Positions 1-64,000 of a stretch of DNA of 64,000 bases are shown piece after piece. Where the stretch lies: NCBI GenBank assembly GCA_963775685.1, contig CAVZJV010000014.1, forward strand, positions 832,001 to 896,000. Direction: 5' to 3'. Every line of letters starts with the position of its first letter. The stretch's first letter is position 1. Under the pieces are notes generated by a model that was given only the letters and a program-made list of their open reading frames with translations, was not told the DNA's origin and did no database searches. The position numbers were made by a program, and so were the translations under genes. The stretch comes from Candidatus Bathyarchaeota archaeon. GTDB taxonomy: Archaea > Thermoproteota > Bathyarchaeia > Bathyarchaeales > Bathycorpusculaceae.

Positions 1-732
1 TATTCCTGTTAGTATGTTTGGTTGGGATGGAGTTGTTGTTGGGTTCTGGGGAGATATTGGGGAAGCGGTTGGTAGGTACGGGTTAAAGGTGGGGTTTGGT
101 TGGTACGGTTCTATTGTAGGCTGCGGTGTTGATGATGAAGGTGATGGGTTTCCGATTGTTAGTGTTTTTGCGGCGCTCCAGTCGCTTGTGCCAACTGGAA
201 TAGTTTGAGAGCCAGTGAAACAACTTCCAGAATAAGAATTAGCTGTGTAACTTAAACTGGCTTGCACTTCAAAATCGATTTGGCCTCCCTGAGGTACATT
301 CCAATATCCAATGTTAAAGGATATAACAGTGTTAGCGGAAGTGGTAGCCTGGATACCACCTTGATTGTGACCACTATTCGCGCTGTCCCAGTCTTCGAAG
401 TGCCCCTTGGATCGAACATTATAGTATAGGTAGACTGTTTGGTTGCTGCTGGAGTCCTTGTAGGGTGTAAACGGCTGGTTCTTAATAGTAACGTCGATAG
501 TTCGGTTATCAACATGTTCTCCACCACTGCTATGAGTTATTTGCTCCCCAGTATAGGGGTCTGTAGTAATCCAATGTGTCACGGGAACAACGTAGGAGTG
601 GTCGACATACGCCACTGTGAATTCTGGTACAGACGGATTTGCGGCTAAAACGCAGGAAGGAGACACCGTTAACATTGCTGAGGCAGACAATATAAAAATG
701 GCCATTAGCGAGAATTTCTTATTTGGTTTCAT
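1..732 (-). CDS. Secreted/surface protein of the PSVPEFT family with Pro/Thr-rich linker; runs off the left edge
   Basis: Manual translation from ATG at 732: MKPNKKFSLMAIFILSASAMLTVSPSCVLAANPSVPEFTVAYVDHSY...YLYYNVRSKGHF...PSPSSSTPQPT. Open to position 1, so absent from the ORF track. Confidence 0.75.
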   Translation of the reverse strand, partial: MKPNKKFSLMAIFILSASAMLTVSPSCVLAANPSVPEFTVAYVDHSYVVPVTHWITTDPYTGEQITHSSGGEHVDNRTIDVTIKNQPFTPYKDSSSNQTVYLYYNVRSKGHFEDWDSANSGHNQGGIQATTSANTVISFNIGYWNVPQGGQIDFEVQASLSYTANSYSGSCFTGSQTIPVGTSDWSAAKTLTIGNPSPSSSTPQPTIEPYQPNPTFNPYLPTASPISPQNPTTTPSQPNILTGI

Positions 733-847
733 AGGTTAGTCTTGTGGCAGTTTAAATAAAAAGCTTATAGTAAAGATTCTTTGACTAATCTTAGTCAAAG
801 TTTCTTAACTGGCAACCTTTTATGCAAAACATTACAAATAACTACCT

Positions 848-1420
848 ATGCGAACCAAAATTGCCCTATCACTAATCTGTGTTATACTAACCTCAGGCTT
901 GATTGCAATACAGCCAGCATTCACCCAAATCAGCCCCAACGTTCCAAACTTCACCTTAAAGCTTGAAGATGACTCGCACACTATAGTTAACGCAACCGGA
1001 ACCTACCACATACAGATAAAGTTCATTGACGTCGTTATAAACAACACCGGAGAACCCTCCAACTACGCAGTCGTAAATGAAACCATCGTTAAACTATACT
1101 ACAACATACGCGTCAAAGATCACGCTCAAGACTGGAGCTCCGCTTTGGTTACGCCTAATCTTGCCCCATCAACATCTGGCTACACGACTATAAAGTTTGG
1201 GCTGGGTAGCACTAATCCTGACCCAGGGGGCTGGAGCATCTGGATAGGCAATATAACCAAGAGCGGTAAGGTAGATATTCAAGTACTAGGGATCGACGGA
1301 TTCTACACAAAACTAACAGATAACCCACCATGCTGGAGAATACCTCAATACAGCGTCTTTAACGAAACTGGGAGAAGCAGCTGGAGCTATACACAAACAA
1401 TAACGATATCAAGCAATTAA
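848..1420 (+). CDS. Secreted protein, divergent paralog of the 1-732 protein
   Basis: Signal peptide, PNVPNFT, LYYNIRVKDH and SSWSYTQTITI motifs parallel those of the upstream divergent gene. Confidence 0.7.
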   Translation: MRTKIALSLICVILTSGLIAIQPAFTQISPNVPNFTLKLEDDSHTIVNATGTYHIQIKFIDVVINNTGEPSNYAVVNETIVKLYYNIRVKDHAQDWSSALVTPNLAPSTSGYTTIKFGLGSTNPDPGGWSIWIGNITKSGKVDIQVLGIDGFYTKLTDNPPCWRIPQYSVFNETGRSSWSYTQTITISSN

Positions 1421-2201
1421 ACAACTCAGCAGTAACTCAATAAACTGCAACCCTCGTCAGCATCCGATCTTAAGGCATTCTCCTGAAATTCATTACTCTA
1501 ATGACCGCTGGAAACCCTAATATTGACTTCGATCTTAGAGCTTTTGACATACCTTTACGAGTTACCAAATTGATTTCCTATCAGGATACGAAAAGTGTGT
1601 TTAATTTTTTTAATCTATTTAGCTCTTTTTGGCTTCAGCCAATACAAGGAATCATTACAGTTTTAAACACCAACAAAACAGTGGTGGAAATGACCACAAA
1701 AGCCACAAAAAGCCAATTCTACTTGATGAGACTCACTCTTCAAACTGCCTTAAAACTTATTTTTCTAAATTAACAACGATTGTTATTCGATCCACATGAC
1801 ACCAATTACCTTACCAATAAACCAAGTCCACAAGAGGCTAATGCAACGTCAGACCACAAAGCCAAAAATCATGCCCAAATCCTCAGCTGATAGCAATGCA
1901 AAGAATGTTAATTCTTCAAACTCCTTGTTTGTGGAAACTACCGCATGATATTTGGTCTTAAGAAAATATTATTTGGAGTTGAGCGTTTATTCGGTAACTT
2001 CTTTGAATGTTACGTAGGTTTCTGTTGGTATCGTTTTTTGTGTTATCTTGTATTTTTTGTTCTTTTTGTTTGTCATAGACAAATTTAAGACGAGATTAAC
2101 GCTTTATAAGTTGTGTTTACCTTGCGCTTGTTCTGCCATTTCTTGGATCTTGAAAAAAATCTGTCTGTTAAGCGGGAAAGGGAAGCGATATTTTTTCCAG
2201 G

Positions 2202-2765
2202 TTAAGATTTGTAGAGTTTTGGGTCAAGAAGCGCGAAGTTGTTCCCACCTGCGTGGTAGAGCATTCGGACGCGTTTGAGATCGTAGCCCCCCTCTGTGAA
2301 TACGCCATTGTCTGCGTAAGCTTCGAGGATTTTGCCAACGAATATGGTGTGGTCGCCTGTAGTGAATTGCCCGTCGACTTCGCATTCGAGGTGGGCGATG
2401 CATTCGCGGATGGCTGGTGCCTTGACTTTCTTGCTAGGCATCGGTGTGAGGTTTGCTTTTTTGAATTTGTCAAAGCTTCTTCCGGTTAAGGATCCGCAAG
2501 CGTAAACCGCTTGTAGAATTTCTATTGTAGGAACGTTTACGACAAATTCGCCGGATTCTGCGATGAGGGTATGGGTGTGGCGGGTGGGTGCGAGACTTAT
2601 GGCTATCAACGGCGGGTTGCCCGAGGTTGGCATTACCCACGCTACTGTGGTAACATTAGCTTTGCCTGTTTTTCCGACGGCTGAAACCAGCACAGTATGC
2701 ATGGGATGAAGCAACCTGGTTACGGAGTTAATGTTTACTGTTGTTTTCGCCGACACCTTTGTCAC
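2202..2765 (-). CDS. Flavin reductase-like protein (DIM6/NTAB family)
   Basis: NVTTVAW, PPLIAISL, GEFVVNVP, APAIRECIAHLEC and GDHTIFVG motifs. Confidence 0.9.
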   Translation of the reverse strand: MTKVSAKTTVNINSVTRLLHPMHTVLVSAVGKTGKANVTTVAWVMPTSGNPPLIAISLAPTRHTHTLIAESGEFVVNVPTIEILQAVYACGSLTGRSFDKFKKANLTPMPSKKVKAPAIRECIAHLECEVDGQFTTGDHTIFVGKILEAYADNGVFTEGGYDLKRVRMLYHAGGNNFALLDPKLYKS

Positions 2766-2852
2766 CTTGTTATGTTTATTGCGTGGGGTTGGAAGTTATT
2801 TTGTTTTTCTATTGCGCAGGAGGTTGTCTTCGAAAATTTATTTCCTTTTCTG

Positions 2853-4403
2853 TCAATGCCCCTCAACCTTGTGAATTACACTGATTATCAGCTTCCCATG
2901 GGCAGTTTTCACTAAGCTCATTCGCAGATGAATCGGGACTTTCTCTTGGTTCTTAGTGATTTGGTCCGTGTGGAGGTCAATGCGCTCGGTTTCTTGCAGT
3001 TTTTCCATAAGTGTTTTCTTTACCTCTTCGGGAACCTGAAGAACCGTCAACAAGTTCAAGTTCATCAATTCGTTACAGGGATAACCGAATAGGTTGCACG
3101 CAGCAAGGTTTGCGTAAACGAAGTCTCCCTTCAAATTCGCCAAAAAGATGGCTTCGCTTAGGTTGTCCAAAATCATTGCTCTAAACTGCAAGCCCTCTTC
3201 GTTTTTGCGGCGGTCCATGATTTCCAGAGTTAGCGTCTTATTGGACTCTGCGTATTCCGCCGTGCGCCTTGCCACAACCTCTTCAAGGCGTTGATTGTAG
3301 CTGCTTAGCTCTTGCTCAAGTTCTTTACGTTTTGTAATGTTTTCGAATATAGCGACGAAATGTTCTTTTTTGGGACCATACACAGAGATGTTAAACCATC
3401 TGCTTAGTGGCCTAAAATAAACCTCAAAGCTTTCCGTTTTTCCTGTCTTTGCAACTCTACCATATATCTCAAAAATTTCAGGGTTCGCTTCTCTGGTCCC
3501 GGGAATAACCTCAGAAACACGCCGCCCAACAACCGCCTCCCGCTTCAATCCGGTAAGCTTCTCGAAGCCAACATTGATTTCCAGATAAACAAAATCGACA
3601 GGCTCATCTTTTTGGTCAAAAATCATTCGGCAGTAAGCGTACCCGTTTATCATGTTTTCAAATAGACTGCGGTATTTTTCTTCGCTTAACTTAAGATCCT
3701 CTTCTGCTTGTTTCTTTTGGTCAACGTTTATAGCAATAACTCGAATTCTGGGTCCTATGGGAATATAGGAGAACTGTTGCAGGTACCAGTGGTCACCAAG
3801 ACATATTTCGCGGCCAAAAGAGTAATCTATTGAGATTTTGCCTTTAAAAGCTGAAATGACGTTTATCCAGTCAGAGAAGAATGGTTGGTCTAAACCTTTT
3901 TGCTCGATGTTTGGGAACACTTTTTTGGCTGCAGGGTTAGTGTAGGTTATCTTGCCTTCGAAGTCCGCCTCAATTACGGGGTTAGGGATGAAAGAAGGAA
4001 AAGACGCCAGCCGGATGTATCTTTCTTCGATGAGTTTACGGTCAGTTATATCTTGCCCGGAAAAAACTGCCCCGTTAAAAACGCCATCTTCAACCTTAAC
4101 AGGCAAAATATGCCAGTTGATGATGCGTTCTTTTCCACTTCTAGTTAAAATCGGCTTATCCATATGTCCCCTTTGAAATGTACCGTTTAGAAGCTGATGA
4201 AAAGACATTCTCATCTCTTCTTTGGAGCCCTGGGGCATGAAGTTATTAAACCAGTTCTTCCCAACAACGTCGCCTTTTATGTACCCCAATACTTCACAGC
4301 CCCGCGGGTTAATGTTAGAAACGGTTTCATCACTTCCAACAAAAACAACTAAGAGGTCTTCCAAATTTAATTGGAAGGTTTCCATTTCATTTTTTTCTGA
4401 CAT
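2853..4403 (-). CDS. Multi-PAS sensor protein with no recognisable output domain
   Basis: Repeated PAS/PAC signatures (INPRGCEVLGY, DITDRK, YTNPAA, NITKRK, YANLAACNLFGY) and a coiled coil; no HisKA/HATPase motifs. Confidence 0.85.
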   Translation of the reverse strand: MSEKNEMETFQLNLEDLLVVFVGSDETVSNINPRGCEVLGYIKGDVVGKNWFNNFMPQGSKEEMRMSFHQLLNGTFQRGHMDKPILTRSGKERIINWHILPVKVEDGVFNGAVFSGQDITDRKLIEERYIRLASFPSFIPNPVIEADFEGKITYTNPAAKKVFPNIEQKGLDQPFFSDWINVISAFKGKISIDYSFGREICLGDHWYLQQFSYIPIGPRIRVIAINVDQKKQAEEDLKLSEEKYRSLFENMINGYAYCRMIFDQKDEPVDFVYLEINVGFEKLTGLKREAVVGRRVSEVIPGTREANPEIFEIYGRVAKTGKTESFEVYFRPLSRWFNISVYGPKKEHFVAIFENITKRKELEQELSSYNQRLEEVVARRTAEYAESNKTLTLEIMDRRKNEEGLQFRAMILDNLSEAIFLANLKGDFVYANLAACNLFGYPCNELMNLNLLTVLQVPEEVKKTLMEKLQETERIDLHTDQITKNQEKVPIHLRMSLVKTAHGKLIISVIHKVEGH

Positions 4404-6577
4404 TAAATTTTCTCCTTTTCAATTAACCGGTTACTTGAAGTTGCCAATTCTGAAGCCGGAAGATACATTTGCTCAACATATTGCTTCATCATTCGGCATG
4501 CGTTGAATTCGGGATTAATAGTTTTGATAGCTTCCTTGGCGACTCCAATCCAGCCATGCGGGATTCCCTTGCGGTCGCGATCATAAAACAGGGGTACTAT
4601 TCTGTTTTCCAAAAGCCCATATAATGTTTCAGCGTCCGTCTTGTCTTCTTCCTCAGGAGTTCCACCCTTAAAGGTATCGATGGCCCAGCCATTACTGCCG
4701 TTAAAAGCTTCATCCCACCATCCGTCGCGCACGCTTAAGTTGATAACGCCGTTCATCGAAGCTTTCATGCCGCTTGTTCCACATGCTTCCTGCAATCGCC
4801 TAGGCGTATTTAACCAGACATCGACCCCTCGAACTAAATCTCTTGCAAGGTTAAGGTCATAATCTTCCACAAAGACAATTCGCCCCTGAAACCGCTTATC
4901 CAAAGCCACTTCGTAAACTCTTTTTAGTAGTTCCTTTGAGGCATAATCAGCTGGGTGAGATTTGCCGCCGAAAATTATCTGCACTGGCCGGAGCGGGTCA
5001 GTAACTATCTTTTTAAGCCTTTCCATATCCGTTAAAAGCAGATAAGGGCGTTTGTACTGAGCAAATCGACGTGTAAACGCAAGGGTTAAGGTGTAAGGAT
5101 CCAGCAACGCGCCCATCGCAAGAACCTGCTGAGTAGAAATTCCATCTCTCATTAAACGTAACTGCGCGCGATCCTGAATTGCTCTTATAAGTCGACCCTT
5201 GAGCAGTTGATGTACATTCCAAAATTCTTCATCAGAAATGTTTGCAATGTGTTCCCAGAACTTCTCTTCATATTGACTTGGTAAGGCGTTTTGGGTTTGT
5301 TTTTCAAAAAGTTCTGAGATTTCGGCTGCTCGCCAACTCGGCGAATGAACGCCGTTAGTTATGCTTAAAATTGGAACGTCTTCCAAAGCCTTTTCCGGGT
5401 AAATGGCGCGCCACATTTTCCGCGCAACCAAACCATGCAGTTTGCTAACTGCATTGGCCTGACCTGACATTCGTAGTGCAAAAGCAGTTAAACTAAATCT
5501 TTCCCAACCTACCCCCTCGAAATATCCAAGTTTTAAGAAGGTCTCGCGGTCAATGCCAAGTGTTTCCCAAAAATTTTGGGCGTAACGATTCATGAGTGTG
5601 TAGGGGAAAATGTGGTGTCCTGCGGGAACGGGAGTGTGGGTTGTGAAAACCGTAGTTTGACGCACTTTTTCGGTTGCTTCTTTTAAAGGAGTTCCGATGG
5701 CGCGTTCTTCTCGGAGCCGTTCCAGCATCATGAATGCTGTGTGGTCTTCATTTGCATGCCAAATCGTTGGTTTTATTTTCAGCGCCCGCAGGGTGCGCAC
5801 TCCACCTATGCCTAATACAATAAGTTGCCGCAGTCGCTCTTCTTGGTCCGCAGTATAGAGACGAGCCGAGAGCCCTCTGTCTTCGAGGCGATTATCGCTT
5901 ATGTTGGTGTCAAGCAAATACAGGTTGACCCGCCCCACGCGGGCTTGCCAAACTTGGAGAAATACTTGGCGGTTGCCAAGCGGAACTTGAATCAATGGAC
6001 CGCATCCTTGAGGCCAAGCACATGCAGAAATTGGTGCTTCAGTAAAATCCAGCTGCGTGTAGGCTTCTTCTTGCCAACCATCGGCGGAAACGCGTTGGCG
6101 GAAGTATCCTTGTGGATACATAAATCCAACGGCGACCAGCGGTATTCCAATGTCCGAGGCTTGTTTGCAGATGTCCCCAGCTAAAACACCTAATCCACCA
6201 GCGTAGATGGGCAAAGAATTGTGGATGGCGTATTCAGCAGAAAAATAAGCAATTTGCCCCTCAACATCGTTGGGCATGTTTTTTCCACACCAATCCTTCT
6301 TGTTTGACATATAATTATCAAACTTTACCATTATCGAATCATATAGATCAAGAAAAGCGGGGTCTCTACCCGCAGCCTCTAGTTTGAGTGGGTTTATGTC
6401 TCTTAGTTGTTTAACGGGGTTATGGCCGCTTGCCCTCCACAACTCGTAGTCAAGAGACCGAAATAGCTGACGCCCCTCCTCATCCCAACTCCACCAAAGA
6501 TTCTTGGCAAGCTCAGGTAATCTTCCAATCCGCTTAGGGATAAGTTGAAGTATTTCTTGATCGTCCGAAAGTTCCAT
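4403..6577 (-). CDS. glgP: Alpha-glucan (glycogen/maltodextrin) phosphorylase, 724 aa
   Basis: AYFSAEY, YAGGLGVLAGD, FTTHTPVPAGH, TNGVH and EACGTSGMKA (PLP lysine). Confidence 0.95.
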   Translation of the reverse strand: MELSDDQEILQLIPKRIGRLPELAKNLWWSWDEEGRQLFRSLDYELWRASGHNPVKQLRDINPLKLEAAGRDPAFLDLYDSIMVKFDNYMSNKKDWCGKNMPNDVEGQIAYFSAEYAIHNSLPIYAGGLGVLAGDICKQASDIGIPLVAVGFMYPQGYFRQRVSADGWQEEAYTQLDFTEAPISACAWPQGCGPLIQVPLGNRQVFLQVWQARVGRVNLYLLDTNISDNRLEDRGLSARLYTADQEERLRQLIVLGIGGVRTLRALKIKPTIWHANEDHTAFMMLERLREERAIGTPLKEATEKVRQTTVFTTHTPVPAGHHIFPYTLMNRYAQNFWETLGIDRETFLKLGYFEGVGWERFSLTAFALRMSGQANAVSKLHGLVARKMWRAIYPEKALEDVPILSITNGVHSPSWRAAEISELFEKQTQNALPSQYEEKFWEHIANISDEEFWNVHQLLKGRLIRAIQDRAQLRLMRDGISTQQVLAMGALLDPYTLTLAFTRRFAQYKRPYLLLTDMERLKKIVTDPLRPVQIIFGGKSHPADYASKELLKRVYEVALDKRFQGRIVFVEDYDLNLARDLVRGVDVWLNTPRRLQEACGTSGMKASMNGVINLSVRDGWWDEAFNGSNGWAIDTFKGGTPEEEDKTDAETLYGLLENRIVPLFYDRDRKGIPHGWIGVAKEAIKTINPEFNACRMMKQYVEQMYLPASELATSSNRLIEKEKI

Positions 6578-6883
6578 CTTGATTTACTCCTTGCTTAGTG
6601 GCGAACCGCCGCTTTTTTCTTGAGATTAAACAAAAATGTTAACGGTGAACATTCTTCTGGTGTACTTTTCACAAAGCTATAACGTTTTTTGATATTTATA
6701 GTTTGATATCAGCAATCCTTTCGTTCCACAAGTTTGGGTGTTCTATGCAGACTGGATTCTTTAAAGAAGAATGCTCAAAAACAATGTTCAAAGGCTTGTT
6801 TTTTTAGGAGAGATACTAAAATACGATGATTTTCAATGTTATAATTCTCTGTTAAATTAGTTAACAGTCTGGAGGGAATTAAT

Positions 6884-7390
6884 TTGAAGGTTGAAATAAT
6901 TCGCAAAGCAATTAAACATATATGTGCTTTTCACAATCACTTTAAGAACTTCGAGAATGTCGATGCGGTTCGACATATTTTTGGTGACAAAACCAAGAGC
7001 ACTCTATCGAATCTGGAAATTGAATTTACTAATTCAACAATCTATATGAGTGTTGACAATGAAGGTCGGCTTTTAATTAATCCGCGTTATCTTGAATCTG
7101 GAAAATTTACGGACATCTACCTTGATGTCGTTCACGAGTTAGTCCACGTCAAGCAGGTCCTAAACGGCAAGAACTGTAACCATGCATTGCCATATGTTGA
7201 GCGACCTTTGGAAATAGAGGCGTATGGCGTAGCAGTAGATGAAGCAAGGGCTTTAGGCTTAAATGAACTCCGAATTATTGATTATTTGGAATCTGACTTG
7301 ATTAATGCTGACGAACTTAGACAGTTGGCAGCAACCTTAGGCATCAATTGCGGACAAGAAGATGACTCGCAATCTGAGTGCAACGGTTAA
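6884..7390 (+). CDS. Hypothetical protein with zincin-like HEXXH motif
   Basis: VVHELVHVKQ followed by PLEIEAY. Confidence 0.6.
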   Translation: MKVEIIRKAIKHICAFHNHFKNFENVDAVRHIFGDKTKSTLSNLEIEFTNSTIYMSVDNEGRLLINPRYLESGKFTDIYLDVVHELVHVKQVLNGKNCNHALPYVERPLEIEAYGVAVDEARALGLNELRIIDYLESDLINADELRQLAATLGINCGQEDDSQSECNG

Positions 7391-7398
7391 CCTTTCAT

Positions 7399-8547
7399 CT
7401 ATTTCCGTTTTATGCTATATTGCTCGATTACGTCTTTTGCTTTTTCTCTTCGTTCCTGATGGTGCTTTAGGAAAGCGTTGAGTTTTTCTGCTATATCTTT
7501 TTTGCATTCGCCACAGAGCATTTCTCCTCCGCGACATCTGCGTTCTCGCTCCGCCAGTTTGGATGAATCTTCTTCGAAGAGGAAGAAGTAGTATTGGAAA
7601 ATGCTGCAGACAGAAGGATCAGCACCCCCTTTACGTTGTTCCGCCGCGGTGCCTTTGCCGCCTGTGAAGGCGTTCCAGATTTTCTTTTTAACTACATCGG
7701 GCTGGTCCACGGTGAATATGCTAGTTTCGGGCACGCTGGCACTCATTTTTCCACCTGCCCCAAGTCCAGGTAAGAAGCGGCAATGAATCTGTGCTGGCTT
7801 ATAGTACCCGAGTTTTTGGGCCACGTCGCGTGTTACGCGCCAGTAAGGGTCTTGGTCGATAGCTGCTGGAATCAATGCAGGGACGTTTTCGCCTGTAAGT
7901 TTTTTGTGGATAAAGCAGGGTGAAGCTTGGATGGCAGGCCAGAAGACCCAGCCGATGTTAGTGCTGTCTTGGAACCCAAACGAACTGCGGGCGGTGCTGT
8001 AGGTTATGCGTTTGGCAACTTCTAAGGTGATGTCGTAGAGAAGGTCGATGTCTTTTGTGTCGTAAATTATGAATGTGTCCTCGTGTTTGAATCCCAATGC
8101 AATGAGGTCCAACGCGTTTTCGTAGCTCCATTTGGCGGTGTTTTTGAGGTCGGAGTTGTCGCTGATTAAGTATTTTTCGTCGTCTGTTATCTGGAAGTAG
8201 AGTCGGGTTTTGAATTTTTGTTGAATATGAAGGGTAAATATCCATGGAACAAGGTGCCCGATGTGGACAGGCCCAGATGGTCCTCTGCCTGTGTAGAGGA
8301 CAAATTTTGTGCCTTTATCGTATAAGTCCAATACGGTGTCTAAGTCGCGGTGGCTAAAGAAAATCTGCCTCTCCAGCTGAAGATGCAGTTTGTCTGTGTG
8401 GTTTTCTATGCGCTTAAGGAGTTGGGATGTGAGGGTTTGGGTACCGAATTCCTTTATGAGGCGTTGATAGTCTACTTTGCCTTTAACTTCCCAAGGGGTA
8501 ACTACCATTTCATTGTTGTTTTCTTCAGCGTTCGCCGTTGTGTTCAC
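7399..8547 (-). CDS. trpS: Tryptophan--tRNA ligase (archaeal type)
   Basis: VTPWEV, YTGRGPSG-HIGH, AIDQDPY and KMSAS motifs; start placed at GTG 8547 rather than 8640. Confidence 0.95.
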   Translation of the reverse strand: MNTTANAEENNNEMVVTPWEVKGKVDYQRLIKEFGTQTLTSQLLKRIENHTDKLHLQLERQIFFSHRDLDTVLDLYDKGTKFVLYTGRGPSGPVHIGHLVPWIFTLHIQQKFKTRLYFQITDDEKYLISDNSDLKNTAKWSYENALDLIALGFKHEDTFIIYDTKDIDLLYDITLEVAKRITYSTARSSFGFQDSTNIGWVFWPAIQASPCFIHKKLTGENVPALIPAAIDQDPYWRVTRDVAQKLGYYKPAQIHCRFLPGLGAGGKMSASVPETSIFTVDQPDVVKKKIWNAFTGGKGTAAEQRKGGADPSVCSIFQYYFFLFEEDSSKLAERERRCRGGEMLCGECKKDIAEKLNAFLKHHQERREKAKDVIEQYSIKRK

Positions 8548-9049
8548 CGTCTTTTTAACAAGAAAGGTTGTGTTTGTTGATATATGTTTTTTTGCAGTTT
8601 GAGGTTTGTTGTTGTTTTGGAAATGAATTCGGTCTTGCATTTTTTTAGTAGCTGTTGCAATGTTCTCTTAGACACAACAACAACAACCAGCAGGTTGCAG
8701 AGAACAGTGCATTTTTCTTCAGCGTCAGGTGTGGGTTGCAGAAGGTTGTGCATTGACGCCGTATACTGAGTAGGAGCCGTAGCTTCAAAGGCCGCTGTGA
8801 GATTATTGATGCCGCAAGCATTGTCGGAGATAGGTAAATTTGAAAGTTGGCGAAACTAAATTTAGAGCGAAAGCTTTAGTTGAACAATTTTGCCCCCAAA
8901 ACAGTTTTGACTGCAGCTGCCAACGTCGCCCTTGTCTTTGCAGTCACCCATATTTTCTCTAAGAGGCAAGCTTTCTCTAAACCGCCGCAAAAATGGGCAG
9001 ACCCCCGGCAAGCCCGAAAAATAGTTAGGCATGTCGCATGCTTACTACT

Positions 9050-12000
9050 TTAATCTGCTACAGGCAGAGTTATGGTGAAAGCAGTGCCTTTACCCAGCTC
9101 ACTTGTAAACGCGATGGTGCCGTCCTGTGCCTCCATCAAACGTTTACAAACCGCCAACCCAAAACCCTGACCTTTAGATTTTGTGGTAAACAGAGGCTTG
9201 AAAATCTTCGCCCTAACCTCCTTAGGTATACCATTACCGTTATCCAAAACACTAAGCAGCATTTTTCCATCCATTGCCTTTGCCTTAATCGCGATTTTTC
9301 CGCCGTTTGGCATAGCTTGGACGCTGTTATTAAGCAGGTTAGTGAGCGTACGTTGCAGATAAGATAGGTCAGTTAATATTTTCGGAAGTTTTTTTGGGGT
9401 TTGCGTAGTCACGTGGATGTTTTCTGGAATTTGAACCATCGACAAAGCCTTTTTTATAACGTCTCTTAATTCGTAGACTTTGATTTCTGGGCATAGTTTT
9501 TTGGCGTAGTCTTGCAGGTCGGCGACGATTTTGTTTATGTAGTCGGTTTGTTGTTCAATCAAATTTATGCTTTCTAGTAAATTCTGTTTTGATTGGTTTT
9601 CCGGCAGAGTTTTAAGTTCTTCTTGAGCTAAGTAAACTGCTCCAATGATTGCTTGCAGTGGATTACGGATGTCATGCCCAATCATGCCCGCTGTTTCGCC
9701 GATTCCTGCTAAACGTTCAGCTTTTGTTAGCTCCTCTGTTTTTTCCTTAACAAGTTTTTCTAACTGTTCGGAGTGTTGCTGTAAGTCTTGCTCCATTTTT
9801 TTGATTTCCGTAATATCGGTCATGACGCTTACAGCTGAGGTTACCTGGTGATTGATAATTTCTGGGGCTATCGTATACTTGAATGCTTTAAAACCGATGG
9901 AGCTCTGCAGGTTGAATTCGCCTGTTTGCTGTTTTTTAGTTTTGAATGCATTCATCAAGGATTCATCTAATTGGTTTGCCAATGGCTTTAGCTCCTCTAT
10001 CTGCTTGATTGCTTTGCCAAGCATCAACTTAGGGTTAATACCCATAGCATTTTGGACGGAAGGGCTAACATAAATAAATTGTAAGGTTTTGTCGAATCTA
10101 CTGATTATTTCTGGAGCGTTCTCTGTTAAAGTGCGGTATTTCTCTGCTTCGATCAAGATTTTGTTTTGTGCCTTCGTTAAATCGTCAATATCTATGAATG
10201 AAATTACTGCGCCACCAATCTTTTTTTCTTCAGTAATGTATGGTCTAATCCGCAATTCATACCAACGGCCTTTCTGGTCTTGGAAGGTGGTGTTAATGAC
10301 GCTTAGCCTATTGATTACTTCTACTAAAGTTTTTTCTAAATTCTTAAAAGGAATGTCTAATCGAATGGTTGTAATTGAGCGACCAACATCTGAAGGAATA
10401 AGTCCCAAAATAGTTTGGGTTTCAGGCGTAAACCGCCTAATTTTGAATGTGTTGTCAACCATTATCATTGCGATGTCCATATTTTTGATTGTGTTGGATA
10501 AATCATCATTTGATTGTGCAAGGTCGGCGTTTCGGGTTTTTAGTTCATCGTTTAGTGTTTTTAGTTCTTCGTTGGTAGATTGGAGCTCTTCTTTTGCGGT
10601 TTCGAGTTCTTCGTTTGTGCTTTGCAGTTCTTCATTGCTGGATTGAACTTCTTCCATGGCGGCGCGTAATTCTTCGTTAGTTGCTTCTTGCTCCTCTATT
10701 ATTGTCTGGAGCGATTGTTTACTGGAGTCTAACTCGTCACGAATTTCTTTAAGTTGTAACTCTTTTTTTATTCTCTCGCTTTCACTTTGCTTTTCAGGTC
10801 GTCCCACCATGGGCTGCACAATGTTATGCTTGTTTTCTCTAAGTAAAACAAGGAAGAAGAGGTCTTCGAAGTTTTTGTTTTTTAAAGGCAGAACCTCAAT
10901 AGTTACTGTTTTTGTGTCTCCATTAGTTTTGAACTCTACCGTTTCAATGGTTATTTGTTTATCCTCTTTTTTTGCCCTATAAATGCCTGTTTCAATTTCA
11001 AGCTTTAACTCTTCCCGAAGCATTTTGCTAATGTTCAAGCTGGCAGCTCCTGCTTCAGGGAGAATATACGGCGCCATGTAACCTCGGAAAAGTAAGATGT
11101 CTAAATTCTTGTTAACTAGCATCATCGCTGGAACATATCTGGACATGACTATTTTGTCTACATCTTCTTTTAGTGTACTTATGGGGTCTTTTTTGGTTGT
11201 ATCTTTCAGAGGCATTTTGGTTGAGATTTGGAAAGCGTCAAAGCCAAAATTTACTTGGCTCTGTGCTCTCTTTTTAATGAAAACTGAGCTTCTCTTCTCT
11301 AATGGAACAAAGAGGTCGGTGAATTTGCCGATGCTTTCAGATTCACCCAAAACTAGAAAACCGCTTGGTTTTAACCCATAATGCAATATTGGAATTAGCT
11401 TTTCTTGGAGGAGGGAATCAAAGTATATGAGGACGTTGCGGCAGCAAACCATATCAATGTTTGAAAAAGGAGGGTCCTTAGTTAGATCCTGTTTTGCGAA
11501 GATGCACAGGTCACGTATAGACTTTTTTATTTGGTAATTTCCATTTGACTTGACGAAAAATCTCCGTAGACGTTCCTCCGAGACATGTGCTTCAATACTT
11601 TTAGGGTATAGTCCCTTTCGGGCTTTTTCAATATTTTTATCGTTAACATCTGTTCCGAAAACCTGAACAGTTACGTCTGCGATGGACTTTGATTCTAAAA
11701 ATTCTTGAAGTGTAATGGCAACTGAATAGACTTCTTCACCTGTTGAACAGCCAGGTATCCATATGCGGATTGGTGAATTAGTAGTTTTGATTTTTAGTAA
11801 TTCGGGATAAACTTTTTCCTTTAACAAGTTGAAGGTGACTGGTTCTCGGAAAAAGCTTGTAACGCCAATGAGCATGTCATCAAATAATGCTTGCAGTTCA
11901 ATCGAATGTGACTTTAGATATTCAACGTACTTGTTGATGCTGCCAATTTGGTTTATGACCATGCGGCGAGTTACTCGCCTGTTAATCGTCGCTGCCTTAT

Positions 12001-12772
12001 AATGCGTAAAATCAACGCCGAATGCAGATTTAAGAAGCGTAAAAACTGTTTGGTTTTCCATTTTCCCAATTTTAGATTCAACAGCTTTTACTTCGGCTGG
12101 TAAAATCTCCGGGCTTTTAGCTATACGGGCTAGTTCTTTTGCTATTTTTTCTGCTGACAAAATAAAGTGTACGCTTTCAGCAGTTATGGCGCTTTGTGGC
12201 ATACCTGGGTACTGGGCAGTTTCTGGGTCTTGAACAAAAGTAATTCCACCTTCCGCATTGATTGCTCTTAAGCCTTCTGTTCCATCTGTACCTGTTCCAG
12301 AAAGAATTATCCCAATTCCCTGACTCTTTCTCTCTTTAGCTAAAGAAATTAGAAAAACATCAATGGTTCTAGGATTTTGAAGGCGAGGAAGGAGCTGAAG
12401 AAGGCCTCCGTTAATCGTCATGTTTTTGTCGGGAGGAATCACATAAACATTGTTTGGTTCCACTTTCATTCCATTCTTTACTTGGTAAACGGGCATAGAA
12501 GTGGACCGAGAAAGAATTTCCGTTAGCATGCTAGATTGTCCAGGCAGTAAATGCTGTATAACCACAAACGCCATTCCAGTGTCATTGGGCATATTGTCCA
12601 GAAGCAACCTCAAGGGGTCTAAACCGCCAGCAGAAGCGCCGATGCCAACTACAGGAAAACTTGGGGAAACTGATTTAGCTTCATTTAATTTGTTGTTGCC
12701 TGAGATGTGTGGCTCTTCCAAAATAGCTGTTGCCTTATCTTTCATTTCATTTTTGTCTGTTGTAATGCCCAA
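9050..12772 (-). CDS. CheB methylesterase-CheR methyltransferase-coiled coil-PAS-histidine kinase fusion
   Basis: GIGASAGG/IQHL/LSGTGTDG (CheB); VTSFFR, GCSTGEE, CRNVLIY (CheR); NEELQS repeats; PAS; GHDIRNPL and GQGFGL kinase motifs. Confidence 0.92.
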   Translation of the reverse strand: MGITTDKNEMKDKATAILEEPHISGNNKLNEAKSVSPSFPVVGIGASAGGLDPLRLLLDNMPNDTGMAFVVIQHLLPGQSSMLTEILSRSTSMPVYQVKNGMKVEPNNVYVIPPDKNMTINGGLLQLLPRLQNPRTIDVFLISLAKERKSQGIGIILSGTGTDGTEGLRAINAEGGITFVQDPETAQYPGMPQSAITAESVHFILSAEKIAKELARIAKSPEILPAEVKAVESKIGKMENQTVFTLLKSAFGVDFTHYKAATINRRVTRRMVINQIGSINKYVEYLKSHSIELQALFDDMLIGVTSFFREPVTFNLLKEKVYPELLKIKTTNSPIRIWIPGCSTGEEVYSVAITLQEFLESKSIADVTVQVFGTDVNDKNIEKARKGLYPKSIEAHVSEERLRRFFVKSNGNYQIKKSIRDLCIFAKQDLTKDPPFSNIDMVCCRNVLIYFDSLLQEKLIPILHYGLKPSGFLVLGESESIGKFTDLFVPLEKRSSVFIKKRAQSQVNFGFDAFQISTKMPLKDTTKKDPISTLKEDVDKIVMSRYVPAMMLVNKNLDILLFRGYMAPYILPEAGAASLNISKMLREELKLEIETGIYRAKKEDKQITIETVEFKTNGDTKTVTIEVLPLKNKNFEDLFFLVLLRENKHNIVQPMVGRPEKQSESERIKKELQLKEIRDELDSSKQSLQTIIEEQEATNEELRAAMEEVQSSNEELQSTNEELETAKEELQSTNEELKTLNDELKTRNADLAQSNDDLSNTIKNMDIAMIMVDNTFKIRRFTPETQTILGLIPSDVGRSITTIRLDIPFKNLEKTLVEVINRLSVINTTFQDQKGRWYELRIRPYITEEKKIGGAVISFIDIDDLTKAQNKILIEAEKYRTLTENAPEIISRFDKTLQFIYVSPSVQNAMGINPKLMLGKAIKQIEELKPLANQLDESLMNAFKTKKQQTGEFNLQSSIGFKAFKYTIAPEIINHQVTSAVSVMTDITEIKKMEQDLQQHSEQLEKLVKEKTEELTKAERLAGIGETAGMIGHDIRNPLQAIIGAVYLAQEELKTLPENQSKQNLLESINLIEQQTDYINKIVADLQDYAKKLCPEIKVYELRDVIKKALSMVQIPENIHVTTQTPKKLPKILTDLSYLQRTLTNLLNNSVQAMPNGGKIAIKAKAMDGKMLLSVLDNGNGIPKEVRAKIFKPLFTTKSKGQGFGLAVCKRLMEAQDGTIAFTSELGKGTAFTITLPVAD

Positions 12773-13374
12773 AATCTTACCTCCTAAAAATGAAGCTATA
12801 AACTTTCTCCTTGTTATGAATGGCAGCGTTCAGGCTATATAAGTTGAGTGTACAAAACTATAGTTAGAAAACGTCCATTTTCCAAAATTCAGCTTCAACA
12901 AAATTCAACCCATCAATTAAAGCGTTCTCACAAATGATGAACGAAAGAAACGCAGTGCGTTTTAAACACATTTCAGTGGTTTAGTTCAAAAAGGAAGAGT
13001 TAAGCGAACCAAGCCATGCGCCAACTGGATAAGCTTAAAAGGCAGGATGTTCATCAGCCTTCTCCTTGTCGGCAGCCGAATCCGCTCAACTTTTGTTGGC
13101 TATCCCTTGCATTCCTACTTATTGGTAACTCGCCTCAAAAATATAAGGAAATGTTGGTTACAGTATGATGTAACAACTACGAATAAGCACGACTTTCTAA
13201 AAGCATTCTTTTTGAATCTTGCCAGTTAATGCTTCAAATACTGAACATGAGTGTTGAACCTTTATACAAATTTAAAATCCAAATATCCAAGATAACGCAT
13301 TATGAAAGGAATATTATAAAATGGCATGCATGCAAGCTTCTAATAGTAGTCAACAAAACAGGCCATTATGGGTC

Positions 13375-13610
13375 CTTACAGATAAAGAAGAGACATTTAC
13401 CTACCTAAAAGAACTATTAGCCTCTGCAACGAGTTATTGCCTTTTTCTGCGTCCTTGAAAAACCAAAAAACAGCGATCCCGCGGACTATCGAGTACACAT
13501 TAAGGGTACAATTCATGATGACCACGAACAAAGAACAAGAGACATAGCTAAAAAAACACAATTTAACTGTTTAGAAAGATGCAGGCAATGTTGCCGTAAT
13601 AAAGCCTAAA
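13375..13610 (+). pseudogene. Relic of a small hypothetical protein
   Basis: Reads across frameshifts as DKEETFTYLKELL/LCNELLP/EKPKNSDPADYRVHIKGTIHDD..DIAKK; several disruptions. Confidence 0.35.
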
Positions 13611-13738
13611 CCACCTCTTCAACGTCTTAAGAAAATGATTCCGGCCAATGTTGATGATTGGTTAGAGTGCAATTCATCATCCACTAGAAACATGTAGCGT
13701 TTATTGATAGGCAGTACACAAATGTTTTCGAAGATACA

Positions 13739-14199
13739 ATGAAACTCCTCCAAAGCCATAATCGCCTTAATCAACCTAATAATCATCGCCGTAACCCTCT
13801 CCACAGTAGCATCATGTGTCCTCATCGCCAAACAAAACATGTCAAACGGTGGAACAATCGGCAATAACATTACAGGCGCATTCAACATAGAGACCTTTAA
13901 CTAACTAAACGCAACTATAAACCACACAAACATCGATTGGGAACAAATAAATCCAGTCGACACTGCAACCAAAACCATCTATATAAAAAATACAGGCAAT
14001 ATCTCCAAAACGCTAAGCATGACAGAAATAAAATAGAATCCCTCAACTGCCACCTCAAAAGTTTTCTTAAAATGGAGTCTAGAAGGCATATCTTTAGCGG
14101 CAGGAAGTTTTGCCTGCAACATTATACCCTTGCACTACATTCGACATAGGCGACTTATTAGACTTCAGTTTCAACTTGGTTATTTCCAGCTCTGGTTAA
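13739..14199 (+). pseudogene. Relic of a small secreted beta-rich protein
   Basis: Hydrophobic leader, IDWEQINP..TKTIYIKNTGNISKTLSMT..WSLEG..FSFNLVISSSG; in-frame TAA/TAG and indels. Confidence 0.55.
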
Positions 14200-14379
14200 A
14201 AGCCTAACCTTAGGTTGAATATTTATAGGCCACTAATTATGGGCAATTGTAAGTGGAAAATGTAATTGTGGAAAATTCACCCACCGCTGACCCCTCATTA
14301 ACCTTAATAAAAACAAACACGTTAACATCTTTAATTCATATATCCGAAAAGATTATGGAGCAGAGGGGAAGAAGAAAAA

Positions 14380-14553
14380 ATGGGTCAAAACGAGAAAAGA
14401 ATTGAAGTTAGTGATAGAAAGAACTACCGAATTGATATAGGCGCTTATGGCAGCGTAGCCATAGAAGCCCCAACGAAAGATGAATGTTTAGAATTATTTA
14501 AAGAAGTTACCCGAACCAAAAGAGATTCAAGGCTAGACGAAGCTATACGATAA
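14380..14553 (+). CDS. Small hypothetical protein (57 aa)
   Basis: MGQNEKRIEVSDRKNYRIDIGAYGSVAIEAPTKDECLELFKEVTRTKRDSRLDEAIR; purine-rich GAGGGG upstream; below the ORF-track cutoff. Confidence 0.55.
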   Translation: MGQNEKRIEVSDRKNYRIDIGAYGSVAIEAPTKDECLELFKEVTRTKRDSRLDEAIR

Positions 14554-14760
14554 CTTAAAAATAGAAATTCTTGCTATTATTGTTTATAGCGATTTTGGAA
14601 TTAGTTCGCAGCGTTTTTTTTATTCTTAAAACGGTTCATGCGAGATTATGGTGTAGGTGTTTGTGATGGCAGAGGATAGTTACTCTGTTTTGAAGAGACG
14701 AACGAGGAGAGTCATCCAATACTTCAGGACAAGGATATTAACTTTCGCAGTAACAGTAAA

Positions 14761-16434
14761 CTATAGATACGCATCGGTTACGTAGCGGTGCATCATTCGG
14801 TGGCTGTTAAAATAGTACGCTATTTTGCCGATTGAGTTTTTCATTAGTTTTATCCATTCGTCACGTTGATTGTAGAATTTTGGCAAGATGACGTATTCCA
14901 GCTTGTTGTACAAGTCAGCTTTTTCTTTTAGGAAACAATTCTGGTCATCTATATTCTCGGATGGATGCGGACCGATCGCCCAGCCTGTTAGATTTTCTAT
15001 CCAGCCTTCAATCCACCAACCATCGAGAACACTGAAGTTTATGACTCCGTTGTGGGCAGCTTTCATCCCGCTAGTTCCAGAAGCCTCCATCGGCCGCAGC
15101 GGTGTATTTAACCAAACGTCAACACCTCCAATCATTTTGGCCGCAATATCCATATTATAACCTTCCAAGTAAACTATTTCCACATCGCCCTTGAGTTGGC
15201 GACCAAAACCATAGATTTGTTCAATTAGGCGCTTTCCGCCTTCATCCCTCGGATGCGCTTTTCCAGCAAAAATGACTTGTAACTTGCGCTTGCGACTTAT
15301 TGTTCGTAACCTGTCAAGATTTGAAAAAAGTAAAGTAGGACGTTTATATTCAGTGGCCCTTCTGGCAAATCCAAGTGTAAACATATCAGCGCTCAGATTA
15401 GCGTTTGTCGATTGGTTAGCGTAGTTGATCAGTAACTTCTTTTGTTCTTCGTGCGCCTGCCAGATTTCCTCATCTGGGACAAGGTCAACTTTAGCAAGCA
15501 ATTCTGGTTCGATTGCCCAGCCTGGCAGGTATTTATCGAAGAGTTTTCGATATTTTTCGCCTGTCCACGTAAAAGAGTGGACGCCATTGGTTACTGCGTG
15601 AATTTCATAGCCCGCGAACATTTTGCTAGAGGTTTCTTGGTGTCTTTTAGCGACTCCGTTAACATAGTTACTTAGATTCAACGCTAAACTGGTCATGTTT
15701 AATTTTTCAGAGTTGCCATACTCCCGCAAAGTAACTAAGTCGGCGGTTCCTAACACTTCCCTAACCAAATCGTAGCTGAATTTGTCATGTCCTGCTTCCA
15801 CAGGAGTGTGCGTGGTAAAGATACAGAGCTGCTTAACTTTCTCTGGATCCGAGTTGTTCTTACGGAAAAGCTCAACGGCCAAAAGACTCGAGTGCCCCTC
15901 ATTCATATGGTATTTTCTTACCTTAAAGCCCAAAGCATCAAGCATCCGCACTCCACCAAAACCCAAAATGGTCTCCTGCTTTAAGCGGTACCGCTCGTTT
16001 CCTCCGTAGAGGTAAAAAGTTATTTCTCTATCCTCAGGAATGTTTTCGTCACAATCCGTATCTAAAAAAACAACTGGAACAACTCCGCCTGTGACACTTT
16101 GGTACTTGTAAATCCACGCCCTAACCTTTACGTTTCGCCCTTCGATTTCCACGTAAACTTCGTTTGGGGCAAGAATCATGGTTTTTTCAGGGTTCCATTC
16201 TCGGGGTTGCTCTGATTGCCTTCCGTTCTGGTCAATTTTTTGCTTAAAGTAATTCCTTTTACTAATCAATGTGACGGCGACAAGGGGAAGTTTAAGGTCG
16301 GCGCTTGAACGGATGGCATCTCCCGCCAGAGTACCTAACCCGCCAGCATACGTCGGAATCTCATTGGTTAAGCCCACTTCCATAGAGAAATACGCTATTT
16401 TTTGTCCTTTTAATACGCCCTCTAATTCATTCAT
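14761..16434 (-). CDS. glgP: Alpha-glucan phosphorylase, short form (557 aa)
   Basis: IAYFSME, YAGGLGTLAGD, HMNEGH, FTTHTPVEAGH and EASGTSGMKA. Confidence 0.95.
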   Translation of the reverse strand: MNELEGVLKGQKIAYFSMEVGLTNEIPTYAGGLGTLAGDAIRSSADLKLPLVAVTLISKRNYFKQKIDQNGRQSEQPREWNPEKTMILAPNEVYVEIEGRNVKVRAWIYKYQSVTGGVVPVVFLDTDCDENIPEDREITFYLYGGNERYRLKQETILGFGGVRMLDALGFKVRKYHMNEGHSSLLAVELFRKNNSDPEKVKQLCIFTTHTPVEAGHDKFSYDLVREVLGTADLVTLREYGNSEKLNMTSLALNLSNYVNGVAKRHQETSSKMFAGYEIHAVTNGVHSFTWTGEKYRKLFDKYLPGWAIEPELLAKVDLVPDEEIWQAHEEQKKLLINYANQSTNANLSADMFTLGFARRATEYKRPTLLFSNLDRLRTISRKRKLQVIFAGKAHPRDEGGKRLIEQIYGFGRQLKGDVEIVYLEGYNMDIAAKMIGGVDVWLNTPLRPMEASGTSGMKAAHNGVINFSVLDGWWIEGWIENLTGWAIGPHPSENIDDQNCFLKEKADLYNKLEYVILPKFYNQRDEWIKLMKNSIGKIAYYFNSHRMMHRYVTDAYL

Positions 16435-16588
16435 CGCTTGTTTCCTCTGTTCCTGCTGGACATGCGCCCCCTCCGCCGCCGCTTAGCAGCATTAAATCCA
16501 TCCAAGCATGGGATTGCCTTTATCTACTTTTCCATAATCGATCAAATTCAAGCTTACAGCCAAAACAAAAAAAATAAGAAAATTCAAA

Positions 16589-17761
16589 TTAGGATGTTGG
16601 AGCGGGACGAGTACCCAAAACAACAGTTACCGATTCCGACGTGCTTCCTCTAACAATCGTTAGAACTAAACTGTCGCCAGGTAACGTGTTTTCTTCGAGG
16701 TAGCTTGCTAAGTCATCGTTGTTTTTGATGGTTTGCTGGTTAGTAATCGTGCCATTTGGACCTTGCACGCCCATGGCGATGATGATGTCGTTGGCTGAGA
16801 GTTTCCCTGCTGAAGGCCCTCCGGATGCCACTGAGGCGATTCTCCAGCCGTAAGTAACGCTTGCGCCGATATCTTTGGCTGAACTATAATCCATGTCTAT
16901 TCCTGTCACACCTAAATAGGAATGGCCTCGGTAGGAACCTGTTGTCATTAAAGCTGACACTTCTCTTAGAATTGTGTCTGATGGTATGGCAAAGCCTAAT
17001 CCCTGGGAGTCAGAAACTATCGCCGTAGTTATTCCTACTACGTTCCCAACAGCGTTGAGAAGCGGACCACCAGAGTTTCCAGGGTTAATTGGTGTGCTAG
17101 TCTGAATGATGTTGGCAATAGCATATCCTCCAGCAGTATCCTCGGTTATGGTTCGCCCGGTAGCGCTCACTACACCGGTGGTTAATGAGCCAACGAGTCC
17201 ATAGGGGTTGCCTATTGCAATAACTGGTTCGCCCACGCTAAGAGCAGATGAAGTTACAATTGTTAATGGTTTAAACTCTGAAGCAGGGGCATCAGAGGAA
17301 ACGGAAACTACAGCTAAATCAGAGTATGGATCTTCTCCAAGAACGGTAGCTGAGTAGCCATGCCCATCAGAAAATGTAACGCTTAAACTGGTGGTACCCT
17401 GAACAACGTGGTAATTAGTTAACACAACAATTCGATCAGAAAAACTGTACACAAATCCCGAGCCTTGGACGCCTCCATCGCTGGTTTCGCCCATAACCAA
17501 AACCACCGAAGATCGAACATCAGCGTAAATCTCCGATAGCGATGTCCCATTCTGCAATATGGTGATGCTTTGATTGGTGGAGTTTTGGAAACCCCTAAGA
17601 TTGGATACCTGACTTTGCAAAATTGAAACCTGGCCATTTAGATTGGAGACTTGCTGATATTCAACAAAGAAAATAAGAAGCCCTCCAACGAGCAATCCTG
17701 CTACAAAGAGTAGTACAAGGATGCTGGCTGAGGCTCTGCTGTAGCCTTTAGACGTTAACAT
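16589..17761 (-). CDS. htrA: HtrA/DegP-like membrane-anchored serine protease with PDZ domain
   Basis: N-terminal TM; GSGFV, TNYHVV, SDLAV and INPGNSGGPL triad motifs; C-terminal PDZ. Confidence 0.9.
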   Translation of the reverse strand: MLTSKGYSRASASILVLLFVAGLLVGGLLIFFVEYQQVSNLNGQVSILQSQVSNLRGFQNSTNQSITILQNGTSLSEIYADVRSSVVLVMGETSDGGVQGSGFVYSFSDRIVVLTNYHVVQGTTSLSVTFSDGHGYSATVLGEDPYSDLAVVSVSSDAPASEFKPLTIVTSSALSVGEPVIAIGNPYGLVGSLTTGVVSATGRTITEDTAGGYAIANIIQTSTPINPGNSGGPLLNAVGNVVGITTAIVSDSQGLGFAIPSDTILREVSALMTTGSYRGHSYLGVTGIDMDYSSAKDIGASVTYGWRIASVASGGPSAGKLSANDIIIAMGVQGPNGTITNQQTIKNNDDLASYLEENTLPGDSLVLTIVRGSTSESVTVVLGTRPAPTS

Positions 17762-17806
17762 ATGAGTTCCTTGAAAAAGGATTAGCGAATAAGAAAATAA
17801 AAGTTG

Positions 17807-18811
17807 CTATAGCCTTCTGTCAATAAGATCCAAAGCATCGGGACCCGTGCCGATAAACACAATGGGCACACCTGTTCGGGTTTCTACCTCTTTGATAAAG
17901 TCTTTTGCTTCCTTAGGTAAGTCACCATATTTTCTGGCTCCTTTGCAGCTTGGATATATGCAATCCAGTTTTGTCATTGCACCTTGTGTAGCACCGTTTA
18001 TTTTGGCGTTTTTCTTAGCTAAGTCAAAGTCGAAGGGTGCACTGCGCCGTTCGCGTCCTGTTCCTGCTGCAACTTCAAACCATCCCCGCTGCAGGGCTTC
18101 TTCTTTGGTTATTTCCCCAGGTAACGGTCCAGCGCCCACTCGGGTAATGAAGGATTTGTAAACGATAATTACATCATCAACTCTTGTAGGTCCTACGCCT
18201 GCTTCTGAGGCAATTGCTGATGCACCCGTGTCTCTTCCAGTTACGTAAGGGTAGCCACCACCAAGGAAAAGCGATAACATAAAACCCTGTGTACCTTCAA
18301 GAAGCACTTTCTTGCCAGCGTCTAATCCATCATTAACCTCCGCTATTTCGTCAGCAAGGAAAGGTTTGAGCTCAGGAATATCTTTGGCAAGCTTTGCTGT
18401 GCGTCTTACGCGTTCTTCCAGGGCTGGCCCAACTCCTCTACCCGTGGTACCAATACCCTTGTTTACTGCGCTTGCTTTGTCTTGTTCGCCGTGTTTCTGC
18501 TCAATTATCGAAGCGTTCATGTCTACGCCCATCCGTCTTTGGTCAACTTGAGTGAGCAATACTTCGTCAAAGAATGTTTTAACATCGACATTTGCGCCTG
18601 CAGCGATTAGAAGGCGTGTTTTTGGATTTATGAAGGCAGCAGGAACCATATGTAGAGCGTATTTTTTGCCTTTAAACCAAACGGTGTGGGCAGCATTCAC
18701 TGAGCCAGTTCGAACACAGAAATCAACATTATCTTTCAGGGACAAGTACGAGATTATTTTTCCTTTTCCTTCGTCTCCCCAGAAGGCACCAACAATTACT
18801 GAGCAAGGCAT
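17807..18811 (-). CDS. purA: Adenylosuccinate synthetase (short archaeal type)
   Basis: GAFWGDEGKGK, GIGTTGRGVGP, EGTQG, TRVGAGP and TKLD. Confidence 0.95.
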   Translation of the reverse strand: MPCSVIVGAFWGDEGKGKIISYLSLKDNVDFCVRTGSVNAAHTVWFKGKKYALHMVPAAFINPKTRLLIAAGANVDVKTFFDEVLLTQVDQRRMGVDMNASIIEQKHGEQDKASAVNKGIGTTGRGVGPALEERVRRTAKLAKDIPELKPFLADEIAEVNDGLDAGKKVLLEGTQGFMLSLFLGGGYPYVTGRDTGASAIASEAGVGPTRVDDVIIVYKSFITRVGAGPLPGEITKEEALQRGWFEVAAGTGRERRSAPFDFDLAKKNAKINGATQGAMTKLDCIYPSCKGARKYGDLPKEAKDFIKEVETRTGVPIVFIGTGPDALDLIDRRL

Positions 18812-18877
18812 AAACTTTCACCGTGCTATGTCAGTTCCAGAATTATTTAAAGCTGTAGGCTTTTTTAAACATTTACG

Positions 18878-19085
18878 TCATTTTTGGTTTTGTTTTTTGT
18901 CTTCGTTTATTAGTTCAGCTAAGCGGTATGTGACGTAGGCTGAGAAACTACGGATGCCCTTTTTTATAGACATATTCATCTTTGACTTTGAGCCATTCCT
19001 TGAAGAAATAGTCGTACACCTCAGTCTTCACAGTGATGCTTTTGTAGCCTTTTTTCGGCGTATTATGTTCCCTCTCTTCATTCAT
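18878..19085 (-). pseudogene. Small ribbon-helix-helix-like protein with one frameshift
   Basis: PKKGYKSITVKTEVYDYFFKEWLKVKDEY/IKKGIRSFSAYVTYRLAELINEDKK; one-base shift near 18970. Confidence 0.55.
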
Positions 19086-19185
19086 AGTAACCGAACGTAC
19101 ATTTATTTAAGTTTTAAGAAAGTTAACGGTTGTTCACCATTAATTATATATTCTAAGGTACCGTAAAGTACGGAAGGAGATCCAT

Positions 19186-19332
19186 TTGCCAAGAAAAGGT
19201 TACAAATGCATAACAGTCACAGATAAACTCCATCAAGAAATCCGAAAAAGATCAGGGGAAACAAACCGCACGATGAAAGAATACATTGAAGACCTCATGG
19301 CAAAGGAAAGAAAAACAAAAGAACCCAAATAA
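19186..19332 (+). CDS. Small ribbon-helix-helix-like protein (48 aa)
   Basis: TTG start with GGAGA upstream; MPRKGYKCITVTDKLHQEIRKRSGETNRTMKEYIEDLMAKERKTKEPK. Confidence 0.6.
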   Translation: MPRKGYKCITVTDKLHQEIRKRSGETNRTMKEYIEDLMAKERKTKEPK

Positions 19333-19507
19333 TTTTTGCCCTTTAAAGTTCTCCAGAAAAACTACCGAATAGCTGAAGTACATTTAATGGTAACTCATGC
19401 GGCAGAATGGCAAAGACCACCATAATTCCAATAAATGAATTTGAAGCTCAAAAAACAACAGAAATAACCTCATAGCAAAGCAAACAAGAATCACAAGCCA
19501 ACAGAGT

Positions 19508-19903
19508 CTAACGACGGCTTTTTTTAGTACGCCGTTCTAACGCTTCAGCATCAATCTGTTCCAGTAATCTAATTACACGTCTACCCTTGAGGTTTTTCTC
19601 TGACTGAGTTATCGATTCTCTAGATTGGCAAATATCATCTAAAATTATTCCTGTTTCTTCATCCAGAATAACAGGGTAAACTCTGCAGCCGGCTGGTCGG
19701 TCTACATAAACGCTGCATTGACTTTTTTTTAGATTATAGAAGAAACAGTAGCCGTCACGGTTTTTCAGTGTTAGATAACCTCTTTTGCCGTATTTTACGA
19801 ATTGGTCTTGACTAAAGCCTTTCTTTTCTAAACGTTTGACGTCTTTTTTGGAAAGCAGCATTTCGGTTTCTGTGCAGCAGACCCCACAGTTTGAACAATT
19901 CAT
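19508..19903 (-). CDS. YkgJ-family CxxCxxCC cysteine-cluster protein
   Basis: CSNCGVCC, CFFY, CSVYVDRPAGCRVYP. Confidence 0.9.
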   Translation of the reverse strand: MNCSNCGVCCTETEMLLSKKDVKRLEKKGFSQDQFVKYGKRGYLTLKNRDGYCFFYNLKKSQCSVYVDRPAGCRVYPVILDEETGIILDDICQSRESITQSEKNLKGRRVIRLLEQIDAEALERRTKKSRR

Positions 19904-19959
19904 AAACCTGACATGTTTTGGCAGCTATTTGTTTTTATCCTTAGTATAATTGAACTTTT

Positions 19960-20199
19960 TCAAGCAAAGTTTTTCATAAGGTTAATGTTCAGCAATTCTG
20001 CCCACGCTATATTTTTTAGTGGCACACACGTGGCTCTTCGGTTGCCTAGTGAAGCGTACTCAATTAAGTTGTTGTTTTTTCCGGCACCCTTATGGAGTTT
20101 TGTTAATTGAACGTTTACTATTACTGCGCCATCTTTTAGATGGAGGTTAACATTTCTGCCGATAAACGATCTGGCGCTGTTTGAGCTGAAACTCTCCAT
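19960..20199 (-). CDS. Small hypothetical protein, possibly Sm/LSm-like fold
   Basis: FIGRNVNLHLKDGAVIVNV...VPLKNIAWAE; ATG at 20199 follows GGAGTGGTGA. Confidence 0.6.
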   Translation of the reverse strand: MESFSSNSARSFIGRNVNLHLKDGAVIVNVQLTKLHKGAGKNNNLIEYASLGNRRATCVPLKNIAWAELLNINLMKNFA

Positions 20200-20201
20200 C
20201 T

Positions 20202-20339
20202 TCACCACTCCACCTCTTGGTCGGCGATCTTGCCCCAGCACTGTTGGCATATGGGTAAGTTTTCGCCTCTTATTTGGATGTAGAGTTTGATGTTTTCGCT
20301 TTTGCAGTTATCGCTCCAGGGGTTTTTACAATGTTCCAT
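20202..20339 (-). CDS. Small four-cysteine (Zn-finger-like) protein, 45 aa
   Basis: MEHCKNPWSDNCKSENIKLYIQIRGENLPICQQCWGKIADQEVEW; stop is 2 nt before the next ATG. Confidence 0.65.
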   Translation of the reverse strand: MEHCKNPWSDNCKSENIKLYIQIRGENLPICQQCWGKIADQEVEW

Positions 20340-20462
20340 TCTTTTTGCCTCAAGGCACTTCTCTTGTGTTTTTTGCTTTTAAGGTGGGTGCTGAAGCGCA
20401 TGTTTGTATCTGGGGAGAGGTGGGTGAAAGTGAAACTTTATTACTATTAGTTTTCGATTGAT

Positions 20463-20921
20463 TTGATTATGGCTTTCTTAAACAATAGTGTTGGACTCAT
20501 CATCACAGCTAACTTGGTAATCCAAATAGTTGTTTTATTTTTGCTCACTTATGGTTACGTTTTGAAACGAAAGTTAAGGTTCCGACACCACGGTATTGTG
20601 ATGTCTACAGCGCTTATTTTGCATTTAATAATGGTTGTTTTCATCATGATTCCTTCATTTGTTTTTGCAGTTATTCCAGAATACATTGTTCCTACTCCTT
20701 TAACTGCTACATCGGTTGTCGCTCTAATTCACGGCATTCTTGGATCCGTTGCCTTATTGCTTGGTACTTGGATTGTTGCCTCGTGGTGGTTCCGCAAAAA
20801 TATCCAAGGATGCATAAGCAGGAAAAAAATTATGCTAAAAATCCTAACAGTTTGGGTTTTCTCACTTGTCATTGGAATAATTCTCTACGCAATCTTCATT
20901 GGACCAGTTTTAAATGGTTAA
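20463..20921 (+). CDS. Four-TM membrane protein (DUF420-like)
   Basis: Four hydrophobic segments with HHGIVM, LHL and IHGILG histidines. Confidence 0.7.
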   Translation: MIMAFLNNSVGLIITANLVIQIVVLFLLTYGYVLKRKLRFRHHGIVMSTALILHLIMVVFIMIPSFVFAVIPEYIVPTPLTATSVVALIHGILGSVALLLGTWIVASWWFRKNIQGCISRKKIMLKILTVWVFSLVIGIILYAIFIGPVLNG

Positions 20922-21529
20922 AGCTCGATTATTTGCGGCGTGAGGGTTTCCCTGGTGACTTTGAGCAGCCCAACTGAAGGTCTAGTTATCAGTGAAATTG
21001 GATCCGTTGGGCTACCCGGGTTAAAATAAAGGATTTTGCCTTCCCATTTGATGTCTGCAGCATGAGTGTGTCCATAAACGAGAACGTCAAAATTAGCTTT
21101 TTCCTGCAACTTATCTGATCCAAATAGGTTGCTTTGGTCATGGATTACTCCTATTTTCCATTCAAAAAGCTTCAATGAATTAAATTTTGGGAGTGCATTC
21201 GTGACTTCTAAGCCATCCATGTTACCTTGGATAGCCAAAACAGGTGCAATCTGCTCCAACTCATCAACCACTGCCAACTCAACCAAGTCGCCAGCATGAA
21301 TGATGTAGTCTACGTTTTCGAAGATTTCAAAGACTCGTTTGGGAAGGCATCTTGCTCTTTTGGGCACGTGTGTATCGGAGATTAAGCCGATAGTTTTAAC
21401 GGGTTTAAGGTTTAGGGGTTCTTTTTTTATTAAGGCTTGTCCACCGAGCATTTTGGGTTGCCTCTCTAGCAGGATAGCACCACGATAGCATAGAAAGTTA
21501 ACAATAAAAATTAGACTGTCTAAAAACAT
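20918..21529 (-). CDS. YfcE/MJ0936-family metallophosphoesterase (true start likely downstream)
   Basis: ISDTH, HAGD, GNMD, GHTH and NPGS. Confidence 0.9.
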   Translation of the reverse strand: MFLDSLIFIVNFLCYRGAILLERQPKMLGGQALIKKEPLNLKPVKTIGLISDTHVPKRARCLPKRVFEIFENVDYIIHAGDLVELAVVDELEQIAPVLAIQGNMDGLEVTNALPKFNSLKLFEWKIGVIHDQSNLFGSDKLQEKANFDVLVYGHTHAADIKWEGKILYFNPGSPTDPISLITRPSVGLLKVTRETLTPQIIEL

Positions 21530-21549
21530 AGAAAATATGGAAAAATTGG

Positions 21550-22908
21550 TTAAGTCATGAATCTTTTAACAGTCTCATAGAAGATGCTTGTTCCAAAAAC
21601 AAGGTTTTCCACAGTTATCCGCTCATCGATGCCATGCATGCGTTTTTCTAATTCATCGTTGGGTTCATCGGGTCGCATCGGGTGGAAACCATAGCATACG
21701 CTGTCTGTTTCCCTAAAGAAGCGCGAATCGGTGCCGCCTGTTGTCAAGGTAGGGGTTACCCCGCAGTTCGGCTCAAAGTCTCTCAGAACATCTGTTATGA
21801 CGGTGTAGAGTGGTGTTTGTGTGGTGGATTCGTTTCCGTCATGCATTTGAATAATTTCAAAACTTAATTTATCCAAACCAACATTCTCTAACAAGACTTT
21901 GAAGATAGCAAGTGTTTGATCAACGCTTTGTCCGGGCAAAACGCGGCAGTCAAAGACTGCTTCACATTCTGAGGGGATGATGTTTTCTTTTACTCCGCCA
22001 TGGATGATTGTTGGTGTGATGGTGGTTTTGATTCTGGGACGGATTTCTTCTGCCAACGCCTTATCTGTTTTGGCTAATTGATCGAGTATTTGTTCGCTTT
22101 GCGTAGGGTTATTTAGTAACCTTGTGAACGATTTGTTTAGCTCCGAGTTCAGCTTTCCTATTTCAGATAGGAACTCCTTGAGGGTTGAAACATACAGGGT
22201 TTCTGGCTGGTAAGAGCTAAGAATGTTTATAACTTTGTTCATGCGCAAAATGGCATTATCAGCCATGTTTGGGGTCGAGCCATGCCCAGGGGTTCCTTTA
22301 GCCTTTATTTTAAACCAGAGAATACCTTTTTCCGCTGTTTGCACTGGATAAACGTTGCCTTTTTTTTGCGGGATAGCTAATCCACCCCCTTCGTTTAGCA
22401 CATAAGGACACCAAACCTTTTCTTTATGGTTCCGCAAAAGGTAGCCTGCACCTTCTTCTCCACCTTTTTCCTCGTCAGCTGTAGCTGCAAGCACAACGTC
22501 TCCTTTTAGAGGGATGTTATTTCTTTTAAGGAACAGGAGGGTTAGAACTTCGACAGCGGTCATGCCTTTCATATCGTAGGCACCTCTGCCGTACACATAG
22601 CCATTTGTTACTATTCCAGCGAACGGATCAACGCTCCATTCAGTTGCATTTGCAGCGACTACATCGATGTGTGAAAGCAACAGCAAGTTGGGTTTCTCGC
22701 CTGAGCCCTTAAGCCGAGATATTACACTGCCTCTACCTGGTACTGATTCGATCACTTCCGTTTTAAAGCCTTCTTTTGATAAATATTGGGCGATAAAGTT
22801 GGCTGCTGCTGTTTCGTTGCCAGGGGGGTTAGTTGTGTTTATGCGGATTAAATCTCTAAGGAAATGGGTAATTTCTTGTTCTATTTCATTTAGGATTGGC
22901 ACGGGCAT
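21550..22908 (-). CDS. M20 family metallopeptidase/amidohydrolase (ArgE/DapE-like)
   Basis: SHIDVV, GRGAYDMKG, ADEE, GHGS, GGTDSRF and HGIDE. Confidence 0.92.
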   Translation of the reverse strand: MPVPILNEIEQEITHFLRDLIRINTTNPPGNETAAANFIAQYLSKEGFKTEVIESVPGRGSVISRLKGSGEKPNLLLLSHIDVVAANATEWSVDPFAGIVTNGYVYGRGAYDMKGMTAVEVLTLLFLKRNNIPLKGDVVLAATADEEKGGEEGAGYLLRNHKEKVWCPYVLNEGGGLAIPQKKGNVYPVQTAEKGILWFKIKAKGTPGHGSTPNMADNAILRMNKVINILSSYQPETLYVSTLKEFLSEIGKLNSELNKSFTRLLNNPTQSEQILDQLAKTDKALAEEIRPRIKTTITPTIIHGGVKENIIPSECEAVFDCRVLPGQSVDQTLAIFKVLLENVGLDKLSFEIIQMHDGNESTTQTPLYTVITDVLRDFEPNCGVTPTLTTGGTDSRFFRETDSVCYGFHPMRPDEPNDELEKRMHGIDERITVENLVFGTSIFYETVKRFMT

Positions 22909-23093
22909 TTTTTGGGCTCCTGCATGTTTAGAAACGGGTTTTTTCTCTTAAGAGTATCTGTTGCTATGTCCTTATTGTACTCGAAGAGATTTTTGATTAT
23001 GCAACAATGATGTTTATATTTCTAAACTAGAATATTACAAAACATATAAGTGATAGAACTGAGAATAGTAGTAATAGAACGATTAGACGAGGA

Positions 23094-24119
23094 ATGAACC
23101 ATGTGCAAACAGATCCAGTGACTCGGTGGAAAAGAAGAATTGGGGAACAGCTGTTTAACCAATACAAGCTGGATTTCCAAACATTCTTAACTCTAAATAA
23201 TATTGCTGATACTTTTGATTTGCTCAAACTCAATTTGCTTGATGCAACTGATTTGGCTGAAGAATTTTTGGATTATATGATCTCCAAAAAATAGAGGTTT
23301 AGCAAAGCATCAAACGCATATACCGCAATTCGAAGTTTTTTAGCCACAACGGAATGAAACTAGGCAAAGTACAAAAGAAATTCCAGTGCCATGCGGAATA
23401 CACCACGGATTATCTATGTTCACAAAAGCAGGTTTAGACCAAATATCGTTTTGCAATCCTCGATGATGTGGCAATTTACATTAAACGGCACTTAGAGGAA
23501 AGACGTTGGGCGGGTGAAGTCTTAACACCTGAAAGCAAGCTATTTAGAACACGACGCATTTCTGGAAAAGAGACATACATTAACCCGATGAATAAGAAAC
23601 TCACCAAGAACCCCTTCCGCATAAACTATAGTGATCCCAGAGTTTTCCCCATAACTCAATGGACTATAAACAACACAATTATTAAAAAAGCTGAAAACTC
23701 GGCTTCCAAAGTTATGTAACTACTAGACTTGAACAGAAATGCGCTCAAGTTCACGGTCACAGCGGCAGAGAATATTTTAAAACTCAAACCCGTAAAGCAA
23801 AGATTGACCCCGATATCAGAGATTTCTTGATTGGACACAAAGTACTTTTGGCGGAGCATACGATAAATTCACAGAGGCTGAGATAACACAAGTCATGGAA
23901 GAAGCAAGATCGTACTTAGCAATTATACCCAATGGCGGAAATGAACTTTAGAAACGCAAACAAAGCATTGAAGATCAAATAAGAATCTTGAAAGGCCTTT
24001 TGACTCCAGAGCAATATGAAGCCTTCAAAGTCTCAGTTATTAAAGCATCCACCGCTAAAGCGCTTCAAACGACTGTAAATAACCGCCTCGTAGAAGTTGG
24101 AACAGGCACAAAATCCTAA
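23094..24119 (+). pseudogene. Heavily degraded tyrosine recombinase/integrase-like gene
   Basis: Fragments AYTAIRSFF-HNGMKLG, ESKLFRT, FPITQWTINN, RFLIGHK..AYDKF; many stops, indels and apparent internal deletions. Confidence 0.55.
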
Positions 24120-24545
24120 TTTACTCTCAGTTTGCATCAACTGAAAATGGCTTACGTGTACAGAATCGCGCAAATTTAGCTCGCCCTCCTTTTATCTAAG
24201 TGATGTTCGGTTTTTTCGAGAAAATTTTGGCGTTAAAATTGTTTTGGGTTTTTATTGACATCATCTTTTAACAATGTGTAATAACTCCATGTTCACCGCA
24301 CCCCACCGCGCGCGCTTTCAACCCCACTCAAACACCAAACCGAAAACCACGAAACAACCCCAAGCAACCAAACAAAATCCAAAACAAAGTCCTTCGCCCC
24401 CGATGGGTCAAAATCTGCGAAAGGGAAGTCGAAATTTACGCTTATTCTACGTAATCTGCTATCAGAGTTTGGTTTTCTAAGTGAATGGGTTAAATGCAGC
24501 GCAAGGGATGTTTTTTATCAACGGGGATGATGTCGCCGTCCCAGC

Positions 24546-24623
24546 CTTAGGGCAAAGCAATTTCTTACTCTTTTGGTTCTTCTCATACCTTATCAGTGTA
24601 TTCTAATTGATGTTTACTAGTTA
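24546..24623. repeat. Dispersed repeat Y, copy 1
   Basis: CTTAGGGC..AG.AATTTCTTACTCTTTTG..TCATAC..TTCT.ATTG.TG..TAGTTAT, shared with 26200-26278. Confidence 0.75.
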
Positions 24624-26066
24624 TAGGATTTCAGAATGAAAAAAATGAATTTGCTCGGCAGGGAGAACTGGCATTTCTATGATGAATTTTGTTCCTTTGC
24701 CATTTTCACTTTCAAACTTAATCGTTCCACCTTGGGCTTCCATGACCCGTTTGCAAACTGCCAAACCGAACCCTTGACCCTTTGATTTAGTCGTAAAAAG
24801 TGGCGTGAAAAGCTTTGGTTTAATCTCTTCAGATATACCAACGCCTGTGTCTTCAAAGCTAATCTTAACCTTTGATGCTTCTTCCTTCGCGCTTATGCTT
24901 AGTTTTCCGCCTTCTGGCATAGCCTGAATGGCATTGGTTATTAAATTTATTAGGACTCTTTTCAGTAAATGAGGGTCCGCGTTTATAATTAAGTTATCTT
25001 GGATTAAAAGTTCAACCTTGATATTGTCTGGAAAATGATTTTCTGCTAATCGGTTCTCAATAAGTTGCTTTAGGTATATTGCTTGCTTCTGCACTTGGAC
25101 GGGTCGAACGAATGTTTGAAGGTCACTTACAATTTTATCCATGTAATTGATTTGTTCTTCAATGTTATTCATGCTTTCTTGCATGTTTGCTTTCAGTTCA
25201 CCCTCAGGTAGTGCTTGCAATTCAGTTCTTACAATGTACAATTCACCAATAATTGATTGCAGTGGATTTCGAAGGTCATGCCCAACCATACCGGCGGTTT
25301 GCCCAATAGCTGCCATGCGTTCTTGTTCTTGAAGTTTTGATGTCATGTTTTTGAGGTTCATTGTCATTTGATTGAAAGAGTTGGAAAGCTCGCCGATTTC
25401 ATCTTTTTTGGCTGTTTTTACGGAGTAGTCAAGATTCCCTGAACCGATTATTTTTATTCCATTTTGAAGACTTAAAATTGATTTTAAAGCCCGTCTGTAC
25501 GTTATCAGATAAGTGGTGAAAAAAAACACTGCGAAAGTAATGAGTAATGACGATATTAGAATTATATTAGACTGATGAGTCTGGTCAGTTTGGTTTCGTA
25601 ATAATTGTGAGAGGTTGGCAGTGTCTATTGAAAGGGTCTGCGTCTTAACACTTAAGTTGCTCCATGCTGATTGAAATTCAGGCAATATTCTTACGTTTTG
25701 GTCTAGAGTTACTGACTGCAAATAAGAGGTTATCCCGTCAAAAGCAGTATCTACAAGTTGAGTATCTACTTCAATAGAGCCTATGTTTTGCTCTTGCGGA
25801 AGGGCTTTCGCTATTTCTGTCAAGTTCCCATAAATAATGTTAATATTTATTTCCCAATTTGTGAGCTGAGAATTATTTCGATGCAAGTAATACTCATTCG
25901 CAATATAACTAAACTTTCCAACTGCGCTTTGGATGTTGCCAGCGATATCTTGTTGATTGGAAAGTTCTGTTGTTCTCTCATTGGTGTAAATAATTGAAGT
26001 ACTGATAATTAGCAAGATAAATGCAAAGATAATTAATGTTCCAATCAACTGGGACTTAATTTTCAT
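24621..26066 (-). CDS. Membrane sensor histidine kinase (2 TM, HAMP, HisKA, HATPase)
   Basis: DEIGELSNSFNQM HAMP; GHDLRNPL; NLITNAIQAM; DTGVG; GQGFGL. Confidence 0.92.
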   Translation of the reverse strand: MKIKSQLIGTLIIFAFILLIISTSIIYTNERTTELSNQQDIAGNIQSAVGKFSYIANEYYLHRNNSQLTNWEININIIYGNLTEIAKALPQEQNIGSIEVDTQLVDTAFDGITSYLQSVTLDQNVRILPEFQSAWSNLSVKTQTLSIDTANLSQLLRNQTDQTHQSNIILISSLLITFAVFFFTTYLITYRRALKSILSLQNGIKIIGSGNLDYSVKTAKKDEIGELSNSFNQMTMNLKNMTSKLQEQERMAAIGQTAGMVGHDLRNPLQSIIGELYIVRTELQALPEGELKANMQESMNNIEEQINYMDKIVSDLQTFVRPVQVQKQAIYLKQLIENRLAENHFPDNIKVELLIQDNLIINADPHLLKRVLINLITNAIQAMPEGGKLSISAKEEASKVKISFEDTGVGISEEIKPKLFTPLFTTKSKGQGFGLAVCKRVMEAQGGTIKFESENGKGTKFIIEMPVLPAEQIHFFHSEIL

Positions 26067-26152
26067 GCTATTCAGATATTGCTTACTATCTCTTCGATTA
26101 TTTAAGCAGATGTCACTTTTTCGTTTTCTTTGATGACCAAATTGTTGTGAAG

Positions 26153-26186
26153 AAACAGAGTTCTCAGATGCGGAGAGGGTGCCCTT
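26153..26186. repeat. Dispersed repeat X, copy 1
   Basis: AAACAGAGTTCTCAGATGCGGAGAGGGTGCCCTT; 28/34 identical to 26828-26861 by manual alignment. Confidence 0.7.
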
Positions 26187-26199
26187 TAGAGCACTATTT

Positions 26200-26278
26200 C
26201 TTAGGGCTTAGTAATTTCTTACTCTTTTGTATTTTATTCATACTTAAACCCTAAGTTCTTATTGTTGCTGATAGTTAT
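26200..26278. repeat. Dispersed repeat Y, copy 2
   Basis: Shares the exact 17-mer AATTTCTTACTCTTTTG and flanking blocks with 24546-24623. Confidence 0.75.
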
Positions 26279-26432
26279 GTTTTTTTTAATTTACCGTCTA
26301 TGGCGCAATAATTGCTCATTGGTTCTAGACTTTAAATTTAGACGCTTGTCTACTAAAATGGTGGGAACACTTATCATTCGGTTTAAACATATGACTAATT
26401 AGATAACAAATCCGATCCTAGGGTGTTGTTTA

Positions 26433-26915
26433 ATGGACGAGAGTTGTAGGGGCTGCGTTTATTTTGAGGATCGTAGGTGTATAGATAAGGTGGCATTCTG
26501 CGCAATGCTTCACGGACCATCATCGGTTTGCTGCCTAGAATTTGAACCGTGTAATGGGAAAATTGATGAAATCAAATTAGAAAATAAATTTTGTGTAGAC
26601 TGTGCTCATTATGAAAACATTCTTGGCATTTCTATCTGCAGTAGAGCTCATAAACCTGGCATCGCTTGTCCCGCGTTCAGAAAAAAAGCGAGGCTATGGA
26701 GATTACAACTCAAAAGCGCGACATTATGTTCAAGACTTCTCTTATCCGATATGGACGAAGGAAAAGAAAAAAGAGAACCTTTCAATCATACGATGGCAAA
26801 CTCAAAATTGCTTTTTTGTTTATGCAAAAACAGAGTCCTTGGGTGCGAGGAGGGTGCCCTTATGGAGGTGTACTCGCCACCTGAGGTGTTTTTGCAAAAG
26901 AGTTGTTTCATTTGA
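26433..26915 (+). CDS. Cysteine-rich protein with an internally duplicated CxxC module (3' part probably spurious)
   Basis: CRGCVYFE..FC..CCLEF and CVDCAHYE..IC..ACPAF; the tail reads through repeat X copy 2. Confidence 0.55.
   Translation: MDESCRGCVYFEDRRCIDKVAFCAMLHGPSSVCCLEFEPCNGKIDEIKLENKFCVDCAHYENILGISICSRAHKPGIACPAFRKKARLWRLQLKSATLCSRLLLSDMDEGKEKREPFNHTMANSKLLFCLCKNRVLGCEEGALMEVYSPPEVFLQKSCFI
26828..26861. repeat. Dispersed repeat X, copy 2
   Basis: AAACAGAGTCCTTGGGTGCGAGGAGGGTGCCCTT. Confidence 0.7.
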
Positions 26916-26946
26916 TTGTTAGTGCTATCTTGATAGGAGTTTAAAA

Positions 26947-27150
26947 TCATGATAGCGCTGTTTTAAGAAAACCGGCTAGATCTAATGTCTCAATTTCAGA
27001 GCCACAATGTTCACAGGTTTTTAATGATTTTAATGATGTCTTATCGTTTACCTTCAGAGTCCCACTGCAGTGAGGACAACGATATACGGCAACTATTCCA
27101 CCATCCTTGATTTGTTTTAACAAATCATTTAGGTTGATAGAGACATCAGT
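26947..27150 (-). pseudogene. C-terminal Zn-ribbon fragment of a larger protein
   Basis: VSINLNDLLKQIKDGGIVAVYRCPHCSGTLKV..TCEHCGSEIETLDLAGFLKTALS* with no in-frame start. Confidence 0.55.
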
Positions 27151-27217
27151 ATGTTTACGACAACCTGCCTATCATTTACTCTAAGTACTTTTGCTTTGTC
27201 ATACATTTTTATTTTTT

Positions 27218-27520
27218 TCATATATTTCTGCTGCATTCTGGGCCCATAAAGAACATAATGACGTAAGCATTTTCTTTTCCTTCAGCATCCAAGGGTGTTG
27301 GGCATGTTTCAACTTTTAAAATATCAGCCATATGTGCACATTCTTGGCAAGCAAAATGAAAATGATCACTTAAATCCCAAGTGGGTATAAATACAAAATC
27401 GCTATGAGTAAGCGTTTCTTTTACAGATTCGTAAATTGTTTTTGTGTATTTTGGGAAGCTTTTAGGTTTTTTTAGAGGTTTGTTGTAGAAGTCATTTTCT
27501 ATTTACAATATTTTCACCAT
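27218..27520 (-). pseudogene. Hypothetical protein relic with CxxC
   Basis: FIPTWDLSDHFHFACQECAHMADILKVETCP; early in-frame stop. Confidence 0.35.
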
Positions 27521-27635
27521 TGTATTCATAGAATTCATAGATGAGGTATAAGATTTATGAATTAGGAGTCAGTTTTTGGAGAAATTGAGACAAAAATTTA
27601 TAACAGTTCTAATATTACTATGATTAAGATGAAAT

Positions 27636-27863
27636 ATGGAAGTTAAAGTTTGCGAGTGCCCAAAGCCTTTATGCCGATATCGGTGGATTCCACGTGTAGT
27701 GAACGCAGAACCAAAAGAGTGCCCTGCATGCAAGCACAGGTTTACAGCGTCTTGGGGATTGAAGGTTAAATGTTGGAACCAAAAAATCTCCAGCATGGAT
27801 GACCTTAAGCAAATAAAAAGAGAAATTCGAGAATGGAACGACAAAGTTCGTTTCACATCCTAA
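27636..27863 (+). CDS. Small Zn-ribbon protein of a type common in archaeal mobile elements
   Basis: CPKPLCRYRWIPRV..PKECPACKH..W pattern. Confidence 0.6.
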   Translation: MEVKVCECPKPLCRYRWIPRVVNAEPKECPACKHRFTASWGLKVKCWNQKISSMDDLKQIKREIREWNDKVRFTS

Positions 27864-28208
27864 ATCTGTATTATTTCAATTAACAATTTTAGAGAAAGGT
27901 TTTCTGACAGTGGGATAAGGATTTGACTTTTATTAAAATTAGTGTCCAAAGTTGCAAAACAATTTTAGTGGTTGTTCAATGGAGAAGTTAAATTTAAATT
28001 CTGGATTGAAACAGTTGATAATGTTGATAAGAGAAAAGCTCTCAAAAGATTCGTGAAAATAGTGAAATTTTGAAAGGTTTTTTTTGAGTTATTGAACGAT
28101 TCAATTCATTTAATTCCTCATGTGCTTAACCTTCAATTTTGTGTAAAAAGTTTGTCAAGTTTATATATGATGTCAAAAAATGCTATGGATAGCAAAAAAT
28201 CGTAATAG

Positions 28209-28727
28209 TTGATTGTAATGAAAGAGCTAAAACCAATAGATTACAAGATTCTGTTCGAGCTCATGAAGGACTCGCATAGAAGCGATCGGCAACTTGCAAA
28301 AGCCTTAGGTGTTTCTCAGCCAACAGTAACTCGAAGGCGCGCCATGCTGGAAGAAAACTTTATTGAAGGATACACCGTTATCCCCAAATTTGGCCAAATT
28401 GGGTTCGAAATAGCCGCTATAACATTTTTGAAGAGTAAACTAAAATTTGCAACAGGCAAGGAAAAAACTCAAGCATTAATGAAAACAAAAGAATGGTTCA
28501 TGAAGCAAACCAACGTAGTTCTGGCGCTAGACGGCAGAGGCATGGGTTGGGATACTGTTTGCATTTCTCTACATGAAAACTTTGAAAGCTTCGCCGGGTT
28601 TATCAGGGCTCTAGATTCTGAACTTTCCGATTTGGTGGTAGAAAGCCAAACCTTCAATGCTGACTTGAAGGGCGGAATAGTGATTAAGCCATTCCACCTA
28701 AAGTACTTAGCATCAACAAAACAGTAA
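28209..28727 (+). CDS. Lrp/AsnC-family transcriptional regulator
   Basis: DYKILFELMKDSHRSDRQLAKALGVSQPTVTRRR HTH; IEGYTVIP..IGF linker. Confidence 0.9.
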   Translation: MIVMKELKPIDYKILFELMKDSHRSDRQLAKALGVSQPTVTRRRAMLEENFIEGYTVIPKFGQIGFEIAAITFLKSKLKFATGKEKTQALMKTKEWFMKQTNVVLALDGRGMGWDTVCISLHENFESFAGFIRALDSELSDLVVESQTFNADLKGGIVIKPFHLKYLASTKQ

Positions 28728-29092
28728 AAACACCCCCACCTCCCTCTTTACTTTTCTATATTCCTCAAACAACCTTTCTGTAAAACATATTCTCAACTGA
28801 TTATCTATAACTGGTGAATCAAAAGAGCCTTTGGAATTTATTTATCTGCGGTTAATCTTTTTTAGAATCCGTTTTTTGGGCAACTTTGGCTTTTTTGTTC
28901 TCGTTGCTTCAGCAGTCAAAGCAATAACCCCTTCTAAATATGGATGCTATCGAATATAAGGTAATTGACTTGTTTGGAGCGCATGGTTTTCTTTGTTTTC
29001 AGGTTTCAAAGCCAAAATGCTGAGGTAAAAGAATATATCTCTTAACTATTCCTTTTTTTCTTTCGTAATAAATCCCTAAGATAGGCGAAAAT

Positions 29093-30004
29093 ATGGATTT
29101 AGCGGAAAAAATCCAAAAGCTCAAGAAAGAAAAGAAAGCCGTTATTCTGGCTCATAACTATCAGCGTCCTGAAATTCAAGATATAGCTGACTACGTTGGC
29201 GACAGCATCGAGCTTAGCCGAAAAGCAGTAGAGGAAAAGGACGCTGAAATAATAGTGTTCTCAGCAGTGGATTTTATGGCTGAATCCGCGGCTATTCTAA
29301 ATCCAAGCAAGAAGGTTCTTTTACCATGTCTGGGTGCGCGCTGCCCCATGGCTCAGATGCTAACAGTTGATGAGATAAAATATGCCAAAAAACAGTACCC
29401 TAACGCACCTGTGGTCCTTTACGTTAACACTTTGGCCTCATGCAAAGCCGAATGCGACGTCTGCTGCACAAGCGCCAATGCCGTAGAAGTCATAAAATCA
29501 CTCGACGCTGATACAATCTTGTTTGGTCCAGACAAAAACCTAGCCAATTACGTCAGCGAGAAAACATGCAAAAAACTAATTCCCATTCCAACAAACGGGT
29601 TCTGCCCAACACACCTTTTGTTCCAACCCGAAGACGTCAAAGTCCTAAAAATGAAGCATTCAGACGCCATAGCAATGGCTCATCCTGAATGCAGCTCAGA
29701 AATGCGCAAAGCAGCCAACTTCATAGGTAGCACCTCAAAAATGTGCCGTTACGCCAAAGAATCCCACGCAAAAGATTTTATCGTCGGAACCGAAGAAGGC
29801 ATTCTCCACAGGCTACGCAAAGAGAACCCAGAGAAAAACTTTTACCTCGCTTACGATGGCGCCATTTGCCCCAACATGAAGCTGACGACACTTGACCGGC
29901 TCTATGCCTCGCTTAAAGAGGAAAAGAATGTGGTTAAGGTTCCTGATGCAGTCGCCAAGAAGGCGCGCGCTTCGCTGGAACGAATGTTTGAAGTCAAGAG
30001 CTAA
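29093..30004 (+). CDS. nadA: Quinolinate synthase
   Basis: ILAHNYQ, GDS, CPMA, YVNT, CTSANA, CPTH, HPEC and CPNMK. Confidence 0.95.
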   Translation: MDLAEKIQKLKKEKKAVILAHNYQRPEIQDIADYVGDSIELSRKAVEEKDAEIIVFSAVDFMAESAAILNPSKKVLLPCLGARCPMAQMLTVDEIKYAKKQYPNAPVVLYVNTLASCKAECDVCCTSANAVEVIKSLDADTILFGPDKNLANYVSEKTCKKLIPIPTNGFCPTHLLFQPEDVKVLKMKHSDAIAMAHPECSSEMRKAANFIGSTSKMCRYAKESHAKDFIVGTEEGILHRLRKENPEKNFYLAYDGAICPNMKLTTLDRLYASLKEEKNVVKVPDAVAKKARASLERMFEVKS

Positions 30005-30420
30005 ACGGACACAATCATTGATTTGAGAATTTTTACGCCTCTTCTTGAGGCCAAATGGTCGCTTAGATGTCTGATTTCTGAGCCTTTGCCTTTTACGGCG
30101 ATGACTTCGAGGCAATCATGTTCACCGAGATGTATATGCATGGTTGAAGAAATCAGATCGGTATGGTGATGCTGCGCCTCTGTTAGGTCGCTTTCTAATC
30201 CTCTTGTGTCATGGTCATAAACCATAAGCAAAACACCTGTTTGCTGTGCATCTTCTTCTTTGACCCATTTGCGTTCGGAAACGAAGAGTCTTACAGCGTC
30301 TTGGATGGCCTTGCTTCGGCTTTCGTAGCCCATTTTAGTGGTAATTTCATCGAAGTCTTTGAGTAGCTCAGGTGGGAAGGTTACGCCTATTCGTGTTACT
30401 TTTGACATTGGGAGTCCCAC
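30001..30420 (-). CDS. nikR: Nickel-responsive regulator
   Basis: N-terminal RHH (RIGVTFP..SRSKAI); YDHD, HIHL..CLEVI Ni site. Confidence 0.92.
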   Translation of the reverse strand: MGLPMSKVTRIGVTFPPELLKDFDEITTKMGYESRSKAIQDAVRLFVSERKWVKEEDAQQTGVLLMVYDHDTRGLESDLTEAQHHHTDLISSTMHIHLGEHDCLEVIAVKGKGSEIRHLSDHLASRRGVKILKSMIVSV

Positions 30421-30461
30421 GTAGAATTTGTTTTTTGTGCCTAAAAGCTTTTATATTTAAG

Positions 30462-30489
30462 GTAACACGAATTTATTGAAAAGTGTTAC
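30462..30489. promoter_or_regulatory. Putative NikR operator GTAACA-N16-TGTTAC
   Basis: Perfect inverted repeat with the 6-16-6 NikR geometry, next to the TATA-like TTTTATATTTA between nikR and the transporter relic. Confidence 0.75.
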
Positions 30490-30915
30490 TCATATTGGAA
30501 ATCAACCAATAATAACCCTATCGCGCGGCGAAAAAATCAGGATAGCGATAATCTTCTCAATATTCTTCTCCACAACAGCCATCGGATATTCAGCAGCTCT
30601 TGTCGTAGGAAACATCGCCATGATCCTAGGCGGCTTAGGCATCGTCGCATGCGTTCTCGGTTTATGCCACGGCTTCGATGCAAACCACATAACAACCATC
30701 TGACAACGCAGGACACAGCTGACGGCGTTGCAATGCCTTGCTTACGGATGGGCTTTCCAGGACCACATCAGAAAAATCCACTGCAACCCAACCGTCACTT
30801 TCATTGCATATTCAACGTGTCATGGCTGGCTTTCTTTGGCTACTGGCGATACAAAAAATATGACACGCTTGATCCGTTCAAGCAAACGTCACAACCGCCT
30901 ATAACCTCCACCTAA
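30476..30915 (+). pseudogene. Internally deleted HoxN/NixA (NiCoT) nickel transporter
   Basis: GLCHGFDANHITTI (degenerate GLRHxxDADHI) almost directly followed by DTADG; far too short and frameshifted. Confidence 0.75.
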
Positions 30916-30967
30916 ATCTGTAGTCGGTTTGAAAAGTTTTTATCCGTGATTTAGCCATCTAAGGCTA

Positions 30968-31858
30968 ATGTCGAACAAAGAATTTTTTACAAGCCGCTAC
31001 GAACGGTTAGGCTGGAAATATCAAGAAGTGACCCTAAAGCAAGCCATCCGAGTAAACAACACTAACGCGAAAGGAAAAAAACTCGTTGCAAGGCTTGCAT
31101 CTTTAGGTGTTCACTTGGAAAAAATCCCCTTCTTAGATTCCGGCTACTGGGTTATTGACTCCAAAGTTTCCGCTGGCGCAACTGCAGAATACCTATTGGG
31201 GCTGTATTCTATTCAGGAAGCAGCCGCTCAAATCCCCGTCTCCTTATTCACCCAACTGAAAAGCAAAAAAATACTTGATGCCGCGGCTGCCCCAGGTGGC
31301 AAAACCGTACATCTTGCGGATTTGATGGACAACACCGGAGCGATTGTCGCTTTGGATGTGGATAAACGACGACTAAACGCATTGAGTAATCATCTGGAAC
31401 GATGCCACATTAGCAATACAGTGGTTTACCTGTTGGATGCAAGGCAAGCCTCAAATCTTGGCTTAAAGTTTGATCGAGTACTTTTGGACATTCCTTGCTC
31501 GGGCAATTTTGCTTCAGACAGGGATTGGTTTAAGCATCGAACTCTCAAAGACATCGAACGAAACGCGACTCTGCAGCGGGAGATTCTAACAAAAGCAGTT
31601 AATTGCCTTAGCGATGACGGAGAAATCGTGTATTCTACCTGTTCGTTGGAGCCTGAAGAAGACGAGTTGAACATTGATTGGGCAATAAAAAACCTCACCC
31701 TACAACCTGAACAGATCTACTGCCAAGGAGAACGAGGCTTAACTAACATTTTCGGCAAACAACTCGACCCTTCGATTAAATATTGCAAGCGACTATGGCC
31801 AGGCGAAACCCAAGGATTTTTTGTATGCAAACTAAAGAAACGGAGTTCACGGCCATGA
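30968..31858 (+). CDS. NOL1/NOP2/RsmB-family RNA m5C methyltransferase
   Basis: IQEAAA, LDAAAAPGGKT, LLDIPCSG and YSTCSLEPEEDE. Confidence 0.92.
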   Translation: MSNKEFFTSRYERLGWKYQEVTLKQAIRVNNTNAKGKKLVARLASLGVHLEKIPFLDSGYWVIDSKVSAGATAEYLLGLYSIQEAAAQIPVSLFTQLKSKKILDAAAAPGGKTVHLADLMDNTGAIVALDVDKRRLNALSNHLERCHISNTVVYLLDARQASNLGLKFDRVLLDIPCSGNFASDRDWFKHRTLKDIERNATLQREILTKAVNCLSDDGEIVYSTCSLEPEEDELNIDWAIKNLTLQPEQIYCQGERGLTNIFGKQLDPSIKYCKRLWPGETQGFFVCKLKKRSSRP

Positions 31859-32328
31859 ACCCAAAGCCAATAACAAATTTTGCTGCCCAATTCGGAGTCC
31901 AAATCGCTTTGAATTTAGATTTGATGGTTGAGAAAAGTGGACGCTTCTATCTTATTAATCCTGTTTTGAAACTTCTTGTAAAGCAGGATTTCTTTTATGC
32001 TGGAGTATTTTTGGGGAAGGCTAAGGAAGGCAAGTTTTTTCCAAGTTTTAACTTGCTTGGGATGCTATCGAAGAAAGGCGCGAACCGAGTTGTTGTCGAT
32101 TCTAAGGCTGCTTGGCTTTTTATCTGCGGCAGAGACATTTTGGGGAAAAGTATTGTTCGGATTCAAGGTCCTGGTAGAAAAAATACGAATACTTTGGTGT
32201 TAAATGAATTTGGCGAATGTTTAGGTTTTGGCAGAATTATTGAAAACCTGAACGGTGAAGCGGGGGATAATCAAATTGCGGTCAGAAACGTTTCTGACGT
32301 GGGCGATTTTCTGCGTAGAGAACGTTAA
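31855..32328 (+). CDS. NIP7-like PUA-domain ribosome biogenesis protein
   Basis: AGVFLGK, AWLFICGRDI, GECLGFG and DVGDFLRRE; ATGA overlap with the upstream gene. Confidence 0.8.
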   Translation: MNPKPITNFAAQFGVQIALNLDLMVEKSGRFYLINPVLKLLVKQDFFYAGVFLGKAKEGKFFPSFNLLGMLSKKGANRVVVDSKAAWLFICGRDILGKSIVRIQGPGRKNTNTLVLNEFGECLGFGRIIENLNGEAGDNQIAVRNVSDVGDFLRRER

Positions 32329-32546
32329 GTGTGAATTTTTTGGATGCTTGACTAGTTAAAAATTGTTTTTAAGCGTTTTTGTCCGCGCGAAAAGCAACCA
32401 GACCCCAGTACATTATTTCAATAATTTGTTTAGATCCTGGACATTTATCCATAAGTTTGGAGCGATAAACTTAAATATGTTTACGTTTAATCTGATTTCC
32501 ATAACATATGGAGATTAAGCCAAGCCTGAAACAAGGAGTGTAAAAC

Positions 32547-33911
32547 TTGAAAGATTTTAAAAACCCAGCGTGGAAAGAACAAGTAACAAAAGTAGTCCAA
32601 CAAATCCAAGAAAACGACATCAAATTTGTTAGACTACAATTCACCGACATAAACGGAATGCTCAAAAATCTAGCTGTCAGCTCCAAAAACATCGAGAACA
32701 TCTTCGAAAACGGCCAATCCTTCGATGGATCCTCAATCACCGGTTACAGACCAATTGAAGAATCAGACATGGTTCTCTACCCTGACCCAACCACCTTCGC
32801 CATTTTGCCCTGGAGACCAAAAGAGAAATCTTCCTGCAGACTAATCTGCGACGTTTTCACCCCACAAAACAAACGTTTCGAAGGCGACCCAAGGTACATC
32901 TTAGAGCGAGCGGTCGAAAAAGCCGCCAAAGCAGGTTACACCTTCATCTGTGCCCCTGAACTAGAATTCTTCATAGTTAAAGAAAGCGAAAACGGCGGAT
33001 TACCAAAACCAATCGATTTAGCCGGATACTTTGACTTCCATCCAAGCGACCTAACCGACGACCTACGCCGAGAAATCGCAGACACAGCAGAAGCTTTCGG
33101 TATCGAAATCGAGATCAGCCACCACGAAGTTGCCCTCGGACAAAACGAAATCGACTTCAAATATGGTGAGGCTCTCGTTACAGCTGACCGCGCAATAACC
33201 ATGAGGATGTGTGGTAAAGTCGTTGCGGCACGCGCAGGCTACGTTACAACTTACATGCCTAAACCCTTCCAAGGCATCAACGGCAGCGGCATGCACTGCC
33301 ACATGAGCCTTTGGAACAAAGACAGCACACAAAACCTCTTCTACGCAGACGACGCCAAAAATGGCTACCTCTCCGACGTAGCACGAAACTTCATCGGTGG
33401 ACAACTCGCCCACGGACGAAAGATGGCGGCAGTCCTCAACTCATGGCCAAACAGCTACAAACGTCTCGTTCCAGGATACGAAGCCCCTGTCTACCTTGCA
33501 TGGGCACACAAAAACCGCAGCCCACTAATTCGCGTACCCAACTTCGGCGGCAGAAAGAACGCTGCAAGATGCGAAATCCGATGCCCTGACGGCGCAGGCA
33601 ACCCATACCTACAATTCGCAGTTCTATTGGCAACCGGCTTAGACGGTTTAAAGAACAAGATTGACCCAGGCGACCCAGTTGAACTCAACGTTTACCACAT
33701 GAGCTACGAAGAACGCAAAGAACGCGGCATAGTCTCCCTGCCAGAGAACCTCAAAGAAGCACTTGACGAACTTGAAAGCAGCGACTTGATGCGTGAAACC
33801 CTCGGCCCAGTCACATTCGAGAACTTCCTTAAAGAGAAACGACACGAATGGGACCTCTACCGAACGCAAGTTACCGAGTGGGAAGTTAACCGCTACATCA
33901 AACGACTCTAA
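32547..33911 (+). CDS. glnA: Glutamine synthetase type I
   Basis: FDGSSI, PELEFF, HHEVALGQNEIDF, NGSGMHCH, YKRLVPGYEAP and NRSPLIRVP. Confidence 0.96.
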   Translation: MKDFKNPAWKEQVTKVVQQIQENDIKFVRLQFTDINGMLKNLAVSSKNIENIFENGQSFDGSSITGYRPIEESDMVLYPDPTTFAILPWRPKEKSSCRLICDVFTPQNKRFEGDPRYILERAVEKAAKAGYTFICAPELEFFIVKESENGGLPKPIDLAGYFDFHPSDLTDDLRREIADTAEAFGIEIEISHHEVALGQNEIDFKYGEALVTADRAITMRMCGKVVAARAGYVTTYMPKPFQGINGSGMHCHMSLWNKDSTQNLFYADDAKNGYLSDVARNFIGGQLAHGRKMAAVLNSWPNSYKRLVPGYEAPVYLAWAHKNRSPLIRVPNFGGRKNAARCEIRCPDGAGNPYLQFAVLLATGLDGLKNKIDPGDPVELNVYHMSYEERKERGIVSLPENLKEALDELESSDLMRETLGPVTFENFLKEKRHEWDLYRTQVTEWEVNRYIKRL

Positions 33912-33953
33912 ACAAAATCCTTCAGCCTCTTTTGAGGCTCAAAACTTTATTTT

Positions 33954-35228
33954 TTAGCTTTTAATTTTCTCAGCCAATTTCTCGATCGCTACAGTATTTT
34001 GTTGCCGGTTCAAAAGATCCTTCAACACAACCGCACCTTCCTTGAGTTCTCTTTCTCCAACGATAACGGCAAAATCTACTTTGCGTTTGTCGGCATCTTC
34101 GAGGGCTTTGGCCATTTTTCGGCCCATAACCTCAAACTCCGCCGTCACTCCAGCAGCGCGCAACTGCTGTGCTATCTTTAGTGCTTCAGACTTGAGCATT
34201 TCAGCAATGGGAATAACTACGGCTTTCTTTTCTATTTTTGCAGCAAGGGCGGTTTTCTGGGTTTTTAATGCAATGGCAATGCGGTCGATCCCGTGGGCGC
34301 AACCAACCGCCGGTGTTGGTTCGCCGCCGAAGGTTTCGATGAGCTTGTCGTATCGTCCGCCGCCGCCAAGAGCGATGTCAAGCCCAGGAATGTAGATTTC
34401 GAAAATTGCACCTGTGTAGTATTCTAAGCCTCGGGCGAACGCTGGCTCAACCGTGATAGATGGATTAGCGCTTTCAGTTACGAGCTTGAGCACTTCTGCA
34501 AGGTTTTCTGCGGCAGATTTGGCTTTCTCGCAGCCTGCAACGTAGGTTTGGATTTGCTCAACGGTGTCTAGCCAATCGTTCCCTCTAATTTCAATCAGCC
34601 CCTGCAGCATGCTTCGGCACTTCTCAGACTCCACAAGTTTGAGGGCAGAAGGGTACTCTTTTTTGTCCATACGCTGCAAAATCGCATTCTGAGTTTTCTC
34701 GTCGACGCCCTCTTGGCCAAGAATGCCCTTAATCACGCCTATGTGCCCAATTTTGAAGGCGTAACCCTTCAACCCCAAAGAGTTCATAAGGCTGTTGGTT
34801 AACAAGATTATTTCGGCGTCGGCTTCAGGCCTAGCGGAGCCCATGAGTTCAAAGTTGGACTGCCAAAACTCACGGTAACGTCCACGCTGAGGTTCATCGT
34901 AACGGTAAACAGTTCCAACAGAAAATAATCGCAGAGGTTTAGGGTCATTTTTTAGCAAGGTCGTAGCTAGTCGCGCGATTGAGGCGGTAAATTCGGGCCG
35001 CAGGGCAACTTGGCGGTCGCCGAGGTCCTTGAAGATGAACATGCGTTGGCGGATTTCCTCGCCTGATTTGGCGCCCAACAGCTCCAGCGGCTCAACATGT
35101 GGAGTTATAACTTCTTTAAAGCCGTAGAGCGATGCGGTTTCCCTCGCCTTTGCTGTAATGTAGGTGAATGTTTGGGCTTCTTCCCCTATGAGGTCTCTCA
35201 TTCCGCGAACAGGTTGGAAAGCAGGCAT
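33954..35228 (-). CDS. hisS: Histidine--tRNA ligase
   Basis: PVRGMRD, LRPEFTASIAR, YRYDEPQRGRYREF, RGLEYYTG and GGGRYD. Confidence 0.96.
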   Translation of the reverse strand: MPAFQPVRGMRDLIGEEAQTFTYITAKARETASLYGFKEVITPHVEPLELLGAKSGEEIRQRMFIFKDLGDRQVALRPEFTASIARLATTLLKNDPKPLRLFSVGTVYRYDEPQRGRYREFWQSNFELMGSARPEADAEIILLTNSLMNSLGLKGYAFKIGHIGVIKGILGQEGVDEKTQNAILQRMDKKEYPSALKLVESEKCRSMLQGLIEIRGNDWLDTVEQIQTYVAGCEKAKSAAENLAEVLKLVTESANPSITVEPAFARGLEYYTGAIFEIYIPGLDIALGGGGRYDKLIETFGGEPTPAVGCAHGIDRIAIALKTQKTALAAKIEKKAVVIPIAEMLKSEALKIAQQLRAAGVTAEFEVMGRKMAKALEDADKRKVDFAVIVGERELKEGAVVLKDLLNRQQNTVAIEKLAEKIKS

Positions 35229-35282
35229 TCATTTGTGCTCCTAAACAAGCTAAATGGTACAATTATTCTATTAAACTCTCGC

Positions 35283-36086
35283 TCAGGGATTGTAGGCTTC
35301 TATTTCAAGCCGCATCATACCCAAATGGATGGTGCCGTCAGCATCAGCTGGGTGGTTTTTGAGGTAGCGGCGGGCGATTTCTTTAACAAATAAGTCCCGT
35401 TTTTCAATGGGTAACCGTTCTGTGTAAGGCAGCCACGTTGTCCGTATCCACCCAGCCAACCCTTCCTCACCAGCATGCTTCATATCCCTTGGAAAAAGCT
35501 CAACACACTTTGGCTTGAGACCTAACTTCGTTAAGAAATGCTCGATAATCTTCGGCACTGAAAAATCCGTAAGGAAACGTAAAGCCTTCGAAATACTGTT
35601 TCCATGGAGTTTCGGTTAACAGGTCGGTTAGAATCGCGATTATGTCTTGGGCATTGCCTTTTCCAGCCATTTGAGCGACGAGTCTTCCTTTGGGTTTTAG
35701 GCTTCTCTGCACGCCCTCTAAAAACTTTTTTCTGTTCAACTATCCAGTGCAGCGCTGCATTAGAGAAAACCAGGTCGAATTCTTCATAAAAGGGAAGTTT
35801 TCGGGCATCCATTATTTGAAACGTGAGGTTTGGGTAATCTTTATTTGAGAAGGTGTTTTTTGCCAAATTTATCATTTGAGCAGAACTGTCAATGCCGACT
35901 GCTTGGCCATTTGGCAGGCACTTTGTGAGTTCCGCAGTGATTTTGCCGTCGCCACAGCCCAGATCCAGCAGTGCCTCGTTTCCTTGTAGCCTAAGTTTGG
36001 AAATGAGTTCTCTTGCCCATTGAAACTGATTCGAAGAATTCTTAGCATAGTCTTTTGCATCCCACGAGTAGTCTAGGTTTATTCAT
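35283..36086 (-). pseudogene. Class I SAM methyltransferase (Tam-like), split by about three frameshifts
   Basis: YSWDAKDYAKNS..LLDLGCGDGKIT..GIDSS..FDLVFSNAALHW..LKPKG..WIRTTWLPY across frames. Confidence 0.8.
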
Positions 36087-36661
36087 CTTGGTCTTGGTCT
36101 TGCACAATTTTGCTAAAGCTTAGTGGGGAAACAGAGTAATGTACAACCTCGCCACGTCGGTTGGTAACGGCTAAAATTAGCTCCTTCTTTTGGCTGTTGC
36201 ATTTGGTCAAAGCATCTGCGAGGTCGTTTACAGGGAGCGGTTTGCCTTCCTGCGTGACCATAATTAGATAGGGGGCAGTGTCTTTGCCGTAGGTTCCTCG
36301 CTCGTAGATACGGAAGTCGATGCCTCTGCCGAATCCTTCCCTGACGACATATCCTCGGCTGCGAAGGTCGCGGTAAACCAAGTAGTTAACCCATGCGTTG
36401 TCGTTTTGGGTTTCATAGTAGTGCAGAAGACTCTGAAAATCGATAGCTTTGCACTTTTACGTCTTTGACTTCAAGCATACCTTTATCCAAAAGGTACAGC
36501 GCCTCGTAAAAAGTCAATATGAAAACTTTGTTCTCCAACGTGCCATATCCCCGGGAAGAAAGGGCGTCGATGTTGCTTTGCTCGGAGATTTTGACGCCTT
36601 TCTCTGCGAGGACTCCATTGGTCCTAAATTCTACGGGTGTTGTCTTTTGGTTTTCGTTCAT
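36079..36661 (-). CDS. endA: tRNA splicing endonuclease catalytic subunit (one indel, probably a sequence error)
   Basis: RGYG, LTFYEALYL, then YLVYRDLRSRGYVVREGFG..DFRIY in the next frame. Confidence 0.85.
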
Positions 36662-36678
36662 TTTTGCTCATCTTTGTG

Positions 36679-37701
36679 CTATGTTTTTCCTTTTTTGAAA
36701 TCGCCAAAGTTCTTGCTGTAAATTATTCGGTTCTCCGTTATGATGGCTGTGACATATTTGAGGGGTGTTGGGTCAAATGAGGGGTTCATGACTGCTACGC
36801 CATCGGGAGCGGTTTGTTGACAGCCCACGTGGGTTACTTCTTCAGGTTTGCGTTCTTCAATTTCGACTTCTGCTGCTTTGCGTGTCAAATCAAAAGTTGA
36901 TGTGGGCGCGGCAACATAGAAGGGAATTTGATGTTCATGTGCCAACACCGATACGCTGTAAGTCCCAATTTTATTAAAAACGGCGTCCTGCACGATGCGG
37001 TCTGCACCTACAATAACTAGGTTGACAAGACCTTTGCTCATGATGTAGCCTGCCATGTTGTCGGTGATAAGCGTTACTGGAATGCCGTCGCGTTTAAGCT
37101 CGTAGGCTGTGAGCCTTGCGCCCTGCAGAAGCGGACGGGTTTCGTCGGCGATGACTTTGATTTTTTTGCCTTCTTCCCAAGCTGCTCGGATGACGCCTAA
37201 TGCAGTTCCGTATTCGACGGTTGCCAGTTCGCCAGCGTTACAGTGAGTCAGGACAGTGTCGCCATCTTTGATCAGCACCGAGCCGTTCTTTCCGATGGCG
37301 CGGTTTTGAGCGGCGTCTTCATCTGCGATTTTTTGCGCTTCCACAACCACAGCTGCCTTAAGTTCATCAGCACTTCCCAAAAAGCGCCGTGCCATATTCA
37401 GGACTCGATCAACACCCCAAAACAGATTCACAGCTGTAGGTCTTTGTCGTTTGATGACTGTGCCTGCGGTTTCCAGTTCCACCATTAGCTTTGCCTTTTC
37501 TTTTGCTTTAGAATTGAAGGCGGCTATTGCCATGCCGAACCCTGCGGCTGCACCCAAAAGCGGCGCGCCCCGGACGCGGAGGTTTTTTATGGCTTCTGCC
37601 ATTTGGTCGACTGTTTTGATTTCTAAGATGACTTCTTGGAGGGGTAGTTTGGTTTGGTCGGGTGTTATAACGGTTCCGTTTTGCCACTTTATCATCCGCA
37701 T
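36679..37701 (-). CDS. mtnA: S-methyl-5-thioribose-1-phosphate isomerase
   Basis: DQTKLP, VRGAP, RPTAVNL, LTHCNAG, ETRPLLQGARLT and NKIGTY. Confidence 0.92.
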   Translation of the reverse strand: MRMIKWQNGTVITPDQTKLPLQEVILEIKTVDQMAEAIKNLRVRGAPLLGAAAGFGMAIAAFNSKAKEKAKLMVELETAGTVIKRQRPTAVNLFWGVDRVLNMARRFLGSADELKAAVVVEAQKIADEDAAQNRAIGKNGSVLIKDGDTVLTHCNAGELATVEYGTALGVIRAAWEEGKKIKVIADETRPLLQGARLTAYELKRDGIPVTLITDNMAGYIMSKGLVNLVIVGADRIVQDAVFNKIGTYSVSVLAHEHQIPFYVAAPTSTFDLTRKAAEVEIEERKPEEVTHVGCQQTAPDGVAVMNPSFDPTPLKYVTAIITENRIIYSKNFGDFKKGKT

Positions 37702-37773
37702 CTTCCAGATACCTCAATGGTGATTGTAATGACAACGATTAGTTGTGGGGTTGTGTTAAAGATTTTCTATCCC

Positions 37774-38163
37774 CTATCGCTTGAAGCGTTGGACTAAATC
37801 AAGCAGGTTGCCGTAGAGATCTTCTAAAACCACATCGATGCCCCAAGCCTGCATTTCAGGCCTGCCATAGAATTTTACGCCTTTCGCCTTCAACGTTTTG
37901 TATTCTTTTCTGCAATCGTCCGTTTCCAAGGTAAAGAACACATGGTCACCAGCCTGCTTACCCGCCACCCTACGTTTCTCCTCGCTGTCAGCTAAAATCA
38001 AGGTCAACTCAAGGTCACTTTGGCCTTTAGTAGAAACAGTAACCCACCGCATTTTGCCTATGGGCATATCTTGGCTTTTTTGGAACCCAAGTTTTTCAGT
38101 ATAGAATTTTAGGGCTTCGTCTTGGTCTTTGACAAGCAGGGTTACGTATCCGATTTTGTTCAT
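37774..38163 (-). CDS. VOC/glyoxalase family protein
   Basis: VKDQDEALKFYTEKLGF..RWVTV..WG..EDLYGNLLDLVQ. Confidence 0.9.
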   Translation of the reverse strand: MNKIGYVTLLVKDQDEALKFYTEKLGFQKSQDMPIGKMRWVTVSTKGQSDLELTLILADSEEKRRVAGKQAGDHVFFTLETDDCRKEYKTLKAKGVKFYGRPEMQAWGIDVVLEDLYGNLLDLVQRFKR

Positions 38164-38214
38164 TGGTTCCTCTCATCCATGTTAACAAAATGAAAAGAGG
38201 GGCTTAAGTTTTGT

Positions 38215-38967
38215 TTAAGCAGAACTATCAAATGGCGATTTGAGGTGTGTGACGACTTCTATGGGTGAGTCTTGGCCTGATTTTAGCCTCTTCTTCCATT
38301 CCTCGCCAACCGCGATAAGCGAAAAAATACCTGAGACCTCAGCTTTGGATTTCTTGACAAGGTTCACTAATGCCTCCTGGGTTTCGCCGCTCTTAATCAT
38401 GTCATCCACCACCAGCACACTATCGCGTTTCTTGATAGATTCTTTGGGAATGTAAAGGGTGACGGTTACGCCTGAGTCTCTGCCTAAAATGTAAGTTTCC
38501 TCTAAGAAGGCTTTTACGCCGACTTCTTTGTTGCGTTTGGCAACAATGAGGTTTACGCCCAATGAGTTGGCAACCATGGTAGCTAATGGGATGCCGTCTA
38601 CCGCCGCAGTCAAAATTTTGGTTACGCGTTTGCCAGCGAAGTTGGCCAGGGCGTGGTTTGCTGCTTGCTGGAGGATGTTGTAGTCGCCAACGATTTCGGT
38701 GTTGTCAAAGTAGCCAATGTCGTCGAATTTTATTCTGCTGCGAAGTTCCGCTTCTAAGCCTACAAGTTTGGTTAAGACCCGCCATAGTTGTTTAGCTCTT
38801 GTGGTGTTGGGCAGCACGTGTCCTTTTGCGTAGCGGCTAAGCACGGTAACGGGCAAGCCGGTTTTGGAGGCGAGTTCTCTGTAAGTAATGTTTCGCTTGT
38901 ACTTTGCGGTTCGTAGCAGTTCGATTGTCATTAAGCGAAGCTTCAAATCTTCTGCGTGAGTACTCAT
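38215..38967 (-). CDS. HTH + phosphoribosyltransferase protein (PurR-like regulator)
   Basis: TYRELASKTGLPVTVLSRYAKGHVLP HTH; VLVVDDMIKSGET PRPP loop. Confidence 0.85.
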   Translation of the reverse strand: MSTHAEDLKLRLMTIELLRTAKYKRNITYRELASKTGLPVTVLSRYAKGHVLPNTTRAKQLWRVLTKLVGLEAELRSRIKFDDIGYFDNTEIVGDYNILQQAANHALANFAGKRVTKILTAAVDGIPLATMVANSLGVNLIVAKRNKEVGVKAFLEETYILGRDSGVTVTLYIPKESIKKRDSVLVVDDMIKSGETQEALVNLVKKSKAEVSGIFSLIAVGEEWKKRLKSGQDSPIEVVTHLKSPFDSSA

Positions 38968-39096
38968 TTTTCCTTAACCCCTTTTTTTACATTTATAAGT
39001 TAATTATTATATGCTATCCACTATTGCATCTTGCCAATTTATAATTTTCCGTTAAAATTTATGCAGCACTCCCGCAAAGCCACAATACAATATAGG

Positions 39097-39468
39097 TCAA
39101 GATGAGAACTTTGAAAAGTAGACGATGTTTCCTTCTTTGAATGCTCGCAAAAGTTCGCCGTGACGCAGGACAGCAAACTCGCGCTCGATCTCTGCAGGCG
39201 TCATGTTCAAACGGCTTGTTAATTCTTCTTTGCTGATTTGTCCTCTCTCTGCAACGATATTGTAAATCTTTTTTTGCAGTTCGGTCAAGCCCTCAGTGCC
39301 TGTTTGCCCCAACTGCTTTCGGACCGACAAAGTGGATGACACAGCTAATGGGTCGCATACTTTGGGTGGATTCATAAGGTCAAAGCAGCAATCTTCACAC
39401 AAAACTTTCCCTAGGAAATGATTAACCTGGTTTTCTTCAAGAGTTAATCCACATTGTTCACATTTCAC
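39097..39468 (-). CDS. Zn-finger plus winged-helix hypothetical protein
   Basis: CEQC..LCEDC..CDPLAV; LTELQKKIY..EFAVLRHGEL. Confidence 0.75.
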   Translation of the reverse strand: MKCEQCGLTLEENQVNHFLGKVLCEDCCFDLMNPPKVCDPLAVSSTLSVRKQLGQTGTEGLTELQKKIYNIVAERGQISKEELTSRLNMTPAEIEREFAVLRHGELLRAFKEGNIVYFSKFSS

Positions 39469-39600
39469 CAGAATCGCTCCACTAAAATAACGGCCTCTAA
39501 TGCTTATCTTCGTTTCGCAGTTTTGCGCCAGCGGAGTCTTGTGTTAACATTAAGCTTTTTAGATGGAAACGTAAACTCCTATACCTACAGGGGGACATGG

Positions 39601-40128
39601 ATGCAGAAGCTACAGCGGCTATTCATAATTGCACTCTTCGGCTCAATCATCTTCGTAACCAACATATTCCTCCCTTCCCCGCTCAACTATCTCATCATAG
39701 TTGTCCAAGCCGTTCTGCTCGCTTTAAGTGGGCTGTTTATCCCAAAAATAGGCGCTATGTCCGCGGGTGCAGTTGGAGGACTTCTAACAGCGCTCATCGG
39801 CGGTGGAGCTTTAGGGCCGTTTACCTTTTTCTTTGCGTTCCTCTTCGGAGTATATGTAGATGTCTTTTTGTCCTTCTTTAAAGTAAAAGGTTCTCCTCAA
39901 GGCACAAGCCGCAACAGGCTTATAGCGGCAATGGCGGTAAGCACCCTTTTGATTGCAGTTTCGAGCTATTTGTCGTTTACAACTGGGTTTTTCTATTTTA
40001 GTTTGCTTGTTGAACGCAGCGCCTTGCTGGATGCTCTTGTAATGTTCATGGGTCCAGTCACGGGTGCCGTGGCAGGGTATGCTGCTTCTTATCTGTGGAA
40101 TAAGTACCTGCGGCATATTAGCGTCTAA
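39601..40128 (+). CDS. Integral membrane protein, ECF S-component-like
   Basis: Five to six hydrophobic helices; IIALFGSI leader; Gly-rich GAVAGY near the C-terminus. Confidence 0.6.
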   Translation: MQKLQRLFIIALFGSIIFVTNIFLPSPLNYLIIVVQAVLLALSGLFIPKIGAMSAGAVGGLLTALIGGGALGPFTFFFAFLFGVYVDVFLSFFKVKGSPQGTSRNRLIAAMAVSTLLIAVSSYLSFTTGFFYFSLLVERSALLDALVMFMGPVTGAVAGYAASYLWNKYLRHISV

Positions 40129-40394
40129 AGTTGCAGTTCCCTGATTTTTTGGTCAACAAGCTTGGCAATCATCAAATTAGAAATAAACACACACCGAACA
40201 CCCAAAAGTTCAGCGAGTTCGGCGGGTTTCTGGTCCTGAGTCACCAAAACCAGCTTATGCTTGCCCGCGTACTCCACAACATCGCGGTCTTTAGCACTCT
40301 TCAAACCTGCTTCTTGCGCAGTCAAAACCTCATAGCCTAAAGTCTCCAAATACTCCTTTAGCCCAGCGTACATTTCGTCAAGCAGAATCTTCAT
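40125..40394 (-). CDS. DUF5615 PIN-like protein
   Basis: MKILLDEM..LGYEV..AKDRDVVEYA..LVTQD. Confidence 0.8.
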   Translation of the reverse strand: MKILLDEMYAGLKEYLETLGYEVLTAQEAGLKSAKDRDVVEYAGKHKLVLVTQDQKPAELAELLGVRCVFISNLMIAKLVDQKIRELQL

Positions 40395-40435
40395 ACTTCT
40401 CAGTTTTGCAGTTAAATTATTTAGCTTTTACCGTC

Positions 40436-41068
40436 CTAGTCGATGAGTAGTAATGCAAAGGATTCTGGGTTTTTGGCGAATGGGAAAGTAACTGTTATCC
40501 CAGCGTTGGCTGCAGTTTTTTTCACGTTGACCCCAACGGCATCTTCGGACCAGCGGGCCAAATTTGGATGAGCACAAATTTTTGTTTCGATGTTGCATTT
40601 CTCGCAAAGTTGACAGTGTCCAGAAACGAACGATAAGGCTAAACTGTAGCCTTTGTTCATAGCGGCTTTTTCCAAGCCAACTACTTTCTGCAACATTTTG
40701 CGTTTGTCGTCTTTCCAGTCCTGCCAGAACTTCGCGGCTTTCTCCTTGATTTCCTTACTAACGGTTGGGTCTGTTTCAGCAACCATCAGTTTTGCAAGCA
40801 CCTCTGGTTCAGCTTGGGCGTTGGAGGTGAATTTCATGAACATTGCGTAGCTGTATTCTGAGACAATTTTGCGAAATGCCTCTGCGGTCGGAGTGTAGGG
40901 TGGGCAGGCGAGGGTTTTGCCATGGTGGTTGCAGCCGACCTTGCATTTGAGTACAACACGGTCTTCAACGACAACTTTGCTAGTTGGAATGATTTTAGCG
41001 TCGACGGCTCCCTTTTCGAGAGCTAACTTTATAAGAAACTGGAAATTTTCAGTGCTTTCTAAGGACAT
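40436..41068 (-). CDS. DUF2284 predicted metal-binding protein
   Basis: RVVLKCKVGC..CPPYTP..GHCQLCEKC..C.HP..AR.S.DAVGVNV.KT. Confidence 0.85.
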   Translation of the reverse strand: MSLESTENFQFLIKLALEKGAVDAKIIPTSKVVVEDRVVLKCKVGCNHHGKTLACPPYTPTAEAFRKIVSEYSYAMFMKFTSNAQAEPEVLAKLMVAETDPTVSKEIKEKAAKFWQDWKDDKRKMLQKVVGLEKAAMNKGYSLALSFVSGHCQLCEKCNIETKICAHPNLARWSEDAVGVNVKKTAANAGITVTFPFAKNPESFALLLID

Positions 41069-41264
41069 TTACTTTACTACCTTTTGGGCTTGACGGTGAC
41101 TTTTAATATAAACATTTAGCAGTGATGACGATTTTTGCCATGTTTACCTTTTGTTCATAAGCATTCGCTTGGTTCTAGTTTACACTTTTGCGTTTCAAAG
41201 GAAAATTTCCTTATGCTAAAATCCAGAAAAGCACAATTATCAATAAGCTAGGAATAGATTAAAA

Positions 41265-41960
41265 GAAAATAGGTACTAAAATCACAATTGCTGCCGTAAC
41301 CATTGTAGCTGCAGTTGTAATAATCAGCGGTTATGTTTTCTTAAACGTGCAGTTGCCCATGGAACAAAAAGAACAGACAAAACAATCCCGACTACAACGG
41401 GCAAGCGTGAAAATATCGGCTTCAAAATTGAATGGAACGTCGACTGCAAACAACCACAAAAAACAGTATAGGGGTTACCTGCAAGTTAGAAGCCCCAAAG
41501 GGGCGCATAGAGGATTTGACTGGAGTAACAACCGAAGCTTTTGACGATTCCTCACAACTGACGATTAATGCTCAAGGAAACTATCTAACTCAAATAAAGG
41601 ACTGATTGTAAGCCACAAAGTAGACATAATAATAAAACCCCCATCAATAGCCAAATGCCTGGACATAACCACCTTAAACGGCAATATAGTTAAGCCCCAA
41701 CTTAACGAAACCGTAATCACAGCATCAACAACAATGGTAATGCAGACATTAGTGACGATAACGCAACCACCATAAATGCGTCAAGCTTAAATGGCAACGT
41801 CAACGTCAAGCTGAGAGGAGGCACCTTATGCCAAGTTGATGCCAACACGGCCAACGGACATTTAACTTCCAAGGAATAGCATTGAACACAAGCAACAAAC
41901 CTCAACTGATCTAACTGGCAGCACTTCAGGCGGCCAAGGAAACCTTGAGCTAATATTCTC
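41265..41960 (+). pseudogene. Degraded DUF4097-like beta-repeat membrane-anchored protein
   Basis: TM leader, then TTLNGNI, SSLNGNVNV and NTANGHL repeats across stops and frameshifts. Confidence 0.6.
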
Positions 41961-42121
41961 AACCGCAAACAGAAACATAACAATAGAGTACTTCTCTCAG
42001 TAAAACCAGTTTTTTTCTTTTTTGTTTCTCCGCTATGAGCTCTTTAATGAGCGTTGTTTATCTGCTTGTTAAAAAAACCTTATAGTATATCACAAACGCC
42101 TAATCTATTGCATGTGAGACT

Positions 42122-42831
42122 TTGGTAATGCTCAGTAAGTCGATTTGGGCGGGAATACTGCTGGTACTGATTTGGCTATTGGCTTGTCCTCAGTTCTGCG
42201 CAACCGGACAAACTCAAACCAAAACAACCTTTGCCCCCCAAGACAAATTCAGCATTCCCCAATACAACAGCACTATAAATTTTGCCCTAAACGGCCCCTA
42301 CTCAAAGGCAGCTTTGGAAAATGGTGCTTGGACATTTAAGAATTTGAAGTTGGATTCTCAAAATCTTAGTTTTTTGGGACTCAACGCAACCCAGGGTTTG
42401 GGAGACCTGAGTTTCTGCCCAAAACTCCAATATTACAATTTTAGCTTTCATTTCAGTCAATTACTCTATCCCAGTTGATTTGCTATCCTATTATGCAGAG
42501 GGCACGGGCAATCAAACCCGTGAATCTGGGGCTGAATTCTTCGCGGTCTTCAAGTGAGGAGTGGAGCGTTATTGTCTCGGACAGCGTCTTTTTGCCTCTG
42601 GGTCAAGGTTGGAGTCTTTTGCCTGACGACTCAGTGCTTGTATGGGGGAAGACGGGAAATGTGACTGTTCTACACTTTGTCTTCAATGCGGAATACAATA
42701 GCTTGTCTTTCTTTCTGCAACACTACGTCGGCATATCCACAGCCATATTGTTGATTGCAACGGCTGCTATTGCAGCAACCGTAAGGTATAAGTCAAAAAG
42801 AAAGCGAACCCCAACACCTGCCGATAAATAA
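42122..42831 (+). pseudogene. Secreted, C-terminally anchored hypothetical protein, frameshifted
   Basis: Signal peptide in 42122-42478; C-terminal TM plus basic tail in 42475-42831. Confidence 0.6.
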
Positions 42832-43184
42832 TAAAAGGAAATTGACTTTTAGGACTATCCGAAAATGCTTTTGCATCTCTTGGAAGAAGAAATGTTGTTT
42901 TGCAGAGTTTTTTTGGGATGCTTTCTTGTTTAGGGTTTGTGGTTTTTGCAGGCTGCGTCTGGGAAGGTCCCAAACAGTTAGTTTTGCAGTTGCCAAGTCT
43001 GAGCCTTTTCCAACATTGACTGGGCTAACTTCTGCATTTACCGTAGTGATGGTTGCTAGTTTAAGCGTTTGGTTGCATCTTTACTTCGAGGAGCATCGAT
43101 AATGAGAACCTTTCCAAATACTAAAAACCATCATTATCGATATGAAAGTTGGCTTAAACTCTGTCTTGCAAGCGCAAGGATAAT

Positions 43185-44384
43185 ATGAGAGTCTTGGATT
43201 TGTGTGTGTGCACTGAAGGTGCCGTTGCTATAAAAAGCAAGATAAGTTCTATTGGCTATGTTAATAAGATCCAAGAAAACATCATGTGCATCAGAAAAAG
43301 AGAACTTGCACCACTCTACGAAGACCTGAAAGCTGCGGATTGCGTTATCTGTGGAGGATCAGGCAGATCACTTTATTCGCTTAACGCAGCTATGAGCCAG
43401 ATTGCGCTAAGCCAAGCGGGCTGGCGAAACAAGGTTGTTTTGACACCTGATGATCCTGGTTTTCCGGGAAAAAGCATGTATGACGCCGCACCGGATTTAG
43501 AACGTCGCTATAAAAAGACATTGTTGCTCATGAACTCTGGAAGCGGTTACAGTGATGACCCTTTGGTTATGGCGCAAGATTTAGCAAGGTATATTGAAGA
43601 GAAAAAATCCACACATTTCTCCATGGGGCTCTTAACATCAGCGTTATCATCGCCTTTAGCTGAAATCACAGAAAAGTATGGTCAAGTTGTCCAGCTTAAG
43701 GGACGGGGAAAATTCAAACCGGGGCAAGAATACGCTGAAACTGGAATGATGGGTGACATCTTTGAGCTCGGTACACTTGAGCTTCTAAATAGCATGATTG
43801 AATCGATATTCCGCAACCTCGAAGTCGGCGACGTCTTCCGATTGTGTGAAGAAGAATTCGAAAAAGTAGGCGATATGATAGATTCCAACGTCAATTCAGA
43901 AACCTATAGCCAACTCGTCGATATCATGGAAAAACGAACTAATGTGTTCTTGGGCGGAAAAGGCACAGGAAATGAAATTGCCAAAATGACAGGTGTAAGA
44001 CTCTTCCACATAAAAAGCTTCCTTGGTGATAACGTCTACATAACCAGAGGCGTCAACACGCCACACCCAAGAGCGGGCGATTTGGAAATTTTGCTATCAT
44101 TCTCAGGCGAAACCAGACCCGTCATCATCTGGGCAGATGTGCTCAAGAAATTTGGCGGAACAGTGTTTGCGATAACAGGCAACAAAGACTCAACACTAGC
44201 AAAGAAAGCTGACCTAAAAATCATATTGCCCGAAGAAGTCAAGCCATCGACTCCAAGACGATTCTACACCAGAGCAGCCTACGTGCTAAGCCCGTTGCCG
44301 GTGAAGCTTGCGGAACGACTGGGCGAGCGAGGACTTAACCTGCCCGAATACATCATCAGTTGGTACCATTCTGTAACCCAATAG
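43185..44384 (+). CDS. Tandem SIS-domain sugar-phosphate isomerase-like protein (PHI/HxlB-related)
   Basis: GSGRS..NSGSG..SPLA..MGDIFE (domain 1); GKGTG..GDLEILLSFSGET..AITGNKDSTLAKKAD (domain 2). Confidence 0.75.
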   Translation: MRVLDLCVCTEGAVAIKSKISSIGYVNKIQENIMCIRKRELAPLYEDLKAADCVICGGSGRSLYSLNAAMSQIALSQAGWRNKVVLTPDDPGFPGKSMYDAAPDLERRYKKTLLLMNSGSGYSDDPLVMAQDLARYIEEKKSTHFSMGLLTSALSSPLAEITEKYGQVVQLKGRGKFKPGQEYAETGMMGDIFELGTLELLNSMIESIFRNLEVGDVFRLCEEEFEKVGDMIDSNVNSETYSQLVDIMEKRTNVFLGGKGTGNEIAKMTGVRLFHIKSFLGDNVYITRGVNTPHPRAGDLEILLSFSGETRPVIIWADVLKKFGGTVFAITGNKDSTLAKKADLKIILPEEVKPSTPRRFYTRAAYVLSPLPVKLAERLGERGLNLPEYIISWYHSVTQ

Positions 44385-44402
44385 ACTGCTCAAAAAAGAG
44401 CC

Positions 44403-45849
44403 TTAAATCCAGCTTACTTGGTTTTTTAGCCAGAAGGGTTTGCCCAAGAGGAACTCTGTTAGAAACTCGGCAAAATCCTCATTTTCACTGTAAACTTTTG
44501 AGCACTTCTCTGTTAACGAAGACTTCGAGGTTTTTCTTGAATGTTTTTGCAATCAAATCGGCAATGCCAATGTTTTTGCCTCCATCCGCCAACTTTTCCT
44601 TGAGAAGCACAACGGCATCGGTTGTTTTGCGGGGCAACTCAACTATCCATCGTCCATCTTCTATGTAGGGTCCAGAAATTACTCTTTCATTGCCCGAGTA
44701 TTTTGATAAGTATTTTTCGCATTCGGCTTCCCGCTCTAGCGGCGGACCAAGATGCTTCTTGATGTCGGGCAGAATTTGCTGTTCAAGCTCAAAGATGAAG
44801 ACGCTTAGGGTTTTTTCGTTGCTCCAGACTGCGTCTTTAAGCACCTTGTAGTCGCTAAGTTCAAGTAGCGTTCGCAGTGAACGTTTTGACTTGTAGAGTT
44901 GCCCCCAGAGAACGTCGGGAACAGCCTTCAGCTCGCCCATAACTAAGAATATGATGGATGAGCCGCGGTTTGCCAATTGTTCCTTCAATGCTTCAGCTGT
45001 TAAAACTTCGGGTTTGGGTGGATAAAAGAAGGCTTCGCGGGGTGTTTTCAGAAATGCTCTTGATGCGCCGATGAAAGTATAGAGTTTTTGGGGCTGAACT
45101 GCTGAGGCGACGTTTCTGCCCTTATCCACGGGGTCGACAATCACAAGTGGCTCGGGGAAAAGTAGGGCGAGCTCGTTTTGTCTTTCGGCATAGAAGCCTT
45201 CCAGGTCAATTACCAACCGCCGATTGTATTTTGCGAAGACGCCCATTGTTTCTGTGAAGGAGCCAAACTTCATTATCAGGAGTTCGCAGAGGTAGCCGCT
45301 GAAACCGCCAACCTTAATCTCCGCACCATAAACATTTGTTGCCTGCATGAACTTTTTTAGGAGCCGAACCTCACCCAGCAACTGCTTGCCCAAGTGGGTT
45401 TTGATGTAGTCGGTATGGTAGGGTGTTCTGTCAGTTGCGCTTTGCCATTCTCCTGGCTTAGCATCGTAGCATGGCACAATGTCTACTCGGTGACCTTCAA
45501 GGAAGATTTCAAGGTAGGGGTGCTCAGCAAAACGTTCAACCTGCTTCGCGTCGCCGGCTGCTTTTTTAGCAATTTTCAACCCCACATCGCCAAGGCTTTT
45601 GCGCGGAATAGACGTTGGTAGACGCATGAAAATGTCGATGTCCAAACTGTCGCTTAGCCACGTGTCCTTTGCCACTGAACCTTCCACGCGAACGATGGCG
45701 TTTACGCCTTCTTGTTGGCAGGCTAAGCTGATTTTCTGCTCTAAATTCCTGGTTAATGCTTCAACTTTTGCATAGTCCCCTTTTGTGGGGGTTATTTTTT
45801 CCAAAATCTGCTTAGTTAAAGATTCTATTTCCTTCTCCATTTGCATCAT
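44403..45849 (-). CDS. cca: Class I CCA-adding enzyme (C-terminal indel near 44495)
   Basis: GSVAKDTWL..DIDIF, AEHPY, DRTPYH, GFSGYLCELL, DPVDKGRNVA; tail FAEFLTEFLLGKPFWL in the shifted frame. Confidence 0.93.
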
Positions 45850-45850
45850 T

Positions 45851-46414
45851 TTACGGGCAGTATTCTTTTAGTGTTGAGTAAGTGGGACCTTTAGGCGAGA
45901 GCTGACTTTTCTTGAGCTTCAAACAATCCGCTCTTATGATGCCGAAATCATAGTTCTCCTGCTTCTGAACCAAATCAACCAGCCGCTGCTTATTAGCGCC
46001 TGATCGCACCCGCGCAATAGTCAAATGTGGCGTAAACCCGTTGGGGTCAGGTGTGAAACCAAGCTCTTGGATTTGGGGTTCAAGCTGCTCAAAGATGCTT
46101 GTGAGTTGTTGGGCGCCATCGGTGATTCCTGCCCAAACCACCCGTGGATAATTAAGAGTTGGAAATACGCCTAGCCCTGAGAGACGAATGTTAAAAGGGC
46201 TGAATTTTACGTTCTTCATGACAACATATACTTTCTCTACCATTTCGGGGCTGATTGCGCCAAGAAAGCGAAGAGTAATATGAATGTTAGTTGGCTCGAC
46301 AAGTTTGAGGTCAGCGTTTGTTTGGATTAACAGTTTTTGCGCTGCGGCAAGCCTGCTTAATACATTGTCGTTTTTCATATCGAAAGCGATGAAGCTTCTT
46401 ATTTGCTCAGACAT
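45851..46414 (-). CDS. thpR: RNA 2',3'-cyclic phosphodiesterase (2H family)
   Basis: RSFIAFD, HITLRFLG, PRVVWAG and PHLTIAR; adjacent to cca. Confidence 0.93.
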   Translation of the reverse strand: MSEQIRSFIAFDMKNDNVLSRLAAAQKLLIQTNADLKLVEPTNIHITLRFLGAISPEMVEKVYVVMKNVKFSPFNIRLSGLGVFPTLNYPRVVWAGITDGAQQLTSIFEQLEPQIQELGFTPDPNGFTPHLTIARVRSGANKQRLVDLVQKQENYDFGIIRADCLKLKKSQLSPKGPTYSTLKEYCP

Positions 46415-46507
46415 TAATTGTTCCTTCCAGTATTTTTAACACATAACCCTCATAAATGCTTTTTAATCAAGGATGCTGCTATACAACCAAAAAAAGGGTA
46501 ACTTAAC

Positions 46508-47074
46508 GTGAACGCTGACAAACTAGTTATCGGTTTAGCGGGGATGCCTGGTTCAGGAAAATCTTTGGTCGTTGACTCAGCACTTGAGATGGGTTATGCG
46601 GTTGTAGTTATGGGCGATGTGGTTAGGCAAGAAACCCTTAAGAGGGGGTTGGAGCTGACGCCGCAGAACGTGGGGAAAGTCATGCTGCAACTGCGGGAAG
46701 AGGACGGAAACTATGTAATTGCAAAGAAGTGCATCCCAAAAATTGAAGAACGCTCTAGCCCCAAAGTGCTCGTGGACGGCTTGCGAAGCCTCTACGAAGC
46801 CGACATCTTCAAAGAATATTTCACCAAGTTCAGCCTTGTCGCCGTTCACGCTTCTCCAGAAACGCGTTTTAACCGCCTCTTCAACCGCCGCCGAAGCGAC
46901 GACCCAGCTGAATGGAAAGTTTTTCATGAACGGGACATGCGTGAGCTTGGGGTTGGTTTGGGAAATGTTATAGCGATGGCTCAGCAGGTAATAGTCAACG
47001 ATAATAGCTTCGAGCAGGTTAAGGCTAAAGTTAAAGAGTCTTTGATGAGGATTGAGGAGAAATGGTTGAAGTAA
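46508..47074 (+). CDS. UPF0200 P-loop nucleotide kinase-like protein
   Basis: GMPGSGKS, MGDVVR, DGLRS, RSDDP and ERDMRELGVG. Confidence 0.85.
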   Translation: MNADKLVIGLAGMPGSGKSLVVDSALEMGYAVVVMGDVVRQETLKRGLELTPQNVGKVMLQLREEDGNYVIAKKCIPKIEERSSPKVLVDGLRSLYEADIFKEYFTKFSLVAVHASPETRFNRLFNRRRSDDPAEWKVFHERDMRELGVGLGNVIAMAQQVIVNDNSFEQVKAKVKESLMRIEEKWLK

Positions 47075-47460
47075 CTGTTTTTGTGGAAACAGAAATTTAT
47101 CCTACTGAAAGCGAAGAAAGCGTTAAAGCTGCTGTCAATAACGTTTTGGGCAACGCAATCATAACTGTAAAGTCCTCCGTTAAAGGCAGCCAATTAACTG
47201 CAGTAGCGAAAGGGCAAGATTCCCTTATCAAACTCCGCAACATGATGCGCAATGACCGCGTCCGAGACGCTTCTCGAAGATTTCTCTTCAAATCAATCAG
47301 GGGCAATATGATATCTTTCTGTTTAAACAAGCAGGTGGCTTTTGCAGGGCACGTTTCCTTCTCTGAAGAAACGGCAGAATCTCCATTGGGTCCCATAAAA
47401 TTCAACATTGAAACTGAAAATCCTCAGCAAGTTATCGATTGGCTTGCAGAGAAAACATAG
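47062..47460 (+). CDS. UPF0201 predicted RNA-binding protein
   Basis: PTESEESV..A, LNKQVAFAG, ESPLGPI and IDWLA. Confidence 0.85.
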   Translation: MVEVTVFVETEIYPTESEESVKAAVNNVLGNAIITVKSSVKGSQLTAVAKGQDSLIKLRNMMRNDRVRDASRRFLFKSIRGNMISFCLNKQVAFAGHVSFSEETAESPLGPIKFNIETENPQQVIDWLAEKT

Positions 47461-47475
47461 GTAGAAGGACAGTTT

Positions 47476-48495
47476 TTGGCTGAAAGGGCTAAGGTAACTA
47501 AGAGTGGCGCGGTTTTGTTAGGTGACAATGTTGCCTGTGATGCCCACGATGAATCAAGACCTCTGCGGGTTGTAACTCATGCTCATGCCGATCACCTTTA
47601 TGGTTTACGAAGCAGCCTCAAATGCTGCGAGAAGGTTTTGATGACTAAAGCCACCCGTGACCTAACCCAAACGCTAAACAATTCGCTCAAACTCAAAGAT
47701 TCTGTAGCCGTAAAAACCTTGGAATATGGCAAAGTCCTAAAGTATGGCGGCGAAAAAATCAGCCTAATCAAAGCTGAACACATCTTGGGAGCAGCGCAGG
47801 TTTTAGTCGAGGACGCTGGTGGCATACGCATTGTTTGGACGGGCGATTTCAGGATAGATGGTACACCTGTTGTTGATTGTGATGTTTTGGTTGTTGAGGC
47901 AACGTATGGGAGGCCTTCTTGCCGACGCAATTTTGATGTTGACGTACGTGAACTTTTGGTTTCCATGATAGAGAAACGCCTTCGCGGCGGCGCTGTTTAC
48001 GTTTTTGGTTACCATGGTAAAATCCAGGAAATCATGCAAATTCTACGCAACGCAGATGTTGAAGTTCCCTTTGTTATGCCTGAACGAGTTTATGAGGTCA
48101 CTAAAGTCTGTGAGAAACATGGGATGCGGCTGGGGTGTCTTTCACTCTCAACCGACAAGGAAGGGCATGAACTTTTAGACGGCAACTTGCCTTGTGTAGC
48201 TTTCTACCACATGAATCAACGCCAACATGTTGGGTTGCGGAATGCTCGGATCTGCGTCAGTGGTTGGGAGTTTCATGCTCCCTGTCGACAAATCGGCGAC
48301 CGAGAACATCTCATTGCGCTTAGCGACCACTCAGATTTTGACGGGTTAATCGAATATGTTAAGCGCTCAAAAGCAAAGCAGGTTATAACTGACAACTACC
48401 GAAGCAACGGTGACGCCTTAGCCAAAGAAATCAATAAACGCTTAGGCGTTTCCGCAGTTGCCATGCCTAGAACTAATGGTCAAACAACCCTTTGA
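47476..48495 (+). CDS. Metallo-beta-lactamase/beta-CASP nuclease-like protein
   Basis: THAHADH, HILGA, TGDF, EATYG and LSDHSDF. Confidence 0.88.
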   Translation: MAERAKVTKSGAVLLGDNVACDAHDESRPLRVVTHAHADHLYGLRSSLKCCEKVLMTKATRDLTQTLNNSLKLKDSVAVKTLEYGKVLKYGGEKISLIKAEHILGAAQVLVEDAGGIRIVWTGDFRIDGTPVVDCDVLVVEATYGRPSCRRNFDVDVRELLVSMIEKRLRGGAVYVFGYHGKIQEIMQILRNADVEVPFVMPERVYEVTKVCEKHGMRLGCLSLSTDKEGHELLDGNLPCVAFYHMNQRQHVGLRNARICVSGWEFHAPCRQIGDREHLIALSDHSDFDGLIEYVKRSKAKQVITDNYRSNGDALAKEINKRLGVSAVAMPRTNGQTTL

Positions 48496-48549
48496 GTTCA
48501 AGGTTTCTGGGTAAGGTTTGGTTAAAGTTTAAATGCAGAAAATCAAACA

Positions 48550-48566
48550 GTCACTTGCAAAGTGAC
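48550..48566. promoter_or_regulatory. Palindrome GTCACTT-GCA-AAGTGAC immediately before mvaA
   Basis: 7-3-7 inverted repeat between the TATA-like TTTAAAT and the ATG at 48573. Confidence 0.4.
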
Positions 48567-48572
48567 ACAAAA

Positions 48573-49844
48573 ATGGCTAAGTCATCTGTAATCTCAGGTT
48601 TCTACAAACTTTCGCCCAAGGAACGTTTAGCAATTATCAAAGATTTGGCAGGTTTAACTGATGATGAGGTGCGTTTGCTTGAAAACACTGGTGCGTTGCC
48701 CTTGGATGTTGCAGACCATATGGTTGAAAACGTCATCGGTGTCTTTCCCGAGCCAATGGGTGTTGCTGTTAACTTTCAAATCAATGGCAAAGACTACCTT
48801 ATTCCGATGGCGACCGAAGAGCCTAGTGTGATAGCGGCGGCAAGTTACGCAGCAAAGATGGTTCGTGATGGCGGCGGGTTCCATACTAGTAGTACCTCGC
48901 CAGTTATGATTGGTCAGATCCAAGTTGTTAAAATCAAAGATGCAGAGGCGGCGAAAAAGCAAGTTTTGGGTGCAAAAGCTGAAATCCTGAAGAAAGCAAA
49001 TGATCAGGACCCTGTGCTTAATTCATTTGGTGGCGGAGCCAAAGACCTCGAAGCTCGAGTCATCGAAACTTCTATGGGTCAAATGCTGGTCGTTCACTTG
49101 TTTGTTGACTGCCGAGACGCCATGGGCGCCAATGCCGTTAACACTATGGCTGAAGCCGTTTCCCCAATGATTGAGGTACTAACAGGTGGACACGTTTACC
49201 TACGCATCATTTCCAACTTGGCTGTTAAACGCCTTGCCAAAGCATTGTGTACTGTTCCCAAAGAAGCCGTGGGAGGCGAAGCAGTCGTTGATGGCATTGC
49301 TTATGCTTCAGCTTTTGCAGCGGCCGATCCTTATCGAGCCGCTACACACAACAAAGGAGCCCTCAACGGTATAATCGCAGTTGTTTTAGCTACTGGCAAC
49401 GACCATCGTGCCATCGAAGCAGGAGCACACGCCTATGCAGCATTGAACGGCCCCTACACTAGCATATCGAAATGGATCAAAAACATAAAAGGGGACTTAG
49501 AAGGCTCTATCGAGTTACCCATGGCGGTTGGCTTAATCGGCGGTGCAGTAAAAACTCACCCGATCGCCCGAATCGCAATGAAAATCCTCAACGTCAAGTC
49601 CGCCAACGAATTCGCCGAAGTCTTAGCAGCTGTCGGCTTAGCACAAAACCTCGGTGCCCTTCGAGCGTTGTCAAGCGAAGGTATCCAGCGCGGCCACATG
49701 TCACTGCATGCAAGAAACATTGCTGTCATCGCAGGCGCTAAAGATACGCAAATTGACTTGGTTGCTGAGCGGATGGTTAAGGAACGCAAAGTCCGAGTAG
49801 ACCGCGCTAAAGAAATCCTTGATGAAATGTCCAAAAAAACATAA
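48573..49844 (+). CDS. mvaA: Class II HMG-CoA reductase
   Basis: ENVIG, PMATEEPSVIAA, DAMGANAVNT, RAATHNKG, GLAQNLGALRAL..EGIQRGHM. Confidence 0.95.
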   Translation: MAKSSVISGFYKLSPKERLAIIKDLAGLTDDEVRLLENTGALPLDVADHMVENVIGVFPEPMGVAVNFQINGKDYLIPMATEEPSVIAAASYAAKMVRDGGGFHTSSTSPVMIGQIQVVKIKDAEAAKKQVLGAKAEILKKANDQDPVLNSFGGGAKDLEARVIETSMGQMLVVHLFVDCRDAMGANAVNTMAEAVSPMIEVLTGGHVYLRIISNLAVKRLAKALCTVPKEAVGGEAVVDGIAYASAFAAADPYRAATHNKGALNGIIAVVLATGNDHRAIEAGAHAYAALNGPYTSISKWIKNIKGDLEGSIELPMAVGLIGGAVKTHPIARIAMKILNVKSANEFAEVLAAVGLAQNLGALRALSSEGIQRGHMSLHARNIAVIAGAKDTQIDLVAERMVKERKVRVDRAKEILDEMSKKT

Positions 49845-50095
49845 GTCTTTTGTTTTTCCCCAAATCTTTTCAACCCACCCCTTTTTCTCAAAGTGGAAAT
49901 CCTGAGAGGAGAGGGCTACTTATGGTATTAGGTTTCTTTTCAACAAAGCGGCCCCCTTTAAGTAATCTGTAAGATACAAAGCTATGTCATGGCAGGGGTC
50001 ATATTCTGAGGTCTAACTTGGTTGTCACTTTTACGATAGTGTTTTAATTGGACGTTGAACTCTTCCATAAACTAATTCGAAGGAGATCGATAAAT

Positions 50096-50581
50096 TTGAG
50101 CACATTAACCTACAAATCTATTGGCGTAGTGCATTCGCCCTTTAAGGAGCCAAAAAACGTTCCAATACAAGCTATAGCCTCAAAAGGCGTCGCAGGAACG
50201 CTAGAAATTTATCCCGAATATGTTGAAGGTTTACGAGACTTAGAAGGTTTTTCTCATCTTATTTTGCTCTATCATTTTCATTTGGTAAAAGACTGCTCGC
50301 TAACAGTAATGCCATTCTTAGATGACAAAAGCCACGGAGTATTTGCTACACGCTCACCAGCTAGACCGAATAAAATCGGCTTTTCAATAGTGGGGCTCAC
50401 AGGAATCGAAAACAACATCTTACAGATTCAAGATGTAGACATTATTGACCTAACCCCCCTGCTAGACATCAAGCCCTTTGTTCCGGAGTTTGACTGCAGG
50501 GCGACATCCAAAATAGGCTGGTTAAGCGGTAAAATAGTTAAACTTCAAACCACTAAAGACGATGGCAGATTTCGCAAATAA
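50096..50581 (+). CDS. trmO: tRNA (t6A37) N6-methyltransferase TrmO/TsaA family
   Basis: IGVVHSPF, GLRDLEGFSHL, GVFATRSPARPN and TPLLDIKP. Confidence 0.88.
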   Translation: MSTLTYKSIGVVHSPFKEPKNVPIQAIASKGVAGTLEIYPEYVEGLRDLEGFSHLILLYHFHLVKDCSLTVMPFLDDKSHGVFATRSPARPNKIGFSIVGLTGIENNILQIQDVDIIDLTPLLDIKPFVPEFDCRATSKIGWLSGKIVKLQTTKDDGRFRK

Positions 50582-50993
50582 CAACCATCCATTCAATTGA
50601 ATAAGCGTGTTTTTTCCTCCTTGGTCATTGTTTCGAGCTTTTAGCTTGTTTAAGTTAAACCAAATTATTGGTGTGCTATCGTGTTTGTTTTAGCAGCTTT
50701 TTTGGCTAATATGGTTGCGAAAGACAGAAATCAGTTGAATTGCTTTTTGTGCTTCTCATTGCCGTGACTATAAAATGAGTCAAGCGTCTGACTTCCAAAC
50801 GTTTGATATTAAATCATCCTCAAAGGAAGGATAATTTAACCAACCTTGGAAAAGAAAGGCAAGTCCGTTTTCTTAACCTGTAGGTGTCGAAAGGCCTTTT
50901 TACTGGCTTGTGTGGGCAGTTTTTTTAACTTGTTGGTAAACATGAAACTAAATTCTCAAACCCCAATCTTATCCTAACTTAGGAGGATTAAAA

Positions 50994-51739
50994 ATGTGTG
51001 AATCAGCCATTAAAATTGAGCATTTAACCAAAAAGTTTGAAGACAAAACGGCCGTAGAAAACTTAACGTTGCAGGTTGCTAAGGGGGAGTTATTTGGTCT
51101 TTTGGGACCCAATGGAGCGGGAAAAACAACCACAATTAGCATTCTTTGTGGACTCATAAAGCCCACAAGCGGCACAGCCCAAATCTACGGCTTTGACATT
51201 GGAAACGACACTCAGAAAGTTAAGGAGCTGCTGGGCGTTTGCATCCAAGAAACAGCCATCTATCCCTACTTGACTGGGACTGAAAACCTGGTGCTTTTTG
51301 GGAACCTGTATGGCATGGACAAGAAGGAAATCCGGGAGAGAAGCAAGATGCTGCTTGAGCGAATGGGACTAAAAGATGATGCAAAAAGGATAACAGCAAA
51401 GTACAGCGGGGGAATGAAACGGCGATTAAGCCTTGCGCTCTCAATGATCCATGACCCGCAAATGGCTTTTCTCGATGAGCCAACTGTTGCCATGGATCCG
51501 CAATCTCGGCATGCCGTCTGGGACTTTATAAAAGAACAAAAATCAAAGGCAAAACCATTATCTTAACTACCCACTATATGGAGGAGGCCGAAGAACTCTG
51601 CGACCGAATTGGTATAATCGACCACGGCAAACTCATTGCGTTAGGCACACCCAAAGAGCTCATAGCAAAAAACAATGTCAAAAACTTAGAGGAAGTCTTC
51701 ATCGAACTCACAGGTCGAAACATGCGGGAGGAAGTTTAA
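50994..51739 (+). CDS. ABC-2 exporter ATP-binding subunit (indel near 51555)
   Basis: [23 protein letters not shown]; continues [15 protein letters not shown] in the shifted frame. Confidence 0.9.
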
Positions 51740-52897
51740 ATGAAGATGCAAAGAGTCCTCGCCTTAACCAAGAAAGAAATGAAGAAAACCATCCGTGAAC
51801 CCGCAGTACTGTTCATGATTTTCCTTTTTCCAATCGTGTTCGTGTTTGCTTTCGGGGCGTCGTTTGGAGGATTTGGCGGTAGTCAAACAGCAACCTATCA
51901 AGTTGGAGTAGTCAACTTGGATGCAACTAACCAACAATGGTCACATATATTCACTGATAGCTTATCCAATGTAACAATTCTAAAAGTAAACACCTATACA
52001 GATAATCGATCTGCCCAGTCAGATTTAAGTCAGGGAAAAATCCAAGCAGTCGTAGTGATTCCTAGCAGCTTCAGTGATAGCTTAACTTCATATTATGCAG
52101 CACCAAATCAGCCAAATCAATGGGTCAACGCAACAGTTCCATTGTACTTAGATAAGGGATCCATGGTTGCAACCCAAGCGGTTCCGCCAATCATCGGGCA
52201 AGTGCTATCTGCCCTAACAAGCCAAAACCCGAATGTATTTCAAAGCCCAATTCATCTGCAAACTGCCTCGCTAGTAGAAGTAAAACAATCCTCGGCGCTG
52301 GATTTCATTGCTCCGGGCATGTTCACGTTTGCTTCGATATTCCTTATAATGATGGTTGCGCAGTCGTTCACTCAGGATCGAGAAAATGGCATGATGAAAC
52401 GCATCCGTATCTCGCCGACAACCCCGTCTGAGTTTATGGCAAGTCAGGTTGTCTCGTACATGGGCATAGCGTTAATCCAGGCAGCTTTAGTGTTCGTAAT
52501 GACGTACGCTATGGGATTCAAACCAGCTGTTGGTGTGCCAGCTTACGCGTTTACGTTTATCTTGGTGCTAGTGTTCTCCGTGTCCAACGTAGGCTTTGGC
52601 TTAATCACCGCAACCGTTGCAAAGTCGTCAAGTGCAGCCACAGGCATAGCGTTCCTTTTCGTGCTACCGCAATTGTTCCTTGGTACTTTCGTTGGTGCAT
52701 CGCGCTCTGGTGGCGCACAAATGGTCGGCAAATTCATCCCAAGCTACTACGTCACAGATGCGCTGACCTCAGTATTTGTCCGCGACGCAGCAATCTCAAG
52801 CCCAACCATACTCATAGACTTAGCAGTCGTTTCAGTCTCTTGCGTTGTCATCTTGACAGTCGGTATAGTGCTGTATGCAAAATACTATAAAATCTGA
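51740..52897 (+). CDS. ABC-2 type permease
   Basis: N-terminal TM, extracellular loop, FIAPGM, DRENGMMKRI..P and six TMs. Confidence 0.9.
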   Translation: MKMQRVLALTKKEMKKTIREPAVLFMIFLFPIVFVFAFGASFGGFGGSQTATYQVGVVNLDATNQQWSHIFTDSLSNVTILKVNTYTDNRSAQSDLSQGKIQAVVVIPSSFSDSLTSYYAAPNQPNQWVNATVPLYLDKGSMVATQAVPPIIGQVLSALTSQNPNVFQSPIHLQTASLVEVKQSSALDFIAPGMFTFASIFLIMMVAQSFTQDRENGMMKRIRISPTTPSEFMASQVVSYMGIALIQAALVFVMTYAMGFKPAVGVPAYAFTFILVLVFSVSNVGFGLITATVAKSSSAATGIAFLFVLPQLFLGTFVGASRSGGAQMVGKFIPSYYVTDALTSVFVRDAAISSPTILIDLAVVSVSCVVILTVGIVLYAKYYKI

Positions 52898-52977
52898 ATC
52901 CCCTCTTTCTTTTTGTTTTAGTCAATTATCTTTAACAGCAGGTATTACTTTTTTAAGCTACAGGCAGGCTGATTGTT

Positions 52978-53604
52978 GTGGTTGATACTTGGCGTGAACC
53001 TTATCAAGTTGTAATGGAAGTTGAAAACAAGAAGTGCAAGATGGTTGGGAAACTGGCGTCGTTGGGTTTTAGGCATCTAAAAGTCGTTGATGTGCGCAGT
53101 TCAAACAGTGGCTCTGTTCGGCACCTAATGGATGTAGGAGAAGACCAGGCCAAGAAGGTCCCCAAAGAACTCGCCGCCAAAGGACACGTGGAAGGCAAAT
53201 CTGCAGTGTGGCTTGAAAGCGAAGGCTGTGAAGTCTGCAACACAATTTTGGACCATGGGGCGTTTTTGGTGTCGGGAAAAAGCATGCAAAACCACATCAT
53301 AACCTACAGCTTCATGGTACCCACTTTTGAAGCCTACCAGGGGATCATAGCTGACCTTGAAAAAACAGGTCATTCGGTTAATGTGCGTAAAATTGGCAAG
53401 TTTGAACAGCACATTGGGGTTTTGACTGAGAATCAGGAGAGGATTTTTTGGTTGGCACTTAAAAGCGGCTTTTTTGATTATCCGCGGCAGGTTGGCATGG
53501 CCGAGTTGGCAGCGAAGTTGGGCATCAGCGCTGGGACGCTCTCTGAAATTATGCGTCGAGGAACACGCAGACTTCTTGAACACTATTTTAAGAGGGAACT
53601 CTAA
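52978..53604 (+). CDS. HTH-10 (Bat-like) transcriptional regulator
   Basis: LTENQERI..A.KSGFFDYPRQV...LAAKLGISAGTLSEIMRRG. Confidence 0.88.
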   Translation: MVDTWREPYQVVMEVENKKCKMVGKLASLGFRHLKVVDVRSSNSGSVRHLMDVGEDQAKKVPKELAAKGHVEGKSAVWLESEGCEVCNTILDHGAFLVSGKSMQNHIITYSFMVPTFEAYQGIIADLEKTGHSVNVRKIGKFEQHIGVLTENQERIFWLALKSGFFDYPRQVGMAELAAKLGISAGTLSEIMRRGTRRLLEHYFKREL

Positions 53605-53803
53605 TCTCTAAGACACAAAGGGACTTCTGCTTTCAAGGGACCTTTCTTCTGTATCTGTATAAACAGGTTCAATCTTTGAGCAAACCTATGGTTCATTTTC
53701 TAACTTATTGACCCTCTAAATGAAAAGGTTAGTTTCAGCGTCGCGAACGGTTTATATCAAACAACTCCAAAAATAGTATGTGTTATTATGGAGTATGTTG
53801 TAA

Positions 53804-54130
53804 ATGAGTGCTGAACCTTTTCATGTAACGGATTCGAATTTTGATGAAACTCTAAAGAAAAATAAGCTGGTTTTTGTGGATTTCTGGGCTAACTGGTGCG
53901 GTCCATGCAGGGCTTTAGCGCCAATTATCGTGGAACTATCCAAAGAATACAGTGGCAAAATCTTAATAGGCAAACTCGACGTCGATGAGAACCCAGCAAC
54001 TGCAGAAAAATTCCAAGTCTTCAGCATACCAACCATGATAGTCTTTAAGGATGGCAAGGAAGCGGAACGACTTGTGGGTTTGTGTCCTAAAAACAGAATA
54101 ACTGAAGCACTGCAGAAGCATTCAATGTAG
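53804..54130 (+). CDS. trxA: Thioredoxin
   Basis: VDFWANWCGPC and SIPT. Confidence 0.95.
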   Translation: MSAEPFHVTDSNFDETLKKNKLVFVDFWANWCGPCRALAPIIVELSKEYSGKILIGKLDVDENPATAEKFQVFSIPTMIVFKDGKEAERLVGLCPKNRITEALQKHSM

Positions 54131-54132
54131 TT

Positions 54133-54765
54133 TTAAATGCCACTTTTCATTTTTTCATACATTTTTTCAAAAGTCCAACGGATGCTTGACTTAAGCTCTT
54201 TGAGTCGTTCGTCATCGACGTTTTTAATTATTATTTCTCGTATTAGGTCGTCTTCGTGTGCTATGTTGTAGGAGAACATTTTATCGGTTCCTAACTGCCC
54301 TAGTCGAACTAGTTCTTTGTCTTTTTCCTGCATTTTCGCAAAAACTTTCTCAACTAGGAAATTAGTGAAAGGCGGTGTGTTTACGCTAAAGTTTTTGCTC
54401 TCATCAGGCAACACATGTATTGTTTGTTTTTCAAAGTACATGAGTGCTAAGGGTTCATCTGCCATGGTTTTTAGGGGTATGACGCTTTCGGGTTCGGTGT
54501 GTTGTTGAGTAGGGGCTGGTTTGGGCGGTTCGGGTTCGTGTTTTGGCAAGACCACTTCTTGAGGAATCGGCGTGGACATAATGGGGACTTCTTTGATGTC
54601 ACCGCGTTTAAATCCCTTTTCAAGAAGGATTTGGTTGACGGCGTCAAGGGTTGCTTGGACTTCTTTGGTTTCCTCGGTTAACTTTTCAAGTTGCTCTTCC
54701 AGCCGTTTTTTTAGAGCAATCATGGATTTCATTTTTTCTGGGTCTAAAGACAAGCCAATCAGCAC
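54133..54765 (-). CDS. Hypothetical protein (N-terminal coiled coil, Pro-rich linker), downstream of lig
   Basis: 210-aa ORF with ordinary composition, co-oriented with the ligase. Confidence 0.75.
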   Translation of the reverse strand: MLIGLSLDPEKMKSMIALKKRLEEQLEKLTEETKEVQATLDAVNQILLEKGFKRGDIKEVPIMSTPIPQEVVLPKHEPEPPKPAPTQQHTEPESVIPLKTMADEPLALMYFEKQTIHVLPDESKNFSVNTPPFTNFLVEKVFAKMQEKDKELVRLGQLGTDKMFSYNIAHEDDLIREIIIKNVDDERLKELKSSIRWTFEKMYEKMKSGI

Positions 54766-54799
54766 TCGTAACTACTAGCGCGTTTGGTGCTTATCAGTT

Positions 54800-56572
54800 T
54801 TAGCTTTTTGGTTCTCCGCCGATTTTCTTTAGTTGGCCACGGTACATCTCGATGATTTCCTTAGGTGATGTAGCGTCTTCGGGGGTTTTGTCGGTGCGGT
54901 ATTTACCTGTGAACCTCGGAAAACGGATAGCCAAGCCAGCGTCTTTACGGATTGAGTTCATGGCGGCCATGTGGATGGGGCTTAGGGTGACTTCTGCGCC
55001 TAAAATCTCTAAAACTACTGCTGGCTCAAACCAAACGTCTGCCTCCAGTGTTGATTGAACTCGGCTGTTTTTGCGGGGGATTATATGTTTTTGGAGCATT
55101 TCATGAAGCTCTGCTAGATCTTTGTCAGTGAAGCCCGTACCGCATTTGGTTACTGTTTCAAATGTATCCGTTTGTTTGTTGTAAGTAGCCAGCAGAAGAG
55201 CACCATAGGTTCCCACGCGTTTGCCTCTGCCGTGAAAGGCGCCTACCACAACCAAGTCAACGGTATCAGTCATCTCGCTTTTGTAGTCGCGTTTGTATTT
55301 TATCCAGAGCCAACCACGGTCTCCCGCTTGGTAAACGGAGTCTTTTGCGATGGATTTGCACATTAAGCCTTCGCAACCTTCAGCTATGGCTTGTTCAAAG
55401 AAATCCTCCAGTTCCTTGGAATTGTTGACGAGTTTTTGGGTTGCAGGTTTCATGCGGTCGCCTTGCCTGATGATTTTTTCTAGCGCTTTTCGTCTTTGTG
55501 GAAACGGTTCTTGGGTTAGATCTTTGCCATTGACAAAGAGTGCGTCGAATGCGAACAGCGAAATCGGGTATTCCTCGATGGCTGCTTCTATGCCGTATTT
55601 GCGCCTTCGGTGCATTAGCTCTTGAAAAGGACGCATTTCGCCCGTTTCCAGATCCATGGCTACGCATTCGGCTTCCAAAATGGCTTCTTGAGCCTCAATT
55701 TTTTCTTTGATCAAATCAACTGCGTCGGGGTACTGATCAGAAATGTTCTCCAGCCGCCTAGAATACAAAACTACCTTGCCCTCTTTTTTGTGGGCTTGAA
55801 TCCGTTCGCCATCGTATTTGTACTCGGCTACGCATTTGCCGCTGAACTTTTCCAAAATCTCCTCTGGACCCCCAAGCCGCTCAGCCAGCATGGGTCGTAT
55901 GGGCTCAAAGACCATAACTTGGAACTTTTGGATACCCTCCAAGCCCTTCTCGGCAACGATGTTCGCTACTCTGCCCAAATCTGAAGATATGTTGTAGGCG
56001 CGTTCGATGAGTTCGCGGGCTTCTTTTCCGCCGCCATAAGCAATTGCCAATGCGTCAAGCACTGTCATGTCGGCGATACCCAAGCGCAGGTTACCGGTGA
56101 CTGTTCGAATTATCCATTTTGCCTCTTTTGGTGAAGCGTCAGTTAATAATCCGCAGAGAAGCGCCATTTTCGTGTCCACGGCACCGCTGCCTGAGGTTTT
56201 TGCGAGTTTGTCAAGCGTCTCGTAAACGTGTTTGGTGGTGAGTGTTTTGGTGAAGAAGGTGGATTGTTTGCGTTTTGTTAGTTGTTTTTCGGAGGTTTCG
56301 CCGATGTCGCCGCTTTTTTGTAGCTCAGTGTTGATTATGCTCTCGCTTTGCCCGGCTGCGCGGGAGAGAGCTTTTATGGCGAGTTTTTCAGCCACACCCA
56401 TCTCGATACCCTCAAAGTCAGGGTACAATTTGCCCTGTGTCAAATAAACAACCCTTGAAAGGATGTCCTTTGGGGTTTTCTTCAATAATTCAACTAGTAA
56501 ATCGGTCATTTCTAAGCGTTTGGTGGTTGCCTCGATCTTTTCGTATGCGTCAGCGATTATTGCGTAATCCAT
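54800..56572 (-). CDS. lig: ATP-dependent DNA ligase
   Basis: EYKYDGER, EGLMCK, WIKYKRDY, DLVVVG and RFPRF; start placed at MDYAII. Confidence 0.96.
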   Translation of the reverse strand: MDYAIIADAYEKIEATTKRLEMTDLLVELLKKTPKDILSRVVYLTQGKLYPDFEGIEMGVAEKLAIKALSRAAGQSESIINTELQKSGDIGETSEKQLTKRKQSTFFTKTLTTKHVYETLDKLAKTSGSGAVDTKMALLCGLLTDASPKEAKWIIRTVTGNLRLGIADMTVLDALAIAYGGGKEARELIERAYNISSDLGRVANIVAEKGLEGIQKFQVMVFEPIRPMLAERLGGPEEILEKFSGKCVAEYKYDGERIQAHKKEGKVVLYSRRLENISDQYPDAVDLIKEKIEAQEAILEAECVAMDLETGEMRPFQELMHRRRKYGIEAAIEEYPISLFAFDALFVNGKDLTQEPFPQRRKALEKIIRQGDRMKPATQKLVNNSKELEDFFEQAIAEGCEGLMCKSIAKDSVYQAGDRGWLWIKYKRDYKSEMTDTVDLVVVGAFHGRGKRVGTYGALLLATYNKQTDTFETVTKCGTGFTDKDLAELHEMLQKHIIPRKNSRVQSTLEADVWFEPAVVLEILGAEVTLSPIHMAAMNSIRKDAGLAIRFPRFTGKYRTDKTPEDATSPKEIIEMYRGQLKKIGGEPKS

Positions 56573-56671
56573 GTTTTTGCTCACACAAAAATACTGCTTG
56601 GCTGAACTTTTAAACATACCACATAGACTGAATGGGAAGATTTTATTAACCAAATAAACAGTAATTTAACT

Positions 56672-57081
56672 ATGGACCCATGTGTAGTTTGTTTTTCTAG
56701 AACATGAAACACTAAACGGTTAGCCCAAGCAATAGCCGACACAGCAAACGCACCTCTCATGGATATATCGGGAACATTGCCCACAACCATCGAAACTTTT
56801 GATCCGCTCATTTTAGGAACGCCAGTTGAGGGGTCAAGCCCCGCCAAAGAAACGCGTTCTTTCATAGATGGCATGTCCAAGGTGGAGGACAAAAAAGCCA
56901 TCCTGTTCTGCACTTACCGCATCTTTGGCAACGAACGAACAATGAAAGCCATGGAAAAAGAGTTGAAAAATAAGGGGTATGAAACAATTTTGAAGGTCTC
57001 AAAGAAAGGCATGAAGCCTGAAAAAGAAGTGACTTCTCGGAAATTATCGCTGAAGTAAAACAAGCCCTGCAAAAACTTTAG
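56672..57081 (+). pseudogene. Flavodoxin-like protein with an in-frame TGA (56705) and a 3' indel
   Basis: CFSRT*NTKRLAQAIAD (SxTGNT FMN loop), LGTPV, LFCTY. Confidence 0.7.
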
Positions 57082-57159
57082 CGTCAGCAAAATAGAAATT
57101 AAAGAAAAATAAAAGAAAACGGGAAAAAAATTTTTCCATGTTTAAAAATTGACAGATTA

Positions 57160-57297
57160 CTAAATTGTTGATTTAGAAGAGTCAACTAAATGGGCTGTTC
57201 CGTCTGGGCAGTAGACTTTTTCGCCTTTCTCAGTGACGCAAAATCGTTTACTGCACTGCTTCATTTGGGAGCATCCGTCGCAATCTCGTGATAACAT
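57160..57297 (-). CDS. Small Cys-rich protein (45 aa)
   Basis: MLSRDCDGCSQMKQCSKRFCVTEKGEKVYCPDGTAHLVDSSKSTI, with GGAGG upstream. Confidence 0.55.
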   Translation of the reverse strand: MLSRDCDGCSQMKQCSKRFCVTEKGEKVYCPDGTAHLVDSSKSTI

Positions 57298-57685
57298 TCT
57301 TGTTCTTTTCCTCCTTGTGATTATGATTTTTTTCATCGACAGTCTAACACATGTTTTTCTGAATTGGTGTTATCACCTATTCACACTTGTGTCTCATGTC
57401 ATTGAAGTTCACACATTAACATTGAAGGCGCTTTTAAACATTATGAATTTTGCATGGATAGTTTCCAGTTATCCTATTCAGCAGCTTAAACATCAGAACA
57501 AATCAGAAGACGCTATGCACACTATCTCACTAAGTGACCCTATTGGATGGTCCTTTGACTCTCCTAACTATGGCGTCCAAAAAGCCATTTGCCTAAAACT
57601 CATTTTGAAAGGATTTGTTTGAACCATAAAGACTGTTTCTTCTCGTTTGTAGCGTAACAGTCTTAAGTTCTAATGTTGAATTACT

Positions 57686-57752
57686 GTGTGGATGATGAGC
57701 ACTAGAGTCTGAGCTTTGGCAGTGAGATGGACTCGACGGGCGAACTGACAAC
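57686..57752 (+). ncRNA. C/D box methylation-guide sRNA
   Basis: Box C ATGATGA (57692-98), 10-nt guide, D' CTGA (57709-12), degenerate C', second guide, D CTGA (57745-48); TATA-like CTTAAGT about 25 nt upstream; intergenic. Confidence 0.8.
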
Positions 57753-57843
57753 GTTAAGCGAAAAACTTAATCAATAGAGCAACATTGACAAGTAGCTAAA
57801 TCACAGGTTAATTGGCGCACATGAATCGAGGTGAACAATAAAA

Positions 57844-58122
57844 ATGGTTGAAATGAAAGTTAAAGCTTCAGAACTCAAAGGTGAAGAGAGTAAACTGATT
57901 GAGAAACTAGCCGATTTCCTCAAGGAAAAAACAGGCGGAGACGTATCAACAGACTCAAAAGTCATCACGGTAAAAGGTGAAGGTGAAGCTCTCTCAAAGA
58001 AATACGTGCGAATCACTGTTAAAAAGTTCTTGCATAAACATGAGTTGACAGAAACCTTCAAAGTTATCGGTGATGAAGAAGCACTTAAAGTTAAAGAGCG
58101 AAAACTCGAAGAGGAAGATTAA
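57844..58122 (+). CDS. rpl22e: Ribosomal protein eL22-like
   Basis: LADFLKEK and LSKKYVRITVKKFLHKHEL..FKVI resemble eukaryotic eL22 SKRYLKYLTKKYLKK..LRVV; acidic tail. Confidence 0.7.
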   Translation: MVEMKVKASELKGEESKLIEKLADFLKEKTGGDVSTDSKVITVKGEGEALSKKYVRITVKKFLHKHELTETFKVIGDEEALKVKERKLEEED

Positions 58123-58278
58123 ACCTTTCTCTTTCATATTTTAGTTAATTTTTGTTTGCATTGAATTATCTTTTCTTTTTTTCTGCCGTCCTATTCCCTG
58201 AACACCTTGTTCCAAAGCTTAGCATTAAATCAAAACAGCCCTAACTTGTAGATATCCTGAGATTGTGAGGCTGAAGAA

Positions 58279-58452
58279 ATGAGGAAAATAATAGTGGTTG
58301 GCACTATGGTTAGTTTATTTTCGTTAATATCATTGATTGTTATCTTTACTTTTCTTTGTGCAGCGGTGCAAGCCATCAACCCTTTGGCTGCCTTTACAGC
58401 TGTGTTTGTAGCCTTAATCGGCATTATTTGGTTCAAGAAAACTAACAGTTAA
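58279..58452 (+). CDS. Small two-TM membrane protein (57 aa)
   Basis: MRKIIVVGTMVSLFSLISLIVIFTFLCAAVQAINPLAAFTAVFVALIGIIWFKKTNS. Confidence 0.45.
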   Translation: MRKIIVVGTMVSLFSLISLIVIFTFLCAAVQAINPLAAFTAVFVALIGIIWFKKTNS

Positions 58453-58593
58453 TTCCTTTAGGTTACAGCAACCATACCTTGTTAGAACTGTTTCGTGGTG
58501 AGCAGCTTTAGTGGGAGGCGGCGCCTGTCGGTTTTTGAGGGGTTGGTTGCAATAATCAATATATTCAGAGGTAGCCATCCTGCAGTTATGAGT

Positions 58594-59045
58594 ATGTATC
58601 GGACCGGTGTTGCGAACCTGCCCTTGCATGGTGGCAAGGCCCCTTCTTGGCTTACGGTGCGCATGCGTAAATTAGCCAAAGAAATAGCTAAGATCATGAT
58701 TGAAGAGCAGGGCACAGCCAAATTTATCGCGCGTCTTAGTGATCCCTTTTGGTTTCAGGCTTTTGGTTGCGTGTTGGCTTATGACTGGCACAGCAGCGGA
58801 GTAACCACCGTGGTCACAGGCATCCTCAAAGGTGCACTGTCGCCCGAGGAACATGGCGTTGCTGTTTGCGGGGGTAAAGGCAAAACCAGCCGAAAAACGC
58901 CCAGCGACATCGCGGCAGTCGGCGAAAAATTTGGTTTCTCCCAAGAAACTGTCGATGACCTAACCTACACGAGCCGTATAACCGCCAAAGTCGACAACAC
59001 CGCCATCCAAGCCGGTTATCAACTCTGAACCTCATGCTTTTTTCG
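58594..59045 (+). pseudogene. 5' part of a DUF763 gene, truncated at the mobile-element junction
   Basis: GVANLPLHGGKAP.WL, LSDPFWFQAFGCVL.YDWHSSGVTT, AKVDNTAIQAGYQL, then residual CAT GCT TTT TTC (HAFF). Confidence 0.85.
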
Positions 59046-59057
59046 CTATTACCACGT

Positions 59058-60234
59058 CTATGTCAGCCTCGAATAGAGTTTAACTGTTCTGCCGTCTTTG
59101 TCTATTCCAGTGTCGTATAGTTCATAGCCTAATGTCCTAAGTTCCTCTTGTTCATCAATCGTGTAAGCCCTAGGAGTTTCATAGGTACAAGCCTGGTCAT
59201 CGAAAGTGCCAAAATATTTCTCTGTGCTGCTTAAGCGTTTGTGACCTAATCGGGCTTGAACCTTGCGAACGTTGAATCTGGTTTTCTTGTATGTTTGATC
59301 GGCGTAATAGCGTCTAAAGCTGTGGTGATGAATGTTTAACAGATTTGGCATACTGAGTTTTTTGGCTATGCGGTTTCTGGATCGTGCAAATGTTGATTGA
59401 AGAGTGCGTTTGTTTGGGTTAAAGACGTTAGGGCTGTATTTCTTTGGTAGCGCTAACAGCATTGCAATACATTGTTCGGTAACAGTGATATGTCGCGCCT
59501 TGCTGCCCTTCTCTGGATGGTTAATGTAGATTATCTTGGCTTGTGCGTCAATCTCTTTTTCCAGTAACCGCGCCATTTCCCCAACTCTAATGCCGGTGTC
59601 TGCCAATGCTTGACATAACGCTGCTTGTTCTCTGCCCAAGTTTTGTATTAAAGTTGTGACTTCATAGGGTTTAGGCGTGTATTGTTCCTTAGAATCATAT
59701 GTTATCTTTGGCTTATCAAATGGTATTTTGAACGCTTTAGTATAACTTAGGTAGGCTTGGACATAATGGAATTTTGAAGCATCAGTGAAACCTTCAGTTG
59801 CAAGAATCGTTAGGAAGCTATCGGGGTTGTCTAAGTTTGTGCCTCTTTTCATCGAATACTTCTAAACGGAAAACTCGGTGTGCTATAGTTGTGTCTGCTA
59901 TATTACGTAACTTCTCTTTCCATATGTATTGTATTAGTCGCGTGTCTAAGTTGGTTTTTTCACCAGCGATAGCTCGTTTAACTATCGCTTGAATGGTCAA
60001 GTTTTTCGCATCCTTGTTTGGTAGCGCATACTTGGCTATTGGTGTATTCTGTGCTTGAGTTTTTAAGGCTTGGGGGTCTGTGAATCTGTAACCACACTTT
60101 TTGCATGAAAAACGCTGTGCGTCTGATCCATCGCTTAAAGTGCGGTGCCCAGAGCATTGTGTCTTTTCAGAGCCACATTCAGGACAACAAGGCAAAATGA
60201 TACTTTTAAGGTCAGCTAAGGCTTGAAGTTTCAA
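59058..60234 (-). CDS. Tyrosine recombinase/integrase with N-terminal Zn ribbon (indel near 59850)
   Basis: CPECGS..QRFSCKKCGYRF; catalytic set TGIRVGE, PEKGS, HSFR, LGHK, TEKY. Confidence 0.85.
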
Positions 60235-60376
60235 TTAAACTTCACTCCTTTAACATCAACACTTTTGGAAATACTGCGTAAATGTTCACTCAACGAGTTA
60301 GCATGGATATGAAATTCTTTTACTTCCGCTTCTATCGCAACGTATCTAACTTGGAAATAATAAAAGCAAGTCAACG

Positions 60377-60586
60377 TTAAACTTCCCTCTTTGAAACTTG
60401 AATGTATTGGAAAAAAACATCTTTCTCGTCGTTGTACATCTTGGGTGATGTGGGTTCACAATCGAAAGCTAACTTCAAATAATCAAGAAGTTGGTCAGGA
60501 AATTCCTTATTTTTTGAAATTATTTTTATTGTTGTTTCAAACGTAGGGGGTTTAATGGAAATTAAACTACTATCTGCTATCACCAT
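60377..60586 (-). CDS. Small hypothetical protein
   Basis: 69-aa ORF co-oriented with element genes; ends in a GGGAAG-type coupling sequence. Confidence 0.45.
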   Translation of the reverse strand: MVIADSSLISIKPPTFETTIKIISKNKEFPDQLLDYLKLAFDCEPTSPKMYNDEKDVFFQYIQVSKREV

Positions 60587-60620
60587 CTGCTATATACACC
60601 ATAAGAAAAAAGCAAAATTG

Positions 60621-61178
60621 TTAGCTAGGGTTGTCCTTAACAATTTTCCACGTATGCGCTTTCCGTTGAGAAACATTACAAACTCTTTTTCCAGCATCGA
60701 CAACTAAGCCTTTTTTAACAAAACTATTACGTACAGGGCGAATCACGTTTGGGTCTCTGTACCCCAGGGAAAATGCGAGCTCATAATCCGTAGAACATGG
60801 ATGCTGAACCAATGCGTCAAAAACTTCTTTGTTTGTGACAGTTGGGATTAATTTCTTAAATTTTCCAGTTGGAACCGTTATTTCATTATTATTTCCGACG
60901 CCACGCCAAAAATGTGCCGATTTACCTGAAATCGTACACTTGCGCTTTCCCATGTCGCTCAATAAGTCCATATCGTAAAGTTCTTTTCTTCTAGGTCTTA
61001 CAACGTCAGGATTTTGGAAACCCATGGCAAAAGTAATTTCTAAATCGGTAGAATCTGGCCAAGTGAGAAAAGCATCTAAAACCGCCTTTTGCCTTTCTCC
61101 AAGTTCGGGTGTAATTTCTAGATAAGCAATAATAGATGTTTCTCGCATTAATCGGGTAAGTCGCAGTTGTTTTTTCAA
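60621..61178 (-). CDS. Protein with two tandem winged-helix-like repeats
   Basis: STDLEI..GFQNPDVVRPRRKEL..GKRKCTISGKSAHFW versus STDYEL..GYRDPNVIRPVRNSF..GKRVCNVSQRKAHTW. Confidence 0.7.
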   Translation of the reverse strand: MKKQLRLTRLMRETSIIAYLEITPELGERQKAVLDAFLTWPDSTDLEITFAMGFQNPDVVRPRRKELYDMDLLSDMGKRKCTISGKSAHFWRGVGNNNEITVPTGKFKKLIPTVTNKEVFDALVQHPCSTDYELAFSLGYRDPNVIRPVRNSFVKKGLVVDAGKRVCNVSQRKAHTWKIVKDNPS

Positions 61179-61314
61179 CGATAATCAAAAGAAAAATAAC
61201 GTTGTTATTGCTCACTGGAGTTTTCAAAAAAAGAAAAAGAACACGCTTCGGGGAAAATTTTAAAATACTACTTTTTTAAGCTAACTTAAAAAGAAAAGGA
61301 AAAATTATTTTTTC

Positions 61315-63950
61315 CTAACTTTTAGTTAAAGCTTTCATCAATGTACTCGATATTTCTGTTTTTGTCTCTTCGTTTACGAAGATGTATTGAATTTTATTTT
61401 CAACTTCATCTTTAATGATGCCATCCCAACCTTCAACGGGGAACTCTGCAAGGCGTTTATCCATGCTATTAGTAACATCTAAGTTTTCGATGTCGCTTTC
61501 AGTTCCGCTCAAGTTGCTTCTCAGCTTAGATTTAAGTGTTTCAACAATTTTCTCTTTGCCACCTAGAACACCCATATTTCCTTTTCGATGTTATTCTCTA
61601 AAGATTCTTCTATCGCTTGTTTAGTTTCAGCCGTTACCACTTCGTCTGGTGGTCTAACCTTAGCTTTGCATCCATGCTCCTCTAGCTTCTCGTCAACCAA
61701 GCAAGAAACTTCTCAGGAGTGAATGCGTTCAGCTCAATCCTATTCATAAGTTTGTTGCCATCTTTATCATAACCGGCATCCGTTATCTCTTTTAGTTCCT
61801 CAGGCATGTACTTGCCGATTTTTTTAGATATTTTTGTGTAATGACCATCTTTATTTTTTTGCCAAGGAACTTTCTCAGGTTTCAGTTTCCATTCTTCAGC
61901 GTCCTTTATTGTCAAGCCTAAATCAACAATTTCAAGTTTATGTTCTGGGTCGTTTTGGCTTCCATGCTTAAACGTTAAGGAAATGCCCAAACCGTAGACA
62001 TCAGCATTGTGAACGGTGAATAATTGCATCTTTTGACCGCTTTCTTCAGCCATCTTCTTTAACTTCTTTAACATTTTACGGGCACCCATAGACCTTCGCC
62101 TCTTCCAGCAATCACAGCTACATCAAATTTATCGTGAAAGTGATTTTCAGTCAGAATCCCTTTAAAACCACGTTTTTCTATGAATAGAATTTTATTGTAT
62201 TTCCAAGCAGGCAATTCATAATCATCTACGTTCTCAGTATCAATCAACATAACGGATTTTTCACGGGGTTCTTGGAGCTCGCCACTGGCTTCTTTAAGCA
62301 TTTTTTTCAGAATTTCGTCACCATTAGAGTACTCTCTCCTGAATTGCTCAAGAAGAGTTGGCGTAAAATAGGGATCGAATTTAGACACCAGATCGCGCCA
62401 CCCTTTTTTAATAAAAATTTCTCTCAAGGTGTACCATAAGTTACGAGCATAATAGCTGAGTTTTCCTCCACTTGAAACAACGCCAACAGCTTCAGGCAAC
62501 ATATCAAAAACTTTTTCTTTCTGAGTAGCCGTACCAGCAGCTATACTTTTATCAACAGTTTCGTCCTCTCGGATTCGTTTGATCTACTTTTTTAGGCTCT
62601 TAGACAATCCTGATGCATCATAGACAACTATAGCATAGAAGAAGCAAACGGCCTAACATTAATCCTTGTTTTACCTAGGTCACAAAAGGGCACGTTTGGG
62701 CTTATCAAGTGAATCCATACCTCAACTGGATCGGAATCTGTTATGCCATTGTAATCTAATATGCCTGAGATATTTTGCAATATTTTTCCATTCACAATAC
62801 CTCGTAATCGTAGTTTAAACTTCTATCATCTGGTCTAAGGTCCTCGATTGATCGCAACATGGATTTTCTGTTTACTCGTATCGTTAAAAGCTTTCACGGC
62901 GACTTCTACTAAAAACGGGATTTTTTGGCTAGTCTCATTATCAATTGTAATGGCTTTCTTAAACTTGTATTTACTATTCCATTTAGTAGAAGGATTTCTC
63001 CCAAAAACCTGATCAATACGTCTGAGCTAACGGCCTTTGCTCAAGGCTAAGGGCAACAGAACAGTTGCAGTCGCTGCTTTGCCTATGCCTGAAAGGTATT
63101 CTAGAACTCTCAAGTAATACTGCCTTCTTTGTTCAGGACTGAAGTCCTTTAGATTTTTTGGAAAGTCTTTCAATTTTAGTTCGCTGCAATCTCTGAACTC
63201 TTGAGTAAAAACATCTGTCTCTTTGTCTCCTACAGCGATTATCTGTTTGATGAGTGTTTCCTCGTCAAAATCCAGAAATGACTCTCGGAAGTGTATTTTC
63301 AGGTCTGCTATCTTTTTGTATAGCAGCTAGTCGCGCTTTAGCTCTTTGTATGTAAAATTGACATGTGGATTAACGCGACGTATTCCAAAAATTTCTCAAG
63401 ATATGGTTCATCTGTCGCTCACTTTTCAAAGTAAGGTGGAAGAATAACGGATACTTTTGACGCTCATTCGTCACGTTCAACATCAGAAATTTTCGGGATG
63501 ATTTTTGCTTCTTTGCTATCATATAGAACGTCTAAGTTATATTTTTTACCGTTGCTAATAATCGTAATAGGGCATTCGTCGTATGTTTCATGAAGTTCTC
63601 TAGCGAGTGCGGTGCATCTACCAGGGATTATTTTATAGGCGTGTCCAACTAAACTGATGGTTATGTATTTGTAGAGTGCTCTGCTTGAGTAGAAATGTTT
63701 CAGGTCACATATTTTACGTACATTCTTTTCTACTCAGCCTAAACTATTATCTTTAACAGTGATTTTTATGAAGCTTCTGAATGTTTTTTCAATACATAGC
63801 TCAATGTTTACGTCTTTAATTTTTTCTTTAATTTCTAGCTGGCAGTATCTCTCGTCACACATGTCGATTGAATTTCCTAAGAGCTCACTAGATATGACAG
63901 CGTTGAAGTTTTCTATCGGTTCACCTATCAACGTTGTAATCCAAGCAATG
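61315..63950 (-). pseudogene. Decayed fused type IIB topoisomerase (Topo VIII-like: GHKL-transducer-WHD-Toprim); 5' end not in window
   Basis: ELLGNSID, TVKDNSLG, NPHVNFT, PFLVEV, IHLISPNVPFCDLGKTRI, RNLWY, LFIEKRG, HNADVYG, DLGL and RIELNA in order; multiple stops and indels. Confidence 0.75.

Positions 63951-64000
<50 letters not shown>

Follow-up and report, generated by a model that had tools for sequence, protein, structure and literature searches.

Probable relic of a single-chain Topo VIII carried by a tyrosine-integrase element in an archaeal DUF763 gene

Topo VIII, its relatives and the placement of the relic

Topo VIII, reportedly described by Gadelle et al. in 2014, is a little-studied topoisomerase family restricted to mobile elements. 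Wadjet JetD combines a Toprim domain with a CAP-like domain distantly related to Top6A. In the accessible text of the 2019 survey by Takahashi et al. (PMC7671362), 82 Topo VIII sequences are described, the four archaeal ones all from Euryarchaeota, and the T2BI signature is given as RVELNAM for Topo VIII, xWELDAL for Mini-A and R/KxExxA/S for Topo VI. Among the plasmids that encode Topo VIII, the survey lists Halalkalicoccus jeotgali plasmid 5 and Paenibacillus polymyxa pPPM1a (PMC7671362). According to the accessible portion of a 2021 review (PMC8185306), no archaeal Topo VIII has been characterised.

The window analysed here is a 64,000-nt stretch of contig CAVZJV010000014.1 from a Candidatus Bathyarchaeota archaeon; coordinates refer to the window unless prefixed by C14, which denotes the contig. 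Near the end of the window, positions 61315-63940 of the minus strand constitute a single gene relic, colinear with residues 48-934 of P0001, an intact metagenomic protein of 938 aa used as tblastn query against the locus. Six colinear segments run from 63940 down to 61324 (2e-136 for the best three, 5e-72 for the remaining three), and the domains follow each other as GHKL, H2TH/transducer, 5Y-CAP, Toprim and C-terminal tail. We consider the locus to be, with good probability, a decayed single-chain Topo VIII, the cargo of a 14.5-kb tyrosine-integrase element inserted site-specifically in an archaeal DUF763 gene.

The first segment, the GHKL ATPase, is in frame 0 at 63341..63940 (P0001 48-214, 49% identity) and is followed in frame 2 by the H2TH and transducer part at 62637..63371 (P0001 238-497, 36%). 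The linker, the 5Y-CAP with its catalytic Tyr and the first part of the Toprim domain lie in frame 1 at 62092..62625 (P0001 501-696, 61%), and the remaining Toprim part with the T2BI box in frame 0 at 61697..62089 (P0001 680-810, 60%). Two last segments at 61315..61691, in frames 2 and 1, hold the Topo VIII-type C-terminal helical region (P0001 812-852, 68%, and 853-934, 48%), ending in a TAG stop codon at 61317-61315. When the fragments were read through with X, Pfam Topo-VIb_trans matched at 2.5e-5 (24.5 bits, cut-off 24), while TOP6A-Spo11_Toprim (0.011) and HATPase_c (0.23) remained under the cut-off. Three-frame translation of the minus strand contains ELLGN, DNSLG, RNLWY, IEK, HNAD, DLGL and RIELNA, that is, all the motifs quoted in the sequence-only reading of this DNA. 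Both the relic locus and the stretch beyond the adjoining poly-A run are unique in the genome.

The relic is a further example of the known Topo VIII family and no new kind of system. In the intact relatives P0001 and P0002 (870 aa), a single ORF encodes both HATPase_c and TOP6A Toprim, and the B-like and A-like halves thus belong to one gene there, as in most Topo VIII. P0001 is 61% identical to the relic over the Toprim fragment. A tblastn search of plasmids with P0001 recovered sequences on P. polymyxa pPPM1a (8e-31) and, over 94% of the query, on H. jeotgali plasmid 5 (1e-25). In a quick maximum-likelihood tree of the A part with 75 rows, the relic grouped with P0001 and P0005 (SH-aLRT 100), inside a 7-row clade (99) and then a 33-row clade (96) that included both reference Topo VIII, and Top6A was set apart by a branch of 3.08. 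A quick 40-row tree gave the same inner groupings, with two Mini-A-like rows on branches too long to place; neither tree contains the survey's Mini-A proteins or its set of 82 Topo VIII sequences. The homology to P0001, the plasmid matches and the trees thus bear out the earlier proposal of a B-A fused type IIB enzyme of the Topo VIII kind.

The relationship to Topo VI was apparent at the level of profile and fold. A profile of 50 family members matched S. shibatae Topo VI-B (1mx0) over residues 38-468 (1e-36) and Top6A (1d3y) at 2.4e-10, and the AlphaFold model of P0001 (mean pLDDT 85) matched Topo VI-B structures at E 2e-21; a single-sequence search reached PDB Topo VI at E 0.15 only. The ATP boxes of P0001 are ELLDNSLD, DNGYG and GLIGHA, the last being the GxxGxA form of the Topo VIII G2 box, for which GxxGxG also occurs, and N70, D73, D107, G111, G139 and G142 are invariant in 50/50 aligned members. 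The Lys of the transducer DxGK motif (P0001 K485) is likewise invariant and aligns with the Lys of ..SAGKES.. at position 427 of S. shibatae Topo VI-B (2zbk_B numbering), which we take to be the switch lysine; the relic keeps DLGK as a candidate switch-lysine motif.

In its A part, the relic has the catalytic Tyr motif RNLWYTLR, which fits the Topo VIII pattern R/HxxΦY, and Y565 and R568 are invariant in 50/50 members. As in Topo VIII, an Arg lies four residues before and another three after this Tyr. Unlike in Topo VIII, the Arg at +3 is followed by Glu, Asp or Lys and not by Pro. The Tyr is preceded by Trp (RxLWY), whereas the forms given in the accessible text of PMC7671362 have Y/F or M. 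The relatives share with Topo VIII the Toprim Glu and DxDxxG, in the forms IEKRGF and HDADIYG, with E651, D708, D710 and G713 invariant. The T2BI box reads RIELNAF in the relic and P0001 and RVELNAF in P0002, close to RVELNAM, and 31 of the 40 best library matches fit the expression [RK]xE[LIVM][NDS][AS], most of the other nine being truncated proteins. Past this box lie ~125 residues, helical in the P0001 model (H803-934), in which KVRPPDEVV and EGWD are common to the relic and P0001. In the predicted P0001 structure, ~45 residues separate the long linker helix (494-520) from Tyr565. The single chain of GHKL, H2TH, transducer, 5Y-CAP and Toprim with an extra C-terminal region, carried by a mobile element, is that of Topo VIII. 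Identity to the pPPM1a and H. jeotgali plasmid 5 sequences is only 23-27%, and, unlike those reference copies, the copy in the window is a pseudogene.

Assignment of the relic to Topo VI was rejected. Topo VI, the chromosomal type IIB enzyme of archaea, has the same domains, fold and catalytic residues; however, it is encoded by two genes, Top6B and Top6A, its T2BI box and C-terminal region differ, and a long tree branch lies between the two. Against the NCBIfam equivalog models, P0001 reached roughly a tenth of the required score (35 vs 274 bits for Top6B, 34 vs 465 bits for Top6A). The relic is not a chromosomal split Topo VI either, as it falls outside Top6A in the trees and an intact pair, top6B (529 aa) and top6A (371 aa), is present at another place in this genome, C14:2223977-2225633. 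Mini-A shares with the relic a 5Y-CAP and Toprim and an occurrence on mobile elements, but it is a stand-alone viral protein of ~300 aa with no B part and with xWELDAL, in contrast to the full GHKL/transducer part and RIELNAF of the relic, and it was also rejected. JetD has no GHKL/transducer part, and searches of P0001 and both A-like fragments against PADLOC, which includes JetD, gave 0 families at E ≤ 0.01, which sets the relic apart from Wadjet as well.

In a library search, 501 clusters at 50% identity reached E ≤ 1e-30; the nearest intact relatives all come from metagenomes, as singletons or in small clusters. The intact homologues looked for in related genomes did not appear: P0001 had no match in 39 other genomes of the same genus or in the 103 sampled genomes of the same family. 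No relatives were found in viral contigs, and the phage collection gave no match. The 21 loci in genome contigs and 26 in metagenome contigs returned by a scan for relatives were either short fragments or distant genes for Topo VI-B. Of these, the longest two (L015 and L048) turned out to be ordinary adjacent Top6B and Top6A pairs (536+359 and 542+359 aa).

Lesions in the assembled copy

The reading frames of the relic follow the order 0, 2, 1, 0, 2, 1, an order that requires five frameshifts, each of the size of a single-base deletion, near 63370, 62635, 62091, 61692 and 61567. None of them lies in a long homopolymer. Nine in-frame stops occur in the true frame: TGA at 63736, 63466 and 63421 in the GHKL segment, five stops in the H2TH/transducer segment (63329, 63029, 62837, 62828 and 62825) and one in the linker/5Y-CAP segment (62586). 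Opposite all three GHKL codons, P0001 and P0005 have Trp; P0006 has it opposite the last two, and all seven aligned relatives have it opposite the one at 63421. Nonsense codon origins comprised Trp to TGA (three), Lys to TAG (two) and Leu to TAG (one). Fragmentation of the gene had been recognised in the sequence-only reading, and the damage goes beyond what the four fragments given there imply.

At two catalytic positions, the invariant residue has been exchanged. The N box survives as ELLGNSID and the G1 box reads DNSLG, while in the G2 box, SLVGHA, the invariant Gly (G139) is changed to Ser. The Toprim motif is HNADVYG instead of HDADxxG, with the invariant Asp (D708) changed to Asn and the Glu kept (IEKRGF). 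The altered ATP boxes are read as pseudogene erosion, bearing on activity rather than on descent. Overall, the relic keeps 22/24 invariant and 32/43 near-invariant family columns and misses 13 of the 67 conserved columns; intact members miss 2 in the median and 11 at most. Since 22 of the 24 invariant residues survive, any decay is not ancient.

The stops are restricted to the ~1.2 kb closest to the poly-A run (62586-63736), and all five frameshifts go in the same direction. Elsewhere in the window, every ORF that was checked is long and uninterrupted (e.g., 1240 aa and 617 aa). Hypermutation of a single type, G to A on the coding strand, was considered in view of the TGG to TGA, Gly to Ser and Asp to Asn changes. 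It found no support, because the remaining stops call for substitution of A by T or of T by A and because C depletion is limited to ~500 nt past the poly-A run.

With five one-base deletions, nine stops and the lost Gly and Asp, the copy is dead as assembled, as had been suspected, these lesions being read from one assembly. A dead copy would be of no service to the cell. The lesions are probably biological in origin rather than assembly errors.

The DUF763 insertion, the poly-A run and other explanations

The relic sits within a 14,518-nt insertion that interrupts a chromosomal DUF763 gene. The severed 5' half of this gene lies on the plus strand at 58495..59028 (Pfam DUF763 1.4e-60, profile positions 1-139 of 319), and its 3' half 14.5 kb downstream, beyond the window, at C14:905501-906262 (profile 136-319, 2.3e-67). 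The left, attL-like junction core comprises 20 nt at 59021..59040 (+; C14:891021-891040), starting with AACTCT and ending with GCTTT. Its counterpart at the right junction, 19 nt at C14:905559-905577, forms an imperfect direct repeat with it, and the single exact 9-mer common to both junctions falls inside the core. Among the 40 other genomes of the genus, 28 match the DUF763 3' half, most of them with an uninterrupted frame of ~375-430 aa.

Next to the left junction, a 264-aa minus-strand ORF at 59058..59852 encodes the catalytic part of a tyrosine integrase (Pfam Phage_integrase 3.7e-16; NCBIfam XerA-type 2.9e-20, under cut-off). A 138-aa ORF at 59818..60234 (-), with weak zinc-ribbon Pfam matches only, corresponds to its N-terminal zinc-ribbon part, and the two ORFs overlap by 35 nt in different frames. 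Two of the 40 other same-genus genomes, G392 and G421, carry elements of 4.3-4.6 kb at the same DUF763 site, and the C-terminal 263 aa of their single-ORF integrases (391 and 432 aa) are 69-71% identical to the catalytic part. By this comparison, the integrase of the insertion appears to be frameshifted as well, as assembled, and the whole element therefore looks like an immobilised fossil. Between the integrase and the relic lies an intact tandem winged-helix (wHTH) gene of 185 aa (60621..61178, -), matched in two stretches by phrog_1123 (1.4e-31), a family of unknown function, and weakly by TFIIE_alpha/wHTH Pfam profiles. The split DUF763 gene, the Phage_integrase match and the same-site elements confirm that the enzyme is the cargo of an integrated element encoding a tyrosine integrase. 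Integrase, tandem wHTH and Topo VIII had further been proposed to define an element family; since the G392 and G421 elements have neither Topo VIII nor wHTH gene, that family is unsupported. The right part of the insertion contains a 354-aa recombinase-like gene and eight ORFs, which gives two recombinase-type genes in the same orientation.

In place of the first ~47 codons of the relic and its promoter stands a poly-A run of 564 nt (C14:895951-896514, +), of which the start falls within the window (63951..64000). It is the sole homopolymer of ≥ 25 nt in the 3.06-Mb assembly and lies inside a contig of 2,467,400 nt, so that the end-of-contig error previously offered for some of the damage does not apply. 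The run is followed by ~500 nt that are very C-poor (5-12 C per 200 nt) and by a 2.5-kb stretch with no ORF longer than 68 aa. No N-terminal codons were found past it by tblastn with P0001, and searches of the post-poly-A stretch or locus gave 0 Rfam matches and 0 tandem repeats. The run is most easily read as an assembly artefact, and its position beside the relic means that the neighbourhood may be poorly assembled.

The gene could accordingly be intact in the organism, with the frameshifts, the stops and the missing 5' end all due to local assembly errors beside the artefact. The assembly-unique run does abut the gene, the shifts are all one-base deletions, a local drop in consensus quality could confine stops to the nearest ~1.2 kb, and most invariant columns are kept. 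We nevertheless regard this as unlikely: the nine nonsense codons represent at least three substitution types, which is unusual for consensus errors, the deletions avoid long homopolymers, and two catalytic residues are exchanged. Moreover, the wHTH gene only 140 nt away and all other long ORFs scanned in the window are open, and the integrase 1.5 kb away is likewise broken. A functional gene might also be maintained by recoding, if TGA were decoded as Trp, the remaining stops were bypassed and the frameshifts were programmed. The Trp alignments of 3/3 TGA codons in the GHKL part, which has no TGG codon at all, speak for such recoding. Yet no single-step nonsense change is commoner than TGG to TGA, and the gene start is missing. 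Recoding, which we hold to be extremely improbable, was rejected because there are also five frameshifts and, away from Trp positions, TAG and TGA stops, and because outside the GHKL part the gene uses TGG for Trp (RNLWY, GW, AW and others).

It is also rather improbable, if less remote than recoding, that the contig across the poly-A run is a chimera of two elements at the same DUF763 site in different cells, the left one comprising integrase, wHTH and Topo VIII and the right one the 354-aa recombinase-like gene and its eight ORFs. The 5' truncation and the 14.5-kb size would then be artefacts, and the internal lesions may still be real. Two recombinase-type genes in one insertion would fit such a junction, as would same-site elements of only 4.3-4.6 kb that have nothing in common with the right part, and the poly-A, C-poor and ORF-free stretches fall exactly between the two parts. 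On the other hand, the DUF763 halves flank the insertion in the correct order and orientation, and a nested or tandem insertion accounts equally well for the two recombinases. No internal att copy, as tandem elements would leave, was found within 6 edits of either junction core. A decayed Topo VIII relic on one inserted element thus remains the preferred explanation.

Ancestral enzyme and wider meaning

By homology to Topo VI and Topo VIII, the intact ancestor would have been a homodimer. ATP binding would shut the N-terminal GHKL gate, and the transducer with its switch lysine would pass this closure on to the 5Y-CAP/Toprim half. There, the RNLWY tyrosine and Mg2+, held by the Toprim Glu and DxD, would cut both strands, and a second duplex would pass. 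By analogy, such an enzyme may have helped to relax or unlink the DNA of the element while this replicated as an episome. This function would be lost here with the gene start missing, five deletions, nine nonsense codons and the ATP-site Gly and metal-binding Asp replaced.

The relic with P0001 and P0005, followed by P0002, P0004 and P0007, might represent a distinct Topo VIII lineage (RxLWY; G2 box GxxGH[A/F] or GxxGNA) on integrative elements of non-euryarchaeal (Thermoproteati/TACK-type) archaea, a suggestion that we make tentatively. Unlike the described archaeal cases, all from Euryarchaeota, the host has Nitrososphaerota-like housekeeping proteins, a weak assignment in which the nearest Atlas clusters of two such proteins mostly bear the label Nitrososphaerota. 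Among the matches listed in a search of the open-access literature, no paper was found that treats Topo VIII jointly with Bathyarchaeia, Thermoproteota or TACK. If this lineage is real, the relic would be the first archaeal Topo VIII outside Euryarchaeota, the family would be far larger than the 82 described sequences (501 clusters), and hosts would inactivate the enzyme after the element has been trapped in the chromosome.

The library search shows a family much larger than the published one, which would justify a new survey, and intact relatives such as P0001 are candidates for biochemistry. The locus itself contributes a host from a further archaeal lineage, together with a clean integration site for which empty sites serve as controls, and the value of the relic is that of a marker of past element traffic.

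Identity of the topoisomerase relic

The window corresponds to positions 832001-896000 of contig C14. Three reading frames on its minus strand (63940-61315) jointly spell one long protein relic, and its three-frame translation contained every motif from which the sequence-only reading had recognized a topoisomerase. In a word-based search, the 135-aa Toprim fragment was 61% identical to P0001, an intact metagenomic homologue of 938 aa used here as the reference, and 39% identical to P0002, a full-length relative of 870 aa with precomputed Pfam domains HATPase_c and TOP6A Toprim. P0001 aligned to the locus in six colinear segments covering residues 48-934 (tblastn, 2e-136 and 5e-72), with identities of 49% in the GHKL part, 36% in the H2TH/transducer, 60-61% in 5Y-CAP/Toprim and 48-68% in the tail. 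This colinearity with a single-chain protein bears out the proposed B-A fusion in one gene. When relic fragments were read with X at stops, Topo-VIb_trans narrowly passed the Pfam cut-off (2.5e-5), with weak matches to Toprim (0.011) and HATPase_c (0.23).

The relic is a Topo VIII, a known enzyme family. The marks described for Topo VIII by Takahashi et al. (PMC7671362) are a fused chain, a switch lysine, a specific C-terminal region and mobile-element carriage, together with ATP boxes N, G1 and G2 (GxxGxG or GxxGxA), a catalytic R/HxxΦY with Arg at +3, and Glu plus DxDxxG; the T2BI box reads RVELNAM in Topo VIII, R/KxExxA/S in Topo VI and xWELDAL in Mini-A. Each family mark was found in the relic's clade. 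P0001 has ATP boxes ELLDNSLD, DNGYG and GLIGHA, transducer DxGK, catalytic RNLWYKLR, Toprim IEKRGF and HDADIYG, and T2BI box RIELNAF followed by a helical tail of ~125 aa; RNLWYTLR, IEKRGF, DLGK and RIELNAF are retained in the relic. The DxGK lysine aligned to the lysine at position 427 of S. shibatae Topo VI-B, which we take to be the switch lysine. P0001 matched eight plasmid records in tblastn. The best matches, P. polymyxa M1 pPPM1a (8e-31) and H. jeotgali B3 plasmid 5 (1e-25, 94% of the query, 22.6% identity), are both named as Topo VIII carriers by Takahashi et al. (PMC7671362).

Quick maximum-likelihood trees of the A part were built from 75 and 40 rows. In the 75-row tree, the relic grouped with P0001 and P0005 (support 100), nested in a 7-row clade (99) and then in a 33-row clade (96) that includes both reference Topo VIII sequences; Top6A was set off by a branch of 3.08. 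The inner clades were identical in the 40-row tree, and two Mini-A-like rows were too long-branched to place. Grouping with reference Topo VIII, together with intact top6B (529 aa) and top6A (371 aa) genes elsewhere in the host genome, argues against an ordinary chromosomal Topo VI, for which P0001 reached about one tenth of the NCBIfam cut-offs. Wadjet JetD gave no PADLOC match, so that here too the earlier assignment stood. A profile of 50 family members matched 1mx0 at 1e-36 and 1d3y at 2.4e-10, and the predicted P0001 model (pLDDT 85), searched as a whole chain, matched Topo VI-B structures at 2e-21. The predicted fold agrees with the domain reading of P0001.

Lesions and the poly-A run

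The frame order 0,2,1,0,2,1 corresponds to five shifts, each a loss of one base (near 63370, 62635, 62091, 61692 and 61567), none of which lies in a long homopolymer. The true frame holds nine nonsense codons, TGA at 63736, 63466, 63421 and 62828 and TAG at 63329, 63029, 62837, 62825 and 62586, all on the minus strand. When seven relatives were aligned with the relic, the residue opposite the first three TGA codons was Trp in P0001 and P0005; P0006 shares it at the second and third, and at the third it is present in all seven. Stops 62837 and 62586 lie opposite Lys and 63029 opposite Leu; therefore, several kinds of substitution underlie the nonsense codons.

Of the conserved columns in the 50-member alignment, the relic retains 22 of the 24 that are invariant and 32 of the 43 that are nearly so. 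Two invariants are lost (P0001 numbering): in the G2 box the leading Gly, G139, is replaced by Ser, and in the Toprim DxD the leading Asp, D708, is replaced by Asn, the latter within the HNAD motif noted earlier as eroded. In total, 13 of 67 conserved positions are missed; for intact members, each left out in turn, the median was 2 and the highest value 11. About 47 initial codons are missing, and a poly-A run starts at window position 63951. As assembled, the Topo VIII copy is dead, as had been thought probable, and lies on an integrated element; decay of the gene body, read from one assembly, is probably genuine. The least secure point is a biological origin of the lesions and the poly-A.

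The sequence-only reading had allowed for end-of-contig error. This does not apply, since the 564-nt poly-A (C14:895951-896514) sits inside contig C14, which is 2,467,400 nt long. It is the sole homopolymer of at least 25 nt in the assembly, and its simplest reading is an assembly artefact. The ~500 nt that follow (C14:896515-897000) contain 5-12 C and 16-37 G per 200 nt; together with the poly-A, they may represent an assembly artefact or something odd. AT-rich DNA comes after this C-poor interval, within a 2.5-kb ORF-poor stretch of 23-33% GC (C14:896515-899040; 3515-6041 of the extracted locus L002). In these 2.5 kb no ORF exceeds 68 aa, and searches for Rfam families, tandem repeats and further copies in the host genome were all negative. 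The stretch may be further decayed element DNA.

The insertion in DUF763

The window is otherwise ordinary archaeal chromosome with long open frames, including genes for aminoacyl-tRNA synthetases, CCA-adding enzyme, HMG-CoA reductase and ATP-dependent DNA ligase. Atlas clusters nearest to Top6A and the ligase carry mostly Nitrososphaerota labels, which is weak and coarse evidence. A 1240-aa single ORF (window 9050-12772, minus strand) combines CheB methylesterase, CheR methyltransferase, PAS domains and a histidine kinase.

The claim that the Topo VIII gene rides on an archaeal integrative element was upheld by a split DUF763 gene. Its 5' part (window 58495-59028, Pfam profile positions 1-139) and 3' part (C14:905501-906262, positions 136-319) are separated by an insertion with an integrase and an imperfect direct junction core of 19-20 nt (window 59021-59040 and C14:905559-905577), with 14,518 nt between the two cores. 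The 3' half was matched in 28 of 40 other same-genus genomes, most with a single open frame of ~375-430 aa aligned from residue 18 onward, that is, an empty site. Two of the 40 genomes, G392 (contig C6) and G421 (contig C3), have DUF763 split at the identical point by 4.3-4.6 kb. DUF763 is thus a recurrent target: counting the window's own genome, 3 of 41 genomes of the genus have it interrupted at one and the same codon. The inserted element does not restore DUF763.

From the left, the insertion carries the integrase, a 69-aa ORF, a tandem wHTH gene, the Topo VIII relic and poly-A. A frameshift divides the integrase (window 59058-60234) into a zinc-ribbon ORF of 138 aa and a catalytic ORF of 264 aa, and the wHTH gene is intact (phrog_1123 matched twice, 1.4e-31). 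Then come the ORF-free stretch and a right part (C14:899041-905500; L002 6042-12465) with a second, divergent recombinase-like gene of 354 aa, which has a weak SAM-like N-domain match, and eight further small ORFs, including an Arc/CopG-like repressor and a wHTH protein. This right part represents a second element nested in the first or else the right half of a composite; the insertion as a whole may be one element, a nested pair or a chimeric assembly. The integrated element is probably immobilised.

In G392 and G421 the orthologous integrase, of 391 or 432 aa, is encoded by one ORF and has a zinc ribbon at its N terminus; its identity to the 264-aa ORF of the window is 69-71%. Besides the integrase, these elements have no gene in common with the insertion. 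The suggestion that integrase, wHTH and Topo VIII define an element family was not sustained, as the module does not recur with these particular genes. A similar layout occurs on a 9-kb contig of a same-class genome (G065:C18; positions 40-5995 of locus L067), where a tyrosine integrase is accompanied by a fused GHKL-Toprim gene of 834 aa (DNGPG, GALGNA, DHDPWG) and a multi-wHTH protein of 287 aa. It is a distant analogue; neither the integrase nor the wHTH protein of the window matched this contig at E <= 1e-4.

[quoted passage not shown]

A profile of P0001 and P0002 was run against 1.84 billion cluster representatives. The number of matching proteins grew from 501 at E <= 1e-30 to 1608 at <= 1e-10 and 2786 at <= 0.001; among the top 150, the majority measured 800-960 aa. 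The Topo VIII family therefore extends well beyond the 82 sequences known from a 2019 survey (PMC7671362). Close relatives are seldom met with: the clusters of P0001, P0002, P0004 and P0005 each have a single member. At E <= 1e-5, P0001 matched 6 of 400 other genomes of the host's class, with no match among the 39 of the same genus or the 103 of the same family. Three of these six (G049, G105 and G158) have ordinary Topo VI subunits, while G065 has the fused 834-aa gene, G135 adjoining genes of 339 and 568 aa, and G201 a C-terminal remnant. This remnant (G201:C177; positions 1897-2316 of locus L068, minus strand, 139-aa ORF) begins at RVELNAL, is 31-34% identical to P0001 residues 775-937 and adjoins an AdoMet synthetase ORF without profile positions 1-79; it may be another decayed insertion.

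The 50-member profile matched 38 of 40 same-genus genomes; the matches were their Topo VI genes, the exceptions being one B-like gene (G421) and one Mini-A-like gene (G398). The former belongs to a pair overlapping by 4 nt (G421:C5:660000-679900; positions 7828-10682 of locus L087, minus strand) between an integrase and a large terminase. Its first gene (465 aa, GHKL and transducer) matched the Topo VIII profile at 2e-50; in the second (486 aa), a Toprim (DFDIVG; hhalign 67%, 5e-5) is accompanied by a Mini-A-like CEADAL box. The first is a possible B partner of a Mini-A, something that Takahashi et al. sought and did not find (PMC7671362). The G398 protein (C104; positions 2190-3749 of locus L088, minus strand) is a stand-alone 519-aa Mini-A-like protein on a 6.6-kb contig, with motifs RHFFYECR, DFDLEG and RIEIDAI.

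The modest interest of the relic lies in an archaeal host beyond the published euryarchaeal Topo VIII cases, the RxLWY variant of the catalytic motif, a well-defined DUF763 integration site common to related elements and the metagenomic size of the Topo VIII family.
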